DNA from: Smithellaceae bacterium
Lineage (GTDB): Bacteria > Desulfobacterota > Syntrophia > Syntrophales > Smithellaceae
Length of the DNA stretch: 64,000 nucleotides
NCBI GenBank assembly: GCA_963682015.1
Contig: OY820932.1
Span: 2,010,618-2,074,617, forward strand
Direction of reading: 5' to 3'
Shown here: positions 1 to 64,000 of the stretch, piece after piece
Layout of the letters: each line of letters begins with the position of its first letter
Numbering within the stretch: position 1 is the first letter of the stretch
The notes under the pieces: generated by a model
The model's input: only the letters and a program-made list of their open reading frames with translations
Databases searched by the model: none
Told to the model about the DNA's origin: nothing
Made by a program: the position numbers and the translations under genes

Positions 1-1212
1 GGCGATGTTGTCACGCAGAGATTTTGCATCATCCAGCTGCGTCCTCAGCTGATCAAAGTAAGCAATCGCGATATTCGTGCCCAGGTGAATCTTTCCCCCG
101 GTAATCGGAAGCTCGCCAAGCAGCACTTTCAGCAGCGTGGTCTTACCGGAGCCGTTGGGACCGATAATGCCGACACGGTCACCGCGCAGGACCCGGGTGG
201 AAAATGCCCCGATAATCTCTTTATCCCCATAAGCGAAACTGATTTTTTCGGCTTCCACCACCAGTTTGCCAGTGCGTTCAGCTTCCGACACCGAAATCTT
301 TACTTTCCCGTCGCGCTCGCGTCTTTCCGCCCGCTCTTCGCGCATCTTCAGCAGCGCCCGGACGCGTCCTTCGTTGCGCGTCCGCCTGGCCTTAATGCCC
401 TGCCGGATCCAGACCTCTTCTTTCGCCATTTTTTTATCAAAGACCTGCCACTGGCTTTCTTCGGCCTCCTGCATGGCTTGGCGCCTTTCCAGATAGGTCG
501 TATAGTTGCAGGAAAATGAAAGAAGCTTTCCCCGGTCGATTTCCACAATGCGTGTGGCGATCTTTTGGAGAAACGCCCGGTCGTGCGTGACGAACATCAG
601 CGTTTTATCAAAGTTCTGTAAAAAATCTTCCAGCCAGACGATCGAATCAATGTCCAGATGGTTGGTAGGTTCATCCAGAAGCAGGATATCCGGATCGGCC
701 GCCAGCGCCCGTGCCAGAAGCACCCGCCGTTTCAGGCCTGCCGAGAGCAGTCGAAACTCGGTGTGTTCATCAAGTGACGCCCGTGTGAGAATGATTTCCA
801 CACGTTGATGAAACTGCCAGGCGCCCACCGCTTCCAGCTCATGCTGAACCTGTTCGATTTTTTTTAAAAGCGGGTCTCCGCCGCCGGTCTGCAACTGATG
901 GGTCAGCTCATGGTAGGTGTGAAGCAAATCCAGAGGCTTCTGCCCGCCCGCGGCCACTACATCATAAACGGAACCCGTCAGATTCTGGATGTCCTGCGGC
1001 ATCAATGCCACGCGAACATCCACGCCGGTGGAGATCTCGCCGGCATCGGGTTCAATTTTCTTATTCAACAGCTTCATCAGCGTGGACTTGCCCGATCCGT
1101 TTCGTCCCAGAAGCCCGATGCGTTCCCCCGCCTCGATTTGCAGCGATGCGCCGTCCAGAAGCAACGGCCCGCCGAAGCTGACGGAAACGTTATTGAGTCG
1201 AAGTAATGCCAT
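1..1212 (-). CDS. ABC-F family ATPase (Uup/EttA-like), N-terminal 404 codons; C-terminus lies beyond the window start
   Basis: Absent from the ORF track because it runs off the edge. Hand translation of the reverse strand from ATG 1212-1210 gives MALLRLNNVSVSFGGPLLLDGASLQIEAGERIGLLGRNGSGKSTLMKLL, then LSAGLKRRVLLARAL and LLLDEPTNHLD, a K/E/R-rich linker, and a second Walker A GIIGPNGSGKTTLLKVL. This is the tandem ABC cassette layout of ABC-F proteins. Confidence 0.85.
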   Translation of the reverse strand, partial: MALLRLNNVSVSFGGPLLLDGASLQIEAGERIGLLGRNGSGKSTLMKLLNKKIEPDAGEISTGVDVRVALMPQDIQNLTGSVYDVVAAGGQKPLDLLHTYHELTHQLQTGGGDPLLKKIEQVQHELEAVGAWQFHQRVEIILTRASLDEHTEFRLLSAGLKRRVLLARALAADPDILLLDEPTNHLDIDSIVWLEDFLQNFDKTLMFVTHDRAFLQKIATRIVEIDRGKLLSFSCNYTTYLERRQAMQEAEESQWQVFDKKMAKEEVWIRQGIKARRTRNEGRVRALLKMREERAERRERDGKVKISVSEAERTGKLVVEAEKISFAYGDKEIIGAFSTRVLRGDRVGIIGPNGSGKTTLLKVLLGELPITGGKIHLGTNIAIAYFDQLRTQLDDAKSLRDNIA

Positions 1213-1674
1213 AATTTTTTCCGCTTTATTCTCTGAATCTTACCATCTTCAACAAAAGGTCCTCAAGGAAAGTGCTTTGCCCTTCCTATTAACACATTCC
1301 TGTCCAATAGTGCAAAAAAGAGCCTTTCGCCGTATGACTTTATGTGCATTACCATCGAAACGAAGACACCGGTAATTTATGCAGCCAAATCCCTTCACAG
1401 CGGCTTGATATTTCATCATGTCACGCCGGTGAAATCATGTGCGACAATAACGTCATTCATCGCTTACGGGGAATCTTATAACAAGGTGCCTGTTTCACCG
1501 GGACGTGTCTTTGCTCAATTTCCTCAACCGTGGTACTCAGTCCTTTCGGCAGGACAGATGAATAGCGTCACGGAATAACACCATCCCATCTATTCCTTTT
1601 AGTTATTTGACGAATGCCGGTTGATCATATATAGGCACGGCTGAAGGTTGAGGATCGCCCAACGGGAGGAAAAT

Positions 1675-2112
1675 ATGGCTGAAAAATTAGAAAATCAGGA
1701 ATGGGAGCCGAAAATCGCAGCTATCGTCTGTAACTGGTGCACTTACGCGGGGGCCGATCTGGCCGGAATCAGCAGAATTCAATATCCGCCGAACGTGCGA
1801 ATCCTGCGCGTTCCCTGCACAGGCAGAATCAATCCGTTTTACATCGTCAAGGCTCTTCAACAGGGGACCGACGGTGTTTTAGTGTCCGGTTGTCATCCGG
1901 GGGAGTGCCACTACATCTCGGGAAACCTGGTGGCGCGCCGTAAATTTTCGACTTTGAAGAGCTTCCTCAATTACATCGGCATAGAAGCCGACAGAAGCGT
2001 TTTCACCTGGGTATCCGCTTCCGAAGGCGATCGTTTCGCCCAGGTTGTCAAAGGCGTGACGGCGAAAATCCGGGCGCTGGGTCCGGCCAATAAACTGATC
2101 AAGACGCTATAG
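1675..2112 (+). CDS. mvhD: MvhD/FlpD-like hydrogenase iron-sulfur subunit (methyl-viologen-reducing hydrogenase delta subunit family)
   Basis: ORF 1648..2112. An in-frame ATG at 1675 follows GGGAGGA. The Cys pattern CNWCTYAGADLAG, RVPCTGR and SGCHPGECHY is typical of the MvhD family. Confidence 0.75.
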   Translation: MAEKLENQEWEPKIAAIVCNWCTYAGADLAGISRIQYPPNVRILRVPCTGRINPFYIVKALQQGTDGVLVSGCHPGECHYISGNLVARRKFSTLKSFLNYIGIEADRSVFTWVSASEGDRFAQVVKGVTAKIRALGPANKLIKTL

Positions 2113-2340
2113 AAGCCTGCGCTGCGACCACCGGATGACAAGGAGAGAATGTAAGCTGATATTAACGGAGAAAGCCGCAGAAGTCACAGCGGACCGCTGC
2201 TCTCCGAGGCAACGGGGATAAAGCTCTACCGCACGAATGTCGCTTGCGCTTAGTTGGCGCAAATGTAATTTACACGGGCAACCATCAATGCTTGTCTTTG
2301 GCATGCTTCATAATGCCATTGGCGAACGTCAACGGCAGCA

Positions 2341-2710
2341 GCGGAAAGTATTCATTCGCAGAGCAATGACATACACCTTATCGGAAAACCCGGGCTGACC
2401 GGTGAGACGCCACCCGACCATGGAGGTGTAATCTTCATCCGTTGTGATCTGCGTTAGCATCTTAATGACGCCCAACAGCCGAAGGCTTTCCGAACCGGAT
2501 CAAATGATCGAAAGATTCAAGCCCGATGTCGTGATCGACGTGGTGCTCCATCCCTGTCATTCCTGCAACATTGAGTCGCATAAAATTAAAGAACATGTTA
2601 CGGGAAAGCACAAAATGCCGTTTTTCAAAATCGAAACGGATTATTCGCAGAGCGACGTGGGACAGATCCGCACCCGAGCGGAAGCCCTTTTTGAAATGGT
2701 GCAGAAATAG
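2341..2710 (+). pseudogene. Decayed C-terminal relic of a 2-hydroxyacyl-CoA dehydratase / benzoyl-CoA reductase HGD-D family subunit
   Basis: ORF 2444..2710 ends with FKIETDYSQSDVGQIRTRAEALFEMV. This aligns with the C-terminus of the intact paralogue at 27681..28826 (LMIEDDYSTSTIGQLRTRIQAFLEMI). Upstream homology (..GGVIFIRCDLR*) sits in another frame and is interrupted by stops, and the N-terminal ~300 codons are missing. Confidence 0.65.
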
Positions 2711-2766
2711 GGGCATCCTTTGAATGCACTGTGTAGATGTTTTGCTGGGTAGAAAACAATTTTATT

Positions 2767-2789
2767 CCCTCTCCCTCGATGGGAGAGGG
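2767..2789. repeat. REP-like GC-rich hairpin (CCCTCTCCC-tcgat-GGGAGAGGG) in the spacer before yedF
   Basis: Perfect 9-bp inverted repeat. Its translation (SLSLDGRGLGEGD) forms the spurious N-terminal extension of ORF 2724..3515. Confidence 0.6.
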
Positions 2790-2906
2790 TTGGGTGAGGG
2801 TGATGGCGGCAAAGAGGCCCCTTCCCCTGACACCTCCCACGAGGGACGGGGAGGTTTAGGCTTCACGAGATACGCGATACGAACGACAGGATACGAGGTA
2901 TTTAAT

Positions 2907-3515
2907 GTGAGCGAGATTAAAATTGTCAACGCCACGGGACTGGCCTGCCCGCAACCGGTGGTTCTGGCCAAAGAAGCCATTGAAAAAAACGAAAAAGTCA
3001 AGGTAATCGTCGATAACGAAACGGCACTTGAAAATGTTACACGCATGGGCACAAAGCTCGGTTGCAATGTAGCAACGGAAGCAAAGGCCGGGGGACTTTT
3101 TGAAATCACACTGACACGCAAGACCGATACAACGATCCGGGATATTCCCGTGACGTGCGGTGCTTCCTCTTCCGCCACGGGTCCTTTCGTCATCGTCTGC
3201 ACTGAAGATAAAATGGGAAGAGGAAATGACGAACTCGGTTCTGTCCTGATTCGGGCTTTTCTCCATACGATCAGCCAGCAAAAGGAAAAACCGGATGTCA
3301 TGATTTTCTACAATACCGGCGTTAAGCTTGCTATCCAGGGTTCGGAAGTCCTCAATGACTTAAAAGAACTGGCCGTCGCCGGCGTGGAGATTCTGGTCTG
3401 CGGCACCTGCCTGAATTATTTTGAAGTCAAAGACAAGCTGGACGTCGGAGTGGTTTCCAATATGTACGATATTGCCGCGATATTAAGCAAAGCGGGTCGC
3501 CTGCTGTACCCATGA
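2907..3515 (+). CDS. yedF: Sulfurtransferase-like selenium metabolism protein YedF (TusA-like domain plus DsrE-like domain)
   Basis: In-frame GTG at 2907 gives MSEIKIVNATGLACPQPVV (the CPxP motif of the TusA/SirA fold). The C-terminal half (FVIVCTEDKMGRGNDELG...VCGTCLNYF) is DsrE-like. The upstream part of the tracked ORF is repeat sequence. Confidence 0.8.
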   Translation: MSEIKIVNATGLACPQPVVLAKEAIEKNEKVKVIVDNETALENVTRMGTKLGCNVATEAKAGGLFEITLTRKTDTTIRDIPVTCGASSSATGPFVIVCTEDKMGRGNDELGSVLIRAFLHTISQQKEKPDVMIFYNTGVKLAIQGSEVLNDLKELAVAGVEILVCGTCLNYFEVKDKLDVGVVSNMYDIAAILSKAGRLLYP

Positions 3516-3781
3516 GCGCTTCACCAACCGATTATTATGTCATGATTTTCAGGGCGGTATGCTACGCCCTGAAAGCGGAAAAGATCCCGCACAAGCTGAT
3601 TCCCGTGCCCAGGCAAATCAGCTCGGACTGTGGAATCTGTCTGCGTTTTGAAAAGCAATATCGCGGGCCTATTGAAGCAAACCTGTGCAATAAGGTGGAA
3701 TTTGAGAAGATCCACCTGATGAAGAATTCAATGAACGATTTTCCGCAAAAAAGCCATGCCTCTGAACAGCATTTCTCCTAA
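3512..3781 (+). CDS. DUF3343 family protein (putative Se/S carrier, frequent YedF partner)
   Basis: Overlaps the yedF stop by 4 nt. YYVMIF..AL.AEK...KLIPVPRQISSDCGICLRF matches the DUF3343 pattern. Confidence 0.7.
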   Translation: MSASPTDYYVMIFRAVCYALKAEKIPHKLIPVPRQISSDCGICLRFEKQYRGPIEANLCNKVEFEKIHLMKNSMNDFPQKSHASEQHFS

Positions 3782-3919
3782 TTTTAATATTTTATTTTTT
3801 TTTACTGAAGATCATGTTATTTTAATATCAGAAGTTGCAATGCTTTACTTCGTTTCAGCGAACACGGATGGCACCATCGGATAAGCACCCTTATTGATAA
3901 CGGAAAACGGAGAAAAATC

Positions 3920-4501
3920 ATGTTGCCGGATCTTCAGCCTAAAGATGAAATCCATTTACGCCTGAGCGCGGACGATGTCCGTACGTCGCATTTTATCAAG
4001 TTTTTAGATGAAAAACGGATGGTCGTTGAACAGCCCGAACCTGCAATCGACAGCAGTGCGCTCATGTCGTTAATCTTCTTGACCTACCGCCCGGACAGGA
4101 AAAAAAAACAACGGATGGGTTTTCAGGCAAGAATTGAAAATGTTACACCGGATCATCGGGTCTTTATCCGGCAGCTCACCCAGCCTTTTTTCTGTGATTT
4201 GCGCCTCTGGCCGAGAGTGCAGTTTGACGTGCTGCCCGAGATGCATGCATATTGCCGCAACCGTGAAATCAAAGTAGTTGACGTGTCCGGAGGCGGAACA
4301 CAGGTGGTGCTGAAGCAGGATGATCCGGCAACACCGGCGATTGGATCTCTCGTTCAAATAAAATTTATCTTTGATCAGGGAGAAACGACTGCTGACGGAC
4401 AAATCCTGCGGGTGTGGATTGATACGAACGGGTTGCGCCACGTGGAAATCAAGTTTCTCGGAGAACCCGAAATTCGCAATTTTATTTACAAGCAAAAATA
4501 A
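3920..4501 (+). CDS. PilZ domain protein (c-di-GMP receptor, YcgR-like architecture)
   Basis: RxxxR motif (RLWPR) and D/NxSxxG motif (DVSGGG) occur in the C-terminal half. GGAGAAAAATC precedes the ATG. Confidence 0.75.
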   Translation: MLPDLQPKDEIHLRLSADDVRTSHFIKFLDEKRMVVEQPEPAIDSSALMSLIFLTYRPDRKKKQRMGFQARIENVTPDHRVFIRQLTQPFFCDLRLWPRVQFDVLPEMHAYCRNREIKVVDVSGGGTQVVLKQDDPATPAIGSLVQIKFIFDQGETTADGQILRVWIDTNGLRHVEIKFLGEPEIRNFIYKQK

Positions 4502-4552
4502 TTGTATCCGGGATGCCGGTTGATGAAGGCAACTTCTTAAACATTCTTACGA

Positions 4553-5062
4553 TCAGTATTCATTATCCCTGATTCGCAGAAACTTTTCCTCAATAAAATC
4601 CGCAATGGACCTTGCATCATTGATATCAAAGCAGGGAACGTCGGTATCCGGTTTTACGTCCGCAGCCACGGCAATCAGACCGTCTTCCCTGCGACTGATC
4701 AGCTCGCGTTTCAGTTCGGCGCGGAAAACTTCAATCTTGGGATAATCGTTGACTTTGAATCCTTCGGTCAGAATAATATCCGCGTCTTGAATAAATTTTT
4801 CACGGATTTCCTCGAAAGAATGATCGTGATCCGTATCCTGAACAAGGGCCAGTTGATGCGGCGATGAAACAACCGTGATATGCGCGCCCGCTTTTTTATG
4901 CCGGTAACTGTCCTTGCCTTCGTGGTCGATGTTGAAACCGTGCTTATTGTGTTTGATGGTGGCAACACGGTACCCGCGGCCGACCAGATCGGAGATGATT
5001 TTTTCCAGCAAAGTTGTTTTACCGGAGTTGGATTTGCCAACAACAGAAACGATAGGAATCAT
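4553..5062 (-). CDS. mobB: Molybdopterin-guanine dinucleotide biosynthesis adapter protein MobB
   Basis: MIPIVSVVGKSNSGKTTLLEKII (P-loop), followed by IKH..HGF..D..GKDS. Confidence 0.85.
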   Translation of the reverse strand: MIPIVSVVGKSNSGKTTLLEKIISDLVGRGYRVATIKHNKHGFNIDHEGKDSYRHKKAGAHITVVSSPHQLALVQDTDHDHSFEEIREKFIQDADIILTEGFKVNDYPKIEVFRAELKRELISRREDGLIAVAADVKPDTDVPCFDINDARSIADFIEEKFLRIRDNEY

Positions 5063-5141
5063 AAAATATCCATAATTTCATTTATTTGGGGAATACATAC
5101 CATATTATGAACGGGCTGCCAATTTTTTAGATCAAGATTGC

Positions 5142-5171
5142 TTGACATCTCTTCCTGGCATATGATATAGA
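5142..5171 (+). promoter_or_regulatory. Putative sigma-70-type promoter for pgpA-cinA-thpR
   Basis: TTGACA at 5142-5147, followed 16-18 nt later by GATATA/TATAGA. About 145 nt upstream of pgpA. Confidence 0.4.
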
Positions 5172-5184
5172 ACGAACGTTCTAT
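5167..5184. promoter_or_regulatory. Cheo-box-like palindrome ATAGAACGAACGTTCTAT (GAAC-N4-GTTC), candidate LexA/SOS operator
   Basis: Perfect 8+8 inverted repeat with a 2-nt centre. It overlaps the -10/TSS region of the putative promoter, in the mobB / pgpA-cinA divergent spacer. Confidence 0.4.
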
Positions 5185-5313
5185 GATGAAAAGCGAATAC
5201 TCTCTGCTTCTGAATACTGAAAAGCCATGAAATCCGTTTGAAACAAAAAGTAAAAGAAGTTAGGTTTCTAGAGCCTAACATATTTAAAACAATATGATAT
5301 TAAAGGAAAAAAC

Positions 5314-5781
5314 TTGACAGCCACAGCAAAGAACAATTTCATTAAAATACTGGCGACTGGCTTTGGCGCGGGCCTGTCGCCCATAGCGCCGGGCACTGTC
5401 GGCACGATTGTCGGTGTTTTGATTTGCCTGTGTTCTTACCCTTTGCCGGGGCCGTTTCGCTTCTTCTTTGCGGTTGCAATATCAGGAGTCTCTGTCTATG
5501 TTGCCGGACGGGCAGAGACGCTCTACAGGAAAAAGGACGACCAGCGCATCGTCATCGATGAAATCGCCGGCTTCCAGGTGGCCATGCTACCGGTCGCCAT
5601 TACGGGCTTGCATCTTTGCATCGCTTTTGTTCTTTTTCGGATTTTTGACATCTGGAAGCCCTTCCCGGTTAATCGCCTCCAGAACCTCTCCGGCGGATGG
5701 GGCGTGGTGGCCGATGACCTCGGCGCGGGTTTTTACGCAGCGCTGATCTTGTTTATATTCACACTGACAGGAGTGTTATGA
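5314..5781 (+). CDS. pgpA: Phosphatidylglycerophosphatase A
   Basis: ILATGFGAGLSPIAPGTVGT...IVIDEIAG...FRIFDIWKPFP...GGWGVVADD. TTG start 7 nt after AAGGA. Confidence 0.85.
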   Translation: MTATAKNNFIKILATGFGAGLSPIAPGTVGTIVGVLICLCSYPLPGPFRFFFAVAISGVSVYVAGRAETLYRKKDDQRIVIDEIAGFQVAMLPVAITGLHLCIAFVLFRIFDIWKPFPVNRLQNLSGGWGVVADDLGAGFYAALILFIFTLTGVL

Positions 5782-7025
5782 AAGCGGGAATCCTTACCAT
5801 CGGAAACGAATTGATGAACGGCCGCGTCGCCGATACCAATTCATCGTTTATCGCTCGGGAAATGAATCTGCAGGGCTGGCCGATCGAAATCATGATGTCC
5901 GTCGGCGACGATTTTGCCACCATCAAAAGCCGCCTTCATTACCTGCTGACTTTTACTGACGTGGTGATCTGCACCGGCGGCCTGGGACCGACCGCCGACG
6001 ATATTACAACAGCCGCCGTTGCTCAGGCTTTCGGCCTGCCGCTCGTGCTCGATGAAAAAGTTCTGGCTTATCTGAAAGACATCTTTGCCCGCTATAACCT
6101 GCAATGGACCGAAAACAACGCCAAGCAGGCCCTGTTCCCGGAAGGGGCGGAAGTGATTCCCAATCCCGTCGGCTCGGCCGCGGGATTTGCGCTGCCGGTC
6201 AGAGACAAGCTCGTTGTAGTCGTTCCCGGCGTACCTGCCGAAACATACAGAATGGTTCCGGAAGGCGTCATTCCCCTCCTGCAAAGATTTTTCCCGCAGC
6301 CGGTTGAACACGCGGTCAAACAGACCATTAAAACATTCGGTCTTTCCGAGGCGGCCGTGGATCAAAAACTGGCCGATTTCAATTTTGAAACCCTTGGCGT
6401 CAACGTCGGCTTCTACCCGGTCTTCCCGGAAAATCATCTGGTGCTGATTGCCCGGTCAGACTCGCAGGAACAGGCGCAAAAAAATCTTAAAGAAGCGATC
6501 GCTGCTGTTGCTGAAAGACTCGGCGATTGTATTTTCTCTTACGACGAAAAGTCGTTGGAGGAAATCATCGCCGGGTCGCTCACCCAAAAGAAACTGACCA
6601 TCGCGGTTGCGGAATCCTGCACGGGTGGACTCATCGGCAACCGTCTCACTGATGTCTCCGGCAGTTCCGTTTATTTTGACCGCGGTCTGATCACGTACAG
6701 CAACGAGGCAAAAATTCAACTGCTGGGCGTGCCGGCCGATATCATCGAAAAGTACGGCGCGGTAAGCGAAGAGACCGCGCGCCTGATGGCGGAGGGCGTC
6801 CGCAAAGCAGCGGGAACGGATCTGGGCCTGGCTTCCACCGGCATTGCGGGGCCCACCGGCGGCACGAAAGAAAAACCGGTCGGAACGGTCTATATCGCGC
6901 TGGCCGACGCCGGCCGGACCATCTGCCGCCGTTATGCGTTTCGCTGGGACCGCAAAAGAAACAAGCTGGTCTCTTCCGAGACGGCGCTCATGATGCTGAA
7001 TACCTATCTGCTGGAGAAAAAGTAG
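5778..7025 (+). CDS. cinA: CinA family protein (MoCF-binding domain plus nicotinamide-nucleotide amidohydrolase PncC domain)
   Basis: MKAGILTIGNELMNGRVADTNS... at the N-terminus and AVAESCTGGLIG...STGIAGPTGG at the C-terminus. ATGA overlap with pgpA. Confidence 0.9.
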   Translation: MKAGILTIGNELMNGRVADTNSSFIAREMNLQGWPIEIMMSVGDDFATIKSRLHYLLTFTDVVICTGGLGPTADDITTAAVAQAFGLPLVLDEKVLAYLKDIFARYNLQWTENNAKQALFPEGAEVIPNPVGSAAGFALPVRDKLVVVVPGVPAETYRMVPEGVIPLLQRFFPQPVEHAVKQTIKTFGLSEAAVDQKLADFNFETLGVNVGFYPVFPENHLVLIARSDSQEQAQKNLKEAIAAVAERLGDCIFSYDEKSLEEIIAGSLTQKKLTIAVAESCTGGLIGNRLTDVSGSSVYFDRGLITYSNEAKIQLLGVPADIIEKYGAVSEETARLMAEGVRKAAGTDLGLASTGIAGPTGGTKEKPVGTVYIALADAGRTICRRYAFRWDRKRNKLVSSETALMMLNTYLLEKK

Positions 7026-7028
7026 GGT

Positions 7029-7610
7029 ATGGCCGCTGAAAAAAACATACGCGCCTTTCTGGCTGTTGAACCGCCGGAAGACGTTTTACAGACGGTGATC
7101 CGTATGCAGGAAAAACTCAAACGTGAGATCAGCGGGAGGCTTAGCTGGACCAGACCCGGCGGACAACACCTCACCCTGAAATTTTTCGGAGACATTTCCA
7201 CGGATGATGTCGAACAGATCAGCGAGATCGTGCGGAACCACCTTCAATCTGACTGGGCTTTGAATTTGAAAATTGAGAAACTGGGCGTCTTTCCGGATGC
7301 CAGAAAGCCGCGGGTGCTCTGGTGCGGAACATCGGGCGATGTGGAAAAACTCGTCAACCTTCAAAAAGAGCTGGACAGCGACTTTGACGCCATCGGCTTT
7401 CCCAAAGAAGACCGTCCTTTCCGGGCGCACCTGACGCTGGCCCGGATCAAGGATCCGCGCGAGGTGTCGGGAGTAAATGAAGCGCTGACCAAACACACGA
7501 CATTTTCCGCCGGAGAATTTGCCGTCCGGGAATTGATTTTATTTCAAAGCAAACTGACGCCGCAGGGAGCCATTTACACAAGACTGGCAACGTTTCCGTC
7601 GGCCGGCTGA
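7029..7610 (+). CDS. thpR: RNA 2',3'-cyclic phosphodiesterase (2H family, LigT/ThpR)
   Basis: Two HxT/S motifs (HLTLKF and HLTLAR) at the expected spacing. Confidence 0.85.
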   Translation: MAAEKNIRAFLAVEPPEDVLQTVIRMQEKLKREISGRLSWTRPGGQHLTLKFFGDISTDDVEQISEIVRNHLQSDWALNLKIEKLGVFPDARKPRVLWCGTSGDVEKLVNLQKELDSDFDAIGFPKEDRPFRAHLTLARIKDPREVSGVNEALTKHTTFSAGEFAVRELILFQSKLTPQGAIYTRLATFPSAG

Positions 7611-7613
7611 TTC

Positions 7614-7643
7614 TTTAGAGAACAGTCGCGACTGTTCTCTAAA
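7614..7643. repeat. 30-bp perfect palindrome TTTAGAGAACAGTCG|CGACTGTTCTCTAAA at the left junction of the low-GC insertion
   Basis: 15+15 nt perfect inverted repeat starting 4 nt after the thpR stop. It contains AGAAC/GTTCT half-sites with 10-nt spacing. Confidence 0.7.
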
Positions 7644-7666
7644 AATAAAAAAGCGGGCAATCCCGC
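7641..7666 (-). terminator. Rho-independent-terminator-like hairpin oriented on the minus strand (GCGGGATTGCCCGC followed by TTTTTTATTTTT)
   Basis: 5-bp GC stem with a 4-nt loop, followed on the minus strand by a T-run. No minus-strand gene lies to its right. Confidence 0.35.
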
Positions 7667-7738
7667 AAAAACTGTGTCGCAATGACAATAAACGATCATC
7701 AAGATAGTGGTCAAGTAAGAGAAGGCTTAAAAAATCCA

Positions 7739-8350
7739 ATGTCTCAGAAAAACGAAATCATGCTGAGCGGAGAATACGTTGCTCTTTTGAACAATATAAA
7801 AAAGAGAATTATCTCGGCCCGCGTTAAAGCCGCCCGCTCGGTCAACAAGGCGTTGATTCGACTCTACTGGGATATTGGCAAAGTCATTACCGAAAAACAG
7901 GCCGAGCAGGGATGGGGAGATAGTGTTGTAGAAAATCTTTCCGCCGATTTGCGAAAAGATTTTCATAATACATTCGGACTATCTGTGCAGAATCTCTGGT
8001 ACATGAGGAAGTTTTATATAGAATACAAAAACAAGCCAATTCTCCAACAGCTTGTTGGAGAATTATCCTGGAGCCACAATATTCTGATTCTTTCCAGCGT
8101 TAAAGATGAAAAAGAGAGGGAATATTACCTGAGGACCTCCGCTGAAATGGGCTGGTCAAGAAACGTGCTGCTCAACCAGATAAAAGCCGGCGCTTATCAA
8201 TTCAGCCTGAAGAAAAAACAGCATAATTTTGAAAGAGCATTGCCCGTACATCTTTCCGAGCAGGCGGACGAATCCCTGAAGAGCGTTTATAAGCTCGATT
8301 TTCTCGGTGTGACAAGGCCGGTTCTGGAAAGAGAGTTGGCGTATGGATAA
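7739..8350 (+). CDS. DUF1016/YhcG N-terminal domain protein, truncated exactly where the PD-(D/E)XK nuclease domain should begin
   Basis: YVALLNNIKKRIISARVKAARSVNKALIRLYWDIGKVI...WSHNILIL...EREYYL...GWSRNVL is the YhcG N-terminal pattern. The ORF stops at ..YKLDFLGV..LERELAYG*, just as the nuclease core would start. Confidence 0.6.
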   Translation: MSQKNEIMLSGEYVALLNNIKKRIISARVKAARSVNKALIRLYWDIGKVITEKQAEQGWGDSVVENLSADLRKDFHNTFGLSVQNLWYMRKFYIEYKNKPILQQLVGELSWSHNILILSSVKDEKEREYYLRTSAEMGWSRNVLLNQIKAGAYQFSLKKKQHNFERALPVHLSEQADESLKSVYKLDFLGVTRPVLERELAYG

Positions 8351-9206
8351 GAAAGTTATCGCTAAATTACATTCCAGTTTTGAGGATATGGTTCAGGTGA
8401 ATCCGGAAACGGGTACGGAGTTTTGGTGCGCCCGTGATTTGCAGATGCTCTTGGGCTATTCGCAATGGAGAAATTTTGCCGCTGTGATTGACAGGGCCAT
8501 CACATCATGCGAAACAGCCGGTTACAATCTGCAAGACCATTTTGCGCATATCAGCAAAATGGTCGATCTCGGTTCTGGAGCCAGGCGTGAAATTGAAGAT
8601 ATTGCTCTGACCCGTTACGCCTGCTATCTGATTGCTCAAAACGGCGATCCGGCGAAAGAACAAATAGCGTTTGCTCAGACCTATTTTGCAGTCCAGACAC
8701 GCAAGCATGAACTCATTGAAAAACGATTAGCCGAAACGGAAAGAGTGAGCGCCCGGAAGCGGCTTTCTCAATCCGAGAAGGAATTATCCGGCATCATTTT
8801 CGAACGTCTGAAAAAGAACGAAAGTTTTGCACGAATCCGGAGCAAAGGAGATTTGGCTTTGTTTGGCGGACGTACCACACAGAACATGAAAGATATTCTC
8901 CTTGTGCCGGAAAATCGTCCGCTGGCCGATTTTCTGCCGACGATCACGATTAAAGCGAAAGATTTTGCCAACGAGATAACCAATTTCAACATTGCGCAAC
9001 GTGATTTGCAAACAGAACCAGGCATTTCTGACGAGCATGTAAAAAACAATCGGGAAGTGCGTAAGCTTTTGGTTGATCGTGGAATTATTCCTGAAACTCT
9101 GCCGCGGGCGGAAGATGTTAAGAAAGTTGAACGACGTTTGAAATCGGAACAAAAAAAATTGCCCGAACAGTCGAAAATACTGAAGGATCGCGAAAGTAAT
9201 GCATAG
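8343..9206 (+). CDS. dinD: DNA damage-inducible protein D homologue
   Basis: The N-terminus FWCARDLQMLLGYSQWRNF...DHFAHISKMVDLGSGARREIEDIALTRYACYLIAQNGDPAKEQIAFAQTYFAVQTR is collinear with my recollection of E. coli DinD. The start overlaps the DUF1016 stop (ATGGATAA). Confidence 0.75.
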   Translation: MDKKVIAKLHSSFEDMVQVNPETGTEFWCARDLQMLLGYSQWRNFAAVIDRAITSCETAGYNLQDHFAHISKMVDLGSGARREIEDIALTRYACYLIAQNGDPAKEQIAFAQTYFAVQTRKHELIEKRLAETERVSARKRLSQSEKELSGIIFERLKKNESFARIRSKGDLALFGGRTTQNMKDILLVPENRPLADFLPTITIKAKDFANEITNFNIAQRDLQTEPGISDEHVKNNREVRKLLVDRGIIPETLPRAEDVKKVERRLKSEQKKLPEQSKILKDRESNA

Positions 9207-9302
9207 TTTCTAACGGTTTTGGTAGTGCTGGTCGAACCAAGATATTTCGCTTCAAATGGTTTGGAAAACGATCAAGTTATAAATAGGCGGATGGAGAAAA
9301 TC

Positions 9303-10193
9303 ATGTATTCTAGCTTTAAAAAGATTTTGGTTTCCGTAGCAATCGTTTTGGGACTAATCTCATTAAGTTCTTCCATAGTATTGCTGTTTTCTGCCGCCGC
9401 AGGTGAAACATCGGAAAAGATGATCACGTATGAGAAGCACCGGATGAAATGGCGCGATATTTCAAAATTGATATCGACTATGGGCTATGGCGATGTTCTT
9501 GATGGTTATATGGAAAGGCAATATCAGATTGCAATTTTGAGAAATGCGGACGGAACGTCAATTCACGTCATTAATAGACCTGCGAAGAAAGCAATTATCA
9601 TCAATAAAGATGGTTCATATCATCGGCTTATCCTACCTAGTTATTATACTTTTTTAGACAACGGCGGCAATATCATTGCGTGGTCTGGTAAAGAAGAAAA
9701 TATTGCAACATCTGTTGATGCGACCGGAAAGTATTTTATTGCAAATACTGCAAAACGTGCAGGTGCAATATTTGCTGTTGCAAATCCGGACGTACCGCTC
9801 GCAGCCGTTCCAATTATTGCTCCTGATAATGTTGTTCTGTCTTTGAAAGGCAACAAATTATATGTTTTCGGACATTACAAACGCAATCTTCGTGCGCCTC
9901 TGAAAGGATTTATCTATGAAGTCCAAAATGACAGATTAAAGTTTATAGAAGAATTTATAGTGCCCCGCGAACATGAAGCAGAGTCGCCTTACTATATAGA
10001 GGACATTTCTCCTGATCAAAGTGAAATGACACTGATTGATGTGCATGATATGCCTTCTATTTCAAAAAGGTATCGCTTTGATCTAAAAACTAAAAAAATT
10101 AACTACCTTGGAAGGGTATGGAACGATAAATATTTATACTTGCAATGTGACGTAATACAGAAAGTAAAAGAGAAGCTGGAAAGAAAAGATTAA
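9303..10193 (+). CDS. Hypothetical membrane-anchored protein, no recognisable domain
   Basis: ATG at 9303 lies 6 nt after GGAG. One N-terminal TM helix (ILVSVAIVLGLISLSSSIVLLF). Very AT-rich coding sequence (sampled lines about 27-30% GC). Confidence 0.5.
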   Translation: MYSSFKKILVSVAIVLGLISLSSSIVLLFSAAAGETSEKMITYEKHRMKWRDISKLISTMGYGDVLDGYMERQYQIAILRNADGTSIHVINRPAKKAIIINKDGSYHRLILPSYYTFLDNGGNIIAWSGKEENIATSVDATGKYFIANTAKRAGAIFAVANPDVPLAAVPIIAPDNVVLSLKGNKLYVFGHYKRNLRAPLKGFIYEVQNDRLKFIEEFIVPREHEAESPYYIEDISPDQSEMTLIDVHDMPSISKRYRFDLKTKKINYLGRVWNDKYLYLQCDVIQKVKEKLERKD

Positions 10194-10339
10194 TTTGAAG
10201 ATGTCGGAGAGGGTTAAGCACAAAACCTGAGGCAATGGGTTATATGCTTTAAATGGTAATCTATAATTCTTCAAATGTGAGACAGAAAATTTAAAAAATA
10301 ATTCAGGGTGAAGGAGGTCATCTTATTATGTGCGCAGAT

Positions 10340-11344
10340 ATGGACAGGTCAAAAGCCGTGGAATTAGCGATTACGCAGATTGAAAGACAGTTCGGCAAAG
10401 GGTCGATTATGAAACTGGGCAGTCACGATCACATGGACGTGCCGGCCATTTCCACGGGATCACTCAGCCTCGATATCGCGCTGGGAACCTTCGGCGTCCC
10501 GCGCGGCCGAGTGGTGGAAATCTATGGACCGGAATCCGGCGGCAAAACGACGCTGGCGCTGCACATCGTATCCGAAGCGCAAAAGAAGGGTGGCATCGCG
10601 GCCTACATTGATGCCGAACATGCCCTCGACGTCGTCTATGCGCAGAAAATCGGCGTCAATACCGATGAACTCCTGATCTCCCAGCCGGACACGGGCGAGC
10701 AGGCCCTGGAAATCGCCGAAACCCTGGTAAGGAGCGGCGCACTGGACGTGCTGGTGGTCGACTCCGTGGCGGCACTCGTACCCAAAGCCGAATTGGAAGG
10801 CGAAATGGGCGACGCCCAGATGGGCCTTCAGGCGCGTCTGATGTCGCAGGCCCTGCGTAAACTCACCGGCGCAATCAGCAAATCCAAGACCACTGTCATT
10901 TTCATCAACCAGTTGCGAATGAAAATCGGCGTCTTCTTCGGCAATCCGGAAACGACCACCGGCGGCAACGCGCTGAAATTCTATTCGTCGCAGCGGCTCG
11001 ACATCCGCAAGATGACGTCCATCAAGAACGGCCAGGATGTGGTCGGTTTCCGTACCAAGGTCAAAGTGGTGAAAAACAAGATGGCGCCTCCCTTCAAAGA
11101 GGCGGAGTTCGACATCATTTTCGGTGAAGGCATTTCTCGCGAAGGCGACGTGCTGGATCTGGCGGCGGAAAACGGCATCATCGAAAAAAGCGGCGCATGG
11201 TATTCCTACAAGGGAGACCGGCTGGGCCAGGGACGCGACAACTCCCGTATTTTCCTGAAGGAAAACCCGGACATCCTCAGTGCTGTTGAAAACGACGTCC
11301 GCGCCAAGCTGGGAATCGCGCCCAGAGAGCAGGAAGAAGAATAG
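10340..11344 (+). CDS. recA: Recombinase RecA
   Basis: [27 protein letters not shown]...[16 protein letters not shown]...[19 protein letters not shown] upstream. Confidence 0.97.
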
Positions 11345-11829
11345 TGAAAACGCTCGACCTGGCGGCCGCAAAGCAAAGGGCTTATCGTCTTTTGTCGATG
11401 CGGCCGCACTCGCAAAAAGAACTGGAAAACAAACTGCGGGATAAGGGCTTTCCCGCACCCATCATAAAAGAAGCACTGGAAAAACTCCGCGATTTGAAGT
11501 ATCTCAATGACGCCTCTTTCGCCATGCAGTGGGCGCGTAATCTGGCCGTCAACAAACTCTGGGGCAATCGCAAAATTTCAGCCGATTTGCGTGAAAAAGG
11601 TATTTCGGACAGATTGATTAGCGATTCCGTCGCTTCGGCACGTTATGAACTATCGGAAGAGGAAGCGATAGAAATTTTAATAAAGAAAAAAGCGGCCAGA
11701 AAGAAGCCGGCCGTCATGGATGCCAGAGAAAAACAAAGGATATTTCAAAGCCTGATGGGACGTGGTTTTCCGCCAGGCCTGATTTTTAATAAACTGGGGA
11801 AGGCAGTGGAGGAAGAATTTGATGGTTAA
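11344..11829 (+). CDS. recX: Recombination regulator RecX
   Basis: Directly abuts recA. AYRLLSMRPHSQKELENKLRDKGF and repeated helical RecX modules. Confidence 0.85.
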   Translation: MKTLDLAAAKQRAYRLLSMRPHSQKELENKLRDKGFPAPIIKEALEKLRDLKYLNDASFAMQWARNLAVNKLWGNRKISADLREKGISDRLISDSVASARYELSEEEAIEILIKKKAARKKPAVMDAREKQRIFQSLMGRGFPPGLIFNKLGKAVEEEFDG

Positions 11830-14473
11830 AACAGGCGACGCGATACGGGAAAGTTTTCTGAAGTTTTTTGAAAGCAAGGGGCATACACGGGTGGCGAGCT
11901 CAGCGCTCATTCCCAAAGATGATCCCACGCTGCTTTTCACCAACGCCGGTATGGTGCAGTTTAAAAACGCTTTTTTGGGTCTGGAAAATCGCGGATACAC
12001 CAAAGCCGTAACCTGCCAGAAATGCGCCCGCGCCGGCGGCAAGCACAACGACCTGGAAAATGTCGGTGTCACCGCACGCCATCATACTTTTTTCGAAATG
12101 CTGGGTAATTTTTCCTTTGGCGATTATTTCAAGGAGGAAGCCATTGCCTGGGCATGGGAATACCTCATCGACGTCGTGAAGCTCCCCAAAGAGAAGCTCT
12201 GGGTGACCATCTTTGAAAACGACGATGAAGCGTTCAAAATCTGGCATGAAAAAATGAAAGTCCCGGCGGATCGCATTGTCCGCATGGGCGAAAAAAGCAA
12301 TTTCTGGATGATGGGCGAAACCGGTCCCTGCGGCCCCTGCTCGGAAATCATCTACGACCAGGGCGAAGGCACCGGCTGCGGCCGTCCCGAATGCGACATC
12401 CACTGCGAATGCGACCGCCACCTGGAAATCTGGAACAATGTCTTCACGCAGTTTGACCGTGACGAATCCGGCAAGCTGACGCCGCTTCCCAAACCCAATA
12501 TCGATACCGGTATGGGGCTGGAACGTCTCACCGCCGTCATTCAGGGCGTCAAAAGCAATTATGATACGGATTTGTTCGCCCCGATTATCCGCTTCGTGGA
12601 AAAAACTTCCGGCAAAGTCTACGGCAAAAACGCCGACAATGACATTTCCATCCGCGTCATTGCCGACCACAGCCGGGCTGTCACCTTCCTCATCGGCGAC
12701 GGCATCCTGCCCTCCAATGAAGGACGCGGCTATGTACTCAGACGCATTTTGCGCCGCGCCGCACGCCACGGCAAGATGCTCGGTATCAACAAACCGTTTT
12801 TGAACGAAGCCGCAATGGTTGTCATCGACATGATGAAAACCACTTACCCGGATCTGGCCGACAAGGCACCCTACATCACCAAGGTTATTTTAAACGAAGA
12901 GCAGCGCTTCATGGAAACGCTCGACGCCGGTCTGCGCATATTGCAGGAAGAAACGGCAGCGCTCAAAAATGCCGGAAAAACGGTTTTACCCGGCGAGATT
13001 ATTTTCAAGCTCTACGATACATATGGCTTCCCCACCGATCTGACGGCGGACATCGTTAAAAAAGACCGGATCACGCTCGACACGGAAGGCTTTGAAGCCG
13101 AGATGGAACGCCAGCGCGAACGCGCCCGCGGTGCGTGGAAAGGCAGCGGCGAAGAGGCCGTCTCCGAATGCTATCTCAAGGCGTCGAGTTCCGGCATCGT
13201 TAGCGCTTTTTGCGGTTATGAAACTGTCCGCAAAAATGAAGCAAAAGTCATTGCAATATTCGTTGACAGTAAAACCGTGGATTCAGCTCAAGAAGGCCAA
13301 AAAGCAGAAATTGTTTTAGATAGAACCAACTTTTACGGCGAATCTGGCGGACAAACTGGAGATACAGGTTATTTGGATGGTAGCAATTTTGTATTTGTTG
13401 TCGAAGATACAAAAAAACCTCTTGAAAACTTTATTATTCACAAAGGAACTGTACAAAAAGGTGATATTAGACTTGGCGCAAAAACCCAATTTGTTATCGA
13501 TTTAGAAAGAAGAAAGGCAATCGCAGCAAATCACTCGGGGACACATCTTTTACAAGCAGCACTTAAGGCCGTTTTGGGTGACCATATTAAACAATCTGGT
13601 TCGCTCGTCAACGAGGAGCGGCTGCGTTTTGACTTCACGCATTTTTCAAAAATTACGGATGAAGAAATGCAGCGCGTAGAAAATATCGTTAACGATATGA
13701 TCCGGTCAAATCGTCAAGTACAGACAGAAGTATGTTCTTTGGAAGATGCTCTTAAAACTGGCGCCACAGCCGTGTTCGATGAAAAGTACGGCAACACTGT
13801 ACGTATAGTAAAAATGGGAGAACTTGGGGAACTGAGCATGGAACTATGCGGTGGCACGCACGTGGAAAAAACAGGCGACATCGGTCTTTTGAAAATCCTG
13901 CACGAGTCGGCCATTGCCGCGGGTGTGCGCCGGATCGAAGCCGTAACCGGCAGGGAAGCCGTCCTCCACGTTCAAAAAACCGAAGAAGAACTCAGGCGCA
14001 CGGCGGGCCTGTTTAAAGCGGGTCAACTGGAAGTTTACGACCGCACCGACAAGCTTTTGAAAAACGTCCGGGAACTGGAAAAAGAAATCGAGGCTCTCAA
14101 AGGCAAACTGGCCGCCAAGGATTCGGGCGACCTGATGAGCCAGGTGAAAGAAATTGCCGGCGTCAAAGTCCTGGCCGCGGAAGTGTCGATAACGGACGCC
14201 AAAACGCTACGCGATTTCGGCGACAAGCTGCGCGACAAACTGGCTTCCGGTGTGATTCTCCTGGGCAGCAAGGCTGAAGGCAAAGCCCTGCTTCTGTGCA
14301 TGGTCACCAAAGACCTGGCCGATAAATACTCTGCCGGCAACATCGTCAAGGAACTGGCCCCGATCGTCGGCGGCAAAGGCGGCGGCCGCCCCGACATGGC
14401 CCAGGCCGGCGGAACACAACCGGAGAATCTGGCGAATATTTTCCCCGCGCTTGAAAAGCTGCTGGCAAAATAG
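11822..14473 (+). CDS. alaS: Alanine--tRNA ligase
   Basis: IRESFLKFFESKGH..., FTNAGMVQFK, WNNVFTQF, editing-domain motifs HSGTHLL and CGGTH, and a C-terminal DHHA1-like GGKGGGRPDMAQAGG. ATG at 11822 follows GGAGGA. Confidence 0.97.
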   Translation: MVKTGDAIRESFLKFFESKGHTRVASSALIPKDDPTLLFTNAGMVQFKNAFLGLENRGYTKAVTCQKCARAGGKHNDLENVGVTARHHTFFEMLGNFSFGDYFKEEAIAWAWEYLIDVVKLPKEKLWVTIFENDDEAFKIWHEKMKVPADRIVRMGEKSNFWMMGETGPCGPCSEIIYDQGEGTGCGRPECDIHCECDRHLEIWNNVFTQFDRDESGKLTPLPKPNIDTGMGLERLTAVIQGVKSNYDTDLFAPIIRFVEKTSGKVYGKNADNDISIRVIADHSRAVTFLIGDGILPSNEGRGYVLRRILRRAARHGKMLGINKPFLNEAAMVVIDMMKTTYPDLADKAPYITKVILNEEQRFMETLDAGLRILQEETAALKNAGKTVLPGEIIFKLYDTYGFPTDLTADIVKKDRITLDTEGFEAEMERQRERARGAWKGSGEEAVSECYLKASSSGIVSAFCGYETVRKNEAKVIAIFVDSKTVDSAQEGQKAEIVLDRTNFYGESGGQTGDTGYLDGSNFVFVVEDTKKPLENFIIHKGTVQKGDIRLGAKTQFVIDLERRKAIAANHSGTHLLQAALKAVLGDHIKQSGSLVNEERLRFDFTHFSKITDEEMQRVENIVNDMIRSNRQVQTEVCSLEDALKTGATAVFDEKYGNTVRIVKMGELGELSMELCGGTHVEKTGDIGLLKILHESAIAAGVRRIEAVTGREAVLHVQKTEEELRRTAGLFKAGQLEVYDRTDKLLKNVRELEKEIEALKGKLAAKDSGDLMSQVKEIAGVKVLAAEVSITDAKTLRDFGDKLRDKLASGVILLGSKAEGKALLLCMVTKDLADKYSAGNIVKELAPIVGGKGGGRPDMAQAGGTQPENLANIFPALEKLLAK

Positions 14474-14497
14474 AACAGTTACAGACATTAACTTTGT

Positions 14498-14518
14498 CAT
14501 TCCCGACTTGATCGGGAA
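14498..14518. repeat. REP-like hairpin ATTCCCGA-cttga-TCGGGAAT directly after alaS
   Basis: 8-bp perfect stem. Its translation gives the IPDLIGN / IPDQVGNDK type of spurious peptide seen in ORFs 14451.. and 14346..14609. It may also act as the alaS terminator. Confidence 0.55.
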
Positions 14519-14576
14519 TCCAGTATTTGAGAGCATTTCTTTTTTCATTGAAGCCATTAATGAGAAGGCAAGAGAT

Positions 14577-16100
14577 ATGGCGTTTGAGTCTACAAATTCT
14601 TTTGATCATGTTCGCCTCTCATTTAATGCTGCAACTAGCAGAGACGAGCGATCACAGATCGGTCAGTTTCTCACGCCTGCTTCTATCGCTGATTTCATGT
14701 CGTTTTTGTTTAAGGCCGATACAAAAGAAGTAAGGATTATAGACCCAGGCGCGGGCACCGGTGTTTTATTTGCCTCATTGTTGAACAGGTTGCTTCTGCA
14801 AAAGAGACGGCCAACTACTATAGAAGTTGTAGCCTATGAAACGGACAGCACTATTTTACCGTTACTCCAGGAAACCGTTGATTGGTGCAAAGGAATGTGT
14901 AAACAATACAACGTATTGTTTACATGCACCATAAAAGAAGAGGATTTTATTGCTTCAGCGATAACTGAACTGGAAGAATCTCTATTTTCGAAACCTTCTA
15001 AACGCTTCACGCACGCCATCCTCAATCCGCCTTACAAAAAAATCAATGGCGATTCCGATACGAAGGCCAGGCTTTATTCCGCAGGCTTGGAGGTGGCAAA
15101 TCTTTATGCCGCCTTTGTCTGGCTTTCGATTCGAATGCTGGAGCCGGGTGGACAAATTGTTGCTATTACACCCAGAAGTTTTTGCAATGGGCCGTATTTT
15201 AAAAAATTCCGTGAAGCTTTTCTAAAACTGTTAAGCCTCAGGCATATTCATGTATTTGCATCACGTAACAAAGCATTTGGAGATGACAACGTACTTCAGG
15301 AAAATATTATTTATTATGCTGTCCGGGAAAACAAAAAGCCTACAGCGGTTGCAATTTCAACATCTGATGCTGATAATTTCGGTCAAGCTAAAAAACTATT
15401 AATTTCCTTTGATCAGATTGTTAAGCCGGATGATTGCGACGCTTTCATCCATCTTGGTTTTGAAGAAGCGGCTGCTTCGGCTGTCCAAATAATTCGGTCT
15501 TTTACATCGTCTTTGGATAAGCTGAACCTAAGTGTTTCCACTGGGCGGACTGTGGATTTCAGAGCAAAGGAGCATTTGCGAAAGCTACCAGAAGAGGGAG
15601 CGGTTCCACTTATATATCCTTGCCACTTCGCGGACGGTTATATTAATTGGCCCTGTGAATCAGCCAAGAAGCCTAATGCCCTCATGTCAACGCCGGAAAC
15701 GTCTGATCTTTTATCAGAGCAAGGATACTATGTTCTAATTAAAAGGTTTTCTTCCAAAGAGCAAAAACGACGTGTGATGGCAGCAATATATGATCCGTCA
15801 AGAGTAGCCGCCCCGTTTGTTAGTTTTGAAAATCATCTGAATTATATTCACCGGCAAGGAAAAGGCTTGCCTGAAAAATTGGCGAAGGGACTTGCCCTAT
15901 ATCTGAATTCATCCGTTGTAGACCAGTATTTCAGGTTATTCAGCGGACACACCCAAGTTAACGCAACAGATCTTCGTAAACTGCCTTATCCTACCGAAAA
16001 CCAGCTTTTATTGCTCGGAAATTATGTAACCGAACAAATGCCTCCGCAACAGACTATTGATGATATCCTTAATAAGGAGTGTGTAGAAGGTGGCCAATAG
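14577..16100 (+). CDS. N6-adenine DNA methyltransferase, PstI/BsuBI (Eco57I-like) type II family
   Basis: Motif I IIDPGAGTGVLF and motif IV NPPYKK. Paired with a BsuBI/PstI-family endonuclease. ATG at 14577. Confidence 0.8.
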   Translation: MAFESTNSFDHVRLSFNAATSRDERSQIGQFLTPASIADFMSFLFKADTKEVRIIDPGAGTGVLFASLLNRLLLQKRRPTTIEVVAYETDSTILPLLQETVDWCKGMCKQYNVLFTCTIKEEDFIASAITELEESLFSKPSKRFTHAILNPPYKKINGDSDTKARLYSAGLEVANLYAAFVWLSIRMLEPGGQIVAITPRSFCNGPYFKKFREAFLKLLSLRHIHVFASRNKAFGDDNVLQENIIYYAVRENKKPTAVAISTSDADNFGQAKKLLISFDQIVKPDDCDAFIHLGFEEAAASAVQIIRSFTSSLDKLNLSVSTGRTVDFRAKEHLRKLPEEGAVPLIYPCHFADGYINWPCESAKKPNALMSTPETSDLLSEQGYYVLIKRFSSKEQKRRVMAAIYDPSRVAAPFVSFENHLNYIHRQGKGLPEKLAKGLALYLNSSVVDQYFRLFSGHTQVNATDLRKLPYPTENQLLLLGNYVTEQMPPQQTIDDILNKECVEGGQ

Positions 16101-17058
16101 AATTGACAAAAAGAAAGCTCAACTCAAGATTCAATCCGCACTAATTATTCTGACTGAACTCGGTCTGCCCAGACAACAACTCAATGAACGTTCCGCACTG
16201 ACTCTTCTTGCACTTTTAGCCCTTAATCCGGGAAAAAAGTGGCAAGATGCAAGCAATCCTTTGATGGGCATTACGCCTATGATGGATTTCTTCCACGAAT
16301 ATTATGGAAAGAAATATGCTCCGAATACGCGTGAAACGGTTCGCAGGCAAACAGTGCATCAGTTTCTACAGGCGTCGCTCATTGTAGCGAATCCTGATAT
16401 ACCGGAGAGGCCCACCAACAGTCCGAAAGCTGTATATCAAATAGAGCCATCAGCGTTGAAACTGCTGAAAAGTTTTGAAAGCCCGGAATGGAATGACAAT
16501 CTACTAAAATACCAAAAAAAAGTTAAAACACTCAAAAAGAAATACGAACGAGAAAGAGAGATGCATAAATTGCCTGTGCATCTTATAGACGGGCAAAAAA
16601 TCAATTTATCTCCAGGCGGACAAAACGTGCTGGTCAAGAAAATTATGGAGGAGTTCTGTTCGCTTTACACCCCCGGCGGCCGGATGATTTACGTGGGAGA
16701 CACGCAATTAAAATGGGCCTACTATGACGCGGAAACGCTGGCGTCGCTGGGTGTGAAAATTGAAGAACACGGCAAGATGCCGGACGTGGTGGTTTACCAT
16801 GCAAAGAAAAACTGGTTGCTTCTGATTGAAGCCGTGACGAGTCATGGGCCGGTGAATCCGAAAAGAAGAGCGGAGTTGAAGGATTTGTTTGCGGGTTCAA
16901 GCGCCGGATTGGTGTTTGTGACAGCCTTCATGGATCGGCGGGCCATGTTGAAATATTTGAATGACATTTCATGGGAGACCGAGGTCTGGGTGGCGGATGC
17001 ACCAACCCATTTGATCCATTTCAACGGCCAGAGATTCCTGGGCCCATACGAAGATTAA
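16090..17058 (+). CDS. BsuBI/PstI family type II restriction endonuclease
   Basis: GTG start overlapping the methylase stop by 11 nt. The C-terminal half (GGQNVLVKKI...MPDVVVYHAKKNWLLLIEAVTSHGPV...R..EL) matches the BsuBI_PstI_RE pattern. Confidence 0.75.
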   Translation: MANRIDKKKAQLKIQSALIILTELGLPRQQLNERSALTLLALLALNPGKKWQDASNPLMGITPMMDFFHEYYGKKYAPNTRETVRRQTVHQFLQASLIVANPDIPERPTNSPKAVYQIEPSALKLLKSFESPEWNDNLLKYQKKVKTLKKKYEREREMHKLPVHLIDGQKINLSPGGQNVLVKKIMEEFCSLYTPGGRMIYVGDTQLKWAYYDAETLASLGVKIEEHGKMPDVVVYHAKKNWLLLIEAVTSHGPVNPKRRAELKDLFAGSSAGLVFVTAFMDRRAMLKYLNDISWETEVWVADAPTHLIHFNGQRFLGPYED

Positions 17059-17996
17059 TGATTAGTCGGTTCAGAATGCTGAAATTCGGAAATATTCAGA
17101 AACTTATTTGTCTGGGAATCCTTCTTTCGTTTGTTCATCATGCATGGGCGGAAGACTGGTCATATTATGACACGACTTCTTCAGGGGACATGTATTATGA
17201 CAAAAGCGGAGTCAAAGAAGTCGGCAAAGACGTCATTTCCGTGCGGACGAAAATCCTATTAAGCGAAAATGCCAAAAACACCTATTTTTCGATTCTTAAA
17301 AACTTGAACAAGGCACCGGAAAGTCCGGCCATGCTCAGTTGTTATATAAGTCTTATGGAAATTGACTATACCACCAGAAAAATCAGAGATGTGTCTGTAA
17401 CTTTCTATGATCAGAAAGGCGACGTGATTTATTCTTCACTGCAAAGCGAATCCGGTCAATGGAATCCTATCGAACCCCATTCCGTTGGTGAAAAATTAAT
17501 CAACCGGGTTTCCTGGGAACCTCTTACATCCCGGAAGACGGTTGCCGCTCCCGGGGTTGATAAAGCCGCACCGCCAAAAAAGGCGTCTGTCGCCGCGCCC
17601 TCAGACACCGGACTTAATTCGGATCGTCTGAACAACAAAAAGAAAGAGGCAACGGACAGCCAGGAAACAGCGGTGCGGGATTTAGTCGCCAGATGGCTCA
17701 CCAGCTGGCAATCCGGCGATATGAAGATCTATCGCAACTGTTACACGTCAGATTTTGAATCCAAGGGAAAGAACCTGGATGCATGGATTAATCATAAAAC
17801 CAGGGTTCACACAACCGGTAAAAAGATCAAAATTCAAATTGATCTGTTAAAGATATCCGTGAGAAACAATGCCGCCACGGCAAAATTTGTTCAGCATTAC
17901 AGCTCTTCTCTCGTCAATGACTCCGGGATTAAAATATTGGAGTTAAGAAAAATCAATGATGAATGGAAAATTTACCGGGAAAACATGTATCAATAA
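17058..17996 (+). CDS. Secreted protein: adhesin-E-like N-terminal domain plus NTF2-like (Cds6/SnoaL-like) C-terminal domain
   Basis: Signal peptide ending ..FVHHAWA. WSYYD...MYYDKSGVKEV...VISVRTK at the N-terminus, a low-complexity linker, then AVRDLVARWLTSWQSGDMKIYRNCY...ILELRKINDEWKIYRE. The ATG overlaps the endonuclease stop (TAATG). Confidence 0.55.
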   Translation: MISRFRMLKFGNIQKLICLGILLSFVHHAWAEDWSYYDTTSSGDMYYDKSGVKEVGKDVISVRTKILLSENAKNTYFSILKNLNKAPESPAMLSCYISLMEIDYTTRKIRDVSVTFYDQKGDVIYSSLQSESGQWNPIEPHSVGEKLINRVSWEPLTSRKTVAAPGVDKAAPPKKASVAAPSDTGLNSDRLNNKKKEATDSQETAVRDLVARWLTSWQSGDMKIYRNCYTSDFESKGKNLDAWINHKTRVHTTGKKIKIQIDLLKISVRNNAATAKFVQHYSSSLVNDSGIKILELRKINDEWKIYRENMYQ

Positions 17997-18137
17997 CCCC
18001 GGCAGACGAAACTTCCGCACAAACCTGATTCGCCGGGATCTTTCGCTGCATCATGCAGAAGGTTCCGGTTTTGGTCTCCCATGAAGATATCCCTGTTCAA
18101 CTGATCTTCGTGAAACTCGCGGTTTTAACAACAATTC

Positions 18138-18165
18138 GCGGGGAGCGGTTATGGCCGCTCCCCGC
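18138..18165. terminator. GC-rich hairpin (GCGGGGAGCGG-ttatgg-CCGCTCCCCGC) between convergent genes
   Basis: 11-bp perfect stem. No clear U-run on either strand. Confidence 0.35.
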
Positions 18166-18261
18166 ATGCATTATATCTTGCAGGCTTCGTTATAGTTTTG
18201 GAACCGGCGGCATCAATTGAATTAACAGGCTGTGATGCCGCAGCAGATTTCATCAATTACG

Positions 18262-19125
18262 TCAGTTGGTCGCAGCGTACATAATGGTATCAATGAGATC
18301 TTTTGCCTTTTGCTTTAATCCGGCACACTCCTCCGGACGCAGTCTCCCGTCCGACCTCGATCTGTTTAAATCATTTTCCAGATTTTCGATCTTTTTGTTG
18401 ATCACGAATAATTCCTGCGGGGAAATCTTTTCCGAATTAACGCCGTCACGAACCATGACGCGCGCTCTTGAAAGATCCTGGCGGATATCCTGCTGACATC
18501 CCTCTCCCCGATGATCCCGCCGGTCGTTGCCGTCATTCATTTCATATCGAATATGCTTGTAGAGGCCTCGAGTTTCACGCTGCAACCTTTCGCATTCTCC
18601 GGGATTCAGCCTTCCGTCCGATACGAATCTGTTCAGATCATTCTCCACCCTTCGGATATTCTGGCGGATCCGATCCGCTTCCCGTGAATCAATTTGCCCT
18701 GTTTTTATACCATGGCGGACCATGTTATTTGCTTTCTCGATGTCCTGACGAACATCCTGCTGACATTCCTGACCACGATAATCCCGCCGGACGTTACCGT
18801 CATTCATTTCATATCGAATATGCTTGTAGAGGTCTCGAGTTTCACGCTGCAACCTTTCACACTCTCTGGGATTCAGCCTTCCGTCCGATATGAATCTGTT
18901 CAGATCATTTTCCACCCTTCGGATATTCTGGCGGATCCGATCCGCTTCCCGTGAATCAATTTGCCCTGTTTTTATACCATGGCGGACCATGTTATTTGCT
19001 TTCTCGATGTCCTGACGAACATCCTGCTGACATTCCTGACCACGATGATCCCCGCGAGGTTGAGCATAACTTATTCCACAAAAAATAAATGAAGTAATGA
19101 TTAACACCAGAATTGCTTTTTTCAT
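18262..19125 (-). CDS. Secreted tandem-repeat protein (three 89-aa helical, Arg/Asp/Gln-rich repeats, two Cys each)
   Basis: ATG at 19125 follows AAGGAG. Signal peptide MKKAILVLIITSFIFCGISYA. The repeat GQECQQDVRQDIEKANNMVRHGIKTGQIDSREADRIRQNIRRVENDLNRF.SDGRLNP.ECERLQRETR.LYKHIRYEMNDGN occurs twice, plus one diverged copy. Confidence 0.7.
   Translation of the reverse strand: MKKAILVLIITSFIFCGISYAQPRGDHRGQECQQDVRQDIEKANNMVRHGIKTGQIDSREADRIRQNIRRVENDLNRFISDGRLNPRECERLQRETRDLYKHIRYEMNDGNVRRDYRGQECQQDVRQDIEKANNMVRHGIKTGQIDSREADRIRQNIRRVENDLNRFVSDGRLNPGECERLQRETRGLYKHIRYEMNDGNDRRDHRGEGCQQDIRQDLSRARVMVRDGVNSEKISPQELFVINKKIENLENDLNRSRSDGRLRPEECAGLKQKAKDLIDTIMYAATN
18508..19041. repeat. Two tandem 267-bp coding repeats (18508-18774 and 18775-19041), about 96% identical; a diverged third unit lies at 18265-18507
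   Basis: Hand alignment found about 10 mismatches in 267 nt. The last ~145 nt of each unit are identical. Confidence 0.85.
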
Positions 19126-19236
19126 ATCGACACTCCTTTTTTTAATTGTGAATATTTTACCTGCCAAAACCAAATTACTTTATTTCTTCCATTTTATTTA
19201 ACGGACTGTTTGTGCTGCACGGGTTCGGAACCGGCA

Positions 19237-21069
19237 TTAAAACTTGTATTTTCCGGCCATGATATTCTGGTAGATTTCATTGTTTAACGCCACGTAGCCT
19301 TCGCTTCCCGGCAGGAGGACATAAATATCTTCCTTCACCTGAGACATATCATATCCCTGGTTTTTGAGGTTCGTTTTTTTGATTTTATGCGTGGCCGTCC
19401 ATTCAAAGTCCGGAACGAAACGCACGAAAAGCGGAACGGCATATTTCGGCAGGCTGGTTTTCAAGTGCCCGGCCAGTTTGGAGATGTCCAGCGGCGTTTT
19501 GTCGTCCCTGACAACCGACGCCATGCCGGCCTTGCCATCGCTGCCCGGCATGGTGATCCCGTATACAGCCGATGAGGCAACGCCGGGAAAACTGTCGACG
19601 GCTTTTTCAACTTCCTGTGTGGCCACGTTTTCACCTTTCCAGCGGTATGTGTCACCCAGGCGGTCCGCAAACTGCGCATGACGGAATCCCATGTTCCGGA
19701 GCATGTCGCCGGTGTTGAACCACATATCGCCCTTTTTGAAAACATCACGGAAGATCTTTTCCTCCGTTTTTTTCTTATCGGAGTATCCGGCAAACGGCGT
19801 TTTCTCCGATATTTCCATGATCAGCAGGCCGGTTTGACCTTTGTCCACCTTTTTCATGAAACCGTTCCGGTCCCGGACCGGTGCGTCGTTTTCCGTGTCA
19901 TAGGCCACCAGAGCAAATGGCGTTACACTGGTGCCCACACTGTAGTCGATATTCAGAAAATTGGTAAAAACACCAACCCCCTCGGCGGCGCCGTAAAATT
20001 CATATACGTTTTTAATACCGAAGCGTTTTTTGAAAGGCATCCAGATGTCCGGCCTGAGCCCGTTGCCGCATATGTATTTCAGCGTTGTTTCATGATCGTC
20101 GGATTTCGCGGGCAGCGCCATCAGATAACGGCATACCTCTCCCACATAGATAAAATGGGTCGCCTGAAACTGCCGGACGTCATCCAGAAATTTGCTGGCG
20201 CTGAACTTCCTGCGCAGGGCAACCGCCGCGCCGTTATAAATCGCGGGGGGCCAGCCCACGGTGATGGCGTTTGTATGAAAAAACGGCAGCGGAATATAAA
20301 TTGTGTCCGTCGGCTTTACGGGCATGACAAAGCGGCCGAACCAGAACATGGCTGATATGGTTCGCTTGTTAATGATGACCGCGGCCTTGGGCAGGCCGCC
20401 GGTTGTTCCTGACGTATACACATAAGCCATGGTGTCTTTCAGTGTAACGCCCGGTGTAGAGGATGGATTTTCAGTGCTTTTGCTCTCCAGTTCGCCGGAA
20501 ATATCGGTAATATCGGTGGGCCTGAGCTGCCCGGTGTCCTGAACCATGACCAGTGTGGATTTTGAAAGATCAATTCCGGCGCGAGCTTCGCTGAAAAAAC
20601 CATAGCATTCCTCACCGACGATCACCACCTTGCCCTTGTTCAAATTGAAGCTGTGAATGAGCGACTCTCCCCGCTGATTTGTATTGATCAGCGAGGCAAT
20701 CGCACCCACTTTGGAACAGCCGCAGTAGGCGGCCAGCAGATCGGGGCGATTCTCAAAACAAAGCGTTACCACATCGCCCCGGCCAACCCCCTTTGACAAC
20801 AGGAAATGGGCGTATCGATTTGCTCTTTCGTTGAGTTCGCGATAGGTCAGGTTTCCATCGGGCGACTTCACCGCCGCGTTATCCGGATATTGTCTGGCGA
20901 TTTTTTCCAGTTCCAGCCCCCAGGAATTGTTGGCATTGCTACCTATGCTTCTGAGCCCCTTAAGGAGATTGAAAATCATGGACGGAAACCTCGGTAAAAT
21001 CTGAAATACTTTGGTGATGAATTCTGCTGCGCTGATGGTTGCGGGGATTTTTCCCTGTTGTGCGTTCAT
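19237..21069 (-). CDS. Long-chain acyl-CoA synthetase, FATP-like (AMP-forming)
   Basis: YVYTSGTTGGLPKAAVI (AMP-binding motif), YGAAEG, GD....D..G...F.DR.GDT.RWKGENV. Confidence 0.8.
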   Translation of the reverse strand: MNAQQGKIPATISAAEFITKVFQILPRFPSMIFNLLKGLRSIGSNANNSWGLELEKIARQYPDNAAVKSPDGNLTYRELNERANRYAHFLLSKGVGRGDVVTLCFENRPDLLAAYCGCSKVGAIASLINTNQRGESLIHSFNLNKGKVVIVGEECYGFFSEARAGIDLSKSTLVMVQDTGQLRPTDITDISGELESKSTENPSSTPGVTLKDTMAYVYTSGTTGGLPKAAVIINKRTISAMFWFGRFVMPVKPTDTIYIPLPFFHTNAITVGWPPAIYNGAAVALRRKFSASKFLDDVRQFQATHFIYVGEVCRYLMALPAKSDDHETTLKYICGNGLRPDIWMPFKKRFGIKNVYEFYGAAEGVGVFTNFLNIDYSVGTSVTPFALVAYDTENDAPVRDRNGFMKKVDKGQTGLLIMEISEKTPFAGYSDKKKTEEKIFRDVFKKGDMWFNTGDMLRNMGFRHAQFADRLGDTYRWKGENVATQEVEKAVDSFPGVASSAVYGITMPGSDGKAGMASVVRDDKTPLDISKLAGHLKTSLPKYAVPLFVRFVPDFEWTATHKIKKTNLKNQGYDMSQVKEDIYVLLPGSEGYVALNNEIYQNIMAGKYKF

Positions 21070-21580
21070 GATCTTTGCTCCTTCATGTCTATCTTTTTTG
21101 CAGGCCTATCCTCCGGAGAATCCCGGAAACCGTCCTGAATGATTTGCATCCACTCTGGAACATCTTCCTTCAGTCACTTACAATAAAATGACCATTGATT
21201 CCATTCTTTTGTATGTCCATCGTCAAATGATCCGGGTGTCTTTTAAACAACAGCAGTAAACATAACTCGGGGCAATTGAACTCGGCCCGGTGTCCAAAAT
21301 ACCCTTGACACACAAAACCCCGTTTCCTATACTCAAATCCCGAATGGGCAGCCCTTATCAGGAATAAAGTTTTCATCATGATGCTCATATTATGCGCTTA
21401 AAACTTACGGATTCGTTTTGCCGTCCTCAACGATTGACAGATTAATTACGAAATGAAATTTATCGCCGTCATGGATGAAAAAGGACGGACGGCGCAAAGC
21501 ATCCTTTCTCCGGTCCTGCTGTCCGTGAGAAATGCAGACCTATAGAACATGCAACCAGTTTGTTTACAGGAGAGGACATC

Positions 21581-22780
21581 ATGAAACGGATTGATTCAAT
21601 CGATGTGCTGCGCGCCCTGGCTATCATCTTTATGGTACTGTGCCATTTTCCGGTTAATTTATCCCCGGCCACCGGCGAATATCCATGGGTTTACTTCTTT
21701 TCGAATCACATTATCGGTGATTTTGCGGCATCCATGTTTTTGGTGCTTGTGGGTGTAAGCCAGGTTCTATCTTCCGGTAAAACCGGTCATGTTCCAATAG
21801 GCTTGCAGTTCTGGAAAGACCGCGCCATCAAACGGGGCGCGTTCATCTTCGTAGTCGGGTTGATTTTTTCAATGTCCGTGCGCGGGTGGGAAGCCGTTTT
21901 TGAATGGGACATCTTAACGCTCATCGGCGCGTCACTGATCGCCATCCGCCTGCTCGGCCGGCTGCCGGCATTCGGTTTTTTGATTGTTGGATTGATCTTT
22001 GTCCTTCCCTCGCCCCTCCTTCGCGAATACAGCCAGTATCTGCAGCACTGGGGCAACACGATGGAAGCGGTACCGGGAATCAGCAGCGTCGCACCGGGTC
22101 TTTTATATGACCCCGCCGCAGACTACCTCCCGACATGGAGTCTTCAGGAAATTGTCGAAGGGTTTTTCTTTGAGGGATATTTCCCGATTTTCCCGTGGCT
22201 GTTTTTCCCTCTTTTCGGCGTATTTTTAGGCAAAGCCAGTTTCGTGCAATCAGCCGAAGAATCTCCCAACACCAATCGTCACATTGTTTTCATGATATCC
22301 GGGGGAGCCGTTTTATCGGCAACTGCAATATTGATCGGCTTATGGGCGCGGACCAAGCCCCCTCTGTCCGTGGTCAATGAATATATCTCCCCCTTTTCAT
22401 TTTATCCTGTGACCATTTCCATGATGCTGCTGCAACTGGGAGTGGTTCTGCTTTTATTCGGCGTTTTGCGGGCGCTCTGTGATTACAGGCCCAGAGACAA
22501 CTGGTGGCTTGTTTATTGCCGCCGCTTGAGCCGCTATTCTTTAACGCTGTATGTATTGCACCATATCGTTATGCTCTGGCCTCTGTGGCTGATTGGAGGG
22601 ATCGCGGAAGGTCCATGGAATCAGTACTACGCGAAAGCGATGAGTGAACCGCTGGCTCTTATTTTAAGCATTCTTCTCATGGCCATATGCGGACCGCTGC
22701 TTGCCGCGTGGGATAAAGTAAAGGGAAAATACAGCCTGGAATGGAACCTGGCAAAAATAGTCGGAACAAGTTCCGGGTGA
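21581..22780 (+). CDS. DUF1624 / heparan-alpha-glucosaminide N-acetyltransferase-like integral membrane acyltransferase
   Basis: MKRIDSIDVLRALAIIFMVLCHF followed by about 10 predicted TM segments. Confidence 0.65.
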   Translation: MKRIDSIDVLRALAIIFMVLCHFPVNLSPATGEYPWVYFFSNHIIGDFAASMFLVLVGVSQVLSSGKTGHVPIGLQFWKDRAIKRGAFIFVVGLIFSMSVRGWEAVFEWDILTLIGASLIAIRLLGRLPAFGFLIVGLIFVLPSPLLREYSQYLQHWGNTMEAVPGISSVAPGLLYDPAADYLPTWSLQEIVEGFFFEGYFPIFPWLFFPLFGVFLGKASFVQSAEESPNTNRHIVFMISGGAVLSATAILIGLWARTKPPLSVVNEYISPFSFYPVTISMMLLQLGVVLLLFGVLRALCDYRPRDNWWLVYCRRLSRYSLTLYVLHHIVMLWPLWLIGGIAEGPWNQYYAKAMSEPLALILSILLMAICGPLLAAWDKVKGKYSLEWNLAKIVGTSSG

Positions 22781-22927
22781 AAGCACAAATTTCAAAAAGC
22801 GGAATAAACCGGGATTCTGCCCGACACAGTCGCGAAACATAAGTCCCCTCACCATTTTATTTAACCCGCAGGGAAACGGACATCCTTGTTCTCAATCCAT
22901 CCCGCTTGCCGCACAATGCTGAGCTTG

Positions 22928-24121
22928 CTATATGATGCCTTCCTTTTTCAGGGATTCCAGAGATTCCGTAGAGAGCCCCAGCCACTCTCTGTATACATCT
23001 TCGTTATGCTGACCCAAAAGTGGAGCCGGTTTGTATTCATAATCGTTCTTGTAAAGCCGGATCGGGCAGCCGGCCATTTTAAATTTGCCCCTTTGCGGGT
23101 GATCAAACTCGACTATGGTCTGCCGCTGATTGAAATGCGGATCGTTCAACACTTCCTTTGTATCCAGTACCGGCGCCGCGGGTATGCCAAGATCAGCCAT
23201 TGTCTTGAATACTTCCATTTTGTCTTTCGTCCTGGTCCAGTCCTCAATCGCGGCCTTGATATCTTGGTAGCGCTCGATGCGCAGATGGATGTCGTTTTTG
23301 AGCTCTTCCGTAGCCATGTCCGGACGGCCGATGGCCGTCATCGCCATTTCATACTGCTTGGGCGTGAGCATATTGATATAGGCATAGTCGTTCGGCCCGT
23401 CGCCCTTGCAGCGGACCACTTCCACAAAATCCCGTCGGGGTGAAGGTTCACCGTCGTCCAGAGGATGAATTGCCGTGGGCACACGATTCAGGTTAATCAC
23501 CGCATCCGCCATGGATTGTTCCACAACCTGTCCTTCACCGGTGCGGAGCCGTTGAATGTAGGCCGCCAGAATTCCCACGGCCAGATGCATACCCGCTCCC
23601 GTATCACCGATCGTCGGGCCGGGATTCAGAGGTGGTGTGTCCACCAGGCCGGTATTGCTGAACGCCCCGCCAATGGCTTTGGCAATGGAATCCATGGAAA
23701 GATAGTTGCTGTATGGCCCGCCTTTGCCAAATCCCACATTCTCGGCGTAAATAATCCGTGGATTAATTTTCGAAAGCACCTTGTAGTCGATGCCCATTCT
23801 GGTCATTACGCCGGGTGCGAAATTACTAACGACGACATCAGCTTTTTTAACCATGTCCTTGAATAAAGCAACTCCCCGGGGCGATTTCAGATTGAGCGTG
23901 ATTCCACGTTTATTGGCGTTGAGGGACAGAAAATACCAGGAATCCAATCCTTTTGTCCTGTCTACCTCCCGGATCATAAACGTCCTGCCCACTTCTCCTG
24001 TTCCCGGCGGCTCAATCTTGATAACATCCGCCCCGAGAAAAGCCAGCTGTTCCGTGCACGACGGCCCGGCTTCCCACTGGGATAAATCCAGTATCTTTAA
24101 TCCTTCAAGCGCTTTGGACAA
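22928..24121 (-). CDS. Family III CoA-transferase (CaiB/BaiF/Frc; FldA/HadA/BbsF-like)
   Basis: LEGLKILDLSQWEAGPSCTEQLAFLGADVIKIEPPGTGEVGR. TTG start 7 nt after AAGGAGG. Last gene of the operon. Confidence 0.85.
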   Translation of the reverse strand: MSKALEGLKILDLSQWEAGPSCTEQLAFLGADVIKIEPPGTGEVGRTFMIREVDRTKGLDSWYFLSLNANKRGITLNLKSPRGVALFKDMVKKADVVVSNFAPGVMTRMGIDYKVLSKINPRIIYAENVGFGKGGPYSNYLSMDSIAKAIGGAFSNTGLVDTPPLNPGPTIGDTGAGMHLAVGILAAYIQRLRTGEGQVVEQSMADAVINLNRVPTAIHPLDDGEPSPRRDFVEVVRCKGDGPNDYAYINMLTPKQYEMAMTAIGRPDMATEELKNDIHLRIERYQDIKAAIEDWTRTKDKMEVFKTMADLGIPAAPVLDTKEVLNDPHFNQRQTIVEFDHPQRGKFKMAGCPIRLYKNDYEYKPAPLLGQHNEDVYREWLGLSTESLESLKKEGII

Positions 24122-24181
24122 GGAAATCCTCCTTTGATGTCTTCACCCGCCATGACGTTAAACTGTCGTCATGACTTTTTT

Positions 24182-24967
24182 TCATTGTTCTTCTTCTGCC
24201 AGGCAGGCCGCGCCGAAAGCTGCGGTAAGCCTGGGGTGCTGCGGAACGAAAATCCTCAGACGCAACGCTAAGCCGATGGCTTCCACCAGCCCTTCGTCTT
24301 CTCCGCCGCCGCCGGTCAGCACGATATCCGGCTCCAGTTTCAATCGTTTAACCAGCATGGCCACCTTGGCGGCCATGGCCCTGTGGACGCCGGCCAGAAT
24401 GTCCGCGGGTTTTGCGCCTTCGGCAATCCGGGAGATGGTTTCCGACTCCGCGAAAACGGCGCAGTTCGTCGAAAATTCCACCGGTTTTTCCGACTGCATG
24501 GATAAAGGCCCGATTTCATCCAGCGGTACATTCAGAATCCGGGAAATCACCTGCAAAAAGCGGCCGGATCCGGTAGCGCACTTTTCGCTCATCAGGAAAT
24601 CGGCAATCCGTCCTTTGTCTGTGATCCGGGCGGCTTTGGTAAACTGGCCGCCAATGTCGATGAGTGTCCGGGTGGATGGGAAGAGGTTGTGGCAGCCTTT
24701 CGCATGGCAGGAAATGTCGGAGACCTGACGGCCGGAAAACGGGGAGCTTTGCGCGCCGAGGCCCGTAATCACCAGGCCCTCGATCTGTTCAAAAGCAAGG
24801 CCGGTCTGTCTGAGCACATCTTCCATGACCTTTGTGGCGCCGCCTTTATAATTGCCCCCGGAGGGAATCAGACTGGATGCTATCATCCGGCCTTCGCAGA
24901 CCAGGGCGGCCTTGATGGATACGGAACCCATGTCCAGACCGGCGTAATATTGATTTTGGTTGTTCAT
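24182..24967 (-). CDS. BcrAD/BadFG-family ATPase (benzoyl-CoA reductase A/D-type or dehydratase-activase-type), copy 2
   Basis: YAGLDMGSVSIKAAL (ASKHA phosphate-1). Cluster-ligand contexts SEKCATGSGRFLQ and STNCAVFAESE. VLTGGGG. Confidence 0.85.
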   Translation of the reverse strand: MNNQNQYYAGLDMGSVSIKAALVCEGRMIASSLIPSGGNYKGGATKVMEDVLRQTGLAFEQIEGLVITGLGAQSSPFSGRQVSDISCHAKGCHNLFPSTRTLIDIGGQFTKAARITDKGRIADFLMSEKCATGSGRFLQVISRILNVPLDEIGPLSMQSEKPVEFSTNCAVFAESETISRIAEGAKPADILAGVHRAMAAKVAMLVKRLKLEPDIVLTGGGGEDEGLVEAIGLALRLRIFVPQHPRLTAAFGAACLAEEEQ

Positions 24968-25073
24968 GACTTCCCCAATATTATTTCTCGCTCTTGCTTA
25001 ACCACGATGCAAGAGGACATGCCCCCTTTTTTTGTCCCCCGCTGGCGGGGGTGCAGGGGGTGGTACTCACTTA

Positions 25074-25114
25074 CCACCTCCGTCACTTCGTGACACCTCC
25101 GCCGGCGGAGGACA
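25074..25114. repeat. 41-nt dispersed repeat, copy 1 (CCACCTCCGTCACTTCGTGACACCTCCGCCGGCGGAGGACA)
   Basis: Identical except for 1 nt to 34915-34955. Contains GTCAC-ttc-GTGAC and the 16-nt palindrome CCTCCGCCGGCGGAGG. Preceded by another palindrome, CCCCCGC-tg-GCGGGGG. Confidence 0.85.
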
Positions 25115-25131
25115 CGATTACCGACGTTTCT

Positions 25132-25962
25132 TTATGCGAAGAAGGTGACGTCTTCTCTTTTGCGTTCCTTTGCCGGTCTTATTCCTCTGTCATAAAAGTC
25201 TTTGCCGATGAGCGCCGCACCCAGGGCGCCGGTGATAAAAGGTTCCGGTGGCGTCAGCACCGGAAAACCGACTTTCCCTTCGATGGCTTTGATCAGCCCG
25301 ATGTTCTTTGCACCGCCGCCGGTGACCACGACATCCTTTTCAATCCCCAGGTGCCGCGTCATGTTGACCACCCGGGCCGCGATCGCCTCATGCAATCCGG
25401 CGACAATCTCCGCCACGCCCGCACCTTCCGCCAGACGAGAGGTGACTTCGTGTTCCGCAAAGACCGTGCACATGTTGGAAATCTGGACGGAACCGCTCGC
25501 TTTAAGAGAAATGTCGCCCATGTCCGTGAGGTTGATGCCCAGCGTCTCCGAGATCACTTCCAGAAAACGTCCGGTGCCCGCGGCGCACTTGTCGTTCATG
25601 ACAAAATTGGCCACCTTGCCTTCGGCATCGAGCTTGATGCCCTTGGAATCCTGACCGCCGATGTCGATGATGATTTTTGCCGTGGGGAAAAGTGCCCGGA
25701 TACCGCGTGCGTGGCAGGTGATCTCCGTGATCTGCTTGTCGGCAAACGGCACATTGATCCTCCCGTAACCCGTGGCAACGATGAAATCCAGCGCTTCAAA
25801 AGAAAGCCCCGCCTTTTTGACGGTCTCGTCGGTTACCTTGAGCGCCAGGTGCCGGTGCTCCGCTCCGGTGGGTCCGATATGAGAAGCAATGATCTTTTCC
25901 TGTTCATCCGCGATGACCACCTTCGTCATCGTGGACCCGATATCTATTCCGCAAAACGGCAT
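25132..25962 (-). CDS. BcrAD/BadFG-family ATPase, copy 1
   Basis: FCGIDIGSTMTKVVI, NDKCAAGTGRFLE, SNMCTVFAEHE, VVTGGGAKN. Only loosely similar to the neighbouring copy, so this is not a recent duplicate. Confidence 0.85.
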   Translation of the reverse strand: MPFCGIDIGSTMTKVVIADEQEKIIASHIGPTGAEHRHLALKVTDETVKKAGLSFEALDFIVATGYGRINVPFADKQITEITCHARGIRALFPTAKIIIDIGGQDSKGIKLDAEGKVANFVMNDKCAAGTGRFLEVISETLGINLTDMGDISLKASGSVQISNMCTVFAEHEVTSRLAEGAGVAEIVAGLHEAIAARVVNMTRHLGIEKDVVVTGGGAKNIGLIKAIEGKVGFPVLTPPEPFITGALGAALIGKDFYDRGIRPAKERKREDVTFFA

Positions 25963-25982
25963 AAGTCGTATTTCCTCTGCTT

Positions 25983-26011
25983 GTAGGGAACGGTTTCAAA
26001 CCGTTCCCTAC
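25983..26011. repeat. 29-nt palindromic REP-like element GTAGGGAACGGTTTcAAACCGTTCCCTAC, copy 1
   Basis: 14-bp perfect arms. Copies 2 and 3 at 27525-27553 and 36559-36587. Confidence 0.85.
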
Positions 26012-26100
26012 GCTTTGGTTTTAAGGCTTTGCAAAACCAGTGGGGCATCCGGCATGCATCAGATGCCCTCATCCTTAAGGCTGGTCAAAACCGTCTGGAT

Positions 26101-26153
26101 GCAAGGCCCCCGAGTTCTGAGGCGTGAGGCGTACTTTTGTACGCCGCAGCAAC
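26101..26153. repeat. About 50-nt intergenic repeat module (GCAAGGCC...GGCGTGAGGCGTAC-tttt-GTACGCCGCAGCAAC), copy 1
   Basis: Shares GCAAGGCC and the GGCGTAC/GTACGCC hairpin core with 27601-27647. Confidence 0.7.
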
Positions 26154-26202
26154 GAAGGACGAGGGAAACGCAGCAGACGGGCGATTTTCACCAGCCGCCC
26201 TG

Positions 26203-27507
26203 CTATCTTGCTCGCGCCTGGAGCGCCTCAATAAACGCCCCGATCTGCGCCTTCCACTGCGCTTCCGAATAATCCCGCAGATCCACCATGTCGGAGACGA
26301 GCTGCATCATCGGCAGGTCCGAGTATTTGGAAAGCTCGTTTTTCATATGGATCTGTCCGACGGTGGTGGCCCGGCAGGAACGGCAGGCATGGAAAACCAC
26401 CCCGTCGATCTTGTAGTCGTCGATCATTCCCAGCAGTTTTTCCACAATGGGGTTGCCGCTACGTGCCCGGGCTTTCTCATGGTAGGCGGTGTAACGGAGA
26501 AAGGCCCGCCAGGCGAGATAATCCACCGGGTCCTTCACGTGCGAGGGCACTTCCACCGGGTCAAAACCCCGGTAGACGTTTTCAATGACAAACACCGCAC
26601 CGAAGCTTTCAAAATAATTGAAGATCCACAGCGTATGCCAGGGAGGAAGCCCTCCACCGTAGAGAACGCGGTACTTCTCATCGGCAATGACGCCGATCTT
26701 GTGATCCACCTTGTATTTTACTTCATCATAGAGCTTCTGGTAGAAATCGACAGCCACCTGTGTGCCGGAGTAGTAGTGCCCGGCCACCATGATGCTGAAG
26801 TGGTCCTGAGAAGGCATCGGACAGGGAACGGCCACTCTCAGCCGGTCGATGTCGTACCACAGCTGCCAGGCCTTATCGCCCAGGCGGATGCACTCCCAGA
26901 GTCTTTCCTTATCCATCTTCTTTCCGGTTTGTTTCTCCAAAAACTCAATTAATCCGGCAAGCTGGTCGCGCTGATATTTGATGTAGTAGTCTCGCACGGC
27001 GTTCAGATCATCCTGCGGGGGAGGATAGACCACGTCAATGCCGAACGTCGGGGCCTCCAGGTAGCGGCTGGTAGCCTGGTACCATTTGAAGCGCGGGTCG
27101 CACACGGCGGAGCTCCCCAGCATCATGTCGGGCATCGGCATGCCGCCGTCGGGGCTCCCGTCGGGTATCCGTCCCTGCTCTTTGCGCATACTGTCGAAAC
27201 CCAGGCCGATCCGGGCGTAGCTGCACAGTACCTGCGAGTAGCCGTCGGCTTCGGCTTTCAGCAGAAAGCGGTCCATCTCCCGTTTGGCGGCGCACAGTCC
27301 CGCGTAGTTTTCCGTGGGCAGCGGCACAACGTCCATCGCACGCAGGATTTCGTCATACTGCGAGGCGACCATCATGTAGGCCACTTTCTTCCCTTGCTCT
27401 CTCGCCAAATGCGCGCTCATGTAAATGTTCTTCACCAGCCCACGTACCTCCCGGGCGGTGTCCGTCCCTTTCACGGCCGTGGTCTTGGCCTGCTGCGTTG
27501 CTTCCAT
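26203..27507 (-). CDS. HGD-D family large subunit, BcrB/BadE/BzdO-like (alternatively HgdA/HadB/FldB-like)
   Basis: ATG at 27507 lies 8 nt after AAGGA (the track starts at TTG 27513). GMPMPDMMLGSSAVCDPRFKWY, EKYRVLYGGGLPPWH and the C-terminal LVSDMVDLRDYSEAQWK resemble my recollection of BCR B-type subunits. Confidence 0.7.
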   Translation of the reverse strand: MEATQQAKTTAVKGTDTAREVRGLVKNIYMSAHLAREQGKKVAYMMVASQYDEILRAMDVVPLPTENYAGLCAAKREMDRFLLKAEADGYSQVLCSYARIGLGFDSMRKEQGRIPDGSPDGGMPMPDMMLGSSAVCDPRFKWYQATSRYLEAPTFGIDVVYPPPQDDLNAVRDYYIKYQRDQLAGLIEFLEKQTGKKMDKERLWECIRLGDKAWQLWYDIDRLRVAVPCPMPSQDHFSIMVAGHYYSGTQVAVDFYQKLYDEVKYKVDHKIGVIADEKYRVLYGGGLPPWHTLWIFNYFESFGAVFVIENVYRGFDPVEVPSHVKDPVDYLAWRAFLRYTAYHEKARARSGNPIVEKLLGMIDDYKIDGVVFHACRSCRATTVGQIHMKNELSKYSDLPMMQLVSDMVDLRDYSEAQWKAQIGAFIEALQARAR

Positions 27508-27524
27508 ATTCAAAATCCTTTTCC

Positions 27525-27553
27525 GTAGGGAACGGTTTTAAACCGTTCCCTAC
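27525..27553. repeat. 29-nt palindromic REP-like element, copy 2 (GTAGGGAACGGTTTtAAACCGTTCCCTAC)
   Basis: Same arms as copy 1, central base differs. Lies 12 nt upstream of the B-like subunit start. Confidence 0.85.
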
Positions 27554-27600
27554 AATTATGTTCTTTTAGAGACTTTGTAAAAATCCCGGAGGCAAGGCGC

Positions 27601-27647
27601 GCAAGGCCGAAGGCGTGAGGCGTACTTTTGATGTACGCCGCAACAAC
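27601..27647. repeat. About 50-nt intergenic repeat module, copy 2
   Basis: GCAAGGCCGAAGGCGTGAGGCGTACTTTTGATGTACGCCGCAACAAC, matching 26101-26153. Confidence 0.7.
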
Positions 27648-27680
27648 TGAGGCCGCAGCGCAACGCCGCATACGGGGTTT

Positions 27681-28826
27681 TTACGGAGTCGAAATCATTT
27701 CCAGGAATGCCTGGATTCTGGTTCGTAATTGCCCGATCGTCGACGTCGAATAATCGTCCTCGATCATCAGCACCGGCAGCTTCAATCCATTGAGGTATTC
27801 TTTCAGATCCGGGCCCTCCAGTTCGCAGGTGTCGCAGTACCGAACGATGTAAAAGATCGCGCCGTTGGCCTTCCACCCGCTGATGAAGTCTTTCAGATAA
27901 CTGAAGCGGCTCTCCAGATCTTCTTTGCGGTTTCCTGCCTGCGGTTTGAGGCTTCTCGGGCAGTGGGTGCACAGGTAGCGCTCTGTCAGGCCGTCCAGGG
28001 GATCATCCGTCTCCGGAACGTCCTCCCAGAAAAAGCGGGTTCCCGTGCACAGGTCGTCCATCACGACGCGGGCGCCGCATTCCTCGACCAGTTGGATGAA
28101 GGCGATGTCGTCGATTTCATTGCCCCATAGAAAAATGCGTGGCAGGCCGTCCGGTTTGGACACAGGACGCTTTTTGATTTCAGCCAGAAGCGTTTCCAGA
28201 AGCTCGATATGTTCCACGGCGGTAATCCCCATGCCGGCGACCAGCACTTTGGTGATTTCCGTTCCCGATATGCGCGGCGGGTCTTCTTTGCGCAGTTCAT
28301 ACAGTTCCCGGAGCAGGGCGCGGCGCCGGTTGTACAGTTTTATGGCTTCTTTCAGTTTCCCCACATCCAGCTTTTTGCCGGAGAATTCCTCCAGGCGGGA
28401 AATGAAATACTGCAATTCGTTTTTGTAAAACGCATCGGAGGACGGTCCCATCATGTGCGGTACGTTGATCATGTGATTGAAGGGCGACGGTTTGTTGCTG
28501 CGCCAGATGTAGTACAGGCGCTCAATGGTGTCGCAGCTGTGCGGGGCGACAAACCCGTCCAGGAAGTCGTATTCGCCTTTCAGCGCCATGTTGAAGCAAC
28601 TTCGGGCAAAGGGGCAGGCCATCGGTTCCAGCAAAGCGTCCGCCTCGTCAATCGGGTCGCTCTGGCTCCCCTGGATACGGTAGGGAATCATATCGAATGC
28701 CGTGATAATCTCGTCCGGGACAAAACAACAAAAATATCCGATAACTTTTTTGCCCGCGCTATGCAGATCCCTTGCCCGCTTTCCTCTGTTTGTATAAATC
28801 TCATTAAACTTTTCGATGACCGTCAT
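27681..28826 (-). CDS. HGD-D family small subunit, BcrC/BadD/BzdN-like (alternatively HgdB/HadC/FldC-like)
   Basis: KKVIGYFCCFVPDEII...PHSCDT...DDLCTGTR...RYCDTCELE...IEDDYSTSTIGQLRTRIQAFLEMI. GGAAGAGAGG precedes the ATG. Confidence 0.8.
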   Translation of the reverse strand: MTVIEKFNEIYTNRGKRARDLHSAGKKVIGYFCCFVPDEIITAFDMIPYRIQGSQSDPIDEADALLEPMACPFARSCFNMALKGEYDFLDGFVAPHSCDTIERLYYIWRSNKPSPFNHMINVPHMMGPSSDAFYKNELQYFISRLEEFSGKKLDVGKLKEAIKLYNRRRALLRELYELRKEDPPRISGTEITKVLVAGMGITAVEHIELLETLLAEIKKRPVSKPDGLPRIFLWGNEIDDIAFIQLVEECGARVVMDDLCTGTRFFWEDVPETDDPLDGLTERYLCTHCPRSLKPQAGNRKEDLESRFSYLKDFISGWKANGAIFYIVRYCDTCELEGPDLKEYLNGLKLPVLMIEDDYSTSTIGQLRTRIQAFLEMISTP

Positions 28827-28922
28827 GTGACCTCTCTTCCGTTTGCAATTTCTTTGTCAGGACAATAAGTACTATTTCATCAAAAAAATATAACTACAGG
28901 CTGGAGCCATTGTTTTAAAATT

Positions 28923-28961
28923 CAGGAGGCCAGGCCTCTAAATGCATCGCCGGGCCTCCTG
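28923..28961 (-). terminator. Hairpin CAGGAGGCC-N21-GGCCTCCTG after the binding-protein gene (possible internal attenuator/terminator)
   Basis: 9-bp stem, followed on the minus strand by AATTTTAAAAC. Located between the SBP stop and the C-like subunit start. Confidence 0.35.
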
Positions 28962-28980
28962 CATCATCGAGAATGATCGT

Positions 28981-30474
28981 TTATTCACCCCAGCCGTTTT
29001 TGCCCTTGCAGCGATCCAGTTTCGGATCCATCCAGGGGAGAACTTTCTCCGCGGAAAGGGTATAAATCTTAACAGGGTGAGAGGCATCTTTAAACCAGTA
29101 ATACGGTGGAATCGTATACGTCGCTTTTTGTTCCGCCGGCGGTCCATATACTTCAGCGGAAAGATCCTGAATCGCCTTGTGGTCGCAAGCCCTCATCTTG
29201 ATAACCTTGCCATTGGCCTGACGATAAGTGTCGCCTTCCCATAATTCGATGATCTTTTCGGCATTCGCGGTCTTGGCCCGTTCCATCAGACTGAGCAGCC
29301 AGTAAGTCTGCATCGACCAGCCTCCGCCGACACTGTGTACGCCGTGTTCGAAGGAAACACCATTGTACGGCGCGGTTTTAAATTTCTTCCACTGGTTATG
29401 ATACGTCGTATAGAGTTTTGTGAATCCGGGAGCCGCGCTGAAAGGAACCGGTGAGTGATAGGGACCTACATGAACCCAGTCTTTCCCGCCGTTGGGGCCC
29501 AGATCCTGCAGCATGGAAGCCGTTGTCATCCAGATATTCGCATAAGGCAGGTTAATTCCCGCCTGCTGAGCCTGTTTGGCCAGGGCCGCCGCGTCAGGCA
29601 CCCAGTCACCCGTGAAAATGACTTCAGCCTCGGAAGCCTTGATCTTGGAAAGATAGGGCGCGAAATCGGTCAAAAAGAGTTTATGGTAATCTTCGCCGAC
29701 GATCTGCGCTTCCGGGTAATATTCCTTCAAGCCCTTTTTGAATCCCTCGGCAAAAATCCGGCCAAAGCCGTAATCCTGACAGAGGATATAAAATTTCTTT
29801 TCCTTTTTACGAATCTGTCCATAGTAATAGGCAAGTCCGCGGGCAACCTGATCGCAGGAAAATCCTCCATGGAAAGAATAGCGGCCGAAATTATCCGCAT
29901 CCTGGATGTCATCGGATGTATTGCTGGCATTGAGGGCGATGACCTTGTGCTGGTTGGCGACCTGATTAATAATTTTCATGATATGGCTGCCGTCGCAGCC
30001 CCAGAGAATATTGGCCTTTTCCTGAAGGATCATTCTCTCCGCCACTTTCTTGGTCTGGTCCGCTCTTCCCTGCGTGTCGCCTTTAATGACCTCAATGAGT
30101 TTCTTTTTACCGTCAACCCAGATACCGCCGCGTTTGTTGATATCGTGGGCGACCCAGGTGACGGTAGACCAGTAAAACTGGCCGTTGATCTGTGAGGGGC
30201 CGGAGAAGGAAGCAATAATCGCAATTTTGATCGTGTCCCCCGTGGGGCTTACCCAGGTACCCGGATCATAGTCCGACATGTCACCCATTTTGCTTGCATC
30301 AAAGGCCGCGTTGGCCTTGCCCAGTTTGTCCGGCGGTTCCGCTTTTGATTCCTTTGTCGCCTTGGTCGCTTTTTTCGCGGCCATGACCGTCGAAGGACTG
30401 TAGGCCATCAGTGATAAAGCGATAAGAGCCAGCAGCATTACAAAAAAAGTTTTTCCCATCCACTTCATTTTCAT
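28981..30474 (-). CDS. Periplasmic ABC-type substrate-binding protein, LivK/Peripla_BP_6 family (orphan: no permease or ATPase genes nearby)
   Basis: ATG at 30474 follows AAAGGAGGAG. Signal peptide MKMKWMGKTFFVMLLALIALSLMAYS. An alternative ATG at 30570 would overlap the ligase stop (ATGA). Confidence 0.75.
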   Translation of the reverse strand: MKMKWMGKTFFVMLLALIALSLMAYSPSTVMAAKKATKATKESKAEPPDKLGKANAAFDASKMGDMSDYDPGTWVSPTGDTIKIAIIASFSGPSQINGQFYWSTVTWVAHDINKRGGIWVDGKKKLIEVIKGDTQGRADQTKKVAERMILQEKANILWGCDGSHIMKIINQVANQHKVIALNASNTSDDIQDADNFGRYSFHGGFSCDQVARGLAYYYGQIRKKEKKFYILCQDYGFGRIFAEGFKKGLKEYYPEAQIVGEDYHKLFLTDFAPYLSKIKASEAEVIFTGDWVPDAAALAKQAQQAGINLPYANIWMTTASMLQDLGPNGGKDWVHVGPYHSPVPFSAAPGFTKLYTTYHNQWKKFKTAPYNGVSFEHGVHSVGGGWSMQTYWLLSLMERAKTANAEKIIELWEGDTYRQANGKVIKMRACDHKAIQDLSAEVYGPPAEQKATYTIPPYYWFKDASHPVKIYTLSAEKVLPWMDPKLDRCKGKNGWGE

Positions 30475-30566
30475 ACTCCTCCTTTTAAATTTCATTACCC
30501 CTGTAACGTTTTGCAATCTGTGATCCGACGTGAACAAACGCGGAAGCGATACCCACAAAGCTCGCT

Positions 30567-32267
30567 TCATTTTCCTCCCGTGTATTTTCCCGCCGCCCGG
30601 AGTTTTTCAATTTCCTCCTTTTCCAGTTCCGTATAGGCAATCTTGCCAACTTTTGTCAGAGGCAGACTATCCCGGAATTCCACTTCGCGCGGACAGGACC
30701 ATTTGATGAGATGTTTCTGGCAATGAGCAATCAGTTCCTGAGCCAGTTCGGGACTTGCCTTGGATTCGTCTTTGAGAACAACGACGGCTTTGACTCTTTC
30801 CACCTGAGCTTCATCGGGAACTCCGATCACGCAGGCCGCCTGCACAGCGGGATGCTTGTCCAGAACGGCCTCCACCTGCACGGGGTAAACATTCATTCCC
30901 GAAGATTTGATCATTCGTTTGAGCCGCAGCTTGAAGTAAAAATAACCGTCCGCATCCATGGTGAAAATATCTCCCGTGTGCAGCCAGATTCGTCCGTCGT
31001 CATGCTTTTTCAGAACCGCTGCCGTTTCCTCGGGTTGTTCCAGATAACCCAGCATCACCGCCGGCCCGCTTACGCACAGTTCGCCTTCCTGACCGACAGG
31101 AACCTCCTGTATTGTTCCGATGCCCACGACTTTAGCCAGCATGTCCGAAAAAGGGATTCCCACGCTCCCTTCACGATACCCGTCGAGTGGCGTGGACATG
31201 ATCCCGGTTACGGCTTCCGTCAGGCCATATCCCTCGACCAGTTGCACATTGCCTCCCTGCCGTTTCACTAGCTCCTCAAACCGGTCTTTGACCTGCCGGG
31301 GCAGCGAATCCGCTCCACAGGATGTTGTTTTGAGACAACTCAAATCCGCTGTCTGGAAATCCGGATTCCGCGTCAGGGCGTCGTAGAGAGTGGGGACACC
31401 GGTGATGAGGGTCGGCTTTTTCTTCTTGATGAGATCCACGACAATCTCCGGCGTAAACTGGGGAACGAGAATGCTCTTGGCGCCCCCCATGAAAGCCGCG
31501 TTGCAGCAGATTCCGAGACCGAAGCCGTGAAAGATGGGCAGAATTGCGAGCACGGAGGCATCTTCCGTCTCCAGACCTTCACCCCAGTTGGCCACCATCA
31601 AGCCTTCGCTGATGAAGTTATAGTTGGAGAGCATAATGCCTTTGGGGAACCCCGTGGTCCCGCCGCTGTACAGGATAACGGCCATTTCATCGGTTCCCAT
31701 ATCCGCCTTGGGCGCTTCGGGATGAGGAGCCGCCATCAGCGCTTTCCAGTATTTGACCATCGGATCGCCATGGATTTTATCGGCGTCCTGATCGCGGGGA
31801 GTCATCTGATCGAAAATACCGGTCAGGATGATCGTTTCCAGCTTGGTTTGATTTTTGACTTCTTTGAATTTGTCATAAAAAATGTCCAGCGTCAGAGCGA
31901 CGCGACTTTTACTGACATTGAGATAATAAATAATTTCCTGCGCTGTGGAGAGGGGATGAATCATGCTGGCGACAATGCCCAGTTTATTCGCTGCGTAAAA
32001 GCAGATGATCCCCTGAGGCGAAGTGGGCATAGAGATGGTGATCCGGTCTCCCTTTTTCATGCCGATTGCGGCCAGTGCGTTGGCGCAGATATCGATGTCC
32101 CGTCCGAATTGCCTGTACGTGGACGTATAGTCAAAAAAGTCGTAGGCAATCCGATCGGGATAACGCTCGACTGTCTGCATCAGAGCCTCATACATGGTCA
32201 CCCGTGGATAATCGATCGTTTCCGGCACTTTGTTGTAGAATTGCAACCAGGGCTTTTGTTTATACAT
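30567..32267 (-). CDS. AMP-forming acyl/aryl-CoA ligase
   Basis: ATG at 32267 follows AAGGA. ILYSGGTTGFPKGIMLS, EGYGLTE, TGD....D.DGYF....R.K..IK..G.NV.P. Confidence 0.85.
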   Translation of the reverse strand: MYKQKPWLQFYNKVPETIDYPRVTMYEALMQTVERYPDRIAYDFFDYTSTYRQFGRDIDICANALAAIGMKKGDRITISMPTSPQGIICFYAANKLGIVASMIHPLSTAQEIIYYLNVSKSRVALTLDIFYDKFKEVKNQTKLETIILTGIFDQMTPRDQDADKIHGDPMVKYWKALMAAPHPEAPKADMGTDEMAVILYSGGTTGFPKGIMLSNYNFISEGLMVANWGEGLETEDASVLAILPIFHGFGLGICCNAAFMGGAKSILVPQFTPEIVVDLIKKKKPTLITGVPTLYDALTRNPDFQTADLSCLKTTSCGADSLPRQVKDRFEELVKRQGGNVQLVEGYGLTEAVTGIMSTPLDGYREGSVGIPFSDMLAKVVGIGTIQEVPVGQEGELCVSGPAVMLGYLEQPEETAAVLKKHDDGRIWLHTGDIFTMDADGYFYFKLRLKRMIKSSGMNVYPVQVEAVLDKHPAVQAACVIGVPDEAQVERVKAVVVLKDESKASPELAQELIAHCQKHLIKWSCPREVEFRDSLPLTKVGKIAYTELEKEEIEKLRAAGKYTGGK

Positions 32268-32340
32268 GATCCTTATTCCTTTCCGGTTAATGTTGAGAAA
32301 TGCAGTTTTCTTTGACTTCAACTTTTTCTTTTCTCCATTT

Positions 32341-32356
32341 TGCAATTTTAAAGCCA
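32341..32356 (-). promoter_or_regulatory. Sigma-54 (-24/-12) promoter TGGCTT-TAAAA-TTGCA for the ligase operon
   Basis: On the minus strand, GG and GC are separated by exactly 10 nt. About 75-90 nt upstream of the ligase ATG. A divergent sigma-54 EBP gene lies next door. Confidence 0.6.
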
Positions 32357-32418
32357 ATTGTCCATGTAATTAATATAATTGAACATATATTAACATAATT
32401 CCTTTCGGCATTATTATT

Positions 32419-32435
32419 CGTTGCATATTGCAACG
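32419..32435. promoter_or_regulatory. Palindrome CGTTGCA-tat-TGCAACG, candidate upstream activator site for the EBP
   Basis: 7-3-7 perfect inverted repeat, about 65-80 nt upstream of the -24 element in the divergent spacer. Confidence 0.45.
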
Positions 32436-32479
32436 GGTCCTTATATAGAAATCGGAACGCAAAGGTTAAAGGTGGAACA

Positions 32480-33889
32480 ATGGATCTGATTAAAAAATAT
32501 CTCGGGGACATTGACGTTTTACTCGACTGCATTGACGAGGCCATTCTCATTGTGGATCACCAGGGAAACATCTTAAAGTACAATGAAACTTTCAGAAATC
32601 TGACGGATACCAGAGGTGAATGGAGTGTCGGCAGAAATTTGAAAGACATCGTCGCCAGCGGACTTTTGAAAGAGTCAGCGGCATTGAAATCGCTGGAAGT
32701 GAAAAAGAAAATGGATATGAACCTTACGTATGAAACCGGGCAGACGGCCACTTGGACATATATTCCCGTCTTCGACGAAAAAGGAAATCTGGTTTTGACC
32801 GTGGGCACCGGACGGGACATTACAAAACTGGTAACTCTGGAGAAAAGACTGAAGCAATCGGAAATTATTATTTCCCAGTATGAAGAGAAAAAATACCTGC
32901 TGGAAGGAAATTTCGGAAGCGGCGAAATTGTATTTTCCAGCAATAAAATGCAGCAGGTCTTGCGCATGGCCTGGAAAGTCTCGGCAAGTTCCTCGCCCGT
33001 CCTGGTCTGGGGAGAAACCGGCGTGGGGAAGGAGCTTGTGGCCGAATACATTCATCAAAGCAGCGACCGCAACCAGAAGCCGTTTATCGCCATTAACTGC
33101 GCGACGATCCCGGATGAACTTCTGGAAGCCGAGTTGTTCGGCTATGAAGAAGGTTCCTTTACCGGCGCCAAGAAAACCGGCAAAAGGGGCCTCCTGGAGG
33201 ACGCCCATGAAGGAACTCTTTTTTTGGATGAAATCGGCGAACTCCCGCTGAAAATGCAGAGCAAATTATTGCGCTTTCTTCAGGAAGGGACTTTCAAGAG
33301 GATCGGCAGCAGCAAGGTCCGTAAAGTCGATGTCCGGATTCTCAGCGCCACGAATCTTTCCGAAAACCAGCTGATGAGCAGCAGTCATTTCCGGCAGGAT
33401 CTTTTCTATCGAATCGGCGTCATGCTGATCTATGTTCCTCCGCTGAGGGAGAGAAAAGAGGACATTTATCCGCTCATCAGAAATTTCGTTCAGCAATTCA
33501 ATACAAAATATCAGACCAATATCATGATTCCCCCGAGAATCATGAATCAACTCTACAATTATGACTGGCCGGGAAATATTCGGGAATTAAAAAACGTTAT
33601 CGAGCGGATCGCCATTCTGTATGGGTACAAGGAACTAACCGAAGAGGACATTGAACTGGTTATGCACAGCAAGCACCAGGATAACCCGGCTGAGCAGACT
33701 GATCTTCCTTCCGGACTTTCCCGTACATTGCCGTCGTCGCTGAAATCAGCCAGGCAAAAGCTTGATGAAAATCTGATCCGGCAAACCTACAAAGCAACGG
33801 GCAGCATCATCAAGACGGCAAGAGCTCTGGGCATCAATCCGTCGACGATTCACAGGAAGATCAAAAAGGGCATTCTCCAGATTGCTTAA
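32480..33889 (+). CDS. Sigma-54-dependent transcriptional activator (PAS sensor, AAA+ domain, Fis-type HTH)
   Basis: PAS-like N-terminus (ILIVDHQGNILKYNE), Walker A GETGVGKE, GSFTGA loop, ELFGYE, WPGNIRELKNVIER, C-terminal HTH ARALGINPSTIHRKI. Confidence 0.9.
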   Translation: MDLIKKYLGDIDVLLDCIDEAILIVDHQGNILKYNETFRNLTDTRGEWSVGRNLKDIVASGLLKESAALKSLEVKKKMDMNLTYETGQTATWTYIPVFDEKGNLVLTVGTGRDITKLVTLEKRLKQSEIIISQYEEKKYLLEGNFGSGEIVFSSNKMQQVLRMAWKVSASSSPVLVWGETGVGKELVAEYIHQSSDRNQKPFIAINCATIPDELLEAELFGYEEGSFTGAKKTGKRGLLEDAHEGTLFLDEIGELPLKMQSKLLRFLQEGTFKRIGSSKVRKVDVRILSATNLSENQLMSSSHFRQDLFYRIGVMLIYVPPLRERKEDIYPLIRNFVQQFNTKYQTNIMIPPRIMNQLYNYDWPGNIRELKNVIERIAILYGYKELTEEDIELVMHSKHQDNPAEQTDLPSGLSRTLPSSLKSARQKLDENLIRQTYKATGSIIKTARALGINPSTIHRKIKKGILQIA

Positions 33890-33913
33890 TCCTATGCGGT
33901 CAAGGATGCTCGC

Positions 33914-33949
33914 ATTGCAAAATGCATCAGCAGATATTGCAAAATGCAT
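33914..33949. repeat. Two 14-nt direct repeats ATTGCAAAATGCAT spaced 22 nt start-to-start
   Basis: 33914-33927 and 33936-33949, between the EBP stop and the DUF1848 start. They share ATTGCAAAATG with the -12 region of the sigma-54 promoter. Confidence 0.6.
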
Positions 33950-33987
33950 TGAGTAAATTATTGGGCTCAGCACAGGTGAAAATTGTC

Positions 33988-34863
33988 ATGATCATCAGTT
34001 GCAGCCGGCGGACGGACATTCCCGCGTTTTACAGTGACTGGCTTATAAACCGGATTCGCGAGGGCAATGTGCAGGTGCGCAATCCGATGAATGCCCGGCA
34101 GGTAAGAAGGGTTTCGCTTGCCCCTGCCGACGTTGACATCATCGTTTTCTGGACAAAAGATCCGTCGCCCATGCTGGATAAACTGCGTATGCTCAACGAC
34201 TATCTATTTTACTTCCAGTTCACGCTGACGCCTTACGATAAGGAGATTGAGCCTCATCTTCCGCCGAAAGCTCAAATCACCGATACGTTTCTGCGGCTGT
34301 CCGATCGAATCGGGGCCCAAAGAGTGGTCTGGCGCTATGATCCCATTCTTTTCACGGATCATATCACGGTCGATTACCACATCGATCATTATGGAGAAAT
34401 GGCAAGGCGACTGGCCGGGCACACTGAAAAATGCGTCATCAGCTTCATCGACATGTACCGGCATATTCAAAAACGGATGGCCGGCCAGTCAGTCAGACAG
34501 CCCGGCGAGCCGGAAACGCGAGCCCTTGCACAGGGCATTTCGCGTATTGCTGGAAGCGTCGGCATCATCATGGAAACCTGTGCGGAGAAAATCGATCTTT
34601 CCGATGCGGGAATCGGGCACGGGAAGTGCGTTGATGACCGGCTGATTTCCGAATTAACCGGAACAGAGGTGCCTACGGTCAAAGACAGGTACCAGCGGGA
34701 GCTTTGCGGATGCGCGGCCAGCGTCGATATCGGCGAATACAATACCTGCGGGCACCTTTGCAATTACTGCTACGCGAATGTAAGCCGCAGAAAAATCGAT
34801 AAAAACCGGTTGCTGCACAATGATCAATCCCCGTTGCTGATTGGAGAGATCGATGAACGATAA
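33988..34863 (+). CDS. DUF1848 domain protein
   Basis: MIISCSRRTDIPAFYSDWL..R...G.V.V.NP.N...V..V.L....VD.IVFWTK, with a C-terminal Cys cluster CGCAASVDIGEYNTCGHLCNYCYA. Confidence 0.7.
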   Translation: MIISCSRRTDIPAFYSDWLINRIREGNVQVRNPMNARQVRRVSLAPADVDIIVFWTKDPSPMLDKLRMLNDYLFYFQFTLTPYDKEIEPHLPPKAQITDTFLRLSDRIGAQRVVWRYDPILFTDHITVDYHIDHYGEMARRLAGHTEKCVISFIDMYRHIQKRMAGQSVRQPGEPETRALAQGISRIAGSVGIIMETCAEKIDLSDAGIGHGKCVDDRLISELTGTEVPTVKDRYQRELCGCAASVDIGEYNTCGHLCNYCYANVSRRKIDKNRLLHNDQSPLLIGEIDER

Positions 34864-34914
34864 AAAGGATATGAAACCGCTTTGGACTTTGCTACAAACA
34901 GTTCCTGTAATCAA

Positions 34915-34955
34915 CCACCTGCGTCACTTCGTGACACCTCCGCCGGCGGAGGACA
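34915..34955. repeat. 41-nt dispersed repeat, copy 2
   Basis: CCACCTGCGTCACTTCGTGACACCTCCGCCGGCGGAGGACA. One mismatch relative to 25074-25114. Confidence 0.85.
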
Positions 34956-34972
34956 TGTAAAGGAACACGATT

Positions 34973-35572
34973 ATGCAAATCTCAATCATTCTGGCGCACC
35001 CTGATCCCGCAAGCTTTAATCACGCCATCGCGCGGACAGCGCTGGAGACGGTTCGGGAAAACGGGCATACGGTCTTCTTCCACGATCTCTACCGGGAAAA
35101 ATTCGACCCGCTGCTTCCCGCGCAAGAGGTTGCCCGTAACGCAGCCCTGCCCGCTTCCCTTCGGCAACACTGCGATGAGATCACCGTGGCGGACGGCATT
35201 ATCATTGTACATCCAAACTGGTGGGGGCAGCCCCCGGCCATTCTCAAGGGCTGGGTGGATCGCGTGATCCGCCCCGGCGTGGCGTATGAATTTCTGGAAG
35301 GCGATTCGGGGGAGGGTGTTCCCCGCGGACTCCTCAAAGCCAGGACAGTGGTTGTTTACAATACATCCAATACCGAATCGGAAAGAGAAAACAGTGCCTT
35401 CGGTGATCCGCTGGAAACCATCTGGAGGAACTGCGTCTTCGGGCTCTGTGGCATTACCGGTTTTCACCGCCGGATGTTTAACGTTGTGGTCACCAGTACG
35501 GAAGATCAGCGCAAAAAATGGCTTGACGAAGTCGGACAAGAGGTTGATATGTTTTGGGGGAAGATCAAATAA
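34973..35572 (+). CDS. NAD(P)H dehydrogenase (quinone)-like flavodoxin-fold protein (Flavodoxin_2 family)
   Basis: MQISIILAHPDPASFNHAI...IIVHPNWWGQPPAILKGWVDRV. Confidence 0.75.
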   Translation: MQISIILAHPDPASFNHAIARTALETVRENGHTVFFHDLYREKFDPLLPAQEVARNAALPASLRQHCDEITVADGIIIVHPNWWGQPPAILKGWVDRVIRPGVAYEFLEGDSGEGVPRGLLKARTVVVYNTSNTESERENSAFGDPLETIWRNCVFGLCGITGFHRRMFNVVVTSTEDQRKKWLDEVGQEVDMFWGKIK

Positions 35573-35590
35573 TTTTTCAGGACGGAACAT

Positions 35591-35986
35591 ATGGAATCAC
35601 AAATCAAAATCACCCTGGAAGGAAATAAAAAAGTATTTGCCCATTTTCGCGGTTTTACTATCGAAACCGATCAGGAAACGGTGGATGGCGGAGACGACGC
35701 GGCGCCGACTCCCTTTGAATTGTTTCTTGCCTCTCTGGGAACCTGTGCTGGCTTTTATGTGGCGTCCTTCTGCCAGTCACGCTCCATTCCCACCGGGAAC
35801 ATCAGCATTGTTCAAACAGTCTTACGCAACGACAAAACTCATATGGCGGAGAAAATTACCCTCGACATTCTGCTGCCGCCGGACTTTCCCGAAAAATACA
35901 AGGCCGCCGTGCTCAAAGCCGTGGACACCTGCACGGTGAAAAAACACCTTGCGGCGCCGCCGGAAATTGAAATTAAGATAAACTGA
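35591..35986 (+). CDS. OsmC family protein
   Basis: PTPFELFLASLGTCAGFYV...AV.TCTV.K. Confidence 0.75.
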   Translation: MESQIKITLEGNKKVFAHFRGFTIETDQETVDGGDDAAPTPFELFLASLGTCAGFYVASFCQSRSIPTGNISIVQTVLRNDKTHMAEKITLDILLPPDFPEKYKAAVLKAVDTCTVKKHLAAPPEIEIKIN

Positions 35987-36027
35987 ACAGGTAGTACACA
36001 AAAGCCCGGGGAGAAGAAAGAGGCGTC

Positions 36028-36519
36028 ATGATGGGGTATCAGATACGCATCGGCACAAAAGCGGATCTCGGTATTCTTGTCGATGTTATCCAGAATTCGT
36101 TTCAGGATGTTGCGGAGCGTTTCGGACTCACGCCGCAGAACAGTCCCACCCACCCTTCCAATTGCCGTCCCGAGTGGCTTGTGCGGGAAATGGATCGCGG
36201 TGTCACTTATTATATTCTTGAAACCGCCGGCCGGTCCGTCGGCTGTGCCGCCCTGGAAAAAATCAATGATCAGGTATGTTATCTGGAGCGTCTGGCCGTC
36301 CTTCCGGAGGTACGCAGAAAAGGATACGGCGAAGCGCTGGTCAGGCATGTTTTGTCACAGGCCCGGCTTTTAAACGTCTATCGCGTGCAGATTGGAATCA
36401 TCGCTGATCACCGGGAGCTTCATGACTGGTATGAAAAATTCGGTTTTGAAGATACGGAAAGCAAGACTTTCCCGCAGCTGGTTTTTCAGGTTACCTTTAT
36501 GGCTTATTATTTCAACTAG
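36028..36519 (+). CDS. GNAT family N-acetyltransferase
   Basis: LERLAVLPEVRRKGYGEALV (acetyl-CoA binding motif A). Confidence 0.75.
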   Translation: MMGYQIRIGTKADLGILVDVIQNSFQDVAERFGLTPQNSPTHPSNCRPEWLVREMDRGVTYYILETAGRSVGCAALEKINDQVCYLERLAVLPEVRRKGYGEALVRHVLSQARLLNVYRVQIGIIADHRELHDWYEKFGFEDTESKTFPQLVFQVTFMAYYFN

Positions 36520-36558
36520 CTCATCTTTTTAACCATCAGGCTGAAACTCAAAACAAAT

Positions 36559-36587
36559 GCAGGGAACGGTTATAAACCGTTCCCTGC
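36559..36587. repeat. 29-nt palindromic REP-like element, copy 3 (GCAGGGAACGGTTAtAAACCGTTCCCTGC)
   Basis: Same AGGGAACGGTT core as copies 1 and 2. Followed by a second hairpin, CCGGGTGCGGC-ggctaa-GCCGCACCCGG, at about 36603-36630. Both lie between convergent genes. Confidence 0.8.
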
Positions 36588-36641
36588 AAGCTTCTTTTTC
36601 AGCCGGGTGCGGCGGCTAAGCCGCACCCGGATCAGACATGA

Positions 36642-38144
36642 TTATTTCTTCGCAAATGTATTAGCCAGTGCTTCGCGATCTCCGCCGCTCATACCGGCGA
36701 TGTATTTCACCAGTTTTTTACGGGATTCGATATCATACTGCGTGGTGATGGCAATCTGTTCCATGATCGGCGATCCTCCACCATGGAAGGCTCCGATGTT
36801 GCGGACACCGCCTGTGGCCGAACAGAGCTTGTCGCCCAGATAGCGCCAGAATTGTGCCTGGTCTTCGGCGGACATCTTGGGATTGCGTTTAGTGTATTTC
36901 AGAAGCAGATCCCCCGTTTCCGGATTGAGGAAATCTTTTTCATGAGGGAAGGTCGCAGTAACGCCGCCGGAAATATCGCAGAGGATTTCCGATTCACGCC
37001 AGACCGCCTCGCCGGAAAGACACCGGCCCACATTGCAGTAAATCGAATGCGGAATATACGAACCGGGCCCGTAGGGGATAAATCCCTTGCCGGGCATGAA
37101 AACCTTTGGACCGCCCAGGTCGGACGCCGTGTAGCCCGCGGCATACCCCAGTTCCGTAACCATGATGATTTCCGCCAGTTTTTCACGCACATGCTCGGCC
37201 TTGTGGATGTTATTGCACTCGGCAGCCAGCGCCGCCATGCCCAGGATGACGTCGCCGATGGCCGGCTTGCAACCCGAATAAGAATGACGGTGAAACAGGG
37301 CAAAGAGCAGAGCATTTACGCCGCCGTGCTGCCATTCGCCCGCCAGGAAAACCCGTTCCCAGGGAACAAAACAGTTTTCAAAAATCATGTATGAATCCGT
37401 CGATCCCTCCATGAAGCCCCGTTTAAAATGCTCTCGTTCCCGGAGGGAGTGAATGGTCAGAACCTGTTTGAGTCCGTCCCAGTCACCGGGAATGGCAAAG
37501 GCCACTGCGTAATCCTTATCCTGTTCCCGGAGGGCGCGGGTGGGCACAACCAGTACTTCATCGGCTACGGACGCTTCGGAAATATGCAGTTTGCAGCCCT
37601 CCACAACGATACCGTCTTTGAGTCTTTCCTTGATATACACGTATGATCCGGGGTTGGGCTGATCCGCGGGCCTGAGCAAGCGGTCACCCTTTACGTCCGT
37701 CTGCGCGCAGCAAGCAACCAGATCTTCTTTCTGAAAACGCGTGAGCCATTTCTTGAAATTTTCGTGGTATTGCGTAGCGCTGTTGTTGGATTTGTCCGCC
37801 TCATAGGAGACATTGTAAATGGCATTGGTTGCATCTACACCCATACAGCGCTGGATGCAGCCACCTACCTTCTGGCAGAGCATCCGGGTCATGTCCTGCT
37901 TCTTATGCAGATCGTCCTTGTTCTGGTGAACATGCGTGAAGCGGTTGATCCGTTCCCCCGTTAAATGAGAAACGGCTGTCATCAACTCCTGATTTTCCGG
38001 CTTCTGAGCTTCATCATACGTCGTTCCAATCGTGTTGAGACAACGCATCTGCATCTCGTCGGTTCGGTCGATGAGCTGGCCGTCGTAATAAAGGTTGCGC
38101 TTCATTTTGGACAATCCATTGATGTAATCTTGCTTCGTTCTCAT
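36642..38144 (-). CDS. abfD: 4-hydroxybutyryl-CoA dehydratase / vinylacetyl-CoA isomerase family (AbfD / HpaB-like fold)
   Basis: The CxxxC (GGCIQRCMG) and H..6..C (HRHSYSGCK) spacing fits the [4Fe-4S] ligands of AbfD. Length 500 aa. Confidence 0.75.
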   Translation of the reverse strand: MRTKQDYINGLSKMKRNLYYDGQLIDRTDEMQMRCLNTIGTTYDEAQKPENQELMTAVSHLTGERINRFTHVHQNKDDLHKKQDMTRMLCQKVGGCIQRCMGVDATNAIYNVSYEADKSNNSATQYHENFKKWLTRFQKEDLVACCAQTDVKGDRLLRPADQPNPGSYVYIKERLKDGIVVEGCKLHISEASVADEVLVVPTRALREQDKDYAVAFAIPGDWDGLKQVLTIHSLREREHFKRGFMEGSTDSYMIFENCFVPWERVFLAGEWQHGGVNALLFALFHRHSYSGCKPAIGDVILGMAALAAECNNIHKAEHVREKLAEIIMVTELGYAAGYTASDLGGPKVFMPGKGFIPYGPGSYIPHSIYCNVGRCLSGEAVWRESEILCDISGGVTATFPHEKDFLNPETGDLLLKYTKRNPKMSAEDQAQFWRYLGDKLCSATGGVRNIGAFHGGGSPIMEQIAITTQYDIESRKKLVKYIAGMSGGDREALANTFAKK

Positions 38145-38269
38145 GCTTTTTTCTCCTTATATTTATTTTTTGTTTTGTCAGGAATGGAAAAACCCGGTCT
38201 GTTTCAACTTCGAGGAACAGCCCGTTGTCCAGGGGGTTATTGAATAATACCGGATAGTACTTTTTCATG

Positions 38270-38297
38270 TTGACATGCCCCCCCTGAACCCTATATA
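38270..38297 (+). promoter_or_regulatory. Putative sigma-70 promoter for dedA (TTGACA-16 nt-TATATA)
   Basis: Consensus -35 hexamer at 38270-38275 and an AT-rich -10 at about 38292-38297, 115 nt upstream of the ATG. Confidence 0.4.
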
Positions 38298-38412
38298 GGA
38301 TGCCCACGCATTTTATGATTTTTTTTCTTTTGAAGAGTATAACATAAAATCATGGACATTACCCTCTATATCATCCATCTGGAAAAGTAGCCCCGGCTGA
38401 AAGGATAACCGC

Positions 38413-39024
38413 ATGCACGATCTTATCAACTGGCTGCTCAACACTTTGAATGCTATGGGCTATCCTGGTATTTTCGCTCTCATGGCCATGGAAAGCTCCG
38501 TGATTCCTCTGCCCAGTGAACTGGTGATGCCGCCTGCCGGATACCTTGCCCATCAGGGGGAAATGAATATCTGGGTAGCCATTCTCATGGGGACTCTGGG
38601 CAGTCTTGCCGGCGCCTATGCCAACTACTTTGTTTCCCACTGGCTCGGGCGGCCCCTGGTGCTGAAATACGGCAAATATGTCGGGATCACCGAAAAAAAA
38701 TTCGCAAAGGTGGAAAGTTTCTTTCTGAAGCACGGTGAGATATCGACCTTTATCGGTCGACTGCTGCCGGTCATTCGCCACCTGATCTCCATTCCGGCCG
38801 GCATTGCCGGGATGAATCATCTCCGTTTTTCTCTCTATACGCTTGCCGGTGCCGGGCTCTGGTGTACGATTCTGACCTGGATCGGTTACTTTATCGGCAA
38901 GGAACAGGCCCTCATTATGAAGTATTCTCACCAGGCCCTTATCGGCGTGATTATCTTCAGTGCGATCCTGATCGCCGTCTATGTATGGAGGCATAAGAAA
39001 GGCAGTGGCAAAGTTGATCCATGA
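38413..39024 (+). CDS. DedA family inner membrane protein
   Basis: ESSVIPLPSELVMPPAGYLA...GRLLPVIRHLISIPAG. Confidence 0.85.
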   Translation: MHDLINWLLNTLNAMGYPGIFALMAMESSVIPLPSELVMPPAGYLAHQGEMNIWVAILMGTLGSLAGAYANYFVSHWLGRPLVLKYGKYVGITEKKFAKVESFFLKHGEISTFIGRLLPVIRHLISIPAGIAGMNHLRFSLYTLAGAGLWCTILTWIGYFIGKEQALIMKYSHQALIGVIIFSAILIAVYVWRHKKGSGKVDP

Positions 39025-39863
39025 GATGGAACTTAACCGTCATCATTTTTTTAGCGACAATCCTTTTCCTGCCACCATCCGTCGAAGCGAAAAATATTTT
39101 CCAGGCCGGCAGTGATATCGTAATCGAAGAAGGGCAAACAACGGATAATGCTGTCGCTCTTTTTGGACAAATTACGGTAAGCGGACTGGTTGAACGGAAC
39201 GTCCTGGCTGTAGGCGGTTCCGTGGTCCTGACCAGGAATGCCGTCGTTCGGGGCAAAGTGATGGTTATCGGGGGTGTTGTTGTCCAGGGCAAAGGATCTC
39301 TGGTGTACGGCGATATCACGGAGATCAATTCCGCCACACTGTCGGAAGCCTTTCACGCAGCCATGCGGGGCGACCTGGACGGCTGGTCCATCATTCTGAA
39401 TGTCATCTCCCTGTGCTTTTTTGCCATTATCCTCATCATCGCGTTGATCATGACCCTGCTGATTCCCCGGTCACTGGCCGTTATCGCCAATGCCATTCAA
39501 ACCAACATTATCAAATCTTTTTTCTGGGGATTTCTGGGCACGCTGATGATTGTGCCTTTTTTCACGCTGCTCGTCATATCGTTTATCGGCATTTTTCTGA
39601 TTCCTCTTGCCTTTACCGCTCTGCTTCTGGCAGCCATTGTCGGGTTTATCGCATTTGCGTCCCTTCTGGGGAATTTTATCATCACGAAAATATTTCCCGG
39701 CTACAAGAAATCGCTTGTCAAAGAGACCTTGGTGGGCCTGAGTCTGTTATGGCTTCTGGGCTGGCTGCCGTTCTACATCGGAATGATCATCAAGGCCGTG
39801 GCCATTACCTTCGGACTGGGCGGCGTACTGCTTGCTTTTTTCCACAGAAAGGCCCGTCAGTAA
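39021..39863 (+). CDS. Membrane protein with a signal peptide, a bactofilin-like beta-helical repeat region and 4-5 TM helices
   Basis: ATGA overlap with dedA. The segment AGSDIVIEEG...ALFGQITVSGLVERNVLAVGGSVVLTRNAVVRGKVMVIGGVVVQGKGSLVYGDI is followed by hydrophobic segments. Confidence 0.5.
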   Translation: MRWNLTVIIFLATILFLPPSVEAKNIFQAGSDIVIEEGQTTDNAVALFGQITVSGLVERNVLAVGGSVVLTRNAVVRGKVMVIGGVVVQGKGSLVYGDITEINSATLSEAFHAAMRGDLDGWSIILNVISLCFFAIILIIALIMTLLIPRSLAVIANAIQTNIIKSFFWGFLGTLMIVPFFTLLVISFIGIFLIPLAFTALLLAAIVGFIAFASLLGNFIITKIFPGYKKSLVKETLVGLSLLWLLGWLPFYIGMIIKAVAITFGLGGVLLAFFHRKARQ

Positions 39864-39886
39864 AAACGGCTTCCTGATTCGCAGCA

Positions 39887-40330
39887 TCAGGCCAGTCCAT
39901 ATTTCTTCATCTTCCGAAATAATGTTGTCCGGGAAACCTTCATCCGTTCAGCAATCTGATTTCTTGGAAACCTCAAGTTTAACATCCGGCTGATCAGTTT
40001 TTTTTCCGCGTCTTCCGGCGATTCCATATCCGTATCCGGACCGGGGGTATGACGGGCGCTGAAAAGCTCCGGCGGGACCAGATCAACCGTCAGTTCGTCG
40101 GAACGGGCGTAATTCATCATTCTTTCAATCACGTTTTGCAATTCCCGGACATTGCCGGGCCACGAATACCGCATGAAAGCATCCATTACCTTCTGATCGA
40201 TGCGACGGATGCTTTTTTGCAGGGTGTTTCCGTATTTCTTGATAAAAACATCCACCAGAAGAGGAATGTCATCCAGCCGTTCCGTCAGCGGCAGCATATG
40301 GATCGTGAAAACATTCAGCCGGTAATAAGT
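39887..40330 (-). pseudogene. 3' relic of a sigma-54-dependent activator (end of the AAA+ domain plus HTH only)
   Basis: YYRLNVFTIHMLPLTERLDDIPLL...WPGNVRELQNVIER...RTTLFRKMKKYGL. An in-frame TAG lies immediately upstream, and there is no Walker A/B or GAFTGA region. Confidence 0.75.
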
Positions 40331-40439
40331 GTTACGCTACGCAGAGAACTGGAGATTAACCCGCATCAAGCCGTAAAGGTCTTCAGGCACTGCACTGTGG
40401 AGGTGCAATAGCAGGTATTTTCATGGCCGGCAGTTGCCG

Positions 40440-41333
40440 TCAACGCTCTTTGTCAGACGCACCAGCCCTTAAAAAATCCATCACAGCTTTGTTAAACAAT
40501 CCGGGGTTTTGCAAGTGCAGGGCATGGCCGCACTCCTCAAACGGGATCACCCGGGCATCCGGAAGCCTGTTTCGCATGTATTCGTAATTTTCCGATGGAT
40601 AATAATTGCTTTCGGTTCCATAAGCCAGCAGACAGGGAACGTTGATCGTGTTTAAAAGAGAACGGTAATCCTGCAAAACCATCGTAATCCAGAAAGCCGC
40701 GATGACACAGGCTTTGTTTTTTCGGGTCTGTTCATAAAGCCAGGGAAGGTCCTCCTTGCCCATGAAATCCGAAGCCGCGTTGAATTCCTGCTTTTCATTG
40801 TAAAGCGATTTATTCAAAATCCGCTGGGCAACAATCCTGCTGTAGACCTCCCAGTCATTGAGCATGGCGGATAGAAGAAAGAGATTGTCTTCGTGACCAA
40901 AATCTCCCGCTTTACGGCTCATGATACCGTTCAACCCGCAATTCCAGTCGTCTGCTTTCATGAGCTTTGGCGCCATGTCGATGATGACGATTCTGTCGAT
41001 GGCCTCGCAGCCGCACTGTTTTATGTATTCAAAAATTACATGCGCGCCCATCGACCAGCCGATGAAAGAGGCTCTGGAAATATTCAGTGCAGCCAACAGT
41101 TGCTTTAAGTCCTGCGCCAGGCGGGTCATGGTAAAATGGTCATTTCCGGCCTCTGATTCCCCGTGTCCGCGTAAATCCGGCGCGATGACCAGAAATTCCT
41201 CGGAGAAAACAGGAATCTGCTTCCGGAAAAAAAGGGAATTCGCCGTCAATCCGTGAAGGAGCACAACCGGTCGGCCGTTACCGCTCAATTGATAATGCAG
41301 CCTGACTCCATCATCTGCAACAAAAAAAGGCAT
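40440..41333 (-). CDS. Alpha/beta hydrolase fold protein
   Basis: MPFFVADDGVRLHY...VVLLHGLTAN...DLRGHGES...GWSMGA (nucleophile elbow). Confidence 0.75.
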   Translation of the reverse strand: MPFFVADDGVRLHYQLSGNGRPVVLLHGLTANSLFFRKQIPVFSEEFLVIAPDLRGHGESEAGNDHFTMTRLAQDLKQLLAALNISRASFIGWSMGAHVIFEYIKQCGCEAIDRIVIIDMAPKLMKADDWNCGLNGIMSRKAGDFGHEDNLFLLSAMLNDWEVYSRIVAQRILNKSLYNEKQEFNAASDFMGKEDLPWLYEQTRKNKACVIAAFWITMVLQDYRSLLNTINVPCLLAYGTESNYYPSENYEYMRNRLPDARVIPFEECGHALHLQNPGLFNKAVMDFLRAGASDKER

Positions 41334-41349
41334 AACGTTGCTGTCCTCT

Positions 41350-42129
41350 TTATACCCACTCCTCCGCAAGCACATCACCTTTGATGCCGATGATGACTAC
41401 TTTCAGGGGTACTTTGCGGGTTGCTTTTTGCAGACCCGCCTGCGCAACCTGAACCAGCCCCCGGCAGCAGGGCACCTGCATGATGACAACCGTCAGGGTA
41501 TTGATCTTTGCATCATCAGCCATGCTACGGATTTTTTCGACATATTCATCCAGGCCGGAGTCCAGTTTCGGACAGGCAATTGCCAGACTCTTCCCTTTCA
41601 AGAAACGGTTGTGAAAATCGCCCAGGGAAAAGGCAACGCAGTCTGCCGCCAGCACAACATCTTTTCCGCGATAGAATTCAGCGGTGGAGTTGATCAGGTG
41701 AAGTTGAATCGGCCAATGAGTTAGTTCGGATGTCTGTGCAACCGCTGTTGCGGAACCTTCCGCCGGCTGTCCTTTTCTTTCGAAAACGGCATGAGCCGAA
41801 CCCGGACAACCGCCGCCCGCCACCGGAGGTACGGTATTCAGGGTCTGCAATCCGGGCCTGGCGGTTTTCGCCGTCACCTGATCCTGCTTACGGCGGGCCA
41901 TCGCTTCCTGGACGACCTTTTCGTCAAAGGGATCTGCATCACGCTCCTCGATGGAAAGCGCCCCTTCCGGACACTCACCCAGGCAGGCGCCCAGTCCATC
42001 GCAGAACACATCGCCGACCAGCTTTGCTTTTCCGTCAACAATTTTAATGGCTTCTTCCGCGCAACCCGGTACACACAATCCGCATCCGGTGCATTTTTCT
42101 TCATCGATTTTAATAATCTTGCGCTTCAT
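41350..42129 (-). CDS. 4Fe-4S dicluster domain protein with a conserved C-terminal domain of unknown function
   Basis: CTGCGLCVPGCAEEAI and CDGLGACLGECPEGAL at the N-terminus. C-terminal WPIQLHL...AADCVAF...CPKLD...VPCCRGL. Confidence 0.65.
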   Translation of the reverse strand: MKRKIIKIDEEKCTGCGLCVPGCAEEAIKIVDGKAKLVGDVFCDGLGACLGECPEGALSIEERDADPFDEKVVQEAMARRKQDQVTAKTARPGLQTLNTVPPVAGGGCPGSAHAVFERKGQPAEGSATAVAQTSELTHWPIQLHLINSTAEFYRGKDVVLAADCVAFSLGDFHNRFLKGKSLAIACPKLDSGLDEYVEKIRSMADDAKINTLTVVIMQVPCCRGLVQVAQAGLQKATRKVPLKVVIIGIKGDVLAEEWV

Positions 42130-42251
42130 GTCATCTTACTCCTGTAAGGAATCTGAAAATTATAGATGAGTAAATTTTAACCATCACGATACAGTATGGC
42201 AAGGGTGGATAATCTTCTTATAATCTTTAAAGGAAGAAGCTGCCTTCGTTG

Positions 42252-42803
42252 TCATTTGACAACCAGGGGAATTCCCGCAACCATCAGGATAACCCGGCGG
42301 GCTGCCCCGGCCAGGGCCTGATTGGCAAAACCCAGTGCATCACGATAAAGACGGCCCAGGGGATAAGGTGGAACGAGCCCCAGGCCCACTTCGTTGGAAA
42401 CGACCAGCCACTGCCCGCCTGTTCTTGTCTGTGCGGCAATCATTTCATCTATTTCCGTGCGGATTTTCTGCAAAACGGCTTCATCAGGAGTGCCTTCCGG
42501 AAAAGAACCGAGAATATTGCTGACCAGCAAAGTGATACAATCGATAATGATTACGGGGGCAACGGGCAACCCCAGATTTTTCCCGACATGGAGCGCAATT
42601 TCAAGTGTCTGCCATGCGGCCGGCCGGGATGCCCGGTGTTTGCGGATGCGCTCAGCCATTTCTTCGTCGCCGGCCGTGGCTGTGGCAACATACAACACGG
42701 ATTTCCCGGAGTCTCTCGCAATTTTTTCCGCAAACGAACTTTTTCCGCTGCGCGCTCCACCCAGAATAAGCGTCAGGCCATCCGTGGGAATTTCAGGCGT
42801 CAT
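42252..42803 (-). CDS. cobU: Bifunctional adenosylcobinamide kinase / adenosylcobinamide-phosphate guanylyltransferase
   Basis: LILGGARSGKSSFAE...LYVATA...DEEM..RI..H...R...W.T.E. Confidence 0.9.
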   Translation of the reverse strand: MTPEIPTDGLTLILGGARSGKSSFAEKIARDSGKSVLYVATATAGDEEMAERIRKHRASRPAAWQTLEIALHVGKNLGLPVAPVIIIDCITLLVSNILGSFPEGTPDEAVLQKIRTEIDEMIAAQTRTGGQWLVVSNEVGLGLVPPYPLGRLYRDALGFANQALAGAARRVILMVAGIPLVVK

Positions 42804-43591
42804 AGATTCATTCCTTTCATCACATTCTGAACTGCCGCATATGAGGTTAAAAAATCATCTTCGGAAAACACCTCGATTGTCAGGACACCGCGATAGTCCT
42901 CGTCGACCAGCTCGGCCAGTACCGATTGCAGCTTTTCCGCCGGCACATGAGCAAGCGACGAGTGATCGCGCCGAGCAATTCCGTGGATATGGATCACCCG
43001 GGTACGCGGCAGGGCCACATGCAAATACGCAACAGGGTCCAGGCCGTCCAGCCAGAGATGCCCGACGTCCACCGCCCGGCTGACCGCAATCCTCTCCAGC
43101 ACCGGCTCATAAAAATCCCGGGGATAGCCTTCGATATTTTCTACCGCCAGCTTTCCGAAGTCGCCTGCGCGCCGCCCGACAATTTCCAGCGAACGGACCG
43201 CATGATCCCGCCAGCGTTTCATCATATCAGGATTCGCGCCGTTGCGCACCAGTGTCCCATCCAGATGCAGAACATAGGCCCACGGATCAAGTTCCTGCGT
43301 GCAGTCAATGACGCGCCGCGCTTTTTCAAGCGATGCATGTCGCTCCGAACCGTCATCGGCCAGACGCAAATCCAGCGGCAAATGAACGGTATAGGTCATG
43401 TCGCAGCCGGTGGCGATATTCCGCAGTTCGGCAATCTGTTCTCTGGAAGGCAGATTGCCGGGTCCGTCGTCCACTTCAAACAATACCAGTTCCACATCCC
43501 GCACTTTCCCGGCCAGATAGCGAACGTTGGGCAGTATAGTGTCGGGAATAATATAAGATGTTGTTCCGATGCGAAAAGAACAGGAAGTCAT
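42800..43591 (-). CDS. cbiR: Xylose-isomerase-like TIM-barrel protein, CbiR-like (candidate cobamide-remodelling phosphodiesterase)
   Basis: AP-endonuclease-2/sugar-phosphate-isomerase-type sequence (VELVLFE, HLPLDL, HLDG, TIEVF), wedged with 4-nt overlaps between cobS and cobU. This is the context in which CbiR was described. Confidence 0.5.
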   Translation of the reverse strand: MTSCSFRIGTTSYIIPDTILPNVRYLAGKVRDVELVLFEVDDGPGNLPSREQIAELRNIATGCDMTYTVHLPLDLRLADDGSERHASLEKARRVIDCTQELDPWAYVLHLDGTLVRNGANPDMMKRWRDHAVRSLEIVGRRAGDFGKLAVENIEGYPRDFYEPVLERIAVSRAVDVGHLWLDGLDPVAYLHVALPRTRVIHIHGIARRDHSSLAHVPAEKLQSVLAELVDEDYRGVLTIEVFSEDDFLTSYAAVQNVMKGMNL

Positions 43592-44358
43592 TTTCCACCT
43601 GCAACAAGCGTAAGCAATACTGCCGTCTCCGTCACTTCGACCAGCATGCCGAATACGTCTCCCGTGACGCCACCGATTCTCCTGATGGCCAGCGCCAGAA
43701 CTGCCGCGGCGGCGAGCACGGCGGCAACCGCGGCCCAGAGGCCTGTCAGACCGATGAGGATCGCCAGTCCGACCGGCAACAGAACCGTGAGCAGAATGGC
43801 TCCCGGCTGAAAACCTGCAGCAAAATCAGAACCCATTCCACCGGAACGCGCTGAAGGCAATAAGCCGGCAGGCAGGATGAGCCAGCGGCTGATTGTCGCC
43901 GCGAAAACTATACCCGGCCCCAGAGATGGCGCAAGCAGGCAAAGAGATGCGGTTTTCAGGGTTAACACAAAAAAAAGTCCGATAGCGCCGAAGGTTCCCG
44001 GATGCGGGTCTTTCATGATTTCCAGCCGCCGCTCGCGCGGGGCCGAACCCAGAAGGCTGTCGCAGCAATCCGCAAGCCCATCCAGATGCAGTCCACCGGT
44101 AAGGCCCACCCACACCAGGAGCGTTAAAATACCGGCGATGATCGGCGGAAAACAAAGTCCCAGACCCTGCCAGGCAAACCAGGTCAATCCGCCGATTACC
44201 ATCCCGACTACAGGATACCAGATCCCGGCGCGGCCGCTGTCACCGGGCTCCCATTTTCCCGGCAAGCCCAGCGGCAGAATGGTTAATAATCCAAAGGCGG
44301 TGCGCAGGTTACGCATAACACTCCTGATTGATGAGCGATGAGCTCTATTCTTTGTCAC
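43588..44358 (-). CDS. cobS: Adenosylcobinamide-GDP ribazoletransferase (cobalamin synthase)
   Basis: FGLLTILP...HLDGLADC.D... with multiple TM helices. The start is uncertain: 44358 overlaps cobT by 14 nt, with an alternative Met at 44316. Confidence 0.85.
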   Translation of the reverse strand: MTKNRAHRSSIRSVMRNLRTAFGLLTILPLGLPGKWEPGDSGRAGIWYPVVGMVIGGLTWFAWQGLGLCFPPIIAGILTLLVWVGLTGGLHLDGLADCCDSLLGSAPRERRLEIMKDPHPGTFGAIGLFFVLTLKTASLCLLAPSLGPGIVFAATISRWLILPAGLLPSARSGGMGSDFAAGFQPGAILLTVLLPVGLAILIGLTGLWAAVAAVLAAAAVLALAIRRIGGVTGDVFGMLVEVTETAVLLTLVAGGK

Positions 44359-45388
44359 TTACGCCGGCTTCGTCAAACGTTGCCATTTCCCTGAGAATAC
44401 GGGCCGCGGCTTCCACCAGGTGAAAAGCCAGCACCGCACCGGTTCCTTCTCCCAGGCGCAGATTCAGATTCAGCAAAGGTGTAAGACCCAGGTGATCGTG
44501 CATGGCCTGATGTCCGATTTCCATGGAACGGTGCGCGCCGAATAAATAATGGCGCACATCCGGAACCAGGCCGACCGCAATCATGGCCGCGGCGGTGGAG
44601 ATGAATCCGTCCACGACGACCGGAACGCGCCGCGCAGCGGCGGCAATCATCACGCCGGCAAGACCGGCAATTTCAAGCCCACCGACTTTACTAAGCACAT
44701 CCAGCGCGTCGGCGGGATTGGGCTGGTTCACACGGATCGCCTGTTCGATCACCCGGATCTTCAGAGTCAACCCGGCATCGTCAACACCCGTCCCGCGGCC
44801 CGTAACTTTAGCAACCGGAAGCCCCGTCAAAACAGCAACGATGGCTGCAGACGGCGATGTATTGCCGATTCCCATATCACCCGTGGCCACCAGATCAAGT
44901 CCTTTTGCCGCAACATCGGCGAACACTTCCATGCCGCAGACCAGCGCCTGCTTCGCCTCGTTCCGGGTCATGGCCGGTCCTTTCGCCATATTGCGCGTTC
45001 CCCGGGCAATTTTGCGATGCAGAAGCCCCGGCAATGACGGATCAAAATCGGATGCAACGCCAATATCGACGATGATCATCGATGCACCGGCCTGCCGCGC
45101 CAGCACATTGACCGCGGCCCCGCCGCGAAGAAAGTTCAGCACCATTTGCGGCGTAACTTCAGCGGGAAAAGCACTGACACCTTCCTGCACAACGCCATGG
45201 TCGGCAGCCATCACGATCACCGCCTTCCTGTCCACCCTAGGAAGAGGATCCGCTTTCATCCCGGCCAGCCGGATGGAAATCTCTTCCAGGCGTCCGAGGC
45301 TTCCTTCAGGTTTGGTCAGATTTTTTTGCCGGATCTGAGCCTGTTTTGCGGCTTTTTTATCAATGGGAGGAATCAATGGAAAGTTCAT
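44345..45388 (-). CDS. cobT: Nicotinate-nucleotide--dimethylbenzimidazole phosphoribosyltransferase
   Basis: KNLTKPEGSLGRLEE...VMAADHGV...GDMGIGNTS...EGTGA. Confidence 0.9.
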   Translation of the reverse strand: MNFPLIPPIDKKAAKQAQIRQKNLTKPEGSLGRLEEISIRLAGMKADPLPRVDRKAVIVMAADHGVVQEGVSAFPAEVTPQMVLNFLRGGAAVNVLARQAGASMIIVDIGVASDFDPSLPGLLHRKIARGTRNMAKGPAMTRNEAKQALVCGMEVFADVAAKGLDLVATGDMGIGNTSPSAAIVAVLTGLPVAKVTGRGTGVDDAGLTLKIRVIEQAIRVNQPNPADALDVLSKVGGLEIAGLAGVMIAAAARRVPVVVDGFISTAAAMIAVGLVPDVRHYLFGAHRSMEIGHQAMHDHLGLTPLLNLNLRLGEGTGAVLAFHLVEAAARILREMATFDEAGVSDKE

Positions 45389-46311
45389 GGGGTCTGCCTC
45401 TCTGTTGATCGGGAAATTTTCAAATCCGGATAAATCATCAACGCCATCATTTCCACGGCATCAATAATGCGCGGTGACGCCCGATTAATCAGATTCGCGT
45501 CTATCGGATAAAGTTTATTGTTTTTGATCGCCGGTATTTGAGGAAAATTCCGCCAGAATTTTTTCACGGACACATAGGTTTTATCATTCACCATCGGCGA
45601 GAAAATGATGATATCCGGCGATGCACCGATCACTCCCTCCACGCTGTAACGGGGATAGTTGGCGATATCCCGGCCGGCAATATTCATGCCCCCGGCCCGC
45701 TCGATCACTTCATTGATCAACGTGCCTGCTCCGGCCGTGATCATTGGCTCCAGACCCAGCTGAAAAAAGACGCGTGGTTTCTTTCTGGCGCGCACCTGCA
45801 GAGTGATACGGTCCAGCCTCTTTTGCAGTTTCTCCGCCAGCTCTTCCGCCGCCTGACGTCGATTCGTAATTTCGCCGATACGAATCATACTGTTTAAAAC
45901 ACCCCGGGTGTTCACGGGATTGGTCACATATACGGCCAGACCCAGTCTCTCCAACTGCTCCACGGTTTCTTTCCGATTGCCGTCAGCGGTGGCCAGAATC
46001 AAATCCGGTTTGAGCGCAACGATCTTTTCAATAGAGGGATTGGTAAAACCGCCTATCCGCTCCTTGGCCAGCGCTGCAGCCGGCCAGTCACAAAAAGTAG
46101 TCACTCCGACAATCCGATCGCCAAGCCCCAGCGCGTAAAGTGTTTCCGTAATTCCGGGAGCAAGGGAAACAATGCGCTGCGGGGTTTTTGCGATCCGAAT
46201 CATACGTCCCGTTTCATCTTTAACGGTGATAATTTTTGCCGAAACGTCATGATGCGGGAGTGCGGCAACCGAAGTAAACTCATGGCTAGCTGACAATAAA
46301 AATACCGCCAT
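45385..46311 (-). CDS. btuF: Periplasmic cobalamin/siderophore-type substrate-binding protein (BtuF-like)
   Basis: RIVSLAPGITETLYALGLGDRIVGVT..C..P...K...G......EKIVALKPDLIL. The Met at 46311 was chosen because the upstream part of ORF 45385..46560 is repeat sequence overlapping the btuB end. Confidence 0.75.
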   Translation of the reverse strand: MAVFLLSASHEFTSVAALPHHDVSAKIITVKDETGRMIRIAKTPQRIVSLAPGITETLYALGLGDRIVGVTTFCDWPAAALAKERIGGFTNPSIEKIVALKPDLILATADGNRKETVEQLERLGLAVYVTNPVNTRGVLNSMIRIGEITNRRQAAEELAEKLQKRLDRITLQVRARKKPRVFFQLGLEPMITAGAGTLINEVIERAGGMNIAGRDIANYPRYSVEGVIGASPDIIIFSPMVNDKTYVSVKKFWRNFPQIPAIKNNKLYPIDANLINRASPRIIDAVEMMALMIYPDLKISRSTERQTP

Positions 46312-46418
46312 GGTCCATGAAAAAAATTTTAAAATATACCTTTTTGAAATGCCCTTCTTTTTTAAAGAGGGGTGAGGGAAGATTTTGATGTATTGACCCG
46401 ATTGAAAAATCCCCCCGT

Positions 46419-46437
46419 CCCCCTTTAGAAAAGGGGG
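46419..46437. repeat. REP-like hairpin CCCCCTTT-aga-AAAGGGGG in the btuB-btuF spacer
   Basis: 8-bp perfect stem. Its translation gives PPFLKGDGG in the spurious ORF extension. Confidence 0.6.
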
Positions 46438-46480
46438 TGAAAGTATTTTGCTCAAGATTGGCTTTACACGACTGGCCGGA

Positions 46481-48571
46481 TTAAAAATCAAAAGAAATAC
46501 CTCCCTTGAATGTTCTGCCCGGCATGGGATAGTAGAAATTGGGCATTCCGTACTGGGCATAATCCAGGCCGAAGGATGAGTACATCGTATCGGTCAGATT
46601 TTCCACGCCCGCGAAGACCGTCATCTTGACCCGGCCTAAAGCCGGTCTGTAGTATATATAAAAATTCAGCAGAGTATAAGATTCCAGTTTTTCGGTGTTG
46701 TTATCGTTGTCGCCGGACAGATAGGCATCTCCCACATGACGGATTTCAGGCTTCAGGGTCACGTTGCAGGGCAGATAGATTTCCATGCCAGCATTGAGCA
46801 TTCGGTTGGGCACCATTGGAATTTCTTTTTTGTTATACTGGCCAGCCTCAAACGTTGCCTTGTTGTAGGTAAAGTTTCCGTATACTTTAAGATACTTCTG
46901 CCAGAGATAGGAAATGGAAATTTCAGCGCCGTCATGGCGGGTTCTGCCGACATTGCGGTTCTCTCCCAGATACAGAATCGGATCATAAATAAAATACTGA
47001 ATTTCATCCTCCATGTCGACGCGAAAGAGGGTCAGAGCCAGTTTGAGATTTTCGAGAGGATAATATTCCGTCCCGACTTCCATACTGGTTCCCTTCTCCT
47101 TATCCAGGTTGACCAGAAAAGGCGATGGAGCACTGTAGCCATTGAAAGAGGCGATTTCGTCCAGAAAGGGAATCCGGTAGACCGTGGCATAGCGGGTAAA
47201 CAATTTTGATTTTTTCCCCCAGAGGAACGTCAGCCCCGCTTCATAAGCCTGAGCACGATAGACTTTTTCATTATCAAAATTGTTTGCCGCTGACACAAAA
47301 TCCGTATTGCTGCCTTGAATGGATGTCTGTTCAATACGATAACCGGCGCTGAAAATCAGATTTTTCAAAATGCTGAACTCATCCCGGATATAATATCCGG
47401 TACTCTGCCGGCGTAAAGAAGCCGAGCTTAAGCGGCTGGTTCTTTCCCGGTCATTGAAATATTTCTTTTTGTAGGGCTCATGATAATAGTCCACGCCAAG
47501 AATGACTTTATTACGAAATTTCCAGATGTCTCTTTCCAGAATATACCTGGGCGTAACTCCGTAAGTTTCCGCACTGGTATCGGAATAAACATAGGAATAA
47601 GGCAACCAGGAAGAAACCCAGGAGGGCATATTGCTCTCCAGATCTTTCCGGCCATACATCAGGTTCACTTCCATCTGCCCGAAAGCGCCCCAGAAGGATT
47701 TCACTCCGAAATTGACGCTGGTGTGCCTGTCTCTGCCGTCATTATTATCGTTCGCGTTTATCCAGTACAGGGGCATCGCCGGCTGATACTGACGGCGGTC
47801 CTGCTGCATCTGCTCTCTGGTCAAAGCACCCGGCATCTGGTAATCAGCCCGGTTGAAAGAAACACCCAGTGAAAGATTCAGCAGATCATGGGCCGCGTAG
47901 CCGGCTTCGAAACCGCCGCCCGTCGCTGAATATTTCGAACGGTCGCGATAACCGAAGCTGAAATTATTCTCGCCGACCAGGGCATAGGTCCATTGATCCG
48001 CAGCACCCGTAACCCCGACACGCTCATTGTGCAGGCCATAGCTTCCGGCCTGGACCGAAGCGTTGATAACGGGTTTGCTTTTTCCTTTTTTGGGGATGAT
48101 GTTGATCACGCCGCCTATTGCCGCGTCGCCATACAGCACACTTCCAGGCCCCCGGACAATTTCAATCCGTTCAATCATATTCACCGGCATTTGCATCCAG
48201 TTGATCGAGGCCATGTCGCTGCGATTCAGGCGCCGGCCGTCCAGCATGACCAACGTTTTGCCGTAAGGATTGTCACCACCGATCCCGCGCATATCCACAT
48301 AGGCCTGCGAGGGGTTGCCGCTGAAGGTCCGAAACTGAATACTCTCGAGTTTATCCAGCGCCTCAACAACCGTTGTCGCCCCGGACTTGCTGATCTCATC
48401 GGCGCTGATCACGGTGATATTGGCGGGCGTTTTGCGGACTTCTTTCGCGTCTCGCGTGGCGGTAACGACAACCTCGCCCATTTTGACGGGTTCATCTTCT
48501 TTGCTCAAAGCATACACGAATGAAACGGGAACAACAGACAATAACAGAACAAACAGCAGGATCTTCTTCAT
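46481..48571 (-). CDS. btuB: TonB-dependent outer membrane receptor (BtuB-like by context)
   Basis: Signal peptide, TonB box EVVVTATR, plug domain (IEIVRGPGSVLYG), and a C-terminal ..GRTFKGGISFDF ending in an aromatic residue. Sits directly behind a cobalamin riboswitch. Confidence 0.85.
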   Translation of the reverse strand: MKKILLFVLLLSVVPVSFVYALSKEDEPVKMGEVVVTATRDAKEVRKTPANITVISADEISKSGATTVVEALDKLESIQFRTFSGNPSQAYVDMRGIGGDNPYGKTLVMLDGRRLNRSDMASINWMQMPVNMIERIEIVRGPGSVLYGDAAIGGVINIIPKKGKSKPVINASVQAGSYGLHNERVGVTGAADQWTYALVGENNFSFGYRDRSKYSATGGGFEAGYAAHDLLNLSLGVSFNRADYQMPGALTREQMQQDRRQYQPAMPLYWINANDNNDGRDRHTSVNFGVKSFWGAFGQMEVNLMYGRKDLESNMPSWVSSWLPYSYVYSDTSAETYGVTPRYILERDIWKFRNKVILGVDYYHEPYKKKYFNDRERTSRLSSASLRRQSTGYYIRDEFSILKNLIFSAGYRIEQTSIQGSNTDFVSAANNFDNEKVYRAQAYEAGLTFLWGKKSKLFTRYATVYRIPFLDEIASFNGYSAPSPFLVNLDKEKGTSMEVGTEYYPLENLKLALTLFRVDMEDEIQYFIYDPILYLGENRNVGRTRHDGAEISISYLWQKYLKVYGNFTYNKATFEAGQYNKKEIPMVPNRMLNAGMEIYLPCNVTLKPEIRHVGDAYLSGDNDNNTEKLESYTLLNFYIYYRPALGRVKMTVFAGVENLTDTMYSSFGLDYAQYGMPNFYYPMPGRTFKGGISFDF

Positions 48572-48597
48572 GGACTTCTCCTTTCCCCCTCGGGATT

Positions 48598-48870
48598 AAA
48601 GTAAGCAAGACCGTCCCTAAAGTCTCCTGGCTTGCGGCATCCTAGTATCCACGCCTTCCCGGCGTTTTCACGTCAGTGGCTTTGTAAGTCCTTTGAATAA
48701 TGTCATTTCGAGGAGCAAGCGACGAGAAATCTGATTTTTAAATTCTAATGATTTCTCTATTCGTTCGAAATGACATCTGATGATTTTATCAAAGGCCTTC
48801 CTCTGTGGAGTTCGTTCCGCTTACAGTTGCGGGGCAGCGCCGGACTCTCACCGGCTTCCTTTTCTGGACA
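48598..48870 (-). promoter_or_regulatory. Cobalamin riboswitch (minus strand) in the btuB leader
   Basis: The reverse complement contains GGAAGCCGGTGAGAGTCCGGCGCTGCCCCGCAACTGTAAGCGG, GCCACTGACGTGAAAACGCCGGGAAGGCGTGG and the B12-box-like AAGCCAGGAGAC. These are the three conserved blocks of the cobalamin riboswitch, in the correct order. Confidence 0.85.
48700..48776. repeat. 77-nt palindromic hairpin embedded in the riboswitch variable arm (ATGTCATTTCGA ... TCGAAATGACAT)
   Basis: 12-bp perfect outer arms, inner arms GAGAAATC/GATTTCTC, closed by a further stem CCTTTGA/TCAAAGG (48690-48696 / 48789-48795). Confidence 0.75.
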
Positions 48871-48876
48871 ATCAGT

Positions 48877-49653
48877 TCAGGTCAACAACGTCACGCGGGG
48901 CGATCCGTCATGAGGATTGGAATCGATCCCGACATCAACGTCATAAACCTCTTTCATGTTTTTCGCGGTTAAAACGTCCGCGGGAGTCCCTATAGCATAT
49001 TTTTTCCCGCTGTAAAGCAAAAGAATTTGGTCGGCATTCTGCGCGGCCAGATTGACGTCATGGGTTACGAAAATCACGGTCAGGCGTCGCTCCCTGCTCA
49101 GTTTTCGAAGAAGGGTCAGAAACTGCGCCTGATGTTTCAAATCCAGGAAAACCGTGCTTTCATCCAGGAGAAGAATTCTGGGCTCCTGCGCCAGGGCGCG
49201 GGCAATTAAAACACGCTGCCTTTCACCGGCGGAAAGTTCATTGAAGCGGCGATGGGCAAAAGACAGACAGTCGGTCTGGGCCATGACTTCCCGGGCAATC
49301 CGGTAATCATTTTTATCTTCAAAGGCCAGAGACCGAAAATGCGGGAAACGGCCCATGAGGACGATTTCTTCGGCGAAAAAAGAAAAAATCGCCGGCGCCT
49401 CCTGCGGAACGATTGCCACGGTGCGCGCAATTTCCCGGCGGGGTAAACGATGCGTTTCGGTTCCGTCGATGAGCACGCGGCCTGCGCCGGGGTAGATGGT
49501 GGCGTTGAGCAATTTCAAAAGCGTTGTTTTGCCGGAGCCGTTTGGACCGATCACCGCCAGAAGCCGCGCGGCCTCCACCGTGAAGGACACATCGTTGATC
49601 ACGGATTTTTCGCCGTAGGAAAAAAATGCATTTTCAACCGCAATCACCGTCAT
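48877..49653 (-). CDS. ABC transporter ATP-binding protein, FecE/BtuD type
   Basis: GPNGSGKTTLLKLL, LSAGERQRVLIARAL, LLLDE. Confidence 0.85.
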   Translation of the reverse strand: MTVIAVENAFFSYGEKSVINDVSFTVEAARLLAVIGPNGSGKTTLLKLLNATIYPGAGRVLIDGTETHRLPRREIARTVAIVPQEAPAIFSFFAEEIVLMGRFPHFRSLAFEDKNDYRIAREVMAQTDCLSFAHRRFNELSAGERQRVLIARALAQEPRILLLDESTVFLDLKHQAQFLTLLRKLSRERRLTVIFVTHDVNLAAQNADQILLLYSGKKYAIGTPADVLTAKNMKEVYDVDVGIDSNPHDGSPRVTLLT

Positions 49654-50660
49654 CGCAATCTCCTTCTCATCAGAAAGATAAAATAGGGAGCGCCGCAGAG
49701 CGCGGTGATCACGCCGACCGACAATTCCGCCGGGGCAAGAATGATCCGCGCCAGCGTATCGGCCACGACCAGAAAAGACGCACCGAAGAGGGCTGTCGCG
49801 GGCAAAAGCAGTCGATGATCGGCACCGAACACCAGGCGCATCATATGCGGCACCATGATGCCCACAAACCCGATGATGCCCGAAAGCGCCACGGCCACTG
49901 CCGTAATCAGCGATGTGACAACCAGCAGAACATATTTTGTCCGCCGGACATGAACACCCAGCTGCAGGGCGGTTTCCTCACCCTGCACCATCAGATTGAG
50001 CTTCCGCGACTGCGCATAAAGGATGACAAAGCCGGTCAGCAGGCAAAAAGCAGCCAGGGTAATTTCCGGCCATGCGGCATGGGACAGATCGCCCATCAGC
50101 CAGAAGCTGATGCTGTGGAGTTCAATGCTGTTGACAACGGATAAGGCAAAAAGAATTGCGGCGGAAAAAAAAGAGTTCACAACTACGCCGGCCAGAATAA
50201 GCGCATTATCCAGAAGCGCGCCCCGGGAACCGCCGGACACAATGAAAACAAGCAAAACGGTAATCAGAGCACCGATAAAAGCCAGGAACGGCACTCCCAG
50301 AAAAAAGGTACCCGCGCCCAGCACAATGCCGATAATCGCTCCCAGCGCCGAACCGCCGGAAATGCCCAGAACGTAGGGATCAGCCAGGGGGTTTCGCAAA
50401 AGCGCCTGAAAGACCACTCCGCTGATCGAGAGAGATGCGCCGACAATGCCGGCAAACAGAATCCGCGGCAGACGCACTGAAAAAAGAATCAGTTTCTCTT
50501 CAGAGCCGGGCGACGCATTGCCGGCAAGCCTGTCGGCGATCGCCACCAGTACTTCACCCGGAGCAATGGAGACAGCCCCCAGGCCGAGTGCAACAAGACA
50601 AAGCACTGCAAACAGCAAAAGCAGCAGTGCACTGATGCGCAGAACGCGCGATAAAGTCAC
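49650..50660 (-). CDS. FecCD/BtuC-family ABC permease
   Basis: About 9-10 TM helices with RLPRILFAGIVGASLSISGVVFQALLRNPLADPYVLGISGG. The GTG start has no nearby SD; an in-frame CTG/ATT 9-15 nt upstream sits behind GGGAGG. Confidence 0.85.
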   Translation of the reverse strand: MTLSRVLRISALLLLLFAVLCLVALGLGAVSIAPGEVLVAIADRLAGNASPGSEEKLILFSVRLPRILFAGIVGASLSISGVVFQALLRNPLADPYVLGISGGSALGAIIGIVLGAGTFFLGVPFLAFIGALITVLLVFIVSGGSRGALLDNALILAGVVVNSFFSAAILFALSVVNSIELHSISFWLMGDLSHAAWPEITLAAFCLLTGFVILYAQSRKLNLMVQGEETALQLGVHVRRTKYVLLVVTSLITAVAVALSGIIGFVGIMVPHMMRLVFGADHRLLLPATALFGASFLVVADTLARIILAPAELSVGVITALCGAPYFIFLMRRRLR

Positions 50661-50751
50661 CCGGCGGTAAATCAGACGGTTCCTCCCTCTTTTTTAGTCC
50701 GCGATACGCTGTGCGATCCTTTTAATCAAGTATTTTTTATGGTGCCGTGTT

Positions 50752-51513
50752 TCAAGGACGTTTCCCTGCCGGGGCAAGATAAATGGTAAATTCTTCCTCG
50801 CCATCCACGCCCAGGAGCTCGTCGCAGGCCTCTTGATCGTACGCGGCAATCGCACAGACGCCAATGTCCATTGCCTGCCCGGCCAGGTAAAGGTTCTGGC
50901 AGACGTGGCCCGCGTCAATGGCAATCACCTTATGGGCGGCCAGATCATATCGCCACTCCATTCTTGCCGGTATCGCCGTCCAGAAAAAGGTCACGGCGGA
51001 TGCGGCAATAAAGTTTTGTCCAAAGCAGGCCATGGCCGCTCTCCGGCCGATCCGGGAATCAACTTCCAGTTGTGCAAGCTTCCCGTCAAACGGCAGGTAG
51101 CGATACAGCCCGGCGGGCAGATTTTCCACACGGTTGACTACCAGATAGGTTTCAAAGCCGTGGCGCGCACCAGCAGACGGAACGGTGCGCAAAGCCGTAT
51201 CGGGACCGAGCACCTGCCTTACACCCTGCGTTGCCCAGAGCAGGGCGGATAGTTCGTCAAGTGTAAGCGGCTCGGAGCGGTACTGACGGATGCTTTCGCG
51301 CCCGGCGATCGCCCTGGCCACGGGCATAATTGCCAGGCGGGAAAATGCTTCCGCGCCATCCGGCAGATCAATTATTTGAGCATCCGGCGGACAGGGTTTT
51401 TGCAAAGGCGGAGCGGAAAGCCCCAGGTTCTGAGCCGTCCGCGAAAAATCAATCTGTTTGCGGATGGTGTCCTTCAAAAGAAAACGATTACCTTCAAATT
51501 TCTTCTCGGACAT
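50752..51513 (-). CDS. SagB-type / nitroreductase-family dehydrogenase
   Basis: ATG at 51513 gives MSEKKFEGN.... R.S.R.Y...PL....LS.LLWA.QG...R.VPSAGA....E.Y. The longer tracked ORF overlaps the SDR gene and was trimmed. Confidence 0.65.
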   Translation of the reverse strand: MSEKKFEGNRFLLKDTIRKQIDFSRTAQNLGLSAPPLQKPCPPDAQIIDLPDGAEAFSRLAIMPVARAIAGRESIRQYRSEPLTLDELSALLWATQGVRQVLGPDTALRTVPSAGARHGFETYLVVNRVENLPAGLYRYLPFDGKLAQLEVDSRIGRRAAMACFGQNFIAASAVTFFWTAIPARMEWRYDLAAHKVIAIDAGHVCQNLYLAGQAMDIGVCAIAAYDQEACDELLGVDGEEEFTIYLAPAGKRP

Positions 51514-51521
51514 GTCCTGCC

Positions 51522-52334
51522 TCACATAGCGGCTGACTTCATCATTTTCTTGGAAACGGCAACCGTCATGCTTCTGGGCGCCAGGCGGGCGGCAAACGCC
51601 ATAAGCGAATTCCAGCCACCGGCAATCACCGACAGTTTTTTTGCGAAGAGGGCTTTGACACCGGTTTCGGCGACTCTCCGGGATTCCATCAGATTGTTTT
51701 TGGCCCAGATTCCCGTTTTCCTGGAATCGAGGATATCCTGCACGCCTGCGGCTTGAAAGAAGTTGGTGTCGGTCGGACCGGGCGACAGGCATGTCACCAC
51801 GACGCCATAATCTTCCAGCTCCTTGGCCAGCGCCTCCGAAAAGCTCAGCACATAGCTCTTGGTGGCCCCGTAAACCGCGGTAAACGGTGTGGGTTGATAA
51901 GCGGCCGTGGAAGCAACATTCAGGATGTATCCCCTTTTCTTTTTTTTCATTTCCCGGCCGAAAAACGAGCACATCTGGGTCAATGCCGAGGCATTCAACT
52001 GTATCATCTCCGCCGACTTATCCGGATCCAGATCGACATGTTCGCCATAAACGCCAAAACCGGCGTTATTTACCAGCACGGAAATCTCGATGTTCCGCGA
52101 AACCGTCTCTTCATAAACTTTGCGCGCCGAAGAAGATTTTATCAGATCGATGGACATGATGTTCACGGTGATCCCATAAAGCTTTTCCAGCTTCTCCCTG
52201 ATGGCATCCATCTTTTCCCGGTTGCGGCTCGCCAGAAAGAGATCATATCCTCTTTCGGCAAAAATATTCGCCATATCGTTTCCAATACCTGACGTTGCGC
52301 CGGTAATCAATACGGTCTCTCTTTTCGTTTTCAT
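51522..52334 (-). CDS. Short-chain dehydrogenase/reductase (SDR)
   Basis: VLITGATSGIG..., NNAG, Y....K catalytic pattern (YGATKSY). Confidence 0.85.
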   Translation of the reverse strand: MKTKRETVLITGATSGIGNDMANIFAERGYDLFLASRNREKMDAIREKLEKLYGITVNIMSIDLIKSSSARKVYEETVSRNIEISVLVNNAGFGVYGEHVDLDPDKSAEMIQLNASALTQMCSFFGREMKKKKRGYILNVASTAAYQPTPFTAVYGATKSYVLSFSEALAKELEDYGVVVTCLSPGPTDTNFFQAAGVQDILDSRKTGIWAKNNLMESRRVAETGVKALFAKKLSVIAGGWNSLMAFAARLAPRSMTVAVSKKMMKSAAM

Positions 52335-52349
52335 CTTCTTTCCCCGACC

Positions 52350-53216
52350 TTATAATTTTTTATCGACACGCACAAAATCCGTCATTTCTTTCCATAATGC
52401 CGCATCGGCGAAGAACGGCCAGTCGTTATGCCCCGCTCCCCGGATGACCCACATGTGTTTCCGGCCCTCGGGCAGATTCGCGTACAAATTGTGAGCATGC
52501 CCGACAGGCAGAATTTCATCCCGTTCAGCGCCGACCACGGAAATCTTACCCGGAAAGGATTGCAGATTGCCGATGCTGTCATACTTGTCGGTCAAAACCA
52601 GCTTCACCGGCAGAAAGGGAAACAGCGATTTGGCGACCAGCGCCAGCGTATCCCAGGGAGTGATAAGAATGATTCCGGCGACCGGCGTCTTCGTCTGCTT
52701 CGCCACGGCGGCAACCACTCCGCAGCCCAGTGATTCACCCAGTAGATACAGCGGTTCCCCATATTGCTCATAGGCAAGCTTCACGGTTTCCAGACCATCA
52801 GTGACAAAAGGTTTTTCGCCGACTTTGCCCGGCCGTCCCCCGTATCTGGGATATTCGGCCAGGACAACCCGGAAGCCCAGCGCATGCAGCGGCTCCATGT
52901 AGAAACTCCGGTCCAATGCCGTCCCGCCGTTGCCGTGAAAAAGTACAATGGTGCCATGCGGTGCGGGAGTTTTGTCCGCAGCAATCAATCCCCGATAATC
53001 CGGGCCTGCCGCCTGCCACAGCACCAGATGCTCTGAAGCCAGCATGGGTACCGTCGGCCACTCATCGTTGGGAAAATAAAGAAACCGGTTTTGCATATTA
53101 CAACCTCCCAGAAAAAAAATTACAACAACTGCCAGCAGCCACCTGTTTTGAATAACCCCCAAAGTTGCGTCCCCCGCATCCCGGTTATTGGACGGAAACG
53201 TAACATATCTGTTCAT
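52350..53216 (-). CDS. Alpha/beta hydrolase with N-terminal membrane/lipoprotein anchor
   Basis: WLLAVVVIFFLGGC, then HGNGG, GESLGCG (nucleophile elbow), and GAGHND. Start uncertain (alternative at 53282). Confidence 0.65.
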   Translation of the reverse strand: MNRYVTFPSNNRDAGDATLGVIQNRWLLAVVVIFFLGGCNMQNRFLYFPNDEWPTVPMLASEHLVLWQAAGPDYRGLIAADKTPAPHGTIVLFHGNGGTALDRSFYMEPLHALGFRVVLAEYPRYGGRPGKVGEKPFVTDGLETVKLAYEQYGEPLYLLGESLGCGVVAAVAKQTKTPVAGIILITPWDTLALVAKSLFPFLPVKLVLTDKYDSIGNLQSFPGKISVVGAERDEILPVGHAHNLYANLPEGRKHMWVIRGAGHNDWPFFADAALWKEMTDFVRVDKKL

Positions 53217-53323
53217 TTTGTAAAGCCCATCCTGCCATTTATCATGCCGCTCGTAACAACTTTCTTCATTCGCCTGTATCATTTTTATAGCATTAAATCG
53301 CTGTTTCGGCTAAGTTGCGTTTC

Positions 53324-54175
53324 ATGAACACGGATTGGTTACTGGTGGACACTCCTGAAACCGCAGGTCGAGCCGCCGAACATTTACGTCAGGCATCCAT
53401 ATTAGGCATTGATACGGAATATGATTCCTTCCGGTATTTTCGGGAAAAGCTCTGTTTAATCCAGATTTACGCCCCGTCAACCACGTATGTCATCGACGCA
53501 ACGGCTGATCTCGACTTGTCCTTTTTGAACCGCCCCCTGCGCAGCAGAACTGTCGTGAAGGTTCTCCACGCGGCCGACAATGACATCCGCCTGCTTAAAA
53601 GAGATTACGGCTTTGACTTTCAAAATATCTTTGACACGCACCGCGCGGCGATGCTTCTGGGCTTCAAGCAGCTTTCCCTGGACAAAATGATCAGGGAATT
53701 CTTAGGCGTAGAGCTCAAAAAAAGCAAGAAGATGCAGCGATCCCGCTGGGACCACCGTCCGCTGACCGAAGAGCAGCTCGAATACGCCGTTCAGGATGTC
53801 ACACTGCTGCCGGCGCTTTATGAAAAAGAACGAGCGGCGCTGAAAGAAAAAGGGCTGATTAACGCCGCAGCGGAAGCCTTTGCCAAAATCGCCGCCGCCA
53901 GCTGGCAGGAAAGAACTTTCGACCGCCGCGGTTATTCCAGGATCAAAGGATACTACGCCCTGGCCCGCGATCAGAAAGAGCTTCTGAAAAAGCTTTATAT
54001 CTGGCGCTTTGAAAAAGCCAGGGAAGCAGACTGCGCCGTGTTCATGTTTCTGCCCGACGACGCACTGGCGGAAATGGTGCAAAACAGAGACAATCTTCAG
54101 GAAATATTATCACCGGAAAAATACAAACGCTATGGAAGCGACCTGGAACGTCTTCTCGACGGGGACCCCTCCTGA
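53324..54175 (+). CDS. rnd: Ribonuclease D-like 3'-5' exonuclease (DEDDy domain plus HRDC domain)
   Basis: LGIDTEYDS, LHAADNDI, Y.V.DV. motifs, with an HRDC-like C-terminus. Confidence 0.7.
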   Translation: MNTDWLLVDTPETAGRAAEHLRQASILGIDTEYDSFRYFREKLCLIQIYAPSTTYVIDATADLDLSFLNRPLRSRTVVKVLHAADNDIRLLKRDYGFDFQNIFDTHRAAMLLGFKQLSLDKMIREFLGVELKKSKKMQRSRWDHRPLTEEQLEYAVQDVTLLPALYEKERAALKEKGLINAAAEAFAKIAAASWQERTFDRRGYSRIKGYYALARDQKELLKKLYIWRFEKAREADCAVFMFLPDDALAEMVQNRDNLQEILSPEKYKRYGSDLERLLDGDPS

Positions 54176-54181
54176 CACCGC

Positions 54182-54940
54182 TTACGTCCTTCTTTCACCT
54201 GTCAGAGCCTTGCCGATCTGATTCAAATCCATGGCAACACGCGACCGCGGATGTTTCAGTACCGGGATTTCCTGCCGCAGGATGGACCTGGGAACAAGGT
54301 CATCCTGCCTTATATTGCCCACCCAGACCAGAGGAAAGCCCAGGAATCGCCTGCTGATCGTATCAATGTTCTTAAAAATGGATGAACCTTCCGTCGTGTC
54401 TGCGACATTGTTGGTGATAACGCCAAAATCCTGCCGGCCGAAAACCTGATACATGACTTTGACCATCGCATAGGCATCCGTCAGGCTGGTGAGTTCCCGG
54501 TTAATCACGATGATGTTCCGATCAGCCAGCAGATTGAATTGCAGAACAACTTCCGCAATACCAGCGCCCGTATCGAGCAGAATGACATCATATCCTTCGA
54601 TTTCCATCAGCATACTTTTGACGGTCTGAATCTTTTCAAAAAGCAGCTGTGCCATTTCCCGGATGCCGGAGCTGGCCGGAATCAGGTCAAACCCTCCAAC
54701 CGTCGGCATGATAACGTCCCGTAAATGCTGTTCACCAAAAACTACGTCTTTCATGGTACGCGCCGGATTGATGCCCAGCATGATATCGATATTGGCCAGT
54801 CCCAGATCGCAATCGACCACCAGGACTTTTTTCCCCAGCCGGGCCAGTGTAGCGGCCAAATTAATCGTGATAAACGTCTTGCCTACACCGCCTTTTCCGC
54901 TGGTCAAAGATGCGATCAATGATCTTTGTTTTGTTTTCAT
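54182..54940 (-). CDS. MinD/ParA/FlhG-family P-loop ATPase
   Basis: Deviant Walker A SGKGGVGKT, then VLVVDCDLGLANIDIMLG. Confidence 0.8.
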   Translation of the reverse strand: MKTKQRSLIASLTSGKGGVGKTFITINLAATLARLGKKVLVVDCDLGLANIDIMLGINPARTMKDVVFGEQHLRDVIMPTVGGFDLIPASSGIREMAQLLFEKIQTVKSMLMEIEGYDVILLDTGAGIAEVVLQFNLLADRNIIVINRELTSLTDAYAMVKVMYQVFGRQDFGVITNNVADTTEGSSIFKNIDTISRRFLGFPLVWVGNIRQDDLVPRSILRQEIPVLKHPRSRVAMDLNQIGKALTGERRT

Positions 54941-54942
54941 TT

Positions 54943-55803
54943 TTACTCCCTGTTCGCTCGCCGGGAATGTCCCTTTTTCGTTGAAGGCTGAAAGATATGA
55001 TACAAAACATCTTTTTCCGCCCAGGAAACGGCCATGGATTCCGGAAATTCTATTTCCGGGTGGACGATTTTTGATTTCCCCGTCTTTTTTGCTTTGTACA
55101 ATAACTTATCCACCCGGTCGACAAATTCACCTGGTGCGAGTCTGGCCGAGGGGTTGAATTCATCAACGCCGATGGAAGAAGATACGGGCAGGTGCATTTC
55201 CGCTGCAACCTGCAAAATGTGTGTATGCCAGCGTTCGGCAACTTTCAGACCGTCTCTGAGAGATGTGGCGGGAAGAATCAGGGCAAATTCATCACCACCA
55301 AATCGGCAGGCAAAATCCGTTGGGCGAATCTTTGTCTTGGTTTGCCGACACATTTTAACCAGAAATTGGTCGCCCCGGATATGCCCGAGCGTATCATTGA
55401 CGGTTTTAAAATTATCCAGGTCAATAAAAATCAGGCAGAACGGATCTCCGGTCCTCTGCGAACGGGCGATTTCCACGGTCAATTGCCTGTTGAAAAAACG
55501 TTTATTATAAAGGCCGGTCAATTCATCCGTTACGTTCAGGGATTTTAAATGACGATTTTCCTTTTCCAGTCGGGAGAGATGATCCAGAATATCCTCGTCC
55601 GCTCCCAGAGAAACGGCATAAGGGGCAAGCCTGGCGCGCTCATCGGGAGAAAGATCGTCCGCGGCGACCAGCAGGTAGCGGCCCGGCTTATCTTCATTCG
55701 TAGACACAGTGTCCGCAATTGAACCTTTTATTCCAATACTTTTTTTAACGCCGCGGGGGATGGTTGAACAAGAGCGCGGAGCAGTTTTTTTAACTGTTTT
55801 CAT
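54943..55803 (-). CDS. Diguanylate cyclase (GGDEF domain) with an uncharacterised ~110-aa N-terminal region
   Basis: ATG at 55803. DELTGLYNKRFF...FIDLDNFKTVNDTLGH..GD...RFGGDEFALILP. Confidence 0.8.
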   Translation of the reverse strand: MKTVKKTAPRSCSTIPRGVKKSIGIKGSIADTVSTNEDKPGRYLLVAADDLSPDERARLAPYAVSLGADEDILDHLSRLEKENRHLKSLNVTDELTGLYNKRFFNRQLTVEIARSQRTGDPFCLIFIDLDNFKTVNDTLGHIRGDQFLVKMCRQTKTKIRPTDFACRFGGDEFALILPATSLRDGLKVAERWHTHILQVAAEMHLPVSSSIGVDEFNPSARLAPGEFVDRVDKLLYKAKKTGKSKIVHPEIEFPESMAVSWAEKDVLYHIFQPSTKKGHSRRANRE

Positions 55804-55846
55804 GCTGGTATTCGTCCGCAATTGATAAAACAGGTTGAATGTTAAA

Positions 55847-55904
55847 TGGTGCCTGAGCCGGGATTTGAACCCGGATGGGTGTGGCCCACCCACTACCCTG
55901 TCAA
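55847..55904 (-). pseudogene. 3' half of a class II (long variable arm, Leu-like) tRNA without a 5' half
   Basis: The reverse complement reads ..TTGACAGGGTAG-TGGGTGGGCCACACCCA-TCCGGGTTCAAATCCCGG-CTCAGGCACCA (anticodon-stem 3' side, variable arm, T-arm, acceptor 3' strand, CCA). No matching GCCTGAG 5' strand or D-arm was found upstream. Confidence 0.55.
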
Positions 55905-56061
55905 TGTAAAACCCGGGCCAGTTAAGGATTTACAGGGCTGCGCCGGGCGACTAATAACGTGTGTGATTATAGGTATATCCCCCGAAAAGTCAAGCATGTG
56001 ATTAGAAACAAAACGGAAGGTATTCCCACGGAAGTGTCGGTCAAAATATTCATCCGGCACT

Positions 56062-56106
56062 CTGAAAAGCAAAAGAGGGTTAACCGATGAATCAGCCAAC
56101 CCTCTT
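56062..56106 (-). terminator. Rho-independent terminator after tRNA-Leu
   Basis: On the minus strand: AAGAGGGTT-N16-AACCCTCTT followed by TTGCTTTTC. Confidence 0.7.
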
Positions 56107-56115
56107 TCTGTCTTA

Positions 56116-56201
56116 TGGTGCCGAAGACTGGATTTGAACCAGCACGGGCGTGGCCCACTACCCCCTCAAGATAGCGTGTCTACCAATTCCACCACTTCGG
56201 C
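56116..56201 (-). tRNA. tRNA-Leu (anticodon GAG)
   Basis: Reverse complement GCCGAAGTGGTGGAATTGGTAGACACGCTATCTTGAGGGGGTAGTGGGCCACGCCCGTGCTGGTTCAAATCCAGTCTTCGGCACCA. It has a 7-bp acceptor stem, the Leu-type D-loop, anticodon loop TTGAGGG, a long variable arm and an encoded CCA. Located downstream of secG, as in E. coli secG-leuU. Confidence 0.9.
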
Positions 56202-56290
56202 AGCCCATGGATAACAAAACTTCGACCGCGTTCCGGTTATGATTCTGAAAATCGATTTTTCCGGGTTTGCGGATATCAAAAGAACAAATA

Positions 56291-56656
56291 TTATTTCACC
56301 GCCGGGGCCACTGGCGCCTTTGCGGGGGCCGGCGCCGTTGCCGGCGCGGACGGAGCCGTCTGTTTAGGTGCAACGGGAACCGTCTGTCTGGTTACGGGGG
56401 CTGATGCCCCGTCCATCACACCTGATGTTTTTCTGGATGCCGTATAGGTCAAGGTAATAGACGTCAGCATGAAAATAATGGCTACCGCCGCCGTCAGTTT
56501 TCCAAGGAATGTCCCGGCGCCGCTGGAACCGAAAACGGTCTGGCTGGAACCGCCGAAGGCGGCACCCATGCTCGCACCTTTGCCCGCCTGAAGCAAAACA
56601 ATCAGGATCAGGGTGACACAGGCCAGAATATGAATAATCGTTAACAATGTCGTCAT
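56291..56656 (-). CDS. secG: Preprotein translocase subunit SecG
   Basis: LIVLLQAGKGASMGAAFGGSSQTVFGSSGAGTFL, two TM helices, and an Ala/Pro-rich tail. Confidence 0.85.
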   Translation of the reverse strand: MTTLLTIIHILACVTLILIVLLQAGKGASMGAAFGGSSQTVFGSSGAGTFLGKLTAAVAIIFMLTSITLTYTASRKTSGVMDGASAPVTRQTVPVAPKQTAPSAPATAPAPAKAPVAPAVK

Positions 56657-56954
56657 TTTTCGTCCTTTTTACTATGAATTCAAATACTCTCAATTAAGTG
56701 CCGGAACCATATCACCGGCGGATGTTTTATTCAACGCTTCTTTTGATTTCAGACAGTCAACAAAATATTCAATGATAACGGGATAATTCAGCCTTCAATT
56801 CCCGATCCTGCCGGAAAGCGGCGGCATCATAGCCAAATGACGGGAAATCGTCAACTTTTTTCTTTTAATCGGATTTCATAGTACAAATACATGCTCAAAG
56901 CTTGAAAACCATACACTACGAATCGTGAACGGTAAGACGCTGCTGCTCACAGCC

Positions 56955-57611
56955 TCATCGGCTCACCTTCACACCCACCCGGTCGCAGTATTGCCGGATC
57001 GGGCAGGTGCTGCATAGAGGCGAGACGGGCTTGCAGATTTTCCGGCCGAAGAAGACCAGAAGCGTGTTGTAAATAATCCAGTGTTTCCGGGGAAGCTTGG
57101 CGCGCAATGCCATCTCCGTTTCATCCGGCGTTTTGGTGACGACATACCCAAGGCGGTTGGAAATGCGGTGAACATGCGTGTCCACGCAGATCCCTTCTTT
57201 GCCGTAGGCAAGTGTGATCACCAGGTTGGCTGTCTTACGGCCGACGCCTTTCATGCTCAAAAGATCTTCCAGATTGTCCGGAACTTGTGATCCAAAGCGA
57301 TTGATCAGATCCCGGCAGGTATCATGAATGGTTTTCGCCTTGTTGCGGTAAAACCCCACCGGATAGATGGCTTTGGCGATTTTCGACTGCGGAACCTTCA
57401 ACATTTCCTGTGGTGTGGAGGCAAGTGCCAGAAGCCGGTTGGTGGCTTCAGCAGTAACTTCGTCTTTCGTGCGCAGGCTCAATAGTGTGGACATCAGGAT
57501 CACGAACGGATCGCGCTCGCTTTCGGCCAGATGCGATACGATGGGCATTTCTCCCAGGTCCAGTTCTTTTCTCAGAATTCTGACGATCTGATGGATGTTT
57601 GTGTCATTCAT
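56955..57611 (-). CDS. nth: Endonuclease III
   Basis: ATG at 57611. HhH-GPD motif LLSMKGVGRKTANLV, VDTHVHR, and the FCL cluster CKPVSPLCSTCPIRQYC. Confidence 0.9.
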   Translation of the reverse strand: MNDTNIHQIVRILRKELDLGEMPIVSHLAESERDPFVILMSTLLSLRTKDEVTAEATNRLLALASTPQEMLKVPQSKIAKAIYPVGFYRNKAKTIHDTCRDLINRFGSQVPDNLEDLLSMKGVGRKTANLVITLAYGKEGICVDTHVHRISNRLGYVVTKTPDETEMALRAKLPRKHWIIYNTLLVFFGRKICKPVSPLCSTCPIRQYCDRVGVKVSR

Positions 57612-57732
57612 GGTTTTTTTATTATTACGCAGGTGGACGAAAAGCAAGTTTTTATCCGCAAATCCGCGGGCTCCGATGACCGGAGTATGGAGAATTATTA
57701 GCAAAGGACCGGTTTGACCCATGTGTTTTTTC

Positions 57733-57759
57733 TTGACAGGTCTTTCTTATTCCTATAAT
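57733..57759 (+). promoter_or_regulatory. Putative sigma-70 promoter (TTGACA-15 nt-TATAAT) ahead of the oxidoreductase operon
   Basis: Both hexamers match consensus. The spacer is short (15 nt). Confidence 0.4.
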
Positions 57760-57906
57760 GCCCACAGTGCACCTTTGCGCACGGGAGATGGAGTTTGGAA
57801 CTACAGGGAAATGATTAAGTCGAAAATTCCCGGGCATCAAGCAAATAAAATCCATCCGGCAGGTTGCCCCGCATAAACCGTTATGCGGAGGAAATGTATA
57901 TCATTC

Positions 57907-58191
57907 ATGCAAAAAACAAAGAAATATCCAATCAATCAGTCCGACGAAATCGGCCAGCGAAAAAAGAAAATGGGACAGGTGGTGGTTATCGAAGACCGCT
58001 GCAAAGGATGCAGTTTTTGCATTGCCAATTGTCCCCGGCAGGTTTTGCGTCTTTCCTCCGCTTTTAACAAAAAAGGCTACCATCCCCCCGAAGTGGTGGA
58101 TACCACCCGGTGCGTAAACTGCCATTTCTGCGAAATTCTTTGTCCTGAATTCGCGATTTACAGTATTGAATATGATGACTACGAAGAGTGA
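57907..58191 (+). CDS. 2-oxoacid:ferredoxin oxidoreductase delta subunit (2x[4Fe-4S] ferredoxin-like)
   Basis: CKGCSFCIANCP and CVNCHFCEILCP. Start uncertain (57907 or 57970). Confidence 0.75.
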   Translation: MQKTKKYPINQSDEIGQRKKKMGQVVVIEDRCKGCSFCIANCPRQVLRLSSAFNKKGYHPPEVVDTTRCVNCHFCEILCPEFAIYSIEYDDYEE

Positions 58192-58210
58192 GCCGTAAAG
58201 GAGACAGGCG

Positions 58211-59371
58211 TTGACTGCTAAAGAAGTTAGAACAGGAACACATTTCATGAACGGCGACGAGGCCTGCTGTGAAGGCGCACTGGCCGCCGGCTGCCGTTTT
58301 TTTGCCGGTTACCCGATTACTCCGGCAACGGAAGTTGCCGAATCCATGTCGCGCCGCCTGCCGGAAATCGGCGGAATTTATATCCAGATGGAGGATGAAA
58401 TCGCCTCCATGGCCGCCATTCTGGGCGCAAGCTGGGGCGGAGTGAAATCCATGACCAGCACGTCGGGACCCGGGTTTTCACTCATGATGGAAAATATCGG
58501 TCTGGGTATCTGCACGGAAACGCCCTGCGTGGTCTGCAACGTCCAGAGGGCGGGGCCCAGTACGGGGCTGCCTACCCTGGTGGCTCAGGGCGACATGATG
58601 CAGGCGCGCTGGGGATCGCACGGGCACTACGAAATCATTGCCTTGTCGCCGTCGAGCCCGCAGGAAATGTTCGACATGACCATCCGGGCCTTCAATCTGT
58701 CCGAGTACTATCGCCTGCCGGTGATCATTCTGGCCGACGAAACGGTCGGACACATGAACGAACGCGTCGTCATCCCGCAGGAAGAAGAAATTGAAGTAAT
58801 CAACCGGCGCAAGCCCACCGTTCCGCGCGAGGATTATCTTCCCTACGAAGCGGACGCCGACGGGATCGCGCCCATGGCCAACTGCGGCGACGGCTATCGC
58901 ATTCATGTGACCGGCCTGACCCATGATGACCGGGGCTATCCGGCGATGGACGCCAAAGCTCAGGAAAGAATGGTTGCGCGCCTGGTGGATAAAATTCGCA
59001 ACAACCGGGATCAGATCATCCGCACGAAAAATCTGTACCTGGATGACGCCGAGGTCATCGTCGTATCCTACGGAATCAGCGCCCGCTCGGCCATGCAGGC
59101 CGTCCGCGACGCCCGCAGCCAGGGCATCAAGGCGGGATTGATCAAACTGGAAACCATCTGGCCTTTCCCGGAAGAACTGATCCGGACCGTCGCCATTAAC
59201 GCCAAAGCATTAATCATGGTGGAAATCAACGGCGGCCAGATGGTGCTGGAAATGGAACGCGCGGCTCGTGGTGCCTGCCCGGTATCGCTGGTGTCCAATT
59301 ACGGCGGATCGATCATCCACCCCGGCCTCATTTTGAACGCCGTTTCCATGGCGGCAAAAGGAAAATCATAA
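58211..59371 (+). CDS. 2-oxoacid:ferredoxin oxidoreductase alpha subunit (Kor/Vor/Por type)
   Basis: FMNGDEACCEGALAAGCRFFAGYPITPATE...MTSTSGPGFSLM. TTG start 7 nt after AAGGAGA. Confidence 0.85.
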   Translation: MTAKEVRTGTHFMNGDEACCEGALAAGCRFFAGYPITPATEVAESMSRRLPEIGGIYIQMEDEIASMAAILGASWGGVKSMTSTSGPGFSLMMENIGLGICTETPCVVCNVQRAGPSTGLPTLVAQGDMMQARWGSHGHYEIIALSPSSPQEMFDMTIRAFNLSEYYRLPVIILADETVGHMNERVVIPQEEEIEVINRRKPTVPREDYLPYEADADGIAPMANCGDGYRIHVTGLTHDDRGYPAMDAKAQERMVARLVDKIRNNRDQIIRTKNLYLDDAEVIVVSYGISARSAMQAVRDARSQGIKAGLIKLETIWPFPEELIRTVAINAKALIMVEINGGQMVLEMERAARGACPVSLVSNYGGSIIHPGLILNAVSMAAKGKS

Positions 59372-59431
59372 AACCCACAAACACGGAACAGGGGGTTGCA
59401 ACCCTTTGTTTCGTGGAACAAGAGAGAACAT

Positions 59432-60316
59432 ATGACAACAGGTAAAGCTTTAAAAAATATTCCGCCTCACCCGATGGATTCCCTGCTGCGCACGGAGAGA
59501 ATTCCGCATATCTGGTGCCCCGGGTGCGGTATCGGCACTGTCTTCAGCGCCGTGCTCGCCGCAATTAAAAATACAGGCTGGGATCCCAATTCCATCGCCA
59601 TGGTTTCCGGCATCGGCTGCACCGGGCGCATGGCCGGTTACATCCGTCTGGATTCCTTTCACACCACGCATGGCCGCGCTCTTCCCTTTGCCACCGGACT
59701 CAAGCTGGCCAAACCGGAAACCAAAGTGATAGTTGTTTCCGGCGACGGGGATCTGTTCGCCATCGGCGGCAATCATTTCATCCATGCCGCCCGCCGCAAT
59801 ATGGACCTGACGGTTATTTGCGTGAATAACTTCAACTACGGCATGACGGGCGGACAGCAGGCTCCCAGTACACCGCTCGGCGCCAAGACCACCACATCCG
59901 TGAGCGGCTCGCCGGAAGAGCCTTTCAATTTTTGTGATCTGGCCGCCACCTGCGGTGCAACTTACGTGGCCAGATGGACCGCCATGCAGGTTCGTTCGCT
60001 CAGGAGTTCGATCAGCGAAGCGCTGGAAAAGCGAGGCTTCAGTTTTGTGGAAGTCATCACGCCCTGCCCGTCCTCATTCGGACGCCGCAACCGCATGGGC
60101 ACCGCGCTGGAGATGCTGAAATTCTACCAGGGCCGTTCGGTAATCCGCGGAGATATTGACCCGCGGGAAGCGTCCGTGGATATTGACCGGGAAATTGTGG
60201 TGGGCAAATTTGTCGATATCGAACGCCCCCTGTTTACGGATCATTACGCCAAAATGAACCGCCTCAACGCGCCTCAGTGGCGTGCAATGCATCCAGATCA
60301 TCAGAAAGGGCGGTGA
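59432..60316 (+). CDS. 2-oxoacid:ferredoxin oxidoreductase beta subunit (TPP-binding)
   Basis: WCPGCGIG...SGIGC...GDGD...GGNH..HA.R.N......NN..YGMTGGQ. Confidence 0.85.
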   Translation: MTTGKALKNIPPHPMDSLLRTERIPHIWCPGCGIGTVFSAVLAAIKNTGWDPNSIAMVSGIGCTGRMAGYIRLDSFHTTHGRALPFATGLKLAKPETKVIVVSGDGDLFAIGGNHFIHAARRNMDLTVICVNNFNYGMTGGQQAPSTPLGAKTTTSVSGSPEEPFNFCDLAATCGATYVARWTAMQVRSLRSSISEALEKRGFSFVEVITPCPSSFGRRNRMGTALEMLKFYQGRSVIRGDIDPREASVDIDREIVVGKFVDIERPLFTDHYAKMNRLNAPQWRAMHPDHQKGR

Positions 60317-60321
60317 AGACC

Positions 60322-60912
60322 ATGCCGGATAAACGGGAGAGACACATTCTGATTACGGGTTTCGGCGGCCAGGGAATCGTCCTGACCGGCGATATTCTGG
60401 GAAAAGCGGCCACGCTGTATGACCACAAGCACGCGACCATGACGCAGAACTACGGGCCGGAAGCACGCGGCGGCGCCTGTTCCAGCCAGGTCATCATCAG
60501 CGGAGAGGAAATTCTGTTTCCCTGTGTGGAGTCGCCGGAGATTCTGGTCTGCATGAGTCAGGAAGCCTATGCCAGGAACATCAAATCCCTCCGCCCCGAA
60601 GGGACGCTCATCTGGGACACGGATCTGGTGCATACCCGCAAGGCTGACATGATTTTCAAGACCTTTCACATTCCCGCCACCCGTTTTGCCGAACAACTGG
60701 GAACCAAGATGATGGCCAACATTGTCATGCTGGGTTTCATTTCCGCGGTTGAGCCTCTGGTTCACGCCGACGCGCTTAAAAAAGCCGTGCTCGATTCCGT
60801 ACCCCCGGCCACCAAAGACAACAACCTTCATGCTTTCACCACCGGCAGGGAATACGGAACGTCCATCATCAAAGGTCTGACAAAGCAGGAACAGGCAAAA
60901 CATCAGGATTAA
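60322..60912 (+). CDS. 2-oxoacid:ferredoxin oxidoreductase gamma subunit
   Basis: ILITGFGGQGIVLTG..L..A........T..YGPEARGG. Confidence 0.85.
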   Translation: MPDKRERHILITGFGGQGIVLTGDILGKAATLYDHKHATMTQNYGPEARGGACSSQVIISGEEILFPCVESPEILVCMSQEAYARNIKSLRPEGTLIWDTDLVHTRKADMIFKTFHIPATRFAEQLGTKMMANIVMLGFISAVEPLVHADALKKAVLDSVPPATKDNNLHAFTTGREYGTSIIKGLTKQEQAKHQD

Positions 60913-61154
60913 AAAATCGGCGGGCCATCTGCCGGCGGCAAGTTGAGGCCGGCTTTTGGGTGATGGAAACCGTTCGTTTCCAACCGACAGCAGGACGACC
61001 GGTAGCTTGCGGACAGCGGATCGGATACAATCGCTCTTGACGAATCATCTCTTTTTCAGTTAAGTAAAATCACTATTATTTCCCGGATGCGTAAACCGAT
61101 CATAATACTTGGACTTCCTTTCACAAATTTTTATTTAAGAGGAGGAAATGAAAA

Positions 61155-61595
61155 ATGATCCGAGCCATGGCTGATGTTCAAAAAAACAGTAAAGTTGTTT
61201 TTATCGTAATCATGATGATTGCCATCATCATCGTTGGCTGCTCATCAAACAACACCAGCACCAAAAAAAGCGGCGATTACACTGTCACCATGAAAACCGG
61301 TTATGACGTCCCCGCGGTTTGGAAAGCCGGAATAGAGAGTTTACCAGAGATCAGGTTCTCGGCCACTTCCACCAACTCCACAACCGGTCTCATCTCCGCC
61401 GAACAAATTACCGGCAAGGGAAAAGGTCCGGCGGCGCGTCTGAATATCCGAGTTTCCAGAACTTCAGGAAGCACGATGGTCGTGATCAGCTACACAGCGC
61501 CTGACGGCACAGCGGGAGACCACGCAGCCGCGGATCAATTTATAACGGCACTCAAGAAAAGAATTACCGACCTTGAGCCGGCCGTAAAGAACTGA
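61155..61595 (+). CDS. Hypothetical lipoprotein
   Basis: Lipobox IIVGC after a hydrophobic stretch. AGGAGG lies 9 nt upstream. Confidence 0.55.
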   Translation: MIRAMADVQKNSKVVFIVIMMIAIIIVGCSSNNTSTKKSGDYTVTMKTGYDVPAVWKAGIESLPEIRFSATSTNSTTGLISAEQITGKGKGPAARLNIRVSRTSGSTMVVISYTAPDGTAGDHAAADQFITALKKRITDLEPAVKN

Positions 61596-61717
61596 AAAAT
61601 ATCAGTCGGCAGGTAAATTGTCCGGAACATACACAAAAGGAAATGTTTTGCTCTGGCCATGTATGATCACCCTGTCGGAGTGGTTTTCTATTTCGTTACC
61701 TTTTGAAGGATGATTTT

Positions 61718-63394
61718 ATGGCTGCCAATGAACCCTCCCGTCACACAATATCAACCTATCTGCTGCATCGCCTGAAGGAAACCGGCATCCGGCACCTTTT
61801 CGGAGTTCCCGGCGACTACGTTCTTGATTTTATCGACGAGGTTCTCTTAAGTCCCCTGCAATGGATCGGAACCTGTAATGAACTCAACGCAGGCTATGCC
61901 GCGGACGGCTACGCGCGGATGAACGGCGCGGGCGCCGCCGTTGTGACATACGGCGTAGGCGGATTGAGCATTCTGAATGCCGTCGCCGGCGCCTATGCCG
62001 AACGGGTTCCCCTGATTGTCATCAGCGGCGCTCCGCCCTCGCACCGCCGCGAATCCGGCGCCCTTGTGCATCATCTGATTGCCGATTATGATGCTCAGTT
62101 CGAAATTTTCAAAAAAGTGACTATTGACGCAACGGTAATCACCCGCGCCGAGTCTGCTCCGGAGGAAATCGACCGCGTCATCACGAACGCAGTCATTCAT
62201 AAATTGCCCGTCTACATCGAGCTTCCGGTGGATCTGGCCCGCGTAACCTGCCGGCAGCCAAACGCGGCTTCACAATCTTCGAGACGAACATCCGATCCCG
62301 AAAGTCTGGAGGAATGCGTTGAAGAGGCAGCAAGGCTGCTGGACAGGGCAACCAGTCCTGTCGTGCTCGCCGGCATTGAGCTTTTGCGCTTCGGCCTGGG
62401 CCCCGCCGCTTTGAAGCTGGTGGAAACCGTTGAAATTCCGTTTGCCACGATGCTCAGCAGCAAATGTGTTTTACCGGAAATGCATCCCCAGTTCATCGGA
62501 ATTTATCAGGGAGCCTGGAGCCGCGAATCGGTGAGAAGGCAGGTGGAGTCCTCTGACTGTCTGCTTTCACTGGGCGTATGGATGACGGATTTTGACACCG
62601 GCTTGTTCAGCATGAATTTAAACAGCCGGCGTGTCATTGAAGCCGGAGACGGCGATGTCCGCATCGGAAGCCATTATTACCACAATGTGCAACTGGATGA
62701 CTTTATCCGCAACCTTTCCCGGACGGCAAAACCCCGTCCATACCTCTTGTCTCACCCGGAGGAAGCCCGCCGCCCCCGGGAAGCTTTTGTTCCCCGGAAA
62801 GGGCAGACCCTGACAGCGCATCGCCTGTATGACTGCGTCAATAGCTTCCTCGACGACCACATGGTTCTGCTGGCGGAACCCGGCGACGCATTCTGCGCGG
62901 CGCCGGAATTTCACATCGAGGAAGCGGAAAATTTCATTGTCCAGGCCTATTACACATCCATCGGCTTCTGCACACCGGCTGCGCTGGGTATCGCCATGGC
63001 TCGTCCTCAGAAACGGCCCGTTGTCCTAACCGGCGACGGCGCTTTTCAAATGACCGTTCAGGAACTATCCACACTGATCCGGCAGCGCTGCCCGGCCATC
63101 GTGATTCTAATCAATAATGACGGTTATCTGATAGAACGGATGCTGCATGAAGACGGTCTCTATAATGATATTCAGATGTGGAATTACGCATCGATCCCCG
63201 AAGCCTTCGGCGGCAAAGACCGGGTGATCGGCATCCGGGCAATCACGGAAGAAGAACTATCGCAGGCATTCTCCACGGCCGCCGCCAATGAAGACAAACT
63301 CATTTTTATTGAAGCGTGCCTGCCCAATCGAGACTGTTCGGAAGGCCTGACCCGCCTGGGCGCGGCTCTCCGCCGGACGCCATCTGAAAAATGA
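61718..63394 (+). CDS. TPP-dependent alpha-keto-acid decarboxylase (indolepyruvate/phenylpyruvate decarboxylase family)
   Basis: TISTYLLHRLKETGIRHLFGVPGDY.LDF...CNELNAGYAADGYAR...GVGGLS..N..AGAYAE..P...ISG, plus the C-terminal GDGAFQMT...NNDGY TPP motif. Confidence 0.8.
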   Translation: MAANEPSRHTISTYLLHRLKETGIRHLFGVPGDYVLDFIDEVLLSPLQWIGTCNELNAGYAADGYARMNGAGAAVVTYGVGGLSILNAVAGAYAERVPLIVISGAPPSHRRESGALVHHLIADYDAQFEIFKKVTIDATVITRAESAPEEIDRVITNAVIHKLPVYIELPVDLARVTCRQPNAASQSSRRTSDPESLEECVEEAARLLDRATSPVVLAGIELLRFGLGPAALKLVETVEIPFATMLSSKCVLPEMHPQFIGIYQGAWSRESVRRQVESSDCLLSLGVWMTDFDTGLFSMNLNSRRVIEAGDGDVRIGSHYYHNVQLDDFIRNLSRTAKPRPYLLSHPEEARRPREAFVPRKGQTLTAHRLYDCVNSFLDDHMVLLAEPGDAFCAAPEFHIEEAENFIVQAYYTSIGFCTPAALGIAMARPQKRPVVLTGDGAFQMTVQELSTLIRQRCPAIVILINNDGYLIERMLHEDGLYNDIQMWNYASIPEAFGGKDRVIGIRAITEEELSQAFSTAAANEDKLIFIEACLPNRDCSEGLTRLGAALRRTPSEK

Positions 63395-63424
63395 TGAGTA
63401 TCCGGGGGTAAGGTCACGGAGAGT

Positions 63425-64000
63425 AAACTACCACCGACCTTGTCGGTGGCCTTATAAAAGACGACAACTCATGACAATGTCATTCGCTGTCGTCCTTCCA
63501 CAACCGGAGCTGTTCTTCTCGAATTTGCTCCTCTGCTTGTTCTTTCACATAATTCTGTATCACGGTGCTATTGATACCCACAGTGCTCACAAAATATCCA
63601 CGCGCCCATATGTGCATCCCCCAATACTTCTTCCCTAATTCCGGGAACTCATCGCGCAGGCGCTCAGCACTTTTACCCTTCAGCATCTTCATCACTTGGG
63701 ACGGTGAATACTTCGGTGGCACGGATAAATACATATGCACATGATCCGAACATATTGCACCTTCTATGATCATGATATCCAGCCACTCACATAATTCCGC
63801 CAGAATCTCTTTTAACCGTGGCTTGATCTCCTGCACCAAGACATGGTAACGATATTTCGGAACCCAAACAAAGTGATACTCGCAACGATATTTTGCATGG
63901 GAAGACCTGTTGTAACCCTCCATATCAAATTCCTCCAAAATCCAGGTTACAGCAAAATCCTATGCTCATCAACTACGTTGATTCGCTAAATGTGTGGGGC
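63425..64000 (-). mobile_element. IS200/IS605-family (IS200-type, tnpA only) insertion sequence, truncated by the window end
   Basis: Y1 transposase gene flanked by subterminal hairpins CCACCGAC-ctt-GTCGGTGG (63431-63449) and ATCAAC-tac-GTTGAT (63968-63982). Confidence 0.7.
63480..63938 (-). CDS. tnpA: IS200/IS605 family Y1 (HUH) transposase TnpA
   Basis: YHFVWVPKYR, HUH motif SDHVHMYLS, and catalytic Tyr context WARGYFVSTVG. Confidence 0.9.
   Translation of the reverse strand: MEEFDMEGYNRSSHAKYRCEYHFVWVPKYRYHVLVQEIKPRLKEILAELCEWLDIMIIEGAICSDHVHMYLSVPPKYSPSQVMKMLKGKSAERLRDEFPELGKKYWGMHIWARGYFVSTVGINSTVIQNYVKEQAEEQIREEQLRLWKDDSE

Follow-up and report, generated by a model that had tools for sequence, protein, structure and literature searches.

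The locus considered here raises the question of whether a four-gene radical enzyme related to benzoyl-CoA reductases (BCR) reduces a CoA ester with stoichiometric use of ATP or dehydrates a 2-hydroxyacyl-CoA with ATP for priming only. It lies in a stretch of 64,000 nucleotides from a Smithellaceae bacterium, referred to below as the window.

Gene content of the locus

Pfam searches and open reading frames recovered, at the positions given, what the first-pass annotation had proposed: seven genes on the minus strand in the stated order, and an activator gene divergent to them. All of the reading frames were intact, with good full-length Pfam scores. The first gene encodes an AMP-forming acyl-CoA ligase of 566 amino acids (positions 30567 to 32267, minus strand; AMP-binding, E = 4e-82) with its true ATG at 32267. 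The ligase reached no NCBIfam cut-off, its closest solved structures were feruloyl-, 4-coumarate-, and fatty-acyl-CoA ligases, and orthologues with 66 to 87% identity are found directly upstream of the core genes in at least 10 loci. It is followed by a secreted LivK-type solute-binding protein (28981 to 30474, minus strand; Peripla_BP_6, E = 1e-45) with the likely start MKMKWMGKTFF... and a signal peptide read as MKMKWMGKTFFVMLLALIALSLMAYSPSTVMA. Matches of this protein to solved solute-binding proteins were weak, and L001 and L047 carry orthologues with 73 to 79% identity; as had been noted, no Liv-type permease or ATPase gene is present in the locus. The last gene encodes a family III CoA-transferase of 397 amino acids (22928 to 24121, minus strand; CoA_transf_3, E = 3e-98) with a TTG start and a strong ribosome-binding site. 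Its closest matches were the YfdW/Frc formyl-CoA transferases (280 bits), with SUGCT next; the protein stayed below the NCBIfam cut-offs and has orthologues in L001 and L041 (84% and 79% identity). The coexistence of ligase and transferase had been described as a mixture of signatures; both are indeed present, but the combination is less odd than it was made out to be, given that the fld cluster of Clostridium sporogenes likewise holds a ligase and a family III transferase.

Between the binding protein and the transferase lies the core: a small HGD-D subunit of 381 amino acids (27681 to 28826; E = 3e-95), a large, presumably catalytic HGD-D subunit of 434 amino acids counted from its ATG (26203 to 27507; E = 3e-58), and two BcrAD_BadFG ATPases, ATPase 1 (276 amino acids; 25132 to 25962; E = 6e-61) and ATPase 2 (261 amino acids; 24182 to 24967; E = 2e-50), all on the minus strand and all in the Pfam families to which they had been assigned. 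The order small-large-ATPase-ATPase is that of BzdNOPQ and, as had been pointed out, of BcrCBAD.

Sigma-54 control and intergenic spacers

The claim of a sigma-54 promoter with a divergent activator held up well. The -24/-12 element TGGCTTTAAAATTGCA (32341 to 32356, minus strand) has the GG-N10-GC spacing, and the activator (469 amino acids; 32480 to 33889, plus strand) combines PAS_9, a sigma-54 AAA+ domain (Sigma54_activat, E = 1e-66), and HTH_8, as in enhancer-binding proteins. In three related loci (L037, L047, and L051), TGGC-N7-TTGC occurs at the matching position, and activator orthologues with 65 to 79% identity are divergent to the ligase. The palindrome GTTGCAATATGCAAC (32420 to 32434, minus strand) is a candidate upstream activator-binding site, at which we infer that the activator binds; the same palindrome, as (G/A)TTGCAAYATGCAAC, is conserved upstream of the promoter in L037 and L047, about 70 nt from the -24/-12 element, and L051 consists of Ns at this place.

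The genes of the locus are parted by strongly structured spacers of 150 to 240 nt. A REP-like perfect palindrome lies between the large subunit and ATPase 1 (25983 to 26011; spacer fold z = -6.6), a second copy lies between the small and large subunits (27525 to 27553; spacer fold z = -4.7), and one spacer contains a terminator-like hairpin on the coding strand. Because of these spacers and the hairpin, the earlier operon claim, which stands with regard to sigma-54 control and gene order, carries a caveat with regard to a common transcript; co-transcription is plausible.

Conservation of the core and its two ATPases

The synteny check across relatives showed that the core order is kept in approximately 55 independent loci with 61 to 92% identity, mostly in metagenome-assembled genomes of Smithellaceae, Syntrophaceae, and other Thermodesulfobacteriota; an arrangement kept this widely is far beyond chance. 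None of the subunits reached an NCBIfam equivalog cut-off (for the BCR equivalogs, 198 versus 454, 153 versus 449, and 188 versus 380 bits), and approximately 100 representative clusters (50% identity clustering) are closer to the large subunit than BzdO, HadB, and MbdO, to which it is 31%, 25%, and 26% identical. By these measures the enzyme is not nested in a characterized clade and is, as first supposed, an uncharacterized member of the BCR/HAD radical-enzyme superfamily with four genes.

ATPase 1 is a canonical HgdC-type ASKHA ATPase, 43 to 45% identical to HadI, MbdQ, HgdC, and the DCCP activase, with the cluster cysteines, the motifs DIGST, TGYGR, DIGGQD, NDKCAAGTGRF, and CTVFAE, and the conserved C-terminal tail ..VTFF. 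ATPase 2 is 40% identical to ATPase 1 and has altered nucleotide-site motifs throughout its clade (DIGGQF in place of GGQD and TGLGA in place of TGYGR), while both cluster cysteines are kept. The cysteine contexts quoted previously proved to be exact for both ATPase 1 (NDKCAAGTGRF/SNMCTVFAE) and ATPase 2 (SEKCATGSGRF/STNCAVFAE). The two proteins belong to two clades, each common to a Dehalococcoidia relative, and in L069, a Dehalococcoidia locus, the second of the ATPases groups with ATPase 2 at 99% bootstrap. Judged by their sequences, the canonical and the divergent ATPase are old paralogues, and the ATPase 2 clade is older than the split from these relatives. The view that the second ATPase is clearly distinct was therefore correct; it is no decayed duplicate but belongs to a conserved clade with 61 to 81% identity in which both cysteines are present.

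These results bear on a reading in which the genes came together by chance or the cluster is decaying, for instance with a nonfunctional duplicated ATPase or genes that are not co-expressed. The unusually long spacers with their palindromes and hairpin, and the loss of GGQD and TGYGR from ATPase 2, would fit this reading. However, the intact frames, the conserved promoter and activator, the age of the ATPase 2 clade, and a core order that elsewhere in the family often comes with gaps of just 10 to 25 nt or overlaps make it very improbable.

Gene context in related loci

The nearest outgroup, L071, has a large subunit with 51% identity and the same C-D-x-R motif, and its gene order places a family III CoA-transferase ahead of the small and large subunits, which are followed by a VorB-like 2-oxoacid:ferredoxin oxidoreductase and then a D-2-hydroxyacid dehydrogenase, a textbook 2-hydroxy-acid route. 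L072 (48%) has a 2-oxoacid oxidoreductase in its flank, and L070 (40%) combines a single activator with an enoyl-CoA hydratase and a CoA-transferase of family I. Within the family, LutA and LutB genes follow the core on the same strand in L034, L035, and L043, a LarA-like 2-hydroxy-acid racemase occurs in L034 and L035, and L035 adds a LUD-domain (LutC-like) gene. An acyl-CoA dehydrogenase lies within the L001 cluster, and enoate reductase/BaiCD-like flavoenzymes are found close to the core in nine loci, seven of them on the same strand. The earlier verdict of a reductase or dehydratase acting on an aromatic, alicyclic, or 2-hydroxy acid stands as an open one, and the context of the relatives points to 2-hydroxy-acid chemistry and not to aromatic-ring reduction.

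The reading that we favor, at somewhat less than an even chance, is an ATP-primed enzyme of the (R)-2-hydroxyacyl-CoA dehydratase type with a heterodimeric activator. It draws on the genes just described and on the lack of benzoyl-CoA lower-pathway and electron-carrier genes: no ferredoxin, Dch, Had, or Oah gene was found in the locus, as had been claimed for ferredoxin, dienoyl-CoA hydratase, and ring-cleavage genes, or among the L035 neighbors tested. We infer the following about the types of cluster, the formation of a complex, and the reaction with its direction and substrate. Under sigma-54 induction, the locus would serve the catabolism of a carboxylic acid taken up by the cell. The acid would be captured by the periplasmic binding protein and receive its first CoA from the ligase, after which the transferase could recycle CoA with no extra ATP. 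The four-gene enzyme would then convert the ester, most likely by ketyl-radical dehydration of (R)-2-hydroxyacyl-CoA to 2-enoyl-CoA. With the electron recycled, ATP would serve for priming only, and the enoyl-CoA may enter beta-oxidation or be reduced. Such catalytic use of ATP would be more affordable than stoichiometric use for energy-limited syntrophic hosts. The window itself holds no 2-hydroxy-acid dehydrogenase, racemase, or enoyl reductase, which counts against a dehydratase.

The same genes could also serve an enzyme that mainly hydrates, in an oxidative route from acyl-CoA through enoyl-CoA and (R)-2-hydroxyacyl-CoA to the 2-hydroxy and 2-oxo acids, that is, an acrylate/lactate-type pathway in reverse for propionate or other short fatty acids. 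L035 holds every step on one strand (ligase, acyl-CoA dehydrogenase-like gene, core, LutA, LutB, LUD-domain gene, and LarA-like gene), the L001 dehydrogenase scores best, though weakly, to the acryloyl-CoA reductase AcrC, and the family is concentrated in Smithellaceae. A review (PMC8892533) lists a "lactate pathway" by which propionate would be oxidized, marked there as speculative. We nevertheless consider this direction improbable. In a hydrogen-producing syntroph, thermodynamics strongly disfavors the oxidation of propionyl-CoA to acrylyl-CoA, the gene set fits the ordinary reductive acrylate pathway equally well, genes for Lut, LarA, and acyl-CoA dehydrogenase are all missing from the window locus, and the ligase is closer to medium-/long-chain and aromatic acid ligases than to propionate ligases.

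Comparison with known reductases and dehydratases

The main rival to a dehydratase, less likely than it but well above the hydrating route, is a stable class I BCR-like complex that hydrolyzes ATP stoichiometrically and thereby passes two electrons of low potential to a CoA ester supplied by the ligase and the transferase; candidate substrates would be substituted aromatic, partly reduced bicyclic, alicyclic, or other hard-to-reduce unsaturated acyl-CoAs. Such an enzyme would account for the Bzd/Bcr gene order and for two distinct ATPases that are strictly conserved, and the same features count against a dehydratase, since all characterized dehydratases, to our knowledge, have a single homodimeric activator. 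Five loci (L032, L033, L039, L043, and L044) carry the OYE-type enoate reductase/BaiCD-like gene directly upstream of the core, which recalls the naphthoyl-CoA reductase cascade. Peripheral genes that vary around a highly conserved core are likewise to be expected of a central hub reductase. Against this reading stand the missed BCR cut-offs, the lack of ferredoxin, Dch, Had, and Oah genes, the 2-oxo- and 2-hydroxy-acid enzymes linked to the nearest outgroups, and the presumable cost of stoichiometric ATP to obligate syntrophs.

The nucleotide-site divergence of ATPase 2 resembles that of MbdP, a divergent partner with a GGQx motif, but neither ATPase groups with MbdP, the sole BCR P-type subunit compared. 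The comparison with the class I BCR-type pair therefore has to be revised: the two ATPases are distinct, sit in two separate clades, and are not orthologues of MbdP. As a marker of reductases, such a pair is unreliable, as the relatives with 40 to 51% identity include a one-ATPase system with classic dehydratase neighbors. In the favored dehydratase, the canonical and divergent ATPases would form a heterodimer that jointly holds a [4Fe-4S] cluster, and ATP hydrolysis would drive a low-potential electron from ferredoxin or flavodoxin to the catalytic pair.

The top NCBIfam match of the small subunit was double_cubane (236 bits versus a cut-off of 350), and its six invariant cysteines (C33, C71, C98, C260, C289, and C331) align with the six cysteine columns of BzdN and DCCP, so that it may carry a matching [8Fe-9S] double-cubane site. 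It is 33% identical to BzdN and retains the cluster-environment residues Arg53 and Arg267 of BzdN, whereas HadC (30%) lacks the six-Cys signature, which has so far been demonstrated in reductases only (BzdN and DCCP). The signature is, however, also present in relatives with a plain 2-hydroxy-acid dehydratase context. In PDB searches, BzdN and BzdO were the top matches, with the HGD-D subunits scoring slightly higher with them than with HadC and HadB, and BzdO joined the family before HadB in the neighbor-joining tree.

In the large subunit, BzdO His131, the proposed proton relay of the Birch-type reduction (PMC11971306), is replaced by Arg141, which is invariant across the family, and none of Trp46, Gln274, and Leu383 of BzdO is retained; Gln274 is replaced by Leu, where HadB has a hydrophobic Ile. 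The replacements of His131 and Gln274 argue for a dehydratase, in which the large subunit would hold a [4Fe-4S] cluster bound by three cysteines, with one iron left open, beside Glu68, Tyr99, and Arg141. C97, C138, and C380 align with Cys95, Cys128, and Cys380 of BzdO, E68 and Y99 are retained, and this three-Cys/Glu/Tyr catalytic framework is common to HadB and BzdO.

Organization and probable sigma-54 control of the operon

Seven minus-strand genes between 22928 and 32267 were read with Pfam domain matches. The first two in order of transcription encode an acyl-CoA ligase of the AMP-forming type and a binding protein with a Peripla_BP_6 domain. These are followed by HGD-D subunits of 381 and 434 aa, the BcrAD_BadFG proteins ATPase 1 (276 aa) and ATPase 2 (261 aa), and, last, a CoA-transferase of family III (22928-24121). 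The start codons of the ligase (ATG at 32267, 566 aa) and of the large HGD-D subunit (ATG at 27507) were corrected, and the most likely start of the binding protein, which has a signal peptide, lies at 30474. An activator with PAS, AAA+ sigma-54 activator, and HTH_8 domains is encoded divergently on the plus strand at 32480-33889. Thus, the gene order and the divergent activator described in the first-pass annotation are present at 22928-33889, and the Cys contexts that it quoted for the two ATPases matched exactly when both proteins were read. The genes of the locus may be cotranscribed.

Upstream of the first gene, the -24/-12 element TGGCTTTAAAATTGCA (32341-32356, minus strand) has the GG-N10-GC arrangement of the proposed sigma-54 promoter and adjoins the activator. 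The motif TGGC-N7-TTGC occurs at the matching position in three family loci (L037, L047, and L051), all of which have the divergent activator, and in two of these (L037 and L047) the palindrome (G/A)TTGCAAYATGCAAC is conserved some 70 nt upstream of the -24/-12 element. Because the element recurs in this way, sigma-54 control of the operon, as originally proposed, is well supported at the sequence level.

Several other genes were identified around the operon. A DUF1848 protein (E value of 1e-104) is encoded at 33922-34863 on the plus strand, 33 nt 3' of the activator gene and in the same orientation. A second acyl-CoA synthetase at 19237-21069 (minus strand) scored above the NCBIfam cutoff for the long-chain-acyl-CoA synthetase PRK08279 (725 versus 625 bits), and a membrane acyltransferase (Acyl_transf_3/HGSNAT_cat) is located just past the CoA-transferase gene at 21560-22780 (plus strand); both are probably unrelated to the operon. 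Farther away, genes that appear to belong to the salvage and transport of cobamides are clustered at 43588-50660 (minus strand) and encode CobS, a DBI_PRT (CobT-like) protein, Peripla_BP_2, a TonB-dependent receptor, an ABC ATPase, and a FecCD permease. About 25 kb from the locus, at 58211-60912 (plus strand), a 2-oxoacid:ferredoxin oxidoreductase alpha-like gene is followed by two more open reading frames; its product is 33% identical to the VorB-like subunit encoded at the outgroup locus L071.

The core genes of the window are separated by structured spacers of 150 to 240 nt with REP-like palindromes, whereas the corresponding gaps in relatives are often only 10 to 25 nt. The palindrome GTAGGGAACGGTTTnAAACCGTTCCCTAC, with perfect 14-nt arms, occurs at 25983-26011 and 27525-27553, in both cases directly upstream of the ribosome binding site of the next gene, and a third, imperfect copy with three mismatches (36559-36587) adjoins the AbfD-like gene. 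A second repeat of 57 nt accompanies the palindrome at 26097-26153 and 27588-27644. The corresponding spacers in two Smithellaceae MAGs also contain the palindrome core GGGAACGGTTnnAAACCGTTCCC, at 11445-11467, 11699-11721, and 13058-13080 in L009 and at 11468-11490 and 11743-11765 in L013. For the two palindrome-bearing spacers, folding was much stronger than for shuffled sequences (z = -4.7 and -6.6), and an Rfam scan of 22500-37000 in the window gave no match.

Relationship of the core to curated families

None of the core subunits reached the cutoff of any curated NCBIfam equivalog. The small subunit scored highest against the double_cubane model (236 bits; cutoff, 350), followed by BzdN (198; cutoff, 454) and HadC (178; cutoff, 700). 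The large subunit scored 160 bits against HadB (cutoff, 750) and 153 against BzdO (cutoff, 449). The scores for BcrC, BcrB, and BzdQ were 154, 103, and 188 bits, compared with cutoffs of 421, 487, and 380, respectively. Among solved structures, the HGD-D subunits matched BzdN/BzdO best, then HadC/HadB and MbdN/MbdO, and both ATPases matched HadI best, then MbdQ. The identity of the large subunit to its structural counterparts was 31% for BzdO, 26% for MbdO, and 25% for HadB.

A HMMER search through all 1.84 billion representatives with the large subunit returned 214 clusters at an E value of <1e-30, and the best 150 of these 214 clusters all scored above the level of BzdO and HadB. The names of the 10 nearest representative clusters were all generic or absent. 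In neighbor-joining trees rebuilt from HMMER alignments, with a few PDB-derived fragments (BzdNO, HadBCI, MbdNOPQ, HgdC, and DCCP) as the only references, the family was monophyletic and approximately 100 representative clusters joined it before BzdO. Hence, the earlier expectation that the subunits would nest in no characterized clade was borne out, both by the missed NCBIfam cutoffs and by the roughly 100 clusters lying closer than BzdO among these PDB-fragment references. Judged by sequence, the four-gene core belongs to neither the benzoyl-CoA reductase nor the HadBC-type family as curated. A literature search found no paper characterizing the core family. The core is not categorically new, because it belongs to an established superfamily of known chemistry, in which many members are uncharacterized (PMC7317905).

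Conserved residues of the HGD-D subunits and ATPases

Six cysteines of the small subunit (C33, C71, C98, C260, C289, and C331) are invariant and fall exactly in the six columns where the cysteines of BzdN and DCCP form the [8Fe-9S] double-cubane site, and the small subunit may hold a site of this type. HadC lacks two of these cysteines and MbdN lacks three, and the match is, in the alignment, a real similarity to BzdN. All six are also kept in the small subunits of the four outgroup relatives L069, L070, L071, and L072. We considered the six-Cys signature as a marker of a reductase and ruled it out, since L070 and L071 carry it in a plain dehydratase context.

In the large subunit, C97, C138, and C380 are invariant and aligned with the cluster ligands of HadB and BzdO, while E68 and Y99 are the equivalents of BzdO Glu65 and Tyr97. 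In BzdO, Glu65 and His131 form a catalytic pair at the aqua-[4Fe-4S] cluster, with His131 as the proposed proton relay, and Tyr97 binds the thioester (PMC11971306). The His131 position is occupied by Arg141, which was invariant in 17 of 17 family members. Other BzdO residues are likewise replaced: Gln274 by Leu (Ile in HadB), Leu383 by Thr, and Trp46 is also not kept. MbdO similarly lacks His131 in the alignment, and the Glu/His pair may therefore be a feature specific to Bzd-type enzymes. The C-D-x-R motif of the large subunit is common to the nearest outgroups (L071, L072, and L069).

The two ATPases are 40% identical to each other, and both are kept throughout the family. In a tree with PDB-fragment references, each formed its own clade with 98 to 100% bootstrap support, and each clade included one of the two ATPases of the Dehalococcoidia relative L069 (99 to 100%), which places the ATPase duplication far back. 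Neither grouped with MbdP; the sister grouping of ATPase 1 and ATPase 2 had 22% support, and the tree gave the two clades no firm placement relative to MbdQ, HadI, and HgdC. ATPase 1 has all canonical motifs. ATPase 2 keeps both cluster cysteines but has, clade-wide, DIGGQF for DIGGQD and TGLGA for TGYGR, with a GGQF that recalls the GGQT of the divergent MbdP. With its own clade and both cysteines, the second ATPase is a distinct protein and not a degenerate duplicate, as the first-pass annotation had held. The ATPase module looks like a putative asymmetric heterodimer resembling that of class I reductases; in the tree with MbdP and MbdQ references, we found no evidence that this asymmetry shares its origin with theirs.

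The C terminus of ATPase 1 (window positions 25132-25200) is a conserved tail of about 20 residues ending in ..R(K/R)xE.VTFF(A/K/S), which was also present in L001, L033, L055, and L069 and absent from the aligned HadI, HgdC, MbdQ, and MbdP. It may act as a peptide through which ATPase 1 docks in a stable complex.

Distribution and gene contexts of the family

The small-subunit search returned thousands of relatives, the best 120 of which were 75 to 96% identical. A scan of species-representative genomes yielded 66 loci, nearly all in Smithellaceae, Syntrophaceae, or other Thermodesulfobacteriota MAGs, and about 55 of these kept the order small subunit, large subunit, ATPase 1, ATPase 2, with 61 to 92% identity. 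Several MAGs have two core copies. The source genome of the window probably also carries a second, nearly identical core, the small subunit of which would be the 96% identical database protein P0001: this protein and the small subunit of the window are both recorded on a contig of 4,776,945 bp. Exact-sequence lookups of the window small subunit and of P0001 returned no record.

At least three types of context were recognized. In at least 10 loci, a ligase orthologous to that of the window (66 to 87% identical) lies directly upstream of the core. The companions of this ligase type vary: some loci have the sigma-54 activator, the binding protein, or the CoA-transferase, and others an acyl-CoA dehydrogenase of 600 aa, MFS or TRAP transporters, or a divergent operon that encodes enoate-reductase-like and AbfD-like proteins and a thiolase. 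A second type, a tight Smithellaceae clade, has no ligase, and an MFS anion transporter and an M20 amidohydrolase are encoded downstream. In the third, an OYE/BaiCD-like flavoenzyme is encoded directly upstream, usually with an SDR and LutA downstream and in some loci LutB; the related loci L034 and L035 have a LarA-like racemase gene on the same strand. Neighbor counts over 63 loci were 18 for the ligase, 13 for MFS, 9 for OYE, 6 for LutA, and 5 each for acyl-CoA dehydrogenase and family III transferase; orthologs of the window CoA-transferase accompany the core in only a few family loci. The window has the ligase-type context, yet its core is closest (80 to 92%) to those of the MFS/M20 type, and this mixed type, together with the 96% identical paralog, suggests exchange between core paralogs.

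In one uncultured Syntrophaceae MAG, small- and large-subunit genes are immediately followed by an ortholog of the CoA-transferase (79%) with no ATPase genes between them (L041, 10001-13700), and a full four-gene core is located elsewhere in the same MAG (L028). One ATPase pair may therefore serve two catalytic pairs in this organism.

An HpaB/AbfD-family protein of 500 aa is encoded at 36642-38144 of the window (minus strand). Its CX3C (C96-C100) and HX6C (H285-C292) motifs match the [4Fe-4S] ligands of 4-hydroxybutyryl-CoA dehydratase. Orthologs (84 to 85%) occur in two family loci (L050 and L052), where a divergent OYE-AbfD-thiolase operon lies beside the ligase, MFS, and core genes. This adjacency could reflect a functional connection between radical dehydratases of two kinds.

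The nearest relatives outside the family (L069 to L072) come from environmental metagenome contigs and from Dehalococcoidia and Bacillota MAGs; their large subunits are 40 to 51% identical to that of the window, and all are uncharacterized. At L071 (large subunit, 51%), the small- and large-subunit genes are accompanied by genes for a family III CoA-transferase, a VorB-like 2-oxoacid:ferredoxin oxidoreductase (398 bits; cutoff, 399), and a D-2-hydroxyacid dehydrogenase. L072 (48%) is flanked by a four-subunit 2-oxoacid oxidoreductase, L069 (49%) has a ligase, a family III transferase, and both ATPase types, and L070 (40%) has one ATPase, a family I CoA-transferase, an SDR, and an enoyl-CoA hydratase. 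These neighbors are hallmarks of 2-hydroxy-acid fermentation routes.

Proposed function of the core

The reading that we favor, still tentatively and at somewhat less than even odds, is that the core is an ATP-primed ketyl-radical dehydratase of the (R)-2-hydroxyacyl-CoA type that has its own heterodimeric activator and stores electrons in a double-cubane-type cluster. Here, the activator and the store would serve ketyl-radical dehydration, with ATP used for priming; we infer the cluster types and complex formation. Of the traits expected of a dehydratase, the two HGD-D subunits have the residues for a predicted three-Cys, open-site [4Fe-4S] cluster, and a partner CoA-transferase is encoded in the cluster (22928-24121), but two paralogous ATPase genes take the place of a single homodimeric activator. 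Within the family, LarA-like and/or LutAB genes near the core (L034, L035, and L043), an acyl-CoA dehydrogenase gene (L001), and the OYE or enoate-reductase-like genes near the core in nine loci point to a 2-hydroxy-acid route. The window itself has no gene link to 2-hydroxy- or 2-oxo-acid enzymes or to enoyl-CoA reductases.

The main alternative is a stoichiometric ATP-dependent reductase with the benzoyl-CoA reductase (BCR) architecture. Two HGD-D genes and two different ATPase genes are encoded together, as in class I reductases, and such an enzyme would fit the order of the genes, the asymmetry of the ATPases, the six-Cys site, and the fact that BzdN/BzdO are matched slightly better. However, the NCBIfam cutoffs were missed, the His131 position is Arg in every family member aligned, and the window locus has no ferredoxin, Dch, Had, or Oah genes, in agreement with the first-pass annotation, which had noted the lack of ferredoxin, dienoyl-CoA hydratase, and ring-cleavage genes. 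Among the neighbors tested against NCBIfam, all matches were to generic enzymes of beta-oxidation and none was a Dch, Had, or Oah equivalog, and those of L035 scored below the three models (for Had, 102 versus 339 bits). We regard a reductase as less likely than the dehydratase but as a serious competitor to it. Reversed, oxidative use of the enzyme in these syntrophs seems improbable to us.

The ligase resembles feruloyl-, coumarate-, and fatty-acyl-CoA ligases, the CoA-transferase resembles Frc/YfdW, and the binding protein gave only weak matches. A dicarboxylate substrate such as 2-hydroxyglutarate, suggested by the Frc/SUGCT-like transferase together with Arg141, was not supported: the L071 transferase scored similarly against Frc, yet it adjoins a VorB-like branched-chain 2-oxoacid oxidoreductase. 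The Smithella six-carbon pathway of propionate dismutation was also dropped, as its chemistry differs; a rearrangement of that type needs a carbon-skeleton mutase.

A bolder version, which we consider a long shot, is that the core is a stable enzyme of BCR architecture (four subunits, asymmetric ATPases, and a double-cubane store) that interconverts 2-hydroxyacyl-CoA and enoyl-CoA, and that Smithellaceae and related syntrophs depend on this step in a route of the acrylate/lactate type. That route would comprise the ligase, acyl-CoA dehydrogenase, core, CoA-transferase, LarA, and LutABC. If so, the core would link dehydratases and aryl-CoA reductases in evolution, and it would also supply the enzyme that is missing from the still speculative "lactate pathway" by which syntrophs would oxidize short-chain fatty acids.

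Annotation and significance

The four-gene core is a well-defined, abundant, and often misannotated clade that combines traits by which reductases are usually distinguished from dehydratases. Two different ATPases and the six-Cys signature, from the reductase side, are joined with a 2-hydroxy-acid context and a non-BCR active site, from the dehydratase side. In JGI records, "bzd-type benzoyl-CoA reductase N subunit" and "benzoyl-CoA reductase subunit C" are the names of many family members, and the NCBI name is "2-hydroxyacyl-CoA dehydratase family protein." In a coal-seam study, aromatic degradation was inferred from Prokka bcr annotations in a Syntrophaceae MAG, although its authors noted that BlastKOALA found none (PMC10936416). 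Should the core family prove to be something other than a benzoyl-CoA reductase, conclusions of this kind would be unsafe for Smithellaceae and Syntrophaceae from digesters, aquifers, coal seams, and peat. Uncultured syntrophs, the substrate range of which is poorly known, carry the core in abundance, and some of their genomes have two copies. Characterization would also tell whether a double cubane and a heterodimeric ATPase necessarily imply stoichiometric reduction or are just one design of activator and electron store.

Comparison with known systems

BzdNOPQ, the Bzd-type class I benzoyl-CoA reductase (BzdNO structure 8S02; PMC11971306), has the same gene order of small subunit, large subunit, ATPase, and ATPase. 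The six Cys columns and the Arg53 and Arg267 equivalents of BzdN are also present in the window small subunit, and the three cluster cysteines, Glu65, and Tyr97 of BzdO have equivalents in the large subunit. However, identity is only 31 to 33%, far under the NCBIfam cutoffs for BzdN, BzdO, and BzdQ; the BzdO residues His131 (Arg141 in the window), Trp46, Gln274, and Leu383 are not kept; and the ferredoxin and Dch/Had/Oah genes of benzoate-type clusters are missing from the window locus.

The Had system, in which the (R)-2-hydroxyisocaproyl-CoA dehydratase HadBC works with the activator HadI and the CoA-transferase HadA (3O3M and 4EHT), resembles the window locus in its two HGD-D subunits, a heterodimer in HadBC, its three-Cys open-site cluster with Glu and Tyr in the large subunit, its family III CoA-transferase (HadA), and the hydrophobic residue of HadB at the BzdO Gln274 position, and HadI, the best PDB match for both ATPases, is 45% identical to ATPase 1. 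In contrast, it has one ATPase and not two different ones, HadC lacks two of the six conserved cysteines, HadB is hydrophobic where the window large subunit has Arg141, and the window has no 2-hydroxy-acid dehydrogenase or Etf/acyl-CoA dehydrogenase of the Had-type context. HadB and HadC are 25 to 30% identical to the window subunits, and the HadB score was 160 bits, compared with a cutoff of 750.

The 3-methylbenzoyl-CoA reductase MbdONQP (9G87 and 9GAI) likewise has four subunits, and of its ATPases MbdQ (44% identical to ATPase 1) is canonical and MbdP divergent, but MbdN lacks three of the six cysteines, MbdO is 26% identical to the large subunit, and ATPase 2 stands apart from MbdP. The double-cubane cluster protein DCCP and its activase (6ENO and 7YYL; PMC7317905) share the six-Cys motif in an HGD-D fold and an ASKHA activase that is 45% identical to ATPase 1. 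DCCP, however, consists of a single HGD-D protein that forms homodimers, as does its activase, and it lacks partner genes for CoA esters. The small subunit of the window locus fell below the double_cubane cutoff (236 versus 350 bits) and, like BzdN with BzdO, is encoded together with a three-Cys, presumably catalytic subunit. The Dehalococcoidia relative L069 has both ATPase paralogs, a ligase, and a family III CoA-transferase, as in the window.
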